Of a stretch of DNA of 64,000 nt, positions 1 through 64,000 are shown in pieces. Position numbers and translations under genes: made by a program. The first letter of the stretch is position 1; each line of letters begins with the position of its first letter. Location: the NCBI GenBank assembly GCA_036172245.1, contig JAYWIR010000003.1:372001-436000 (forward strand), written 5' to 3'. Source of the stretch: Raillietiella orientalis. Its lineage: Eukaryota. A model generated the notes under the pieces. That model saw nothing but the letters and a program-made list of their open reading frames with translations, was not told the DNA's origin and made no database searches.

Positions 1-656
1 ACGTTTTCCAAAGAGGGCAGTACTGGGACAAGGGGGTAAATGAGGCCCATAGACGATGCTGTGGGTTCTGAACGATCTCCTGCGGGGTCAGGCGAGCGTA
101 CCTCCCTCTCCGGAGGCAGGTGTCGTCAGCGTCGCTCGGAAAGTGGATCTTTCCCCATGAAAAAACCGACTCCCGCAGCCAGGAGCTGTAGTTCGCGGGG
201 AGACAGGAGATCCAGGCGTTCTTCTGAAGCACAGCAGCCACACGACGCAGCTGAAGGCCGCAATGTCTTTGGCTGCGGTATCGAGGATCGACGAGAGTCC
301 GTAGCAGCTGTTGCTGATTGGGCCAGGAGGCGTGCCGGAGCGCACCAAGGAGTGTTCCACAGTTTGGCTTCCAGGACAGCCCTGAACCGGAGCAGAAGCT
401 ACATGCGCTTCAACGTAAGGAGGCCCAGTCCACCCTCCCTGTCAGTGCTGCTCCTTGCGTGTGGGAGAGGACGAGTTCTTCTTGGTTTGGGCAACGCGCG
501 GGGTTCCCTGCGATCCTTCATGCACTATTTCTGCCGTAGCCTTGTGATGGAAGGAGGCATCGAAGATGGAGAAAGAAGTTTTTGACGAATTAACCATCGT
601 GCTTTCGCCAATGATCCTCCTTATACCTACTAATCAAAAATAAATAAATAAATAAA
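1..656 (+). mobile_element. 3' end of a degenerate L1/Tx1-like non-LTR retrotransposon with a (TAAA)n tail
   Basis: Frameshifted translations (RESVA-LLL-WA, VPQFGFQDSPE, PCVWER, LHALFLP) parallel the C-terminal zinc-knuckle region of the copies at 23.7, 56.2 and 59.4 kb. Ends in aaataaataaataaataaa at ~637-656. Confidence 0.5.
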
Positions 657-1485
657 TGAAAACCGACAAGCAGATAATTTTGTCTTCCATTAGGTTCCGC
701 CAAGGAAAGCTAAAGTTGTTGTGGTCCATGGACCAACGAATTTGGATGAAAGCTTTTAAGTTGTCTATAAATGTATGTTTCCCTCCCCCCCAAAAAAAGA
801 GAGAGAGAGAGAGTGAGAACTGAAATTCCCTTACGAAGACCAAATTTCATAGATTATTTTTTTGACAATTCCTCTATATCTTGAATTGAACGATGATTCT
901 GTGGACTTTTAAGCTGCAGTTATCCCAAATAACAACTCTGAATGAACATCAAAAGTTGATGTTGCACACTTTTGCATCGAAGAACACTTATCGAAACACT
1001 CATCGGAAACTTTGTATTCACCATAGAAAGCATCTAGATGTAAAAATCGGCAAACTTTCTTAAAGTCTGTTGAATGTTTCTAGTGTCATTTGAATTTTAT
1101 GACTAATCACAGATTTTCCAGAGCTCATACCACATCTACTTCGAATACTTTAGAGTTTTTTTGAGTTTCTTTATTTCCTGTCATCCTGTTCTCACCAATG
1201 AAGAACTGATTCAAAATAAATCAAAAATCTTCAACTGAGAAACACTTATATGAAGGATTCCTCCATATTTATTGTGGCTTCTACTTAGGTTGTGTGATGG
1301 CATGTAACTGAAAGTCTATTCTAAAGGTATTCTCTACAAAAAGGTAAAATAAAAATCATAATATGCTTTCTAAAATGGACTTAATTCCCAATTATTGTGA
1401 AATTAATATATTTCATATATCGAACAGAATATTAATAGAGATTCCTATACTTGAAAGACGTGCTATTTGTTGTTTAAATGACAAA

Positions 1486-3749
1486 ATGACAATTGTGGAT
1501 GAACTGCATCGAACAGTTGGAGGTAAGGACTCTGTTCAAGGTTTATTGTAAACAAGCGACTAGAAATAATACATAACCAGAAATAGCACGTTGTCATGGA
1601 GGGTTTTTCGGAGGTATCATCATCAAAACTGCAATTGCATGTAGAATATTGAAGAAAAAAAAAGGGAGGGGGATGACAATGTCAATTCTATACCTAACAG
1701 AAAAATTGAGTGAATTGAGCTTGTGCAGCTACCCCATCAAAACGTTTGCTCACTATAAGTGTCCACAAAATTGAAAACAAAAAACGCTGGCATAGCACGT
1801 GACTCAACATAACCTGTGTTTTTGCTGCAAAAGAATTTGCAGGAGAAACACGAAACGCTGCTGAATGACATCATAAGGCAGCACATCTCATTTGTAAGCA
1901 ATTCTTTACAGCAAATATGGAGAAAATCTGTTCCGTGACGCAGCGACAGCGTGGATTGTGTTAGTGATTTCGTGGATATGATCCCATATTGAGAAGTGAG
2001 AACAAGATATCAGAACAGTGAGGAAAGGAACTAGAGGAGTTTAGTCATCGAAAGGCTCGTGGTATGAACCACTGAGACGAAATATGCGACGGAGGTTCGG
2101 GAAGATCTCGATCATCCTTTGAGAAAAGAGAAGAAGCAGAGTATGCTACCAGTTCCCAAAGATCACTTCAACTCTTTCTAGGTTGCTGTGCTTGACAAAC
2201 CAGGATATGCAAAAACAAGTGCAGGAGACCTCGCAGACTGCCAAGTGGATGCTATGGATGAAGGCCGTACACTCTTTAGGTACACGAGTTTTGCATTTGC
2301 AGAGCATGCTTAGTGAAATCGTATGCTGTTTCCATTAGTGGTTGATTTCTGTGTGAAATGAATACCGTTTCAGTTGCTTTCCACAGATCGACGAAGCTCG
2401 GAGTCTATGAAGATAATAGCTGGGTTCCAAATGGCTTCCTAAGAAATCTTAGGATCGTTTTTCCTTGAAGAGAATGTAATGGCAGAATCGAGACATTTGT
2501 GTTTTTCTCATGGTTACATATAAACCTACAACCAATTACATAGCACAGCATATATATTTTGGCTGGATCCCTATTTGAGTGGGTCAAGAATTTTTATAGA
2601 GTAATCATGTTATTATGTTTTGAAATGTAACGTAAAACAAGTGCATCTTATTTCAAATTTTCTATTAGATACAGCCCGATTCCGAACAACGAGATGAAAG
2701 CATCTATCCACAGAACACTTCGATAACGCACAAAACCCGCCCACCGTGCAGCAGATTCAATCTGAAACGAATCTCTTCCGGTTTGTTTAGGATAAGGATG
2801 AATGTCATCAATCGCAACTGATAAAAACTTCACCACCAATAACAAGAACCGATTTACTGCTTCTGCAGTATTGGATTCCTTGTATGCAAAAGAACAGTTA
2901 GCAAGAATTTTACCATTTCCTGAAACCTGTAAAATGTGCCTTGAGCTTTTTGACCAGTGCGCTGGTCGGTCGAGCCATCTACATGCATTAAGAGCATCGC
3001 TCTTAGCACACTTTCTGGATAGAGTTTCAGGTGCATATCGGTTTCCTAGCCGAAAGGCAGCTCTTCGTCGCTGTGGTCACCCAAGACCACTTTTGCTGAT
3101 CAAGTGTACATGGATCTAAGCTCAATGGGTTTTGCTTCGATGTTTGGAGAGAATCACCTCTCAGCCCAATCGGCAGTATGGGAAAAGACGATGAAGGACA
3201 GGAGTAAGCATTTCTTTTATAACATACTTGAACACCCGCCTTACACTTATAATGTCCACACTAATGTCTAACTTTCTTAGGATGAAACACAAGAAACAAA
3301 CTTCAAAATATAGGTTGTATGGAGAGTTGTACATTGGATAATGTCAAAAAAAAAAAAAAAAAAAACTCCATAAGCACGAAAAGCAAGGTGAAGGATTCTT
3401 TCATTTGACGTGTAGATAGAAAGATGAATTAAAACAAAATAAGAGATGCACAAGCTTGTACCCAGACTCCGATCCAGTTTTTTGCTTCGATTGTTGATGA
3501 TTGCCAAAGAAATCTGTTTTCTGACTAGAAGCTGAATCTTTCAAGTGTAAACCTCGAGCCTTTCTTGAGTATGGGAGAGAGCTCGCTGCTACTCCGTCTC
3601 ACTATTCTAGAGAAACAGCAGTAGCAAGCTCTTCCATTCTGGAAAATTCCAAAGACTCTTTACAGAATGTGTAAGATGAAACGTCGTATTGAGGGATTAC
3701 TTCAAAGTCGGAATTTACCGTCGCAAAACTCTCATGGAAGCTCCCTTGG
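1486..3749 (+). pseudogene. Possible spliced gene or pseudogene of unknown product
   Basis: Several exon-like blocks bounded by polypyrimidine-AG and GTAAG/GTAC sites (e.g. 2182-2279, ~3050-3205, 3529-3749). Some joins are in phase, but there are in-frame stops and no recognisable homology. Confidence 0.2.
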
Positions 3750-3955
3750 TAAGAGAAAGAACGTGACTCTACGTGATAATTCTCACGGAATGAGTCTTTG
3801 CTTTTCCAATCACAGTGGAATCTGCAAATCTCATACATCCCAACTGAAACACCGACCGTTTCCTGCTGTGTGAGGCATTTGTAACACTGAGATCATGACT
3901 TCTTATGAAATTTTTTCCTCATGTACTCCACAGCATATAAGGCTCGGAATGACTG

Positions 3956-3980
3956 ATATATATATATATATATATATATA
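3956..3980. repeat. (AT)n microsatellite
   Basis: Direct reading of the sequence. Confidence 0.95.
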
Positions 3981-5269
3981 AAAAGGGAGAAGTCAAGGAC
4001 TTCGATGCGAGACGGTTTATCCAGTGGGAAGAGGAGGGTGGAGGCATGCAGTCCCGCATGAAGATCCAAATGACCCAAAGAGGCAAATTGGTGTGATGAG
4101 AACTCTCATGGCAACCATATACGAAGCTGGGAGATCATGAAGTTTAAATGGATTATTGGCCTGAAAAGGAGGAGTGACTCTTAATTTACTTGCAATTGAC
4201 CGGAGGATGGCGGATGCAAAGTTGAGGCATCGCTCCCGCAGAACACGGATGGTTTGAAAATTATGAGAACCACAAATAATAGAACAACAGAAATCAACAC
4301 TGATGACATTTTATTAACTTCATCACATAAGGAATACGAACTCATAATTAAGACAAAACAAGAAAGCGGATTATTAGAGTTTAAAACTTCAGCTGTCAAT
4401 CACAAAAAAACAATGACAGACTGCGCTCGACATTCCAACAAATAATGGCAAACAAATTTCCTGGAAACATCACAAAAATTTCGTGAGGAGCCAGATGCAC
4501 TCCACAGTCGTCGATGTCTAAACTGAAAAGCACTCACGACAACTGGACTGATTTCGAAATACTCTTCCTCATCCAGTCGTTTCACATGGACAGAAAACAC
4601 GCTTGCCGCTGGTTATGTGATTCCTTTTAATTTTACTTCCTAAAGCATAGATTTCATCTGCAAGGAAATCACACCATTCAAATAAAGCAACTTGAAAAGA
4701 AAAACAAACATACAAACAAACATGAAACACGTAAGGAGGGTGTAACACAACATTGCAAGACGTGGAAACCGGATACCCCGAGTCCCTCCTGCGATGCATT
4801 CGAAAAGCCTACGTTAGCTGTCAGTGGCAGGCCGCAGTACAAAATTTTTCTATCAAACTCATTCCGTACAGTCCAACGTGATAAGGCTATTTGTATACCC
4901 AATGCAAGGGGGTCAAGGGGAAGAAAATGACCGCGCTCAAAAATACAACATGTATAACAAAACCTCCATTAGGGAATGCCAACTACTTTCAAGCGTATGC
5001 GATACCTCGTCTTATAAGGAGACTTTTTGGGAGCTGAGATACCTTGGAAACGTGAAATAAAAACGACAATCCTGATGAGTTGCGTTCCACTTGATCAGTA
5101 CTTGAAGTGTAGTATATTAATTGTACAATTGAAATAAAAAAAACTAGGCTAAAGCTAATACATGATTTAGGTGGTAATTGCTCGTTAGTGGCAATAGGGG
5201 CGCGGCTGCAACTGAGTACAAGACTGTTTGTTTGCTTCTACTGAAGGACAACGCGTGTTCTTGCCGAGC

Positions 5270-13878
<8,609 letters not shown>

Positions 13879-14640
13879 TTTTCCCTTGTTGAGTATTCGT
13901 TTTCAGATGATTTACGGATGAAACAAAATACCTTCACAGGGACGAAACACTGTTCATTTATTCAAAGTTTTTGTATGCACACTTTGGGTGAGCACCAGAT
14001 CACCACACCTCCTCCTACACGTTCGAACACGCGCATTTCGAGAACTTTCGCTTCATTAACTGAAGCGCATCTTCTGTTTGCTGGAGTAGCTCAATGTTAT
14101 GACATTCTATTTTTGATCCATCTACAAGTCATGAGCTGTATCTGTTATTCGTAACGCAAAATTATTCAAGTGTTTATTTCATGTCTAAAAAATATGCTGA
14201 ATCATCCGCAGTGGCGCGAATTGGTGACTCTTGGGAATGAAGCTAAAAAGTTTGGAACGTACTGATTTCGCTGTTCTTGTACTAGTTTGACGCCTCCAAT
14301 GTGAAATTCTAATCCTGAATCCATATCATGGACCAAAATGCAACGTACTTTCAGAAAGCAGGATTGCAATTTTTCAGGTCTAGAAGAAGTACTTTAAGTA
14401 AACTGCACTGGATGTGCATAACAGAAGTTTATGATCATGCACACTTTATACATTTATTGATACTCATTTCATTAATAAGCATAGTGCTGCTTCAATTAAT
14501 AAACATGCCACACAGCAGTAATCTGGTAAATAGGAGTCGAGCATAAACTTGGAACAAAAATCTTATTTTAATTCCTTTGTCTTGCAAGGTGGTCAAATTA
14601 TCTGTAATCAACACAATAATTGATCAGTGTTGTATGACGT

Positions 14641-14646
14641 TTTATT
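14641..14646 (-). promoter_or_regulatory. Candidate polyadenylation signal (AATAAA) of snf
   Basis: TTTATT on the + strand, ~18 nt past the snf stop codon. Confidence 0.55.
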
Positions 14647-14663
14647 AAATCTTTGTAGAATGC

Positions 14664-15838
<1,175 letters not shown>

Positions 15839-17589
15839 TTTCCAAATATGGACTTTAATTGACGAAAAATATACTTCTTCTCGATTGTAAGACACTCAAA
15901 TCGATGGATCTCGGTTAGTATACAAATTGCATAAAGCAAATAAATACATTACACCGCTAACACTTGATTTTTCACAAAACATGAAGCCATTCAAAGCACA
16001 CATTGAAATCAGAATAGCCAACTGCAGGGATAAAGCAATTTCTCATGACTTTTAATAATTGATCGAATGTTTCAAGGAAGCATACAATACACTCCATATT
16101 CAATCAGATTAGATACATACTATCTAATTTTAGATCTAATTACGGAATCCAATGCCAAGATTTACATGTGTAATTAAACAAAACTAAAAACGTTTTTAAT
16201 CTAATGAAATTGCTATGGATAGTCAATTCACTGATTAAAACACTATTTCAGCTATAAATACAATCATATACGCGATTCCCATCTGTATTCATCTGTAAAT
16301 ATCAAAATTTCAATACCTTTGCAATATAAGCAATTCTCGTAAAATATAGAAAATTTCAGCAAACACTACAAAATAATTTACTGCTACCTATATCTAGAAT
16401 CAAATATCAATCAAATCAATCAAATATCTAAGTTTTTAATTGTTATTATCAACCTTGACAAGAGAAATAAAACAGATTTTCACACCAGAGATATGAAAAC
16501 TGATATTAAAGAGAGATAATTAAGAAATTCATTCTATATGATTCTTTAATTTGCACTATTGTTACTCAGTTGTAAACTGTATTGATTCAAAAAACAGATT
16601 GTTCAGGAATATTGAACTTACAATTATTTTTCAAGACTGTGCGCTCTTCATGAGATCAGTCACGCGGGCTAGATCTCTTCCATTCAGCAAAAAAAAATTT
16701 AAGTTAAGTGACTGAGGAATGCCTACCATTTTCTCTTCTTAAGATGGGAAAAACATGAAAGATTTCATTAAAGTAATGTAGTTGCATAAGGTGAAAAGTT
16801 AGAATTCTAAATTTATAGTTACTTGCTCTCTCCAAAGAGCACATATCTTAGATAATAAAGATCACCTATCCTATGCAGTGAACCAGAGGCATCTACTAGT
16901 GAGAATCAGCTCTCGAAGTTTCTTTTAAGCGATACATCAACAATCCAAAACTTTGCAAACAAGAAATCATATGCAGTAGTCATTCAGTTTTCGTGACAGT
17001 GAATTTTAGTTCAGCAAAGTTCCTTATTACATCAAAAAACATGATACGGAACTTGTACGATTTCAACATTATGAGATTTCAACATTCTTCTACATGCCTT
17101 CCATGTTCATACAGTTTGGATATTATGGATATGAAAATACAAAAATTACGAAACAATATGATTAGCTACTGATATGTCTTATTGCTTTACTCTTCTCATT
17201 TAAGCTTTGACAACAGTTCCGTTCTTCAGTACTCTTGAATCTAAGTTATTACCACAATAATTCCTTAATTCCTTAACTTTTAGATATACAAGCATACTAA
17301 ATTTAGTTGGTATCTCTTATCCTTAATGTAACGTTTTACAGTTATGTAAGTGGTATTTGAAAATTTTTGACGCATTGCAGGTATTATCGTAACTTGTGTT
17401 GCTCAGTGATAGACATCATTTGCTCCCCGTTATTTTATATATGCTGATTACAAAAAATCAAATATCGATTGCGGCATGAAGGCTATAACTTTTGTATATC
17501 TTGAAACTAAAGAGAATGAAGAGGAAAAAAATATATTTGCTTTATGAATCAGTAACCTCGACTATAAACAGAATTTTTGGTTAGGTCTT

Positions 17590-17916
17590 AAGAACTCTCA
17601 GTTCGAATTTGAGTCTGCCAGGAGGGTGTCATCCCAGTGTCCAGACACTGGGATCCAGCAAAACTGATCGTAAACAAGCGCACTATACAGCATTTTCAAT
17701 GAGACCACCAAAAACTGGATGCTAGTGTCAAGCACTGGCATGACACCATTGTTTGTATAAATTACCTTTACAAACAAATGTTCGTACAACTATGTGCTTG
17801 GCACTGGCATCCAGGGACAGAAGAGCATAGATCCAGTGGATGGCAGGGATTGATGTCATGAAAGTAGCTGATGCTGGAGTCCTGCTCAGTATAAGGTCAG
17901 CTACTTTCAGGCTCAG
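17590..17916. repeat. Cluster of Wolbachia palindromic element (WPE)-like repeats; candidate nuclear Wolbachia insertion
   Basis: Hairpin ATCCCAGTGTC-ca-GACACTGGGAT (17631-17654). Hairpin ATGCTAGTG-tcaag-CACTGGCAT (17719-17741). Half-unit gtgcttggcactggcatccag. Inverted pair TGAAAGTAGCTGA / TCAGCTACTTTCA (17859-17871 / 17897-17909). Translations VMPVLDTSIQ and WIPVSGHWDDT match recalled WPE peptide signatures. Confidence 0.8.
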
Positions 17917-18428
17917 GAGTGTCGAAATTACCGTGGAAATATTTCAATTTGAAGTTATCTGCTTTGGTTCATTGATTCTTTAGTAAGTTCATGTTTTGGA
18001 TACGTAAGCAGAAGATTCTAGATCTTCTAAAGGAATTTAAAAATAATTCTGAGATGATTTGCAGTGATCAAAAATTAGGACGAATCATGAAATACTCTAA
18101 TACACACAGAAGGAAACAGCGAAGGCATTCTGGACACTTTTTATTGAAGTGTTCGGTATAACATAGCAAAATGCCTGTTTTTTATAAATTAGTAAACATT
18201 GTCAATTCTCTTGGATGGACCTCTATGAGATAAAGCGCCAAGGAAGTCATCATTCGATTTCTAAGAAATGAGTTCCAATAAGGCCAGTAAGCCATAGGAG
18301 TTCGATCATGAAACTGTAGAGAAGGAAGGACTCTGCTGTCACCCTTTAACTCTTGAATTTCGTGCAATATCCCCCAGTATTGAAGACTTCAGAGCATACA
18401 TGAATACATTTGTTTGTTTGTTTGCTTT

Positions 18429-18462
18429 TCGCTTCTCGGCCTTTTGGTTAAGATCAAAGTGT
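18429..18462 (+). pseudogene. U2: 3'-truncated U2 snRNA fragment (first ~35 nt)
   Basis: TCGCTTCTCGGCCTTTTGGTTAAGATCAAAGTGT versus the metazoan U2 5' end ATCGCTTCTCGGCCTTTTGGCTAAGATCAA(A)GTGTAGTA. Similarity stops inside the branch-point recognition region; no Sm site or 3' stem-loops follow. Confidence 0.85.
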
Positions 18463-18915
18463 TACCAGATACATTTGCTTGAGCAATTTATGAACACACA
18501 TTTTCCAGAATGCATTTTAACATACTTTATAAATCGAGAGGAATCAAGTATTCCCTGATATCTACATTTTGGCACGTGTGAGATCAAAAAGGAAGTACTT
18601 ATCTTCAGCATTCCTTAATTCTATCAATTATTCTTATTATTTGTTTATTTACTGTCTAAAATATGTCTAAAATAAGCTCAGTATGTGTCTGGCATATAAC
18701 TAATTGAATTCACTGTTGTGCAAATATGTTTTTTTGAAAAAAAAAAAACTTTCAGTTTCAGCATCCTGTACAGTGTTTTTTAAATTCAATTCATGACGAG
18801 AGATTGTGTTCCATAATTTAAGATAGGAAGCGTTGTGAGATTGCTCCAGTAAATTGCATTTCGGTATTCTCCGGTTTGTATCAGGAAATACGATTCCAGA
18901 AAGCATTTTAAACTA

Positions 18916-18940
18916 AGAGAGAGAGAGAGAGAGAGAGAGA
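18916..18940. repeat. (GA)n microsatellite
   Basis: Direct reading of the sequence. Confidence 0.95.
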
Positions 18941-19699
18941 AAAAAACACTTATTTCGATGAAAATCTTGTGGAATAATGTGCTTTAGTGTTAGAAGAAGA
19001 AGAAAAGGGCTATACTTCTTTAAGAGAATAATCCTTTACAAAAGAACAGTTCTCCTCCAGTCAACTGGCTTTTTATTCGGAAAGGAAAAGATCGCATTTG
19101 AAGAATTGTTCAATAGCATTCCTAAACACTGAATTCATGTTGCGTCTTGTGTTGCTGAGGATGGATTTTTGTAGAAATGATATTCTGCAACACTGCTGTG
19201 AGCGAATGGACTCAACACAAGTTTTGAACGAATCCGAAAAACAGAGTGGATGTCGACGGCATCAACGGAAGCTGCTATGGCAGCAAAAGAAAGCAGTAAA
19301 GCCGTGTGATTGCTGTTGGTGAAACATTTGCTCTCTAGACGTGAAATGCTACTCGAGGTCGTGACGTTTCCAGATGGCACCGCATTTCTTTCAGCTTTTG
19401 TGAGCTGCTTCCGAAATGCAGAAAACTGTGTGCATCCTAGCAAATCAAAAAAAAAAAAAAAAAAAATGCAGAAAGCCACGAACAGTTTAAGCAAACTGCA
19501 ACCGAATGCGACCAAAATTTATCGGAAAAGTAAATAAAATGCGTGAGAACCGAAGAGTTTTTTTTTCTTTTTATCAACTCCAATGTACGGCAAGAGTAGG
19601 AACCAAAGATTTACTTCGTGATCGAAAACCGAGGAACTCCAGCTGGACGAATGGGGAGCACCAACTTCATTATGCATTCCCTCTAGGAAAGTTCAAGTT

Positions 19700-22600
19700 G
19701 AAATTCTACTCCGAGATAACTCGAAGTAAACGTTACTTCTCTGTAACACGAGAATCGTCTCTTCGAGTGCAGTTTAACGAGATTCCGGTTTCCTGTGAAC
19801 AGCCAAGTGACGAAAGCTTTCCTCTGTATTTCTTCACATCAAAACGAGTGGGTTCGAATGCCTCGCTGGTCTTTCCACGGAGCATGTCAGAGCATTTGCT
19901 TGTGCAAGGAGGCGCTTCAGGTCTGGTAGGCCATTTTCAACTGGGTAATTTATTTGGGAAAGGATCCTCCATGAGGTTGAAGGTTGTCAAGGCTACTTGC
20001 AGTCATGACGAACTTGCTGGAAATCGTGTCCAGGGAGCAACCGAGGGAGTATCCTCCATTCTGGAAACTTTTCCATCTGTAGATCACCGAAAGGCAGGCT
20101 TGACGATCGCACCAATGGATTTTACACGCCTCAAATTCAATTTTGGCTCTCCTTCAATTCACTGAGAGGAAAACCGAACTATTCTGCTTAACTGTATGCC
20201 ATTTTATTTTTATTTTTCCTCTGGATTCCTGAATATCATCGATACGTTTGAAATATTAGACTCTCACAGGAATTTATCTGAAGACATTAAGATTTCATAG
20301 CTTTTCCAATGTATTTTGTCCCTCATTTACTCTTTTCAGGATAATGTGAATGAGAAATGCCAATCTTTGTAGTAGTTGGTCTGTCCATCAATCCCTTTCC
20401 ATTGCCGTTACAAGTCGAGGAGCGAAATTGCATTTCGGCAAGCAATATTTTCATGAAGAGTGCACTTCTTGTTGAAGCAATCGATGCATTCTTCATTTTG
20501 AGGTGCACACTCAGACATACGGCTTTGGATCCTCTGGTATAAATCTCCTATTTCTTAGAGAATGTTTGAAAAATAAATATAACAAATTCCTTCTCCCTAC
20601 GATTGCATGATAATACATTCGCCCCAAGAGAATACATAAAGCTAAGAGGAGGAGCCCCATGGAGCTTCGAGAACATCAGAAACAACCTTTCGCTTGTAAC
20701 AGATCAAAGAAGGTCTCGAAACAAAGTTCCGGGAAAAGGAGGGGAGAGTTTGGGATTATGTGGTGGAACAGTTGAAAGTGGTATCTAGTTTATCAGAACG
20801 ACAAAACGAGCATTCACTTTCAAATGTACGTTTTCACAACCGTACGATTCCATCAGTAGGTCGAATTTCGCTTTCTCTCGATGGCGAAGAGCACCCGAAA
20901 TCTGCAGGCAGGCAGAGCTCGGTTAAACCCTCACTTTCTATATCACGAATTCAGGACAAGCAAAGTTCGCCGTGCAGATGTGGTCAGGGCAATCCATGCT
21001 CCAAGTTCAATGCATTTCAGCCAAGTTCTAAGTAAAGAGGTGGTCAGGTTCCGACAGGAGACCCACTGCTCGGTGCTGAAGGCCCCGTTACTTCTAGCTT
21101 GTCCAATCACAAACCACTGCTTTCGGGGCTTCGTCTTAGGTACTCCTGCCTGGAGCGCCTCAAGGGGACCAGTGAGGTTGTTTGATCGTAATGGGAGTGA
21201 TTCCGCCAATTTGAATCTTTGAAGAAGCTTTGAAATCAACCGTTTCTAAGGGTTTTTTTTCCGATCCGGTCGTTCCTTTTACATGCGCGCCTGCGACCTT
21301 CGATTCCGCATGCCCCAACTGCGGGTCAAACGCTGTGACGTAACAGTGTGTTGAGGTAACACGCCATCGTGGCGCACAATACAGCGTCCTACCGAGCTGC
21401 CCATTCGCTGTTCACGATTGACGTTAGCGGGTGTGGGTGTGGGAAAGATCTCTGCAGTTTCAACGAATGGCGCTTTATCGCCTTGCTGAGTGTGGCCGCG
21501 GGGCTCCTCTCAAAACTAGGGACAACGCGATTAGGACAGGCGGTTTAGTCTAGGATGCTCCCGAAACAACCCATGGCAGTTCCAGGGGTGAGCACGAACT
21601 CCAGATTCGTGAGGTCCCTGTTTAAGCTTCAACAGCCAGGCGCGTCCGGGAAAGTGCCACTTCGTCGAAGCGAGGGAATGCTCACACAAAAGGGAGAGCA
21701 GGGCGTCTTGGAGGCCTTTTCCGATTCCAAAAAGGTTTTTGACTGTATCAGCAAGAAATTTCTGTTCGATCTCCTCGAGAGCTTTGGTTTCCTGTTTAAT
21801 TTATTAGGCTGCATGCCCTCGACATGGCACAACGCGTATAGTAACAGCCCTTTCAATGGTCTTAACGTGAACGGTTATTCTGGTCATGAGAAGAGTGAGG
21901 ATCCTTCTAGGAATCAAGAAGCCGGTTCTCTTAGGGGTTTTCCTCCGCTTGAGAAAATGGAGCCGTCCCCTTTCCTCGGGGAGAGACTTTCCATCGCATA
22001 CCATCGAGTTGGTTGATACTCCCCTCCGGGTTGCCTCTCCAGAATGTCAAGAAATTTGGAAGCGTACCTTCGGGGTTCTATTCAGAAGAGGAAACAGGGA
22101 ATGGTTCCCTTGCGGAGGAGAAATTCAGGATCGTATCCTTTCCGGGACCCTTCAGAGAAGAAATGAGGAGTGGCCACAACCGGGGCGTCCCTCCGGAGAG
22201 AATAAGGAAGAGACTCCCTTCGGGCTTCCTCACCGAGAGTACGAGGAAAGGAATTCTTTCTCCAGAGTCTTTCTGGATTCATAGGCTGGTCTCTCGTAGG
22301 GTTACATTCATAGGGGGCCTAACTTGACGAGTTACACGTACCTTTGGGTGTCATGGGCAGTGTTAAAGAGCTTTGTGAGACTCCCTTAAGGGGAGAACGG
22401 TTTTTCAGTACATAGTGAACCCCCCCAAAAAAAGTGAGGCAAGGAAACAAGTTCTTTACCATGCTCTTCAACATCTATTTTGAATTAGTGCTGTGGGCTT
22501 ATAGGGCAATGTTGCCATCCCTTCCTTCTACCGGCACATGCACGCCATCGGTGGCTGCGCGAGCAGGTGATCGGCTCCCATTACCCCGGTCCACTCCCAA

Positions 22601-24000
22601 GGCCAAACTCGAAAAATTCTCCGAATTAATCCTCAGAAAAGCGGGCATGCGGATGACTGGATAGAAATCAGTGATCATCACTGTCGTTTCGGCGCGGGTG
22701 AAACAACCAGAATGCGCTCATAGTGGAATTCACTCGGTAAAATACCTTCAAGAAGTACTTCAAGCACCTCGAAGCCATGGAGAAAGAATTTCTGGCATTT
22801 AAAGCATGATATGGTTGCCTCTAAAAATTCAAAGTCAGCAAGGCTCTGACTCCGTTCTGAAATCTTCCTCCTTCACATGGAATACGCCTGTCTCCTCTCT
22901 TCGTTCACCCACTCCCTTTGCTGCCTCCTCTCTCCCTACTGAAGCGAGACGGAAAGTTGCTTCGGAAAACCCTATAGGACACCGAAAAATCTCAGGTCCG
23001 CCTCGAGGACTACACCTCCTCCCTCCTTAACTCCGGTCTTGGCATCCTCACAGTGCAGAAGATGGGAGTTTCGGCTCCTCTTCCAAAAGACAAAAGTTCG
23101 TGTCCAAGCACTGGGACGACCGCTAGCGTCGCCCGGCCCAGAACGTAATTCGTGGCCTGGTAAGTCACGGACCTGCGTCTCTTGGACCCAACGGTCACCG
23201 CGGTGTTCGTTCCTTGAGTTTCCTTCTGAGCGGATGTCTCCATTACTGAGAGGGAATCATCGGGTCCTTCCGGTCCGCCAACTGTAGTGGTTGCAGCGAG
23301 AAGATATGTATTCTTGGTCCCACATCAGAGATGTCGGGCTAGGCCAGTGGCATTTCCTAGCTCACCTAGGGAAAATCACCGTAGTAGAAATAATGCGGGA
23401 TGCCCGGAAGTGGTGTCGCGTCTGCTGTCATTTCTTAGCCCACATGCCATGTGCCTTGCTCAGAAGAGAGGGCAGTACGCAGTCAGCAAAATGAGAGATC
23501 GTCTACTGTGCCACAAACAGATCAGCTTCCCTTCGGAAGCGGACGACGGGTCAGTTAGTGAAGGAAGCTGCTCCGCCCACACAAGCAAGAGGCCTCCGTC
23601 GTGGGGCTGAATCCTTTGGAATCGACCCAGAGGTCTTAGCGGCCCCTCCTATGTGCAAAAAGATTCGTCACCTTCTCTGAGACTGCAGAAGAATGTAGCG
23701 CTGCTTCTGCGCAGAGGGTTGTAGTGCAATCGTCTCTCACACATTGCCTCCGGAGGGAGATGTCTACCCACTGGGCATGGTGTGGCCTGGAGTTCAAGCT
23801 GTGCTGCAGGGATGTCCATGTATGGTTACGGCTCTTTTCCTTCCCAATGACGGACTCAAAGGTATTCTCGAGGGCTTCTTCCTTGTCCACAGCCTTTCGT
23901 TTCTCCCACGGCGACAATCTCACTAGTGTGCTTCCTCCGTGGGATTGTAATGCCAAGGCCGCAACCTCTGTTTCTCGGGATGGGAACGAGAAGCCATCAA
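19700..24000 (+). mobile_element. Degenerate L1/Tx1-clade ORF2 (APE endonuclease - RT - CCHC region)
   Basis: Motifs in the expected order: SVDH (endonuclease SDH, ~20080), DLCSFNEWRFIALL (NWRPISLL, ~21450), SDSKKVFDCISKKFLFDLLESFGF (~21720), VRQGNKFFTMLFNIYFE (~22434), KYL, and C-terminal LQKNVALLLRRGL*CN. Many stops and frameshifts; boundaries approximate. Confidence 0.8.
21890..22400 (+). mobile_element. Fragment of a related element nested in the RT domain
   Basis: Separates NVNGYSG from VRQG. Nucleotide similarity to 55490-55750 (gagaaaatggagccgtcccc / gtgaaaatggagccctacccc; gagttggttgatactcccc / gagctggttgacacttcccc). Confidence 0.6.
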
Positions 24001-25699
24001 ACATGCACATTCTCTACTTAAGAGGAGCTGAGAGATTTCCCCGAATGGATGCGCAGGTGAAAACAGGAAATCGCTTTAATAGCATAGCGAACCGATCGAC
24101 AACCGCATTCTTTAGACAAACTTTGTTTTTCTTTTTTGTTACCCACCAGACTTTGCCTTGCAGAGTGCTCAGGCGCGCTCAAGTCCTTTCCTCTGGGCGA
24201 CCATTGGAATCGTGTTGTTGTGTGCTTACTTCCGTAATAAATGCCCTGGCACAACAGGGTCAAGAAAAGCTCAATGCTCAGTTTCCTATAAGATTATGAG
24301 GCAACCTCTCGGAATTGGAAACTCAGTTTAGTGTTTTCTATAACAGACAAAAGGAGCGGATTTCAGGCGCCTTAATGTCAGCTTGATTTTGGTAGACGCA
24401 TGCGGCCGGATCGAATGCAAACGAGAGGTCCAGTGGTACGGCTTTCCGGTATTAATCAAAAACTGGATCTACATCGATCTGTATCAGCTATCGTTGCCAT
24501 TTAATATGAAAGAAAGATCTCGGAAAATGTAAGGAAAACTTACACCGTAAAGACTAAAAAGAATTTCAGAGTCATCAGTACAAAAAAAAACAAATGTATG
24601 AATAGTTCTTCCATCGTTCTTCCTCTAAGTCAGTTTCCCACTCGCAAGCGAGTGACCTCAGCTTCCAGCAGGACGAGTCCAGGTTTGTGCAAACCGATTT
24701 TTGCTCGTTTCGGAGTAATGTGGAGGAGACATCGACGAAATCTGAAGCTGATACACTTTTTTTTTTTTTTTTCCGAAGCAATTTTTTTTTTTTTTTTTGA
24801 AAACGCAGTGCCATTTTATTTACACATTTGTTTTCATTTTTGCCCCTCCATTGTGCGTCAGCCACGAGACTTTTTCCCTTCGAAAATACATGCAAGGAGC
24901 AGATTTGTTTTTCCCAGTGAACAATGATGCTGTTCGATGGTCCACGTTCATCGATTCCGCTTCAGCGTGGCTCATGGAAAAAAACTGGAAAGGACGAAAA
25001 ACAGAAGATGAGAAGTGTGAGCAGCGGAGCGTTCGAATTTAACGGGCAAACCTCGTGAGGAGAAAATCTTTTCGAAGGTTTTGCCTTTTACGAAAGTTCT
25101 CGAACCCTTCAGACAAGAAGCGCTTGCTTGATGCCGGGACTGCCCTTCATACCTTTCCAGCAAACTTTCTCCCACCTTTCCCTCCATTACTACTGCAGCA
25201 AAACGCCGATCCACGTGTTTGTTTGCTGCTGCATTTTTGTGGATGAACTAGAAAATCATCGAGGAAAAGAGGAGACACCCACACACAAGTCATCGGATAA
25301 CTTCCGCACGCTTCGAATGAGGTGATTTTCATAGCAACGGCTGTACCAGAGGGGGTATGCATGTGCAGGGAGAATTGTCCTGTGCTCTTCTCACACGGTC
25401 GCAACATACGGGAAACAACCCTTTGTCCAGTTGCATTGCTTGAATCCATCCCATCCATCCACTTCCAGGCATCTTCATGACTCCGTTCTCTGTACTTGTA
25501 GATGGGTCCACCTCGGTTTCCCGCTTACAACAGATTCAGGGGAATTCTTGATGTAGAGGGGCGGGCAAGGGAGGATGGCGGAAGGTTTAGTTCGAAATCC
25601 CGAACTCCGAAATCCTGAACGATCATAAAAATAAATACATATGCATATTATATATATTAATATATAGGCTGTCCTCTCCTGTAAGGCTGTCCAGGTAGA

Positions 25700-26340
25700 G
25701 GGGAGACGTCTTCGACGGCGGAATGTCCAGTTATTCCGCCCAACGGAGCAGTCCCTTAGCGCGGACATTGGCAGGTCTTCCACCGGCTCACCTCTTTCGT
25801 CGCCCCTACTCCTGAGGTTTAGAATTGTCGTTTCTCTCCCGTAGGAGGATAGCGCTGGGGCTGGAAGGGTGGAAGTGGAGCAAGTCCACTTCTCCCGGTT
25901 GTTCCCTTTCCGATTCCTCCAGAGAGACTGCTCCCAAGTTGTGGAAGGGACGTTTCGTCACTGCATCACTGAACTTGGTTCGGATCCAGGTTCCCTCTGG
26001 AATCCATGGTCCATTGGATGTCTGACCCGGTGCGGTGAGGTGCAATACTTTCCGCATTTCTTAGTGGACTGTGCTGCCCCGTGGGAAGGCACACGTGGGA
26101 ATGTTTCGCAGCGGTCCTGTCCTTCCCGGTGGGCCACTCCAGAGGCATTTGGGAGAACCTCTTCGTGAGGAGGCTCTTCCACGCCGTAGCGACCGCGGCT
26201 CTCTGAGGGATGCTGGCGGCGCGGGAAAAGGACGAACGACGGGGGCCCCAGCCACTTCATGACCTGCTGATGAGGATCGCGGCCGAGGTGTACTTGCCTG
26301 GGAAGAAGTAAAGTGGAAGTTTCAGAGGATGCAGATGGTG
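25700..26340 (-). mobile_element. Possible further retroelement remnant
   Basis: GC-rich island in AT-rich DNA with fragmentary translation (AWKSLL...GPWIP) reminiscent of the post-RT region. No diagnostic motif. Confidence 0.25.
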
Positions 26341-27318
26341 TCATGGAACAGGCGTTGTTCTCTTCCCGAACTGCACGACCGAAAAATACATTTATTTATT
26401 TATTTTTGCCAAAATGCTATCGCGATAGGTATTATTTGATCCTTTGCTACTTAACCTTTTGTCACTAACCGTATTCGTAATTTTTTTGTCCTTCTTTATC
26501 GCTAAGCAAAGCATTTTCTTCCTTTGTCAATTCTTTAATTAAATCATCATCATTAAAGGATAGCTGAAACCCTGATTTGCTGTTTCCAGAGTCTATACAA
26601 GAGTTCCAACACCATTTCACATGCCATTTTCCCGGTCCTGTGTGAGCGAAGCACATACCACCAGCATGATCAGCTGTTACTCTATTGATATCTTCTTCAG
26701 AAACTTTTTGTGGGGATCGCAGTAAAATATTCTCCGCACGACAGACATTTATACTAAGAATTAATGGAATGAAACATTTCTGCGGAAGATTACGCATCAT
26801 CTATTCTATAACCTCACTTTCATCATAAACAGTAAAAAAACACTAAAAAAATGAGTGAACCCTGCCAATTAGGGGTTTTTGCAAAATTTTGAAAAGCCAC
26901 GTTTGCATCAAAACTTAGTTTGCTATGATCTGACTATTTTCTTGCATGAAAGCAGGAAAAAAGGCAAAAGAAACCCCCAGTCAATGTCTCTTTCAAGAAC
27001 TTGGCGTTAATGCCCTATACGTTCGAAAAGTAGCTGACCTTAGGATTGTAAATACCCATAATCTCATGATAAGGGAAATGTCGAAAATTGTCAAGCAATT
27101 TTTTACGAAGATGATTGGTTAAATTGGTTAAATTTTTAACTAATTAAAAAAAGACAAACAAAACCGCAACGTGAGTTGTTTACTGTTCTCTCAAAAACTC
27201 GGCGGTCGGTTCTCTCTTACACCGTTTAATAAGCGAGGCTCAGCTAATGTAGACAAAAATTCATAAAGACGAGTGGTGTCCATGCTGCAAAAATGAAACA
27301 TAACATATAGGCTGTGCT

Positions 27319-27354
27319 CAGTATACAACTAGGCGTGTGCCTAGTTGTATACTG
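27319..27354. repeat. Perfect 16-bp inverted repeat (hairpin)
   Basis: CAGTATACAACTAGGC-gtgt-GCCTAGTTGTATACTG. Confidence 0.9.
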
Positions 27355-27599
27355 TGCTTTTGTCACTGAATACACTTCTGGCGCCTGTTCATCTGGCGCT
27401 TCTGGCCTTGTAACATCTCAGTTTGATTGCGGGGAACAGACAGGGAACAGGACAGGGAACAGGACAGACAGACTTCAGCGCCACACCACTTGCGAACGAA
27501 GTCTGAGGGAAGCTCCGGACAGCATTACGCATACTGACTAGATTGATACTGACTAGGATGCTGGATCGTTTCGTCCGTGCTCCCGACGGTGGCTTCGCC

Positions 27600-30500
27600 G
27601 ACCGACCGGCCGACATTCCGGCGTTCTCCTGCAGACTCTTGGGATTCGTGGAGCCTTACCACCACTCCTGTGTGTTCATCGTTTTGTATCAATGAAAACT
27701 CCCGGCGTCGTCGGGTGGAGACAGGAAGGCTTCCCTGCGTTATCCCCCTCCGGAAAGGCCCGCCCGAGGATGGTGCCGAGGATACCTACCACTCTGAGAA
27801 GAGATGTAGGAAATCTTTGAAACCATCCCAGTCTGTCTTGCGCGAAATGCTGCGGTCCGCTGGCAAGGTTCGGAGTTCCAATTTCCCCTCCCCCTCCTCC
27901 GGTATACTCCGGAACCGCGTCTGGAAGGGCGACATGCAGAGAGTGGGGCCCCGAGTCGGATCCTAGGGCATTCTGGGCCGCACTCATCCCCGCCCAAGAA
28001 CACGCGCTCTGCGAAGACCCCGGGCTCGAGGCGCGCGTCTCTGCACAGATCCCGTTGGCCTATGGGAGGAAGCTCAGGAGCCGTGCCTCATCCGCAGGCA
28101 CGCGGGAGCTCACTATCATCAGGCGAACGGCCTCCGAGTACGCGGGCGAAGCCGGCCCTACACTGGGAAGGAGGGCTCCCCTGCAGAGGATGCCGGAAGA
28201 CATGCTCCACCCCCATTCCTGCATGCGGTGAGTGGGAAGGGGGGAGTCACACCCTCCAGCCGCCTGGAGGGTGGGAATCGGCTGCCCTCTTCCTTGCATA
28301 GGCTCGCGGGGGAGAAGCGGGGAATTGGGAGATATTGTACTTTAACCGAGCGGGGTGACCTGCCCATCTGTCCCGAGAGGAGAAAGGGAGGGAGAGGAAA
28401 GTGAACGTCGGAAAGGGTCCTCAAGATCTCCCCAGGCAGATGCCCAGGCGAAGCTGAGGTGGCGAACCACCAGCTCGGCCTGCACCTGGCAAGGTGGGAG
28501 CAGTGGCCTCCCTGTTTCAGCGGTGGCTAGTAGACGGGAGCTCTGCTTCACGTCCGGAACCTCCGCACAGACCCGCAGCCCCCTCTTCCCCCCTTTTCTC
28601 TTCGCAGGCGTTCGAGCGTTTGCGCACGCCGGGACGTTGACCATTCCTCCTCATCATCTCCCCCCTCCCGCCCCCACTGGTGGGCGAGGTGGGTGGGGGA
28701 GGGGCACCTGCTCCTTCCTTCTCTTGCCGGTCCCTCGCAGGCGTCGTGGCAAGCGCGAGGGTCGGTGGACCGCTGCCGCGGCTAGAGAGGGAGCAGCGGA
28801 ACCTGCGAGGTGTGGAACGACTACGGGGAGCTGCGGGGCGGAGTACATCCGCGGTGCTCCATTCCCGCCGGGAGCTTCCGGACGAGATACGAGTAGCCCA
28901 GCAGAGTCTTCCTCGTATTTTTCCCGCCTCTCGCCGTGGTCCGCTGGCGCAGGCGAGAGGGGAGGCGCCACAGAGGACGAGAAATCGCCTCGCCCCAGCG
29001 GGCTGGCGAGGAGATTTCGCTTGGCTTTCCTTTCTCCTGACGCATTGATCGGGTGCCCGTGAGGACAGGGGCGAATGCGGTTGGTCCCTTCGGGGGAGGA
29101 GTTCCTGGAGGAAACTTTCCGGAGAGAATGGAGGAGGGACTCCCTCTCCCGGTGTGGCCCCTTCTCCTTTCCCCTCAGACCACCAGGGAGGGGTCCCAGG
29201 TGACGTCTGGCGGACAGCGCGCCCGTCGTCACACGCACTCTGGGCACCCCACCTCTCCCCCCCCCCCCCCAACGTGCCCCTTTCTTTGACTCTCCTTTCC
29301 TTTTTTGTTGTTGTTGCTTCTTCTTCCCTTGCGTGTTTCCCTTGGAGACGGCGGACACTCCGGCGCAAGCGGGTGTCTCAGAGGCGCTTCTTCGCGTCAC
29401 CGAACGGTTCTGCGCCCGGCGCGGTCTCTTGCTGCCGCGTTTGCTTGACCACTCCTACCGGGACACGCGTGGGGAAGGAGGGAGGGAGGGGATGCTCTTG
29501 CATCCCCGCCTGTTCGGGCCACGCGAGTGCGACGCAGGGAGGGTCGAGTTCTCCAGAGGAAGGACGAGTGTACGAGACGTGGAGCCGGACGAGATGCAAG
29601 TCACCGCGCTCCTCGTCCAGCTCGGCACTGCTCAGTGACCTGCGCCATAATTCCCCTTTGAACGTGCGGCACAGACCCTCCTCCGGATGAGGGGGAAAGG
29701 GGAAGGGGAAGCGCGTCCCGTCGATTCTCCCGACCTCCGATGTATCAGGCTGGAAACGGAGGGAGGAGGCGCGTGTTTGGCCTCAGAGCGCCCTCCTCCG
29801 CAGCAGGACGGGATGATCTCGGGACGCGCCGAGGGGAAGGCCCAGGGCAGACCGGAAGCTTTGGTCTAGGGGAGCAGATGCGAGAGCGAGGATTCGAGAG
29901 AGGTGAAAACCTCGCGATGCGGCTCCGAAAAACAAATGACGTCACCGCTGGTGATGGACCGACCAACCTCGGACCTTCTTCGCAGTCGCTTGAGGCGAGC
30001 CCGGAAGGAACGGATGCGGAAGGAAGAGAGGGGGAGAGAGGGAGGGAGGGTGATGTGGATGCTGCTGACAGGAGATCCTCTGTGTAGAAATGCGAAGAAC
30101 GGTATCTCTCGGCTCGACACTTTCTCCGGGAACGCTCGCTATAGCTGCGGAGGGGTTTCCAGGCAGCGCGGCGCTTGGCGGGGGGGGGGGGGGGAGGCGC
30201 TGGCGGAACCGCAGTAAATATCCGGAAGAAGCGGAGAAGACGTGATCTTAACAACTCCAGGATCAGCCTGTGGCCTCCTGAGGGCCCTCGGGTTTCTGAG
30301 AGGCCGCAAGCATTGCGTCTCTGCCGACGGGGCGTCGAATCTCTGCGCGTCTGCTGGGGAGAGCTACCGTCACAGGGGAAGAAAAGAAGAGGGAGCGGGC
30401 GGGGGAGGAAGAAAAACGAGGCCTCTCCCGCTCGAGATCGACTCGACTCGGCGTCACGAGAGAGCTGGTATGTTCCATCACCGCCGGCAACCCCCGTCTG

Positions 30501-31000
30501 TCACCTTTCCCCCTCCTCCCCCGTCAGATGTTCCGTCGTCACCGACTGCTTCGAGTGAGGCTCGCCGCTACCATGACTCTGAACTTCTGGATTCTTGGAA
30601 AACGGCGCGCGTCAGAGCGCTGCCTTCGCCTCGTCTGCGCCGCCGGCGGGGAGAGGAAAAGAGGAGACACGGACAGCCCCGAGATGAAACTGAAAGGAAG
30701 GCTCCGCTGCCACCCGCGTAGCCCTCTGGAAACGAAAGCTCAGAGAGGGGCGTAGCAACGGGAGTCCCTCTCGAGGGGTGCTCGCAGCAGGACGTGCGCG
30801 GTAGATTCCTCCCGAGCTGAAGAGTGTGCGCTCCGGGAGCCACCGACCCGGTTGGCAGCAGAGCCGTAGGCGTAGCTCCTGCCTCCTCCAAGGACCTGAT
30901 TCCCGGGACCCTTACTGCTGGTTGTCAGGCGTTCCTTCTCCTCCTCCTCTTCCCTTCCGTTCCCGTCTTCCTCCGGAGGCACCGGCGCGCGTAGGGTGCT
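27600..31000 (-). mobile_element. Highly eroded, GC-rich L1/Tx1-like ORF2 relic
   Basis: Ordered remnants on the - strand: PWRRQELR (~30890, NWRPISL), GVVKITSSPLLPDIY (~30250, GVRQG.PLSPLL), FYTEDLL (~30069-30089, YADD position), and a C-terminal ECP..DSGPH..SAC knuckle with GTPNL (~27900-27980). Confidence 0.55.
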
Positions 31001-32045
31001 GGCTTTGCGGAAGACGCGCAGTTGCTCTCCCCCCCCGTAGGAACTGGGTCACGCGCGGCGGACTTTCGGAGATCTGGACAGGAAATCGAATCGAGGGAGT
31101 TTGACTACTGTCCAGAGGAAATCCGGAAATTTCCATCGGGAAGGGGGGGAGGTTTCCGCATGGCGAGTGGTCTCCGCAGAAGACGGCGGACGGCCTCCCC
31201 CCTTCCATCCCTGGGAGATCGCGGTCGCTTCGTCTCTGCCGCGTTGCCACCGGGCCGTTCCGCCCGGTGTCTCCCGAGTGGCGTTCCCTCGTCGGCGAAT
31301 TCGCCGTTCTGGGTGGTGTTCGGCAGGGAGGAGGAACGCCCTGAAGACTCGCCCTCGTTTTCATCTCGACGGAGCCCGCCCTAGCGAACCCTTTCGGGGG
31401 AGGAGGAGGGTGGATCGCTCTTTCCCCTTCCTGCCTTCAGGGGAAAAAAGAGTGGAAGGGTGGTAGGTAGGGAGGAACGCGAAGCCTTTCCCTCGCAGCG
31501 CCGGAGCACGAGGAGCGGGATCGTCCCGAACAGGGAATGGGTCCTACGGGAAGAGCGGCGCGGGGACTGAGTTCGGAAAAGTTCGCGCCACTTTTCTCCT
31601 CCTCGACCCCGCCCGGCCGTGGATACTCCCGCACTTTCCAGAGGGTCGAAAGAGAAAGGAGCCTCCCGAGCAGCGGGAAAGAAGCAGCGGCGCATGTGGT
31701 GGTTGGTAAAAGACAAGAAAGAAAAAAAGAAGCAAAAGGAAGGGATAATGGACCTTGATGACCTTCCGGCTCTGGAGAGGAGAGTGGGGCCCGCGGGTCT
31801 CTCGGAGAAGGTCGGCATGACTTCCACTCTCTCAGCGCTTCCCGCTTCCTCTCAGAGACCTGCCCCACATTCGAGGAGTGAGGGGGGAGCAGGGCAAGAG
31901 GACAAAAGGGGAACGCGGCCGGGTGTACGCGACTCTTAGCGGATCCGCGCCTAGAACGAACGGTGGCGGCAGTGGCAGCAGCAGCAGCGACAGCGCGGAT
32001 GAGTCGTGCGGCGACGGCGGAGGCGCCTCGCGGCTGGTGACAGAC

Positions 32046-35000
32046 ATGGCGGGTCTGCCCAAGTTCCTCTACCTGATGACTCTCGGCTACTCCTTCTACT
32101 TCAACCTGAAGAACGACCTCATCGGCGACATCGACAACCCGAACGGATTCAGCAACCTCTTCGTGCCCGACGTAGAGAAACCCTTCGATTTCATTGTGGG
32201 TGAGTTTCCTTTTTCCCTCCCCCCTTCCGCCTCCTCCTTCATCCGGGCGTGCGTGTGGGAAAAGAAGTCTGGAAGTGCACGTGCGCAAAGTCCGGCAGCG
32301 GGTCCCATATCCCAGTGCCAGTGGCGCGTCCCGCCCCGCAAGAACAGGGGAAAGCCTTCCCCGGCCGGGAATGATTGACCTCCGTTCCGAGATCCGCGGG
32401 TGGGCTCCCCTGGCACCGGGGAGCTCGCAGGCGGCGCGAGAGTGCTGCTACCTACCGGAAAGCTGTGGATTGGCGAGACCCGACCGCAGCGGCAGCAGAC
32501 TCCACGGAGCTCTTCCCTGCTGGTTTCCACCCTCCCACCCCCCCCACTAACGCGACGTGTGCGCTCCCGCTAAAGTTCATAGCGTCGGCGAGCATCTGTG
32601 GTGTGCATCATCCCATCCTCTCCCCTCCCCTTTCCCCCGTCTTTTTCCCTTTTTTGTTTCGTTTTACTGGTCCGCCGCGTGGCACGCTAACCGCGCGGTA
32701 GGGTCGTTTCGTGACTCCGAGGGCCCAGAGCCGCCTCACGATCCCGGGACGGACTGGCGTGAGGGATGTAGTCTCGTGGGGAGGTGGGCAGGGGGGATCT
32801 CCCCCCCCCACCTCCTCCGGCGATCACGTCTCCTCGTCCTGTCCGGCTGACCTCCACTTATTCGGCAGCGTCCACTTGTGAGAGTCCGCATCGTGACAGG
32901 CCAGGAGGAGACGTCGTAGCCGTCGCCGAAGAGTCGAAGAGGGAAGGATCCCCGTCACTCATGGAGGTCACAGGCTACCCCACAGGCCGTTCGGAGTGTG
33001 GCGCGGCTGGCTTCAGGAACGGGCAGCCACCACGTTGGGTGTCAGCAGCCTCCTGCGGCGGGCGCTTTTCCCCTCTGCTCTGAACAGGGGCGCGTAGGCG
33101 TTGGCATACCGGGGGCGTACCCCACTCGGGAATGAGCGCGCGCAAGCAAAGGCTCTGGGACGAGTCCCTGCCGGCGACGTTCTCGCGGGCGTCCCTGGAG
33201 GCAGATCCCTTTCAGGGACCGCGCCGCCGCCGCGTCAGACTCTTGGGCGTTCCCTCCTCCGGCCGCCTCTGTGGACGTGGTATTCGAGTGCCACGTCCAC
33301 GAAGGAATCTCCCGGAGAACGCTCCTAGAGGTGGAATTGTCTCTGGTGAGGAAGAAGCTTCGGGTCCCCCGACCGCCTTCCGGAGCCACTGTGTTGCAAA
33401 AAGGGATGAAACGGGATGCCGGCAGGAGGCGGAAGAGTATCATTTCGTGAGGGAAGTCCTCGAAGCTCTTCTTCCGCTAAGAGCTTAAGAGGGAAACCAC
33501 CTCCAGTCACTAACAGAAATCACAGGCGACCCTACAGGCTGTTTGGGGTGCGGCGCGGCTGACTCGAGGAACGCTCCCAAGCCGAAGTCTCCGCGGGATG
33601 GAACGAACCGCGGCAGCGGTGGGACTCGTCCAGGTTGCTCTTCTGGTTCGTTTTTTGCTGGCCTCCCTCGCTCGGGTGCACCATGGAGAAGGAGCGGCAG
33701 TTTCCGCAGCCTCCTCTTGCTAGCGCGCGAGTGCGGATCTGGGGGCGAGTCGATCTCCGGGGTGGGCAGACGCGCGCACTCCGAGTGGGTGAAACGACAC
33801 TGAGAGTGAAAGCGGAGCCGGTCGCTAGGCAGCGCTCCTTGCAGCCTGAGCTTCCCCGCGATAGCATCTCCCGTTCGAGAGCGAGCAGCGAACCCTGAAT
33901 AACTGTTCCCAGAATTCGAGTTGGGGGCGGGTGACCCACATCCCTGTTGCGGCTGGAAGGCGGAGACGCGCTGAACGCCAAGCCTGCCGCTGGTCACCGT
34001 GGGGATCCGACCCCGGTCGCGGGAAGAGCGGCGGCCCCCCGAACGCGGTTGTGCCACGCGGGGTGAGATCCCCCCGGATGCACCCACCTCTTGCCTTCAA
34101 GGGTGCCGGCAACCCAGGGGTGTTCCCCCGCCGAAGCCGCGCCGGAAGGTTCTGGATCGAAGATCACCACACGGCGATCTTCGATCACCTGCCGGCAGAT
34201 GTCAGTCCCAGTGTGGATCCCAGGAAGGGAAGGAACGAAGCAGAACTGAAATTTTGATTTTCGGACCTGGCATCTCGACGCTGCAGAGGAGGGAGGAAGG
34301 AGTGGTCGGTCTCATCCCATGCCGAAGACGGATCCCCCTTCTCCCCTTCGCATGCTCCCCCCTTACTCCCTGCCTCCGCTGGGAGAGGTTGAACTTCCCT
34401 CAAGGAGGAAGGGGAGTGTCACAGCTGCTTCTACAGGATGGGTTCCCTTTTCTTCCTTCTCTCCCTCCCCTCCTGCTGCCTCTCGGTACCAAAAGTGGGA
34501 GGGAATGGGGGTGAAGCTCTCTGGTGCCTCCAAGGATTCTTATTGGCCGTCGTTGAGGACGGATGCCGAGGAGAGTGGTGGGGAGGGTTGGAGGAAACGC
34601 AGATGCTCCTGAGCTCGTCCGGGGGCTTCCTCTCAGCACAGGGGTGGTAAGTCGCGGCAAGGGTGCGCAGGTTCCCCCCTCATTGTCCCCCTCTTCCTCT
34701 CTTTCCTTTTGTCCTGCCGGTTTTCCTGGTTCGGGGAAAGGAGTTGACCGGGATCAGTTTGCCCCATTGGATGCGGTGACACAGGACGCGAGGATGAGGC
34801 CCCAAGGAGGGGAAAGTTTCGAGCCAGGGCTGCCGTTGAAGAGCTGGGAGGCGGAAGCCGGGCCGTAGCCGTGGGAAGGGCAATTCTTGGTGCCGCGGAG
34901 CCTCCCGTTCGGAAGGGTGAAGCAAAACCACGCGGCTCGTCGCCGGCCAGCTGCGAGTCATCCCACGAGCGCGTCCTCAGTTGCGCAGCAACGGCTGCTC

Positions 35001-38000
35001 CTCGGTAAGACTGCACTGAGATCCGGGGGGGTGCACCCTCGCTAACCCCACAGAAGTCGACGGAGTCAGTCGCGGGTGGAAGACCGCTCCCGACTCCGGA
35101 CATTGCACCCTCTCGCGGCAGAGAGGGGAGACGGCCTCTCCTCCTTTGACGCGGCCACTCCCCTGGTCTGGCGCCATGCCTCCGTTCTTCCAGCTGTCCG
35201 CCGTCTCGGGACACTTCGAAGGCCACGAGGAACTCAAAGGAAGAGGTAGGGAGAGAGAAGCAGGGCGGATGAGGGAGTCACCCCTACAAAACGAGAACCG
35301 AAAAGGAATACAGGATAAGGCGAAGGAGATAGAGAGAGGGGAACAGTGAGAAGTCCCGAGTGAGAGGTCTCTTATAGCACAAGCACGAGGGGATGAGGCC
35401 ACAGATCACCCCAGAAACTCCCCTGTCTCTTCCCTCCCGGTTTTCCGCAGGCCCCCTAGCCTATCTGGATGCAGGAACGATCCCTCTCTGCATCCATTTG
35501 AGCGGCTGACTCGCTGCAGATCCTGGAACATTCCTAACTTCTCCCGAGTGAGGTCATGCCCGCACGATTTCCGAGCCATACCCCCTCGAAAGCGGAAAGC
35601 GGGAACCCGGGAATAAGGGGATAAAACTAAAGCAAAACATGTGCAGCCACCCCAACCATTCTTCCCCGTCAGTGGTTGACGGGGGGACGCGATGAACACT
35701 TGCTCACAAGTCTGATATATTTCGCCTTTTTTGGTCCCAAGTCGGCGGAGGGACTGCAGGCTCCGTCATCGCCTCCAGGCTCACCGAGGATCCCCAAGTC
35801 CGGGTGCTGCTGGTCGAAGCCGGGAGCGACGGCACCCTCTTCTCCGACATCCCTACTGGACTGGCTTTCCTGGCAGGGAACCGTCTGTATGACTGGATGC
35901 ACCCGTCGCAGAGGGAAAACACGTCCTGCTCGGGATTCAACGATGGGGTATGTGAATGCGATAGCAGTTCCCCTTCCTTCTCCTGCTCTCCCCCCCTCCT
36001 CTTTTTCCTTTCTTCTTCCTTCCTTCCTCATCCCTGTCGCCAGCGCCCTCATCGTTCTGGGTTCTTCCTTGACCCCCACCCTTTCTGCTTGCTTCCTTCT
36101 GGATTCTCGTGACCCGAGTGCGGGGGAGGGGGTGAGATACCAAAAGGAAACCTTTCCCCAATTGATCCGGCGTAGGTATGCACGTTGTCTCGCGGGAAGA
36201 TGCTCGGCGGGTCGAGCGCCATGAACGCCATGCTGTATGTGAGGGGTAATCGCAAGGACTTCGACCTCTGGCAGCTGGAGGGAAACAGCGGGTGGAGTTT
36301 CGAGGATCTCCTGCCGTACTTCCGAAAGTCGGAGGACAACAGGATCGCCACCATCCAGAACGACAGTAAGTAGAGCCGAGGTCGCGAGGGGAGGGGGCTG
36401 GTGGGAACGAGACGGACAGGTTCTCAGGTTCTGATTCTTTTCGGGAACGAAGGAAAGTACCACGGAACAGGGGGTCCCCTTCCCGTCTCTCAACCGTCCT
36501 TCCGCACCGTGCTCTCCGGGACGTGGCTGGAGGCCGGTCAGCAGATCGGCTACCCACTGGTGGACTACAACGGGCCGGTGCAGACTGGTGGGAATCGCAG
36601 GGTGGGAGGGAGCCAAGGAAGCAAGAAAAGTGCGTCCCCCTGCTTCCAGGGTTCGCGCTGCCGCAACTGACGACCGGGGACGGGCAGCGGTTCAGCGCCG
36701 CCCGCGCCTACCTGCGCCCCCACAACAGAAGGCCGAACCTCCAGGTGATCCTGAACTCCCGGGTGACCAAGGTGAGCCTGCGGATAGCAAGGAAGAGATA
36801 GTGGAAGGGAAGAGGAGGGAGGGAGGGAGGGCTGAGGACGGGGGCCGGAGGAAGGGGGAGAAGGGAAGACGGGATCTCGTTCCCTTCTCCTAGTTCCTCC
36901 GGGTGGGGTGAAGGTGGTGCTGATACGCAGCACCCATCCCCATCCGTCCCGCAGATCTTGGTGGACGGCAACGGGGCGGCGCAAGGCGTCCAGTTCATCC
37001 GCCATGGGTTCCTGTACGCGGCACGGGCGAAAAGGGAGGTAGTGTTGTGTGCGGGCGCCATCTCCTCCCCTCAGGTGCTCAAGCTCTCCGGGATCGGTCC
37101 CGCTCTGGAGCTGCAGTCCTTCGGGGTAAGTAGCCCGCCCTTCCTAATACCATTTCCTCGTTTCACGTCTCCTTCTCCACCCCCCTCCCTCTTTTCTATC
37201 CCGCGCTCCCCAGCTGCCCGTGGTACAAAACCTGCCGGTCGGGCTGAACATGGAGAGCCACGTGGCCGTGGGAGGCCTGGTGTTCAGCGTCAGGAAGCCG
37301 GTGACTCTTCTGCTGAAGAACATCGCGACCAATCTGACCGGGTTCGTCGACTACGCTCTCAACGGAGAAGGTGGGCGCCGCGGACTTCGGTGCGCTGCCG
37401 GCGCCTCTGGAGGACGGTCTTTCCCCTCCTCTCCTCGCTCCCCTCTTTCCGCGAGATCACCCCCGCAAGCCCTCTCCTTCCTCGCACCAGGTCCTCTGGG
37501 AGCGGTGCCTGTGGAGGGCGTCGGCTTCGTCAACTCGCGCCTGAACGCCGACAGGACGTGGCCCGACCTACAGCTCGAGCTGGAGACCTACAACCCCCTC
37601 ACCGGAGACGGAGGCTACCTCTTCCCGAGATTCGTCAACCTGAAGCGGGAGGTGAGAGTGCAGGGGAGCCCCGCTACTGCCGCGCCGCCTCCCGCTTTTC
37701 GGCGGCGCCGCGGCTCCTCTTTCCACTTCCTTTCCTCCCTCCCGCGGCCAGATCGCCGACACCTACAGTCCGCTCTTCAACAAGCACAGCGTCCAGGTGG
37801 TGCCCTTCGTCTTGCGTCCCAAGAGCAGGGGCCAGATCCTCCTCCGGAGTCGCAATCCCCTGGACCACCCCATCGTGATCCGAAACTGGTACCAACACCC
37901 CGATGACGTGCGGCTCGCACTGGAAGGTGTCAAGACCGTCATGGAGGTCATGACCGCGAAGCCCTTCCTGGACGCCGGGGTCGAGTTCTTTCCCGCTGTT

Positions 38001-38727
38001 CTGCCTCCCTGTGCCCACCTCCCTCATTTCTCCGACCGGTACTGGGAGTGCCACATTCGCACCTTCTCATGGACCCAATGGCACGAAACGTCCACCTGCA
38101 AGATGGGACCTCCGGGGGACCCCCTCGCTGTCGTGGACAACAAGCTCAGGTATTTCCAGGTAGCACCAACGCTCCTCTCCTCTTCCCCTTCCTCGCTCCT
38201 TTATCCCAATGAGAAGCGTGGGAGACGACGGGGGATCCGGGGCACTCTGGTTTGCCCCGAGCGTGCGACCCGAAAGTTCCCCACATTTACGCGAGATAAC
38301 GTTTTCGTTCCGCCAAGCTTGGAGGGAAGGTGGTGGGGAAGGGAGAGACCCTCGGACTTTTGACTAAAGGTGGACGAGAAGGAGGGAGAGAGGAGGAGGG
38401 AGGAAAGAGGTTTCCTGCCAAAGAGGAACGGATGGTGCTCTCTCTGCGGGAACGGAGGTGGCGGAGGTTGGATGAGGGCACTCCACCCCCCGACGCTGGA
38501 ACTGCGTACGGAGACGCCCGTCCCTTCTTTCAGCCCTCCTCCCCCTTCCCCCGCTTTTCCTCCTACGCTTTTGTACACTTTCTTGTTCCCCCAGGGTGTA
38601 CGGCGTCAGGAAACTGCGAGTGGCAGACACCTCGGTGTTCCCCCACATCACCTCCGGGAACCTACAGGCCCCGACCTACATGGTCGCAGAGAAAGCCGCC
38701 GATCTCATCCGTGAAGACTGGCTCTGA
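32046..38727 (+). CDS. GMC oxidoreductase, glucose dehydrogenase [FAD, quinone]-like
   Basis: Ten GT-AG exons: 32046-32199, 35742-35947, 36176-36365, 36453-36587, 36650-36771, 36955-37125, 37214-37370, 37491-37651, 37752-38149, 38595-38727. FAD motif [107 protein letters not shown]. Confidence 0.93.
32900..34700 (+). mobile_element. Eroded L1/Tx1-like 3' segment inside GMC intron 1
   Basis: [21 protein letters not shown] and [12 protein letters not shown] parallel ESATLLLHWDLPCNSRR, PPMWER and ASLCCLRGIVAA of the 59.4-kb copy. Confidence 0.4.
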
Positions 38728-38999
38728 AAGAAAGTAGATGAAATCCGTGTCAAAATGGAGCCACTATGGCTCCCGCTCGTGTCATTTTTGGGGTGTCCTC
38801 CTCCTCCTTTCCTTCTCCCTTCATCCTCCTCCTTCTTTCGCCATCCTAAGGCTCCTGAAGGGCACTGGAGAGGAGGACGGACAGCGCCAGCCGAGGTGCT
38901 GCGGCGCAAGCTGCTGCGGGTTGCGAGAAATCGGGACGGCGAGGTGGGAAAACTGCGGAGGAATAGGAGGAGATGGTTTGCGCCTGGAAATCATCGCTC

Positions 39000-41900
39000 C
39001 CTCCTTTTCCTCCCGCCCGGGAGGTGATTCCATCTCTCTCGAGGCGCAGCCCCCTTTCCCTCTCTCCGTCTCTTACCTTCCCTTCCCGAATTTCATACGG
39101 CCGCTCTTCCGTCCCGAGGTGGCGACTGGAGAAGGAGGAACGGAAGGGCGAGAATGGGGAACGGGTCAGGCAGGCGGAAAGTGGCTGTCGCCCCTCCCGG
39201 ACGGGAAGGACCCTCGCGTGAAAGGCGTCGTCTCAATGGCGTCACTGAGAGAGGGCACGGAGAAGTACGCCTTAGGCCGATCCCCGTCAGCCACTGGAAA
39301 ATTCGACCCAGCTCGTCCGGAAACTCCTTCCATCTCTCCCCTCCCTGTCTCTCCCTCGAGCCCGACGGCACCTCGGTGGCGCGCGTGAAGGGCGGGAAGG
39401 AGAGGGAGCGGAAGGAGAAGCGGGAGGAATGCGCGCTGGAGATTGGGTTCCGACGCCGGCGCCCGCTGTCCCAACGAGCGCATTTCCGCTCCGGCGACCT
39501 CTCGTGTGATGACCCTGTCGTCCGGGAGACGCCGTTCGCCGGCACCGCCTCCAGCGGCTCCGCATCCCCTCCCTCCGTCCCTCCGAGCAGCGGCCGCCGC
39601 GCCAAGCGAGTCCAAGCGGCCCTCCCGAGAGGTGGAGCTTGCTGTCTCGCTGCCAGGGAGAGCTCGGGCGGCGGTGGGGGGGGGAGGGGGAGGAAGGGAG
39701 AGGCGGAGGCAGGAGCTCGGCTTCCCCCTTCTGCGGGCTGGTGGGCGGGCAGGCGTTTCGCCGGGAGCTCCCGTCTCCGCGGCGGGGAAGACGCACGGCG
39801 GCGGCGACGGAAGGAGAAAGTGATGCGAGCGTGGCGTCCCACTATTCCGCCGGAGGAGACTAAGAACAGGGAAGAGGAGGAGGAGGAGGAGGAGCAGCAG
39901 CAGCAGCAGGATCGCAGGAAGACGGCGAGGGCGGCGGCGGTAGGTGGAAAGTCCTGGTCATCGACCTGCCAGCCGAGAAGATCGCGGCGCCAACCACCGC
40001 ACCGCTGGTGTGCGGCGCGGGATGCCTCCGAGACCACGTGTGCAGCCGCCTCATCTCGGAGTCTCCCGGTAACGTGCAGGCATCCCGCCTTTTTTTCCTC
40101 TTGCATGGGGTCATGGCCGGGGGAGGGGAGCGAGCGGGAAGGGGGCGGCTCGCCGCTTCTCGGGAGAGGAGGATCAGTGACGACCCCGCTTTCCCACTCG
40201 ATCCATCTCAAGGATCCGTCCTTGCCCGCTCACCCCTGTCCTCCCGACGACGGCGCCGTCTGCCAACCTCCCATGCTGTTGCCACGCCATCTCTTCATCC
40301 CGAGTGGTTCCAGTGGCTCCCAGGGAGCAAGTGCGAGGGTGTAGGGGGGTTGCGCTCCTGAGAGCGAAAAGGCTAAGGCGGGGGAGGGAAGATGCATCTG
40401 GAACGGAATTCGTGGCTCAGATGACCCCTGGGGCGCTCTCGGACCGCCTCTTCTCTTCTTATGTCTTTACTTTCTCCCGGGGTGTTCCCGCGCGGCTCCC
40501 TTCTCTCTCCGGTGCAGGTTGTCGCGGATACGGTGGCAGTGTGGAACACAGACGGGGTCATGTGGTCCTCCTCTCCCCATCCGCACCGCTACCGCCGCCG
40601 GCGCCCGCCTGCGAGGGATCCCGGAGATGCCCTCGGTGAAGAGCCGTCGTCCTCATGGTCCGGGAAGCGGGATTGCCACCGTAGGCTCCTCCCGAGGTCG
40701 CCAAGCGAAGGCGGGAATCTCCGGTCAAGGCTCCTTCGAAAGCCTTCTTCCTTGGGAAGGGGGCGAGGAGGGAGTCCCCTCAGGAGAAACTCCCCTCCCC
40801 TCCTGCCGACCCCTGGAAGCGGCCATTCGCCGAAAGGAGGAGAAGGAGGAGGAGGAGACTCACTCGCTGCCCGGGTTGCGCCGCAGCGCGCGTCCAGCAG
40901 GCGTGGCATTCGCTTCCGGTGAGGGCCTCGCGTCCTCCTCCTCCTCCTCTCCCCTCCACCTTCCATCCAGTCTGCACCAGACGCGCGATCCCCCACACCA
41001 TCACCCCGCTTCTGGGGAAATCTGGTGACCACCACTTCGGGCGGGGGCGCCCCATCATCTGCGTCTCATCTTCTTCCGCGCGCGCTCGTCCCAGAACGGC
41101 TCGAGGTTCCAGCGTGGTTGCTGAATCGGTCCAGGTTCAGGTCGGCTCCCGGGGGAGGGGAGAGTCTTCGAGATCCCGGCCGGACCCCGTCAGGAGGGAT
41201 AGCCGGGGGATACGAAGGGGTTTTCCAGGGATCCAGAGACGCTGCGACCAAGCAGTCGGACGAGGAGGAGGAGGAAGAAGGGCACCGCGGCACGCAGATG
41301 GGGAGGAGCGTCGCGGCATTCACTCGCCATCAAGGTATCGCTCTCTCGCTCAACTGTAGCGGATGAGCGCAGTTCTCTGGCGTCTTTCCCCCGTGGGCTC
41401 CCGTTTGCCGGAGAAAGGAATGGGGCCATGCCGGTCGGTTTTCGTTGTCTTGGGTTTTCCTATGCGCTCCCCCCTCTCTCCCCGGACATCTCTGCCGTCG
41501 CCTCGCGCGACCTCATCCGCTCGGCGAAACATCGGATTCGACCGTGGCGACTCGACACGGAGAGTACACGCACCCGCGTCGCAGCGGGAAACGCCGACTC
41601 CGCCGCCATTTGTTGGCAGCGACGTGAGACTCGGCGTTTTTTTGCTCCAACTCTGGTTCTCGTTAGCAGTCGGCATGACTTGGCTGCGACGGCACCTGTG
41701 ATTATGCTGGTGCCGGCATCGCGTGATTGTGGAAGCCCCAGGCCACATGATTTGGCGGAAATTAAGGCCCTGCGGTGGAGCGTTTGCTGCGGTACGTGAC
41801 GTTTCCCAACTCTGGGCGCCCGACTCGTGCGACACGAGGGGACACCGGCTCGAAGGATGGAGGCTCGCGGACCGTGTGCCGGCCCCATACCGCGAGCCTG
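39000..41900 (-). mobile_element. Eroded L1/Tx1-like RT relic
   Basis: DGVRPGSRRLSP...LNLD (~41130-41200, the GVRQG.PLSP motif) followed downstream by DADD (41054-41065, the YADD motif). Boundaries uncertain. Confidence 0.5.
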
Positions 41901-42444
41901 CTCTCACCCGTGCCCATCGCGAGAGCCGGCGACTGTAAGGGAAGAAGCGTCTCCTCCCTGTTTGGTTTACGCAGGCAAATGTCGCCTGATCTGCGGTGAG
42001 AGCGCGGCGCGCACGGCAGGCGCGCGACCTTGGGAAACCGCGTTGTCACGCGGCGGTGGCGGCGGCGGCGGATGGTGAGTTTGCGCACGCTGAGCGCCGA
42101 TCGCCCGTGGTTTCCCGTGAGGGGGGCGAGCCGTCGCGTGTTTCCCGGGGGGAGGGGGGAGTTCGTTTCCCGGGGGAGGCAGTAGCATCGCAACCTCGGG
42201 AGAAACGTGGGACTCCCGAGCTCGCTTCGCGCGCTCCAGCAGTCGCTCGCACTCCCGCGCGTTACCTCCCACGGGAGTGCGATCCCGCGCTTCTGGTTGT
42301 CGCCTGACTCCTGGAGGCGGGCTCGGCGCCGTGGCAACGCTCGCAGCGCGTGCGTGCCGGGGGGAGACCGTGAAAGGACAAAAAAAAAGAAAAACGCGCT
42401 GTTTTCCAGGACAGGCAGCGCCGGCGACCTGTGAGGGTTACCGG

Positions 42445-45400
42445 ATGGGCGGCGCTCACTCCCAGCCCTCGGCGGCGGGTGGCGAACGCTTCGGCCCGTT
42501 CCTGCGCGAGCCCCTGAAGAAACGGGCGCTGCTGCCCTCATCGGTGAAGGTGCTGCCGCAGATCGAGGGCGGCGCCGCGCAGCACCTGAGGTGCACCAGG
42601 AATGGCGTTCTGCTCCGGACTTACGGGACCGTGAAAGCGAAAGCTCCCCTCCTTCCCTCCGCACTGGACGGAGCCCTCCCCTCGCCGGCGAGGCGGGATC
42701 CCGCACCCGAGCCTTCTCATGCCCTCATCGAAGGGAAATCCCCCCGCGGACCCCTGCGGAGGGACAGACGCGGGAGCGGGGAGTTATCGGCCTCCCCCCG
42801 CGATGCCGGTGCCAGGCGCTCGCCCGGGTCGAAGGAGCCCCAGCGCCGCGTGTCCGCAGGAGGGACCTCTCTCTCCCCTGACCGCGAGGGCCACGACTCC
42901 CCCTTCACGGAACCAGTGCAGAACCATCCTTGGGCGCTCCCTCGCGACGAGGATGGCGTCTCGAGGTTTTACTACGGGTTTCGTCCCGGGAGCGGCGGCG
43001 GCCCTCCAGGGAAACGTCCCTCCTCCACACCCCCTCCTTTCTCCCACGAGGAGCTGGAAGAGGACCGAGTCAGCGTCCGATGGAAGGTGTTCCCTCCCAG
43101 GAAGAAGGCGGAGCCGGTGAACTTCCACCCTTTGGCCGTCTGGCGGCAGCTCAGGTCCCCTGGGATCGACTACGGAGACGAGGACGAAGAGGAAGGGGAG
43201 GGGGAAGGCGGGAGCCCGTTCCCGGCGGTGGACAAGTCCGGCGACTCGGGCATCGCCACCGACGCCAACAGCCCCGGTCTCTCCGGCCGGGATTCCCGGT
43301 TCCCAGTCGCTGCCTCGCCCCCGCTGCTGCTGAGCAACTTCTCCAGGGACGTCGCCCGCGTGAACTTTCCGGCCTCCTGTCGGTACCGCCCCACGGAGAT
43401 GCCTTCCCGCCCCCCGTTTGATCCCTTCCCGTACGGGAAGGGAAAGAAGCTCTTCCGCGTCCTGGGAGACAACTGGTTGCTCAGCAACCGGGAACGGTCT
43501 TCGGACCTGCCCGCCGATCTCTTCTCGGCGGGAGCTGTTGCGCGCCTTTCGCGGCCCTCGGTCTTCTCGGGCAGACTCGAGTTCGGACCGCGTCCCCGCT
43601 GCTCCGAAGAAGAGGAAGAAGGCGACGGGAAGGGTTCCCGCGACTCTTCCGCCTCAGGAGGGATGCGGAAGTGCAGTTGTGCGGGATACCTGCGAGAGCG
43701 GGCAGCCATCGGGGACGACGACAGCTGCAACCCGGCCCACCCTCTGTGCATCTCCCTGCCGGCGCTGTACCGCGCCCGCCCGGCGGGGAACCGCGGGAGC
43801 GCCGGATCCGACCGGGAGAACGTTCATCCCGGGAGTCGCCCCCCCAACGGCTACCGGAAGGACAAGCTGCGCCGCAGGAAGGCCAGGAGTCGGCCTGTAG
43901 CAGCCCCCCCGGAGAGCACCTCCTCCTCGCTCGTCAGCCGCAGCCTTTCGTCGTCCAGCCCAGACGTGCGGCCCGTCTCCACGGAGCTGCCCGAGCTCCG
44001 ACAGCGTCGCGTGGACTACCGGGATTGCTGGCACTGGAATGACCTGTCCGGTCCGGCGCAGCTCCGGTGAGTACCTCCCATGCCCTTGACATCGGGGACT
44101 CTGGGGTGAAGTTGAGAGGGGAAATCCCAAAAGAAAAAAAAAAGTGGGGGAGGAGCGGAGGGTGGAAGAGCCGAGGAAATGGATGAAGAAAAAGCATCGG
44201 TGCATCCGAGCGCGTCGTCCTGGCAGCGCACTCATCCTTGCGAATGGACAGCCGTTCCACCAGTCGCAACGGCGGCACCGCCTCGCCGTATTGGTCCAAA
44301 AAAAAAAAAAAAAGAGTGGATCTTGAAGAGGTCCGGCAGCGTGTGCGGGTGGAGCAGGGGGGGGACACCGATCGCGCCTGAGACGGGCGGCAGTCATCTC
44401 TGTGGCAGAAGAGATTCCGGATTCGGGAAAGGAAGGGACATCTCCGCGTCCCTCGATCCGGGGAGAGGCGCGCCGACTTTGCGGGGAGTTCTCCTCCTCA
44501 CTCATTTTCCCGGCTCCTCGAAGGACTCTTCCTACCCTGATTTCCTGGAACTCGAACTGGGATCACCCCTGACTCGGGAGAAATTCAAACCCCCCCCGGA
44601 TCCCATTGTTCCGCCGCTCCCGCCTGTTGCTTCCGCTTCCTTCTCCCATAGGCGCTGAGGTCATTCCTGCGTCCTTGTCTCTCTACCTTCCCTCTTCTTC
44701 CCTTCTTTTTGGCCGTCTCCCACAAGTCCCCCTCCCTTATCCCTTCCCCGGCATAGCTAGGACACAGCTCTCCCTCTCGGCTTCGTTCCCTTTTCGAGCA
44801 GGAGGAGGTGGGAGCCGGCCTGGGGAGTCAAAAAAAAAAAATTACCGAGTGACAGACGAAGAGTTTTTATCTGGGATGTCGGGAAGGTCGGGAGGAAGGA
44901 GGAAGCGAACCCGGAAAGGAAGCGGACCTTCCCGATGTGCGGTTCACGTTGTACGCCCGCCGTCCGCGGAAGAGGAGGAGGAAACACGGCGGTTACCGAA
45001 AGCCGAAATGGACGTGTCCCGTTGACCAGGTATGTGTCCAGCTCCGGGCTCGCGGCAATTTCCGCTTCCTGCACGCCCTCCAGAAGGGGAACGGATTCGA
45101 TACGTATCTTTCGCGGAAGCGGACGAACGCAGCTTCGCTCTGCTCGCGCAGTCGGGTCACGCTGCCGGGACGCCGAGAAGCACGAACCCTGGGGAAGTGT
45201 TGTGACACCAGCTGGCCTCGGCACCGGCTTCCCGCTTCCTTACAGCTTGCGAGGACGAAATGCGCGATGAGGCGGGCGACTCCGGAGAGACTGCTGCAAC
45301 AGTTGGTTTTCTCGTTGTTTTTTTTTTTTTTTTTTTTTGGGGGGGGGGGGGGAGGTCGGCGGATGCGTGACTCTGCGGGTCTGAAAGAGCTCGCTGGAGG

Positions 45401-45701
45401 CGATCGCTTGCCGCGGGTTGTTCTGCCGCGGTACCACGTCGCACGCGACTTCGTGAGCTGCCGACAGCACGCACGGCTGCTTCGCGCGGTCCACGCCGAG
45501 GAGCGGGGGGATGGTGATGCTCTCTCCGTGACGACGGCCCGACGGAAGTGGTATCTCGCTCACTCCACGGAATTCCTTCCCGATGCGACCTCCATGGTGA
45601 CGACTCGGCACAGATTTCAGCTTGAGATTAAGCGCATTCCACCGATGGCTCCGGAGGTATTTGCTCTGAGGAAGGAAACTGATAAACGCGATTACGGGTA
45701 G
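42445..45701 (+). CDS. Divergent SOCS (SOCS16D / SOCS6-7-type)-like gene; large first exon 42445-44066, 3' exons unresolved
   Basis: 541-codon open frame starting MGGAHSQ and ending at a GTGAGT donor. KVLPQ..LRCTRNGVLLRTYGT and KSGDSGIAT resemble recalled arthropod SOCS16D N-termini. WHWNDLSG resembles the SH2 start WYWGPISG. Downstream DSSYPDF, VQLRARGNFRF and LKELA..RVVL..HVARD resemble SH2/SOCS-box remnants. Confidence 0.5.
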
Positions 45702-48199
45702 GGGAAACGATGGCTGTCGAAAGAGGGTGTTGCCGTCAAAACAAACGGTCTTTGCCGACACGCCCCCTCCCCACATCGTTGCGGAAAACGTAAGAAACCC
45801 GGCAACAAACATCCGAACGATTAGTGAACGTGAGGGGTTGGCTCTTCATCCCAGTAGGAGTTCTGCGGTTATCATACCGTGTCAGAGATCCCGATAGGAC
45901 AGTGATCTTCTCCGTTAGGATGGCACAGACCGTCCGACCCATCAGGAAGGAACCACCTATGGGAACCAGATAGGCCGGACAACAAATCAACCGGGAATCG
46001 CATGCGAAAAGGATGGGGGGAGGGGGGGGGACTCCGTCTCGCTTTTCCCCATGAGGGAAGTCGTGTATCGTCAAAGACGAATGACGTGATGCATCGCCGT
46101 CAGTCAGTCTGCGGATTCTCGATTCATGTTCACTTCCGGTCCCCCCCCCCCAAAGGATCTGGAGATCCCTTTGCAAGGTGTTCCCCGCAAAATTTGCAAG
46201 CGCACGCGGTTTTCGTTTGTTTCTTTGTTTTCCATTTTTGGTTTGCTCCTGTAGGACGGCTCCGTCTCCCCTGGGAAGCTATTCTAATCCATTCGACGCG
46301 TGCTCAAAGTGCTCGACGGGAACCGAAACCCCTTATGTGTTTTTGCATCCAGAAATCATTTGCGATATCCCGAAGATTCCAGCTGCTACGCATCCCCACG
46401 GTGGTAAGGGTTTCCCTATCCCTATCTCACACTCATTGGAATGCACGTTCCAGATAACAACAACTGGTCCCAGACCAAGTTCAGTAGGATCAAGCGCTAG
46501 CCTTAACCTCCTCCTCTCTCCAGAGAAGCCGAGCCAGCAGCAGGCGGACGCTGTTTCGGAGCAATTTCGGCAGAGCTCAGATTTCACGTTCGAATGGTCT
46601 GCATGGTGCCAAGTCCGCCTTGGTGGCTTCCAGAACACCCCCCTCACATTCAGAGCAGACCGCCGCAATCTTTTGAAAGTACAACTCCTCTTTCCCCGCA
46701 TTTTTTTTTTTTCTTCCCCTATGTGCTCGCGTTTTGACATTCCTAGAAAAGCACCTGCTTCAAGAAGAGCACGTGCTCAGCTCGATGGTCGGCCCTCGAA
46801 TCCATGTGCAAATTGAAGTGGGGGTTGTCATTCCGTTCAAGTAGCCCGGAACGATAAGTGAATAAAGAAAGAATGCTGGATGTACTTGAACCATTTAAAT
46901 GAAACAATTTCCGAATCAGACACGTCGAGAAAACCTTTGACTTTAATGTGCTTTAAACATGACTTCCAGTGTTTTCTTCGTCAGTTACACATGTAGGGAC
47001 GAGACGAAAAGGGAATACATGCATCGTACTTCCGTGATGGAGGCATTCTGCCAGAAATTAGTGGAAACAACATCATCTACCACGACACTGGCCTCCTGCA
47101 TTAATGTTGCTTCCCTTATGTAAGATTTTGTTGTAGCGCATGCATTGTAGTGTACCATCATTACCCGGAATGGGATGATCTCTCGAGGAGCTTCAAAAGT
47201 ATGAGAATACATAAAGTTTCATTCGGAAATGTTGACAAGTCTAACTGAAACACAAAAGAAAAAAAAAAACACACGAGATTGTGTTGAATGACACGTAAAT
47301 CTATAAGTACCCATTAAATTCAGCACATTAGCATGCTTGCATGTGTTTCGCTTAGCATAGTATTTTTTTTTTATTGCGCCTCCGTAGAAGTTCCTAATTT
47401 AAAAAAAAAAAATGTTAAAAGAGTTCTGTTCTCATGATTGCAGCAGGGACATACTCGTTGGAGACAGATCGTCTTGGTGGAATTCGATCGTTGGATGTGC
47501 ACAGGTACGGGAAAAAAAAATTTTTTTTTTTTCTTTCCATCTTGCAAATGGATGTAGTCACACATAATGATTACATGAATTGGTTTAAGCAAATATAAAG
47601 CAGGCACATGTGACGAGAATCATTAAAAAAACATTGCAGCAATGTGCAAGAGTATTCAACTTGATGATGAAGATGAAAAATAATGAAAAGTGGTGTATAT
47701 TCATTTTCAATTTCGGATTAATTGTTTTGTTGGTTGTTGAGCACGAGATTTTCATGCAGTGCTTTGGTGCAGAAGACTCCCTGAAAAAAGTGTTCAAATG
47801 TGGTTGTAAAAATTGCGTTATGAAAGAAGAATAATCTCTTTTGTTTTCGTGTTCCCGTTTTATTTCCAAAGATTGTGTTTTTGATTTTGTTTTAAATTAG
47901 ATTACGTGAATTGGGCATATGAAACAGTGACGAAGATGAGAGATAATGAAGACCAGGGTTAATGAGTTTTGTTGTCCCACGTCACCATTCTTTTCTTTCG
48001 TGAATTACAAACGAATTATATAGGAAAATGTTTTCATAGCATAATCGGGATTCGTATACGTAATTAAGTTACATTATTCTCTCCGATTAATACGATTCAA
48101 TTAACGAGCTTCCATCGAGCAGTGTTTGTAGTTAATAAGAATGTAGATAGATATGTTAAAGATCGAACGATTTTGAACTCCAAATTTCACGAATGTTTT

Positions 48200-48600
48200 C
48201 GATTTCTTGTGAGCTTAGGTACGTGTGTGCAAACGGATGTTACGAAGGTATGCATGAAATCATAGAGAAAAGAAGGCACTTTTAAAAGAATCATTGCATT
48301 CGCATAATGTAATGTACGGCAACACTGGGCGACCGCGGTGGTTTGCATTTCTGGTGCTTTGCGACTGTGGACACTGTCGTAGATTGCTACGTGCAAGATG
48401 GTGAGCTCACGTGTGTTGGAAAACAGCGCTGCGGTTACGGAAGCGTGCCGTATTAGGTGTAGCGGTACGATCTCTTTCCTGCGTTGAGGTCACGTAAATC
48501 ATGGAAATCTGCCCACCGGAAAGTTTGTGCTGGGAATTTCTGTGAATCGTACGGGCCTTGCGGGCACGTGGTTTTTGCATGTTGTTCATATCGGAATTTT
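48200..48600 (+). promoter_or_regulatory. CpG-rich promoter / first-exon region of SLC41
   Basis: Local CpG enrichment against CpG-poor downstream exons, strong donor ATG|GTGAG at 48400/48401, and CACGTG at 48408-48413. Confidence 0.5.
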
Positions 48601-48913
48601 GGCATTAAAACTGAGCTGCAATTGTAATCGGATGATTTAAATGAATTTTTCCTTTTAAATAGGTATGATCAGTACTCCCGAAAAATATTTAATGATTCGG
48701 GGCTTATGTGTTTCAAGGTTACAGTGTATTAGTGTAGTATGCCTATCTGCCTGCTTGCTATGATGAGTGTTTTTATTGTTGTACCCATAAAGAGAAGGCT
48801 GGTGTGGTGTAACACTAATTGAAAATGCTTGTTTAATGGGAAATAAAGTGGATAAAAATTGTACAAAGGCAGAGCCTTGAATGAATGAATAATGAATAAT
48901 TCATTCTAGAAAG

Positions 48914-51900
48914 ATGACAGGTGATAGCAGCAGTTCCTGTGAAGATGCTTTGCATATGCATTCAGCTTTCAAGAACAGAGAGACGAAAGTGTCGTCAAAA
49001 GTAAAAAAAAGAAACATATATGTAACCTAATGTTTTATATTCCAGTTGCATTGTAGCTTCTATATTGGATGAATAGCATTAGATTAACATGCATGTTTTA
49101 TTATTTTATTATCTTTTATGGTCAACTAATTTAAGTGTTAATAATACATTTTTTTTAAGACGAAATCATGGTTATCCAGTTCTAGTCTGCAAAACTTTGA
49201 TGACAGAAATATGGAATCAAGTGACAATGGTGTAGAATCAGAGAAAGCTGATGAAGAAATTCCTTTTTGTAATGACAAGAAAGAAGAGAGCTTTTTGCGT
49301 ATTCTTTCTCAGGTACTGCTTCCATTTTTGATAGCAGGTCTTGGAATGGTAATGGCAGGCTTGCTTTTGGATGTTGTCCAGGTTCTTAGTTGTTTGAAAG
49401 AAAGCTATGGATTCATGCCTTTGCAGCATTGGCCCGTGTTTGTAAATGTGTCCCAGATCTTTATCATGGTTCCAGCACTACTGGGATTGAAAGGGAATTT
49501 AGAAATGACATTAGCTTCCAGACTGTCAACTCTGTCAAACTTGGGAAAAATGGATGGACCTTCTAAATGGGAACTAATTTCTTATAATCTGTGTTTAGTG
49601 CAAGTATGCTTGCTGCAATAGCATATAAAGCTTTGTTGCTGATCAAAGTGTAGTGTCAGGCCATAGTTGTTGGTTTGTTGGCATCCCTGGCAGCGGTAGT
49701 CTTAAACTGGATGTACTCTGGAGAGCTTTCATGGAAGAATATAGTTCTACTTTGTGCCAGTGCCTTGATGACTGCATCTAGTACCAGTTTGCTTTTAGGT
49801 ACAATGACCTATAAGTGCTATCCGTAACATTTACATTTAGGTGTGATTGTGTCTATTGTGATAATTGTAGCAAGGCAGTTCAGCTTGAATCCAGATAATA
49901 TTGCTGCCCCCATAGCAGCAAGTCTGGGAGACCTCATTACTCTGTGCATGTTGATGGGAGTGTCTACCATCTTGTATCTTTTGTTAAATGATTATCCATG
50001 GGTGTCTCCCTTCATAATGGTTTTTTACATTGTGTCAATCCCTGTCTGGGTTTGTTTGTCCTTTCGCAATAAACTGACAGCACAAATATTGCGGACAGGA
50101 TGGCAACCAATTGTGATGGCCATGCTTATAAGCAGGTGAGTTCTAGGTACTGGATTCCTCTTAATGCTCATCATCAGTTTGGGTGGGTTTATTTTGGACT
50201 TGACAGTACTCAGATTCAAAGGTTTTGCGGTTTTTCAACCTGTTATTAATGGTGTTGGTGGAAATCTAGTGGCTATCCAGGCAAGTCGCCTCTCAACTGC
50301 CTTGCATCAAGAATCCAGGGCTGGTGTATTGCTTCCTCACAGGAAAATTTGGATTAATGCTTACCAGATGTTTTTTGAAAAAAGTGAGTATCTCAAGCGT
50401 GATGTGGAAAACATGTGTTACAATTCTTGCACTCTCTCCTCATACATTGTTTGTCATATTATTATGATGCTTTATGCCGTGTGAATTCTATTCATGTGTC
50501 CGCATTTCATAGAGTTACATATAACTTAATGCAAATCACAGGATTTTGTAATGATTGTATTAGGCATTGTGTGATTTCATTAAATACAAGAGTTGCAGCA
50601 TATTCAACATTGATTCATGTGCTCATCTGTTTTGACTTTTAATTTGAAAGAGGAAATACTGGGAATTAAGTAACACTAGGAGTATTTTGTAATTTTTAAA
50701 GGGGTTTATATATGCCAAACGTTGTCATTTTGAGTCGCTGAAGAAAAGCCAACAGAATTGTGTCCACTGAGGATGAAAATTTTAGTTGGTTTATGTCCTG
50801 AAATTAACTAATGTCAAGTGTGTAGCATCTGTGGAGGTTATGCATTTGAAAAAGTTTCTCTTGTTGTGGAACCTTGTGTATAGTTCCTAAATGCTAATTA
50901 CTTTTCAAGGGGTTTGTGATTTGCTCCAGTCTTGAGTTACTAGAGCCTTACTTCAGCTGCTTTAAATTATCTTGTCTACCACTTCCTGATACCTTGGAGG
51001 AAAACTAACATGTAATGGAGTAACCAAACTATATATTGAGAGTATGCACAAGGAAGATTATGATGTAAAGAGAAAATGGTTTGAGCATTTTTCAGATGAT
51101 TTATATCGCAACTGTGATTCTCTTTGTTTTGTCAGTAAAGGATATTAGATATGATGGGGTCAGCAATTTCACATGTGCCTCCTTTTCTTGAAAAGAAAGA
51201 TTAAATGTTTAAAAATCAAAGAAGCACAGGAGCCCATGAAATGGCGTGCAGATTTCAACAACTTGTGAAAAATCTTGAAGATCCTAGATGCAAATTAAGA
51301 CATGGTGGTTAACCACAGGGAAAATGTCGATATTTGCCCTGTTTGGGTTGAAAATAAAGATATTTAACCAGGAAGTCAACATTTTTGTGACAAACTGACA
51401 AATGGGATACTTTTATTAGGATATGTGCATTTGCATGCATCTGATGTGAATGGTCCAGGTGAAGTATCTACTGGACACAAAATTCCGTTTTTTTGCATAC
51501 AGAAATGGAATGCGTAACTGGTGGTTATCAACAACTAGAAGCCTGATTTGCATGTGGTGTAGAACATGTGATCTCTGCCATCTGCACTTGACCTATCTAC
51601 TGATATGAAAATTATGCCAACATACATTTTTCAGATTCTTTGGCTTTTATTCATGTCAGCAGATCATTTTGCATCTGTATTTTCTGTGCGAGTTTGGAAG
51701 TATTTGATGTTCATGTCACAGGATAGAGCAGTAAATTACAAGAAGTTGTATCCATTAGCCATAGCTGATTACCCTAGAAATCAACTCTAATATGAAACTA
51801 GTGCTGATGAGCATGCAGTTTGCGGTTAAATATTCCCATATCTTTCTTGGAAGCATGTGCATTGAAGCATCGTTTGTTTTTTTTCAAACAAGCTAATGCT

Positions 51901-52746
51901 TAAAACTGCTTATGTAAGAGGAGAACCGTGTGGTATATCCTGAAATGTCATACCATCGAATCTGTATTCTGAGTTATCGTTTTGGGTTTAAGCATTTTAA
52001 ATACAGCCCGTCTCGAAATTGTCTAACCCCTAATGTTTTCATATCGCCCCTTGTTTTTTCCTTTTTTTCCTGCCAGCAAGTTATGAATTATGAAAGCCTT
52101 CGAAATACTCAAGAAAAAGGGCTATGTTGATTGCAATTAAAATTTCTGATTCTTCGACCCTTGAAGAAAAAGAGAGGGGGGGGGGGAAATCGTCAAATTG
52201 TTTCCAGATGACTTGAAGATAAGAAACGTGTACACAATATTTTTCGGAATTGTTGTTTTAGAGTTCATGGTTGTTGGCCCTTAAAGCAAACGAATTTCGA
52301 TCATAGAATCAAGGGGCGTAATTTTTTTTTTTTTTGTTCTATTTAGCGAATGCTGCGTTTCATGTACATGCCATTATGCGCTACTGATTGTAATCATTCT
52401 AGCATCGGAAGCAAGGACGTGCCAAGTTCTTGTGTGTATCCTGATTCCCGGGCAGTTGGCATTTCTGCTTACGATACAGATCTTGCAAGCTGGCCACACG
52501 CCTTTTACACCTGCGTTTATCTTCGTTTATCTCCTGGCGGCCACATGTCAAGTTTTTATGCTTTTGTACATTTGCCACGTTATGGTTTTGTGTATGTGGA
52601 AGAGAACCATTGATCCAGATAATTCAGCCATCCCGTACCTCACCGCCATTGGAGATTTGCTGGGCACGGCCTTCCTGGCTGTCATGTTCCATCTTTTGTT
52701 TGCCTTTACCACGAATCATAACCTCACTTTCGTCGAATCTAGATAG
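48914..52746 (+). CDS. SLC41A: Solute carrier family 41 (MgtE-like Mg2+ transporter)
   Basis: Exons 48914-49000, 49160-49381, 49427-49603, 49654-49798, 49841-50135, 50178-50383, 52403-52746. Motifs [85 protein letters not shown]. Confidence 0.95.
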
Positions 52747-52878
52747 CGTTGTACATCCAGCCGAATTATGGAATGTATTTATTGGACCGTATATTTTTGA
52801 TTATATAGGAAAGATGGATTTATATTTGCCTATTTATTTCTCAAGTGTATTGCGTATTATTTATTGATCTCACATTTC

Positions 52879-52884
52879 AATAAA
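52879..52884 (+). promoter_or_regulatory. Candidate polyadenylation signal of SLC41
   Basis: AATAAA ~130 nt after the stop codon. Confidence 0.6.
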
Positions 52885-53499
52885 AACTTTGAAAAATCTT
52901 TTGAATCATTGCACGAATGTATTAGGGAACACTCATTTTGCAGAAGGCAGGAATTTCCATCCAGCTCATTGCAATGCGTCTCCCTGTAAGTACGTGACAA
53001 CAGGAACTTGGGTATGGAAAAGAAACACTTGACGGAAACTTGTTTAAGCGCAGATAAAAAAAATTCGGGATTCGTTCCTCAAGCCATCATCCGTGAGTAG
53101 CATATCCCTCAAAGAATGATGGCTCTGACATCAGGAAGGCGAATGCGGACAAACAGCATCTCAAGCCTAAGCGCAGTTTTTGATCCCCGGGGAATTTTTT
53201 GTTTCTGTTTTTATGGATTATGAAGCAGCCGCATGAACAAAAAAGCCAGGGCGCGAAATGTAGCTTCGTTCTTTTGACCCGGTCCTAAAAAAGAGAAAAC
53301 TTGAGCACAGATCAGGATTATGAATCCTTGGCACTACTGAAAGCAGAACAGCAAAGCATTCGGTTTCCCCTGGAAGCTCCACTGTGATAACCTGGAAGGA
53401 GGATTTTTTTTTTATCTGAGATAAGAAAGCAGAAGTAAAAGCGTAGAAATAAAAACCCTGAGGACAAAGCTTTGTTGACGGGAGGAGGCGCGCTGCAGT

Positions 53500-56400
53500 A
53501 TTTTGGCGCACCAATGAGCCGTAATTCGCAAGGATTTGTGTGATGCGAGGACCGTTGTTTGGAGCGTTATTTGTTACAGACTTTGCGGATTTTGTACCGT
53601 CAGAAACGTCGATGGTATTTGAAGTTTCTGACGTTGGTCTTCTGCTCGCTCGTGATCGTTCTGCAACCAGGCGAAGCGCCTCCGCGTCGGTCCAGAAAGC
53701 CTTGGTCCCAACTCATTGGCTTCATTGTTTCTGCCTGCCTTGCGAAAAGGGGAGGGCATGTCACATAACCGCCCGACCCTCAGAAACGAACTTGGATCGG
53801 ATCGTGTCCGCGGACGGATTTTCCGTTGTCTTGAACACCGTGTTTCAAAACACTGCACAGGGAGACCGGTGGCAGGAGCGGCGTCTTTCGATTCTGCAGC
53901 TTGGCATCGCCGTGTTTTCTCTTGGGACCGCTGCTGCTTTTTTTTCTTCGGCTTCGGTTTCCGTTCTACGCCGCACTCTCGTTGACGAACGACTTGTATT
54001 GGCCTGTAGCGCAGAAAGTTGCTTGCGACGCATGTTGCGACCACCGTCCTTGATGGGTGTTCGCAAGCATCAGGCTGAACCGACCCAACTCCACCATTCC
54101 TTTTATCCCTATTGATGACTTCCTAACGAATAAACACGGATCCGTCTCTGTCAGGGAGATTCTAGGTCTTCCAACAACATACGAAACCCGAAGAAGAATC
54201 CAGCTTTGGGGCACAAACTCCTCATCCAACAAGCAGGCTGCACTCCTCCTCCTTAATGCTGAAGGTGCCACCGTTGAGCAAATCCTGGGGCTGCCCATGA
54301 AGGCTCACCCTGCTCCAGTCTTCTAGAGGTCCGTGTCTTTGGAGCTTTCCATCATCCTGCTACACCTGTCCCAAGAGAGATGTGCTTCCTTGCCCGGGAG
54401 CACAAATGCCTCTCCGCGTTGTTGCAGAGCGCATGTTGCCACGGTAACACCGATCTCTCCAAGGCTGTAAAGCAGGTTTTGCGAGAATACGGTTCTTGCG
54501 CTCAGAGGCGGTGGGCCGAACGCAGGGCGGTGCGAAAGGAACAGACGCCTTCTTAAGGTATCCTTCAAGCGGCAGTGATTGAGGTGGCTGGGTGGCGATG
54601 GGTCCGCCACGAAGAAGCTTCAGTACGTGGACGACGCTGGTTGACTTATCTGGGTGCAAGTCGGATGCCCCCGTTGACTGGCCGGAATGGGAAGTTGACC
54701 TCCGGAGTCCTTTAGGAAAAGAACGAGCGTGAGGTGTGCCTCCACTTCAGCTGACCTCTCGGGAGATCAGTGGAGGATCCTTTTCAAAAGTGTTCCAAGA
54801 CTTTTCCAAGGCGAATGAGCAGCCAGTCGCTCATGGAGAGCTTTCGGTCCCGAAAGCATAGAAAAAGAGTGCACCTCTAAGAATCTGCAACGCCTTGTTT
54901 TCGCTACCTGATTTCTTGCAACTCTCAGGTTGAACTAATTGTCATAGCAAGAAAGAAAGGCATCCAAGTTTCTCTCTGTTTGCGGTAAGCAGGGAAGATT
55001 TTTTCCTTACTCCACAAGGTGTGAGTCCTCGTTGAAGTCATCCTGTGACACGCGCAGATCCGCCTGGAAACTGCACAGAAAGCAGGAATTTTCGAGAAAC
55101 TACGAGATTCTTTTTCACAGATGACGAGTTTGATCCAGCTCTGCAGGGATTCTTCCCCTTTTCTCCCGTGACTGAAAGAAAAAGGAAACTCCTCTTCCTT
55201 TTCCCCCAGCATCTTGGGATAATGTATTGGTCAGGGGAAAGCTTTAGTCATCTGGTGCTGATTCTAAAGAGAGGTTCAGCCAGCGTTGGCGGCCTTGTGC
55301 CTGCTGCGCCTGGCATGGAGGGTTCAAATCCCCTCCCCCCTCTCACTACCGTCAAGGATGGACTCCGAGAAATGGGGGGAGTGCGTCATGGGTTTCGAGT
55401 CCCTCCGCAGGACTACGCTGGTTGGCTGATTCGGGTGGAAGTCGGATGCCCCCGTTGACTGGACCGGATAGGAAGTTGATCCTCTGGAGTCTTTCGAGAA
55501 TCCAGGAGCGCCGGCTCCCTTCGAGGTTCCCCTCCGGTTGTGAAAATGGAGCCCTACCCCCTCAAGGGTGACCTTCCACTGTGTACCCCGGAGCTGGTTG
55601 ACACTTCCCCAGAGTGTCAAGAAACGCCCTGCTCCTTTCGGGGAAGCGTCCTTTAGAGAAGTTGGGAAGCTCCCCTTCAGGGTTCTCTTCAGAGGAGGAA
55701 AGCGAGGAGCGTACCCTTTCCAGGTTCCCATCGGAGACAACCGGCTGAAAGGAGAGATGAGGTTTCCTTCTCGGGCGCATGACCACCTTGGTGAAGAAGA
55801 ACTACTGGATGACCCGTTGCCCCGGCAACTCTAGCACGTGGCTAGAAGAGACAGTTGACACATGGGCGAAGTTGAACGAGCCGAGCTCCGGAGAATGCCA
55901 CCGCCTGCTACCCGGCATCAACACCCGCTGCTCGTATCGAAAGATCCTGGAATGTCCCAGCAGGAGCACATGAGCGGAGACGACCCCCCTGGCTGCAGGG
56001 ATGCTTTTTCTGAGGAGGGCACTTGGCAGCAACCTGTGGAATCTCTCCTGCGAGATCGCGGGCAGGCAGAAATTGCTGAGTGGCTGGACCATGGGAAAGC
56101 TGGCAGACGCCACGAACCCGAGTGCCCTTCGACGAGTATAACAGCGCTGGGGCGAGCTGCTGGACATTCATTCCAAAGACCTGAAGTGTCTTCCAGTGGC
56201 TCATGAACAGCACCATTCTTCCTCTGAAGGAGTCAGCACTTCTTCTGTTGCACTGGGCTCTTCCCTGCGACGCAAGTCAACACCACTGTACGCTGGAGAG
56301 AGAGTACCCAGTATGTCGCAGGTGCGGACGACGGGAATCCCTCCCGCACCTGCTCTTGGGCTGCGTTTCCCTCCGGCCCTCAGGGGAACTATGGGGGACG

Positions 56401-56870
56401 ACCCTGTGGATCCTGGTTGGCAACCCCGGGGACGTTTTACGGCTCCTCTTTGTGTGGGAAGCCCTGCAGCCAGCCGAAGCCCCAGCAGCGCTCTGCTGCA
56501 TCCGCGGGACTGCGGCCGCCTGGAGCGAAGCCGATAAAAGAAGAAACGAGAGGCATGCCGTCCAGTTCGCAGTCCACTTTCTGCAGAGGGCGGTCAGTTG
56601 TCTCCACCTGGGATCTATTCGGATGGACCTAGCTGGTACACTAGAACGGGAATCCTCCCTCCAGAGGGCTGTGATCCCTTCCCATCTCTCTCAAAGATTT
56701 TTATTTTTTTCTTTACACTTGCTTTTTTTTTTTTTTCTGCTTTCCCTTTGCTGTCGAGGGGATCCCCGCCGGTCTGCGTACCGACGACCCGGAAGGTCCA
56801 TAAACAAACTGACTGTGGTAGAACCACGTGTCCGACCACAATATTGGAGTTTACTTTAAATTTCAATAAA
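53500..56870 (+). mobile_element. Degenerate L1/Tx1-like element(s), 3' half with CCHC knuckle and 3' UTR
   Basis: HLGI and GGL remnants. CRRCGRRESLPHLLLGC (CxxC..E..H....C) in ORF 56203-56859. T-rich 3' UTR and AATAAA at 56865-56870. Internal duplicated segment 54630-54715 / 55410-55495. 5' boundary uncertain. Confidence 0.75.
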
Positions 56871-56999
56871 CGCTCCAGCATGTCCGGGTGGGAATCAGAG
56901 ACAATTTGGAAGAGCGATCCCTCCCAAGAGTCAGAGAGAAACGGACTTGTTCCTCCAAAGCCTTCCCGGATTAAGTAGGGCGCTCCCGACGGGGTTTCC

Positions 57000-59900
57000 C
57001 TCCAGCTGAGTTGCAGGCACCCTTGGGTGGCGTGGAAGAGATTTGTGAGCCCCCCCTTTAACGGCATCATCGAGTCGCTCCGATGCCCTCCTCAGGAAGG
57101 CGAACGATTTCTTCAGCACTTCTGGAGAACCAAAAAAAAAAAAAGGAACTAAAGGCGCAGTTCAAAGTGGAAGAGGGGGGCTTCCCTCCACACGGACGGT
57201 CAGAAAAAACCGATCCAAGAGTTTCTGCGGATACATGGGAACGTGTGCTCGAGGAAGAGTTGCGAAGGCTGAGCGTTTGTGCTATCCCAAAGTCCGTCTC
57301 TGCCGCCGGCGAGATGTGGCTCGATGGCCGTCGCAGCCCGGCTGCACGGTCGGGATGGAAGCAACCGCGCGGCTGCACACCTACAGGCCTGTCGCAGCTC
57401 CCTCCCTCCGGAACATCCTCACGATCCTCACGATCCTACCTCTCTAGCCTCCTCCTCCTCCCTTCCTTCTCTTCTTCCTTTCCTTCTCTTCCTCCTCCTC
57501 TCCCCTGCGCGCCGCCCGGAGCTCACGAGAGTCAACCCCTGTTCGAGTCGTGCCAGCAGCCCTGACTCTCGACCGGAAACCGGGAAGAGCGTCCTTTTCC
57601 CCTCCTTTTTCGAAACCCCTCGTGCGCTCTTCGCCCCTGTCGACCGTGAAAGCTTAGGCGCGAAAGGAGGTCAGCCATGCAGAGGAACCTCTCGCCGGAA
57701 GCGGACCATTCCAGCAACCGCCGCAGAGAAGGTCAAAGGTCGAGAGAGGACCCACGTGAGTGTCCTCCTTGGCGAAGAAGAGGGACATCTTCCTTTTCCC
57801 CCAACTCAGGAAGGTCTCTATTCTGTTCCCGGATGGCATCCGGGCTCTAGTCGTCTGCTGCTGTGCCCATTCCAGAAGACGCGCTTTGCGTTGATGAACA
57901 GGGGTTCGCACGGAATCGGGTTGCTTCGAGAGAAAGAGAGGGGACAGGGAGCACGGGAGAGTAATAAAGGTAGCGGAACCTTCCCCCTTTTCCTTGCAGG
58001 CAGCTAGACTTTGTCCTTGGGAAGGGTTGCATGAGCTCCTTCCAGGAAGGAGGGCGCAGGGCAAGGGTTTCTTCGGGGGGTCATCCACGCTTCTCGGTTT
58101 CAGAGGGAGGGGTTCGGGGATGGAGATAAGGAACGGACACCCTTCCTACATCTGGGATCCATGTCGGTGCCCTCAAGGGACGTGGCCGCCCCGAGGTCGC
58201 CTCTCACGCCTCGGAAAAGGTAAGGGGGTCGGCCCTCCTCTCCTTCCTTCCAGGCGGCGCTTACGGACGAAGAAGGGTCGAGGGGCCCTCCCAGGGGAAG
58301 CAGCCTCAAGGAAGGAGCTCCTGTTGGCCCTTTCATTATGGCGGCGAACGGGCGAGAGCGTGGGCAGGGGGCGAGAACCGGTTTCCCTCCCCAGTTCGCG
58401 TTTCTTCTCGGATGGAAACGATCTCCCGTCCCGCCAGACCTGGGGAGATGCGTTCTATCGGGAAGCCTCTGGGTAACAGAAGCCTAGTTCGGCCGCCTTC
58501 AAAAGATGGAGTTGGCGCTCGGTCCGTTCCAAAATGGCAGGTCTCACCTGCCGGAACGGGCGGCGGTATGGAACGCGTTCGCGACCCTCCTGCTTCGTCC
58601 CCGGCTTTTTCTTTGCCCCTTCCCTGCGACCATTCAAAAAAAGACCAAGGGCCTCCTCCGAAAAGCTATGTAGGGCAAAGGGAGGTTCCGAATCCGTTTA
58701 AAAGACCTCTGTGCTCCGCGTAGGGATGGTGGACTAGGCCTCCTTACGCTGAGAGCGACCAGTCTGCGGAATGGAGCGACAGCTCCAATTCCGCAGACTG
58801 GTCCTCGAGTCCATGCCATGGAATACGCCGTAGTGAACTCCGGTAAGAATTCTCACTAAACAGGCAATCGGACTGAACTCGGTCGTCGTGGCTACCGAAC
58901 GGAGTCTGGGACACCTTGGCCCCCAATCCCGAAACATGGTTGCCTTTGTGCAGAAAAACCTCGGATCTCCGTCCTCCCCGCGAACTCGACGGTCTAGCTG
59001 CAGGAGTCCGTTTTCGCTTGGGAAAAATCAACGGCACAGGCGAGATTCATGTGCCTTCGGAACAGCAGATACGCTCTCTAGCCGGTGAGGGAGATACTGG
59101 GGAACACCAGGTCTCGTAGGCCTCGTTCACCTCCTTCGCTCCAGTGATACCCTTCCTAAGGGGAGCAATGGACAGCCAACTGCCAGCAAGGTGGGAAGTG
59201 ATCTGCATGATAAGGACCAGGAAAAAAATCTGGGTGCGTAGACAACTCGGGAGATGGCGCACGCCACGACCCCGAGTGTCCCACCAAACGGACTGCTATG
59301 CTGGGGAGAGCTACTATTCCTCTGGAGGAGGTTCAGTGGGTCTTTTGGTTTGGAACAGCGCGACTTTCCCCTTGAAGTGGCAGGAGTCGGCGACCCTGCT
59401 GTTGCACTGGGACCTCCCGTGTAACTCCCGCCGACACCATTGGACCGGGGCAAGTATGAGCTTGAACTGTGGCAGGTGCAGCGAGAGAGTTCCTCCCGCA
59501 CCTGCTCATGCAGTGTGTTGCCCTGCCCCCCATGTGGGAACGCTTTGCTGTGTCCCTGAGGATCCTCGAGGGTAACCCCAGAGACGTTTTAAAGCGCCTC
59601 TTCCTGAGCGACTCCCTCTCGCCGGCCGCATCCTTAGCATCCCTTTGCTGCCTACGCGGGATCGTGGCTGCATGGACCTACGCAAGGGGAGGCCACGACG
59701 ACAAAGACGCCATCCATTTTGCTATCCTCTTCCTGAGGTTAGCGTCAAAAGATGATCCCATCTGGGAATCGTGAAACATGAACTTGCCGGCATCCTTACA
59801 AGGATGCAGAGGACACCCTCCAGCATGCGGTGACCCCTTCCCGAACCCCTTCCCCCCTTTTTTGACTGTATGCTTTTTGCTTCATTGTTTCTTTTTGTTT

Positions 59901-60000
59901 GTCTCCCCTTGCTCTGTGCATCCGAGGCGAACCTCGCCGGTGTGCGCGCCGGTTCTCGGCAAGTTCCTTCCGTATATTCATATAACGTGACAGGATTACG
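57000..60000 (+). mobile_element. Degenerate L1/Tx1-like element, RT to 3' UTR
   Basis: QPGCTVG, FA-DE and HLG remnants. NCGRCSER-EFLPHLLMQC knuckle and LEGNPRDVLKRLF are homologous to the 56.2-kb copy; the 3' UTR is similar to 56720-56800. Confidence 0.75.
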
Positions 60001-60544
60001 CATCCTGCCACTTCCCTGTATGCGAGAGAAGCAGAGCCTTACCCCGGGCCTCCACCTTGCTCCTCGATCCACGGATACGTCGCTCACGCGCCTTTGCACT
60101 TCCCCGGAGAGCGCAAGGTGCCCTTCAGCTTCTCTGGCAGGTGTCGATAGGCTCGGGAAGGTGAGGAACGAGGCAAGGGGTGACAAGGGCCGGAGGAAGA
60201 AGGGGGAAGGGACGCTGCCCACCAGAGCGCTCTCTCCACCGCTCCGGTTTTCCCCTCTCGTGGTCGCACCGCGCGGGAGAGGGAAGATTGCAGCACCCCC
60301 ATCCGCTCCCCGTCCTCCACCGACCCTCATGACCCCTATCCGAGTCTTTTAGAGAGAGGGGAAAGGAGAGCGGGAGGAGGAGAATGAAAAGGAGAGGACG
60401 ACGCTCGCATTCGCCGTTCCCGGGACTCACGTGTCCCTGTAGTCCTCTAGCAAAATTCCCTCCCTTCCCCCTTTCCCTCTTCTCACGTCCCCGACGCCTC
60501 CGAAGTCACCGGGGAATCGCGCGTGCGCACGCGGCCGGCTCCAA

Positions 60545-63500
60545 ATGACAACAGATGATTCACCCGGCTGCTTTCTTCCAGGTGACGACGACTCCTCCCA
60601 CCTCCAGCGGGAATGGAGGCACAGAGGCGCTCCCACCGGGGAAGGGAAGGAGGGGGGGGGGCGGAGGTGGCGGGAGATCGAGGATCTTTTTCTGGAAGCG
60701 GAAGAGGTGGATCCCGGAAAGAGGATGGGAATCGGGAGGAGAGGGCGGGGAGGAGAAGAGAGGTAAAGTCAAGGGCTCGGCGTGCGCGTGGGGCTCAGGG
60801 ACGCGCCGCGTGCATCCGGGCGCGACACGATCGGGAAGAGAGGAGGGAGGGGCAGAGGCGCTTTCCCTCCTCCTCTTTCTCCTATTCCTGCCTTCCCCTC
60901 CTTTTCCCACGGCGGCTGTTTCACCGTTATCAGCTTATCGCTCCGTGCGCGGAGGAGGGGGGGCGGCCGACGATAACCGGGCGACCAGGGAGCGTCCGGA
61001 GCACTCAAAGCCGTGGGTGATGTCTTCGCCATGGGATCGGCCGCCCTGCTCCTGTGGTGGTCGTGGGTGCTTCTGGTGGAACGCGGGACGACCTCGGACG
61101 GCGGGAGATACGTTTACTGTGAGCAGCATCCCTTTTCTTGCATCTAAGCTTCCCGGATAGCCAGGAGGAGTGCGAGGAAGGGGAGGTGGAAGGGGAGAAG
61201 GAAAGAGCTCGACGTAGCTTCCCTCCCCTCCCCTCCCATTGCCCCTTCCTTCCTCCCCCTGCCTGCCTCTTCTCCCCCTCCTCCCAACCCCTTCCCTCAC
61301 TCCAACCTCCGCTGGTGGGCTTTCCTGGGTCCCTGGGACAGCCTTGCCCCTTCTCGTTTCCATGGTCCCTCCACGGGCGAGTATCCCCGTCCCAGGGAAG
61401 GGATCTTCCCAGAGGGTGGGGAGGGGTGATGGAGGAAAGAAGTTCAGGGACGCTGCCTTGCAGGTGATCGAACTCCCCATCAACGGCATCCCCGTCGCCA
61501 CGTCGAGCCGCAGGGAAGGGAAGGGAATGCGACGAAAGGAGGGAAGGGTGCGAACGGGGTCGCTCGACGAGGAAGGGATGGAGGGGTGAGGAAGGCGGCG
61601 GGTGCTGCAGTTCCTCATTCCTTTCCCCTTTAACCCTCTCGTGGGGAGAGGAGAAAGAGGGAGAGAAGGGAGAGCGCTCCTCCATCCTCTACGTCTGCAA
61701 TTAGCGTTCTGAGCCAGCGTCTCGCCCTCCCTCCCTACCCTAAGGTGTGCCAATCGAGGAGCATCCGCGGACCCCGCCAGGATGGGTTCCAGGACACCAA
61801 GGCAGACCAGGACGCTTGCAGGTAGCTCAAGCTTGCGCCTGCAGGTGCAAGATGGCTCCAGAGGATACGCCTCCTCGCATCCGCCCCACCCTGATGTTCC
61901 GTTGCCTCTTCCCCCTTCTCCTCTCCTGCTGTCTGCGGAGAATCAAGTCTGGTTCTTCTGGAGAGGAAGAAAGGATGTTCCTTGGAGACCACCTGGAACC
62001 GCCTGGAAAAGCCGAGCATACCTCTCGAAGCACCAAGAAACCTCGGTCGCGCGACACGGGGGAAACGCCCCGCAGGTGGCGCTTTCATCCTGGTTTATTC
62101 CGCCTTCCATCCTTGGAAGGGGGCTTTGCGGATCTCTTCTCTTACCCATTCTTTTCCCCCCTTCACCTTTCCTCCTCCTCATTCTCCTCCCCAAGCACCC
62201 GCTCTTCACTCTCAGCCATCTTGTGCACCCAGCGAGAAGGCTTCCCCTGAGTAGAGGCTGCAGCCAGTAGAGGGGAGCCGCCGCTCAAGAAAATCTCCCA
62301 GCAGAGCATCGGAGAAGAGAAGAGTCCTGAGGAGGAGTAGAAGGAGAATGGAGATTCGGGAGCCCGGGAGAGGGGCGTTGGATGTGGGGAAAACGGAAGA
62401 CCCGTCGCCTTTTGAGAATACATCCGCTGGGCGGAACCCGGGAACTACGGCATCTGATAGGAACGCAGCTGGGGCCCCTAGTTGACTTTCTGCTTCCCCG
62501 CATCTCAAACCAGGCAGGATGTCCTTGAGGCGAGCGCCCATTCGCGCCGCCCTTCCCCCTTCCTTCCTTCCCCACGCGTGCGTGCTGCATGGTGGAGGGG
62601 GTGACTCGCTGGGCCTAGGCAGCGCAGCGCGCTGTGGACGTCGCGAGTCGCCCGAAGAAGAAAACATGAGGAAGGGAGGAAGACGAGAAGAAGGAAGGGA
62701 AGAGAAGGAGGAGGAAGGGAGCAAGAGGAAGAGAAGATGGTTCTCCCGAGATTTCGGATTCCAAAGGGAACGAACGCACAGGGGGCGAGAGCGGGTCGTG
62801 AGCGAGACGCAGCGACCCTCCTGGTGTCCCCGGAGAGCGAAATGCTGCAAGCGAAAGCAGGAGAACCAGAAGAATGGGGTGAGGGACCGGAGGAGGCGCC
62901 GATGACTCTGGACCCTTCCTGCAGGGTACTCCGAGTGCGAAACGGCACGGTGCCCAGCGGCGCCTTTGAGCGGGTGAGTCTCGCTGAGCAAAGGTCGGCC
63001 GGCCGACCTTCTAAGCCTCGTGGAGGATGGGAGAAGCAAAGATCCCTTCCTTCAGCCGCGATGACGCGCTCTCGGCTAAGACCTGCCGCTGGCAAGGTCT
63101 GACCCCTTTCCTGACCCCTGAACCCACTGCCCACCTCTAAGGCGACCGGCATCCCCTCCCTCGAGCGCCCTTTATGTCTCCAGCATGCGTCATCTGGCGG
63201 GGGAAGGGAGTAGAGGGAATAGGTCGGAAGTGCTGCGAGTTTCCACCTGGAATCCGTTCGAGGGAGGCTGCGTCGTCACTTGAGGGGAAGGCGTGCGTTC
63301 CCTAGAGGCGACCGGGAGCTCCTGCAGCCTTTCTCCGATGGGGAGTCTCCCTTCTCCCCTGCCACCGTATTGTCTCCGCGCGCGTTCATCTGGATTCGAG
63401 CGTGACGTCCAGCCTCCGATCAGCAGTCCCACGCGCCGCATGAAGCAGAAAGGGATGCTTCAGGAAGGCGAGGGACCGACTTTTCCTGCCTCCCGGCGCT

Positions 63501-64000
63501 AGCGCGAAAGAAGAGAGGGGGATAGTGCGCGGAAGAGATGTTCCCGGGAATGCGATCCCGGGTGCCCTTTCTGAACAACCGGAACCTACCTGTGAAAGGC
63601 GGAAACGAGGCGAACCGCTGGTCTTTTACCAGATGAGCTGGCGGATCTCTGCAACGGTTCCCAGAACGCCCTGCATTCCCTCATGAGGAGTAGCATCATC
63701 GTCACAGCGACGCACAAGATCCGCTCCGGGGGATGCATCCTGACCGTCTTCGTGGAGGAGGACTGCCACGTGTCCTTGGCGGTCCAGTACTTTCAGCATA
63801 AGCAGCTGACACGGGGATGGGCAGCGAAGGTACTCGTCTCTCTGCTCCCCCCCTACCTTTCCCTCCCGGCTCTGACCGAGTGCTCCTCCTCGAGCTAGGT
63901 ACGCCTGGACAACAAGAAGGAGGCAGTGGACCTGGGGACGAGGGAAAGAGAGATCCTCAAGACGGAATACACGGGAGCGGCGATCGACCCGAGGCAACTG
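60545..64000 (+). mobile_element. Eroded L1/Tx1-like ORF2 (endonuclease + RT), runs off the window end
   Basis: Ordered remnants: GSAALLL...DGGRYV (endonuclease GVAIL..D.EGRY), NYGI (DYKI), QAGCP*G, DFGF, VRNG..SGAF, and FQHKQLTRGWAAKVLVSLLP (W...LS..GR..L..S.L). Confidence 0.5.

Follow-up and report, generated by a model that had tools for sequence, protein, structure and literature searches.

How does a cluster of short palindromic repeats that looks bacterial come to lie among the genes of an arthropod chromosome? The question is raised by the present window (the whole stretch of DNA analysed, 64,000 nt), in which a preliminary description placed four palindromic units at 17590-17916, assigned them to the WPE repeats of Wolbachia and proposed that non-coding repeat DNA of an endosymbiont sits in the host chromosome upstream of the snf gene. 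That proposal is upheld by the Wolbachia homology of the cluster, by the animal genes on its flanks and by a second Wolbachia-like fragment on the same contig. The reading favoured here, with a probability of about 0.85, is that the two fragments are nuclear Wolbachia transfers (nuwts), as judged at the level of the assembly.

The palindromic cluster, referred to here as fragment 1, is delimited by Wolbachia alignments to 17606-17910 on the forward strand (~305 nt). All four palindromic units are present, and the first two form an inverted pair as described. The extent first given holds for the location of the cluster, and the Wolbachia-like part is slightly narrower, running from 17606 to ~17910. 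The inverted pair (17608-17761, +) is a WPE pair and coincides with the Rfam WsnRNA46 element; it consists of two inverted 33-nt hairpin units with a 56-nt spacer between them. Hairpin 1 lies at 17625-17658, with inner arms of 11 nt that match at 100% (17631-17641 and 17644-17654), and its inverted partner lies at 17715-17748. The outer arms of the pair, GGTGTCATCCCAGTG and CACTGGCATGACACC, are 93% complementary over 15 nt (17625-17639 and 17733-17747). Half of a third hairpin unit is found at 17794-17814 (+), where it forms an inverted repeat with 17715-17735 (21 nt, 90%) and marks the joint of two repeat types. It also starts an 85-nt match to two Wolbachia genomes, G054 and G059, and 17794-17878 is 92-94% identical to the copies in these two and in G053. 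The second repeat type, defined by its inverted repeat and by alignment to three Wolbachia copies, is a GTCATGAAAGTAGCTGA... hairpin at 17851-17910 (+) with a perfect 13-nt stem (17859-17871 and 17897-17909). This hairpin extends to ~17908 and has the same stem as the three Wolbachia copies, with a loop that is 21 nt shorter. Folded as RNA, 17606-17916 reaches -117.9 kcal/mol (z = -5.95), a stability that none of 100 shuffled sequences equals. The cluster of palindromic units far exceeds chance, given an Rfam E-value of 4.7e-17 in the 64-kb window and a BLASTN E-value of 4e-84 to a Wolbachia genome.

Fragment 1 is of Wolbachia type by four independent tests. An Rfam scan of the whole 64-kb window returned a single match above its gathering score, that of RF02625 (WsnRNA46) at 17608-17761 (+), with 83.6 bits (gathering score 65.3) and model positions 1-151 of 151. 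Scored on this model, five Wolbachia copies give 81.4-101.6 bits. The score of fragment 1 thus falls within the range of living copies, so that little decay is visible from this fragment alone. The second test, the protein profile TIGR02697 (WPE_wolbac; cut-off 27.55 bits), gives 33.4 bits on the open reading frame at 17613-17699 (+), which covers profile positions 1-21 of 36; positions 23-36 are matched in another frame, at 17674-17757. The positive controls, three Wolbachia copies, reach 31.4-32.2 bits with the same split-frame behaviour, and the initial WPE assignment is thereby confirmed.

WPE, whose original description is reportedly that of Ogata and colleagues (2005), are defined as elements translated in frame within a protein. 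The present element shares the hairpin sequence of Wolbachia copies of the same subfamily and, like them, passes the TIGR02697 cut-off. Unlike protein-coding WPE, however, it has a frame-split profile, and stops break every frame across 17600-17915, so that it is not read in frame as protein. The Wolbachia copies are frame-split too, and the subfamily is therefore related to the protein-coding WPE but is itself non-coding.

The third and fourth tests address the distribution of the sequence. A two-arm hairpin pattern of 31 nt, searched in one genome per species across 185,579 prokaryote species, occurs at no fewer than 130 loci, and all 130 of the matches listed belong to Wolbachia, uncultured Wolbachia or Rickettsiales MAG records. 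A BLASTN comparison with Wolbachia had been put forward as a check; at the DNA level, 17300-18200 has counterparts in 48 of the 60 Wolbachia genomes compared, with many matches per genome. The best match to fragment 1 is 93% identical over 205 nt without gaps (G038:C59:12-216), and another locus (G015:C1:1115602-1115792) is 93% identical over 191 nt, also ungapped. These alignments include unique, non-palindromic spacers, which argues for homology and not for convergence of the motif.

RF02625 and TIGR02697 recognize one and the same element, in the window as well as at Wolbachia loci L141-L145. Since the two models coincide, and since 48 of 60 genomes carry matches, the WsnRNA46 'sRNA gene' family is a dispersed palindromic repeat.

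On its left side, the Wolbachia-like sequence ends abruptly. No Wolbachia match was found at 17300-17605 among 60 genomes or at 9000-17605 among ten, and the AT-rich stretch at 17160-17590, which had been suggested to belong to the insert, is accordingly left outside it. A GTACGAACATTGC block (14-20 nt), adjacent on the upstream side in seven of seven aligned Wolbachia copies, is missing left of 17606. A 28-mer across this left junction has no match in metagenome contigs.

The second Wolbachia fragment, which the preliminary description had missed, lies at 26424-27374 (~950 nt). With genomes G001-G005 alone, only short repeat matches near 26.9-27.2 kb were seen, and the fragment emerged with the genus-wide search. 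Most of it (26424-27305) is colinear with a single-copy locus of genome G015 (L153), at 87% over 883 nt or ~92-93% when gaps are ignored. One end (26424-26800, minus strand; colinear with L153 2001-2385) is a pseudogene, the 5′ fragment of a SIR2-family gene that retains ~128 of 348 codons; the corresponding open reading frame of L153 (2001-3047, 348 codons) matches Pfam SIR2. In the window, 111 codons remain in frame (MMRNLPQK...) and are followed by an 8-nt deletion and stops. The intergenic spacer upstream of this gene follows at 26801-26949 (minus strand) within the same 87% alignment. The remainder (26950-27374, no strand assigned) is ~390 nt of a multi-copy Wolbachia repeat of ~475 nt, with dozens of 82-86% matches in G015, G033, G038, G039, G041, G046 and G006.

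This ~475-nt repeat is non-coding and reaches dozens of copies in some Wolbachia genomes (the seven just named, G012 and G030), and it is absent or fragmentary in G001-G005. Rfam holds no match for it, and the Rfam scan gave nothing meaningful on fragment 2.

Homology of fragment 2 stops inside the SIR2-family gene at one end. At the other, the boundary of the repeat can be placed by aligning the Wolbachia copies to each other (L153 1376/1383-1856), and the window stops at L153 1464, ~85 nt short of the end of the repeat. Because one end falls within a gene and the other ~85 nt within a repeat, both are arbitrary break points and not the termini of an element. Close to the latter end, 33 nt (27306-27338) are the reverse complement of the adjacent 27339-27360, forming a 42-nt palindrome that no Wolbachia copy has and that shows as a self-match of the window at 27316-27357. 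A further 36 nt of the repeat (27339-27374) lie beyond this window-specific inverted duplication, which resembles the mark left by fold-back repair or template switching.

Between the two fragments lie 8.5 kb of DNA that is not of Wolbachia type. A single continuous insert of 9.7 kb (17.6-27.4 kb) is ruled out, as 17920-26420 shows no real match to 60 Wolbachia genomes. Three matches of 25-46 nt in two of the 60 genomes are all that this interval yields; two of them fall on a T-rich low-complexity run at 24.76-24.80 kb, and the third is an exact 25-nt match at 19442-19466. Pfam matches are likewise absent from the open reading frames of the 8.5-kb interval. A host transposon was considered as the cause of the separation and set aside, with no LTR or TIR pair found at 15.7-29 kb. 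In the rest of 9000-28999, no Wolbachia match was obtained with ten genomes, and 1-9200 and 29000-64000 gave none with the five closest genomes. The donor loci of the two fragments are ~82 kb apart in G015 and ~118 kb apart in G033.

The DNA around the fragments is that of an animal. To the left, a multi-exon host vinculin gene occupies 5273-13878 on the minus strand, as identified by Pfam and by the exons recovered with tblastn. Nine minus-strand open reading frames (5273-9350) match Pfam Vinculin in profile order, and a cockroach vinculin used as tblastn query aligns as ordered exons from 13878 down to 5273. The gene is compact, with introns of roughly 50-350 nt and a long first intron. The host gene for the SNF/U1A/U2B'' protein lies next to the cluster (14700-15841, minus strand). 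Its exon at 15350-15760 (-) matches the Drosophila SNF and human U1A structures with an E-value of 3.8e-30, the ATG of exon 1 is at ~15841 on the minus strand and the RRM2 exons are near 14937 and 14774. Fragment 1 thus stands ~1.77 kb upstream of the SNF start codon, in agreement with the distance of ~1.8 kb estimated at the outset. To the right of both fragments, pieces of a GMC-oxidoreductase are recognized by Pfam at 36802-38360 (+). Exons of an MgtE/SLC41-type divalent cation transporter are seen at 49145-49618 and 52285-52743 (+), in an AT-rich block between GC-rich blocks.

A U2 snRNA-like sequence was noticed at 18428-18603 (+), 0.5 kb from fragment 1 and ~2.6 kb upstream of the U1A/U2B'' protein gene. 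Its match to RF00004 is weak (31.4 bits against a gathering score of 46; E = 0.0011), with the first ~35 nt corresponding almost perfectly to the 5′ end of U2 and the remainder poorly. This may be a U2 pseudogene or a variant.

The vinculin gene also gives some indication of the host. Its largest exon is at most 54-59% identical to database proteins, and among the best 120 of 1318 matches to the exon all are arthropod wherever an organism is given. In a tree of 18 rows taken from the top matches, the host forms a very long branch of its own (0.78) and clusters with none of the arthropod groups sampled; no member of its lineage seems to be included in the protein collection.

The base composition of the window is uneven. 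Blocks of 55-70% G+C within 28000-46000 and 53000-64000 abut blocks of 30-45% G+C, and the GC-rich blocks contain long open frames in all six frames. The possibility that these blocks are bacterial DNA was considered and rejected: among 121 long open reading frames right of 28.3 kb, the only Pfam matches within GC-rich blocks are the GMC-oxidoreductase pieces, and the blocks have no matches in the five closest Wolbachia genomes.

Has the sequence evolved as bacterial or as nuclear DNA? A tree was built from the unique 527 nt of fragment 2 and six orthologous Wolbachia loci. The window copy is placed within the clade of G039 and G033 with support of 96/95, and its terminal branch (0.054) compares with 0.003 and 0.02 for the sister genomes. 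Identity of this 527-nt part to G039 is 93.4% when gaps are ignored. Window-specific changes, defined as columns in which four living Wolbachia agree and the window differs, are distributed over codon positions 1/2/3 as 7/6/3 (16 substitutions only). Columns that vary among the four living Wolbachia are distributed as 11/8/28, a difference that is significant in this small sample (Fisher two-sided p = 0.008). Structural marks of decay accompany the substitutions: the 8-nt frameshifting deletion and the 33-nt inverted duplication in fragment 2, and the 21-nt loop deletion in fragment 1. Living Wolbachia carry pseudogenes as well, and the frameshift by itself is not decisive. Taken with the frameshift, the inverted duplication and the truncated gene, the lack of a third-position excess indicates that fragment 2 has evolved without coding constraint, as non-coding nuclear DNA.

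These observations converge on nuclear transfer. Homology to Wolbachia is high (93% over 205 nt and 87% over 883 nt, with clade support of 96/95), host DNA is found on both sides along the contig (vinculin and SNF on the left; GMC-oxidoreductase and the MgtE-like gene on the right), and the sequence has changed without bacterial constraint (truncation, 8-nt frameshift, and 7/6/3 against 11/8/28, albeit in a small sample). Fragment 2, a truncated and frameshifted piece of a single-copy locus 8.5 kb away, strengthens the transfer reading of fragment 1. By sequence comparison, both fragments are assigned to the same Wolbachia clade, with G039, G033, G015, G038 and G043 as the nearest genomes. This shared best-matching clade and the similar divergence of the two fragments fit a single infection or transfer episode, from which both may well stem.

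A plausible course of events begins with Wolbachia DNA released from lysed bacteria, which would enter germ-line nuclei. Fragments of this DNA would then be ligated into chromosome breaks, most likely by end-joining repair. The source of fragment 1 was probably a repeat-rich intergenic region, which supplied the WPE/WsnRNA46 pair, the half unit and the second hairpin type. That of fragment 2 was probably a single-copy locus that contributed the 5′ third of the SIR2-family gene, its upstream spacer and most of the multi-copy repeat. After insertion, both fragments would have been non-functional and would decay neutrally.

An assembly artefact, in which reads of a living Wolbachia were misjoined into a host contig and no insertion took place, is unlikely, even though repeat-rich Wolbachia DNA is the type of sequence that assemblers misjoin. 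Two separate short fragments (~305 and ~950 nt) are involved, each with non-Wolbachia DNA on both sides, within a 64-kb stretch that carries spliced animal genes. Their ends cut through a gene and through repeats. Moreover, the lost third-position bias, the frameshift and the inverted duplication specific to the window are unexpected for a living symbiont.

The dispersed, multi-copy nature of the repeats in Wolbachia, where the full element has terminal inverted sequences GTACGAACATTG ... CAAATGTTCGTAC, also invites a reading in which a WPE-type repeat behaved as a MITE-like element and moved into the host by transposition, or became a host repeat family. This is very unlikely. The left terminal block, present in seven of seven Wolbachia copies, is missing from the window copy, which is joined to a repeat of another type and has no second copy within the 64 kb. 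Fragment 2, by comparison, includes a piece of a non-mobile single-copy gene, so that passive transfer did occur at this locus.

It is scarcely credible that the WsnRNA46-like hairpin upstream of snf is retained by the host as a domesticated regulatory RNA, whose transcripts are cut into small RNAs directed at targets in the host or in Wolbachia: the hairpin is still intact (83.6 bits; fold z = -5.95) and WsnRNA-46 of living Wolbachia is mentioned to interact with the host dynein heavy-chain gene and bacterial murD (PMC12796755), but the copy in the window differs by ~7% from those closest to it, about as much as the clearly dead fragment 2 does, and at this age a retained structure needs no selection. 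In a specific and equally far-fetched form of this idea, the host would transcribe the WsnRNA46/WPE hairpin pair 1.8 kb upstream of snf, and the long hairpin would be diced into small RNAs that mimic the symbiont's regulator of host genes or target Wolbachia transcripts. If true, the captured hairpin pair would be a heritable memory of infection.

Nuclear transfer, the preferred reading, has close parallels. NUMTs and NUPTs arise when chromosome breaks take up random fragments of organelle genomes, which thereafter decay neutrally. Nuwts differ from these in their donor, which is a facultative or obligate bacterial symbiont and not an organelle. Like the nuwts of other arthropods and of nematodes, the present fragments are truncated, pseudogenised pieces of Wolbachia DNA in host intergenic space. 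Transfers from Wolbachia to host chromosomes are described for Brugia malayi (PMC3849323), and section 10 of the same article mentions an enrichment of nuwt junctions in intergenic regions. Wolbachia fossils are noted in Dictyocaulus viviparus, a nematode without the symbiont (PMC4046930). Drosophila ananassae is also mentioned as a carrier of nuwts (PMC4299567); unlike its inserts of near-genome size, the present fragments measure ~0.3 and ~0.95 kb. Two further features set them apart from other nuwts: fragment 1 consists purely of palindromic repeats, and the host belongs to a fast-evolving arthropod lineage.

The repeat itself can be compared with its relatives in the same manner. Annotated WPE copies are given as nine in each of two genomes in PMC4898810, and the hairpin motif found here is far commoner than that annotation would suggest. 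WsnRNA-46 is presented in PMC12796755 as a Wolbachia small RNA acting on the host dynein heavy chain and bacterial murD. The window copy resembles this family (RF02625) in its full-length match above the gathering score; unlike the copies in Wolbachia genomes, it lies in a host chromosome.

The nuwt process itself is well documented, and the present case is an ordinary, small new example of it. The fragments record a past or present Wolbachia of a particular clade in this arthropod lineage. The window copy has diverged by ~5% since its split from that clade, and, given a comparison of related host genomes, the insert could be used as a dated record of past symbiosis. It follows, too, that a WsnRNA46 or WPE match in an animal assembly does not necessarily denote contamination or a living symbiont.
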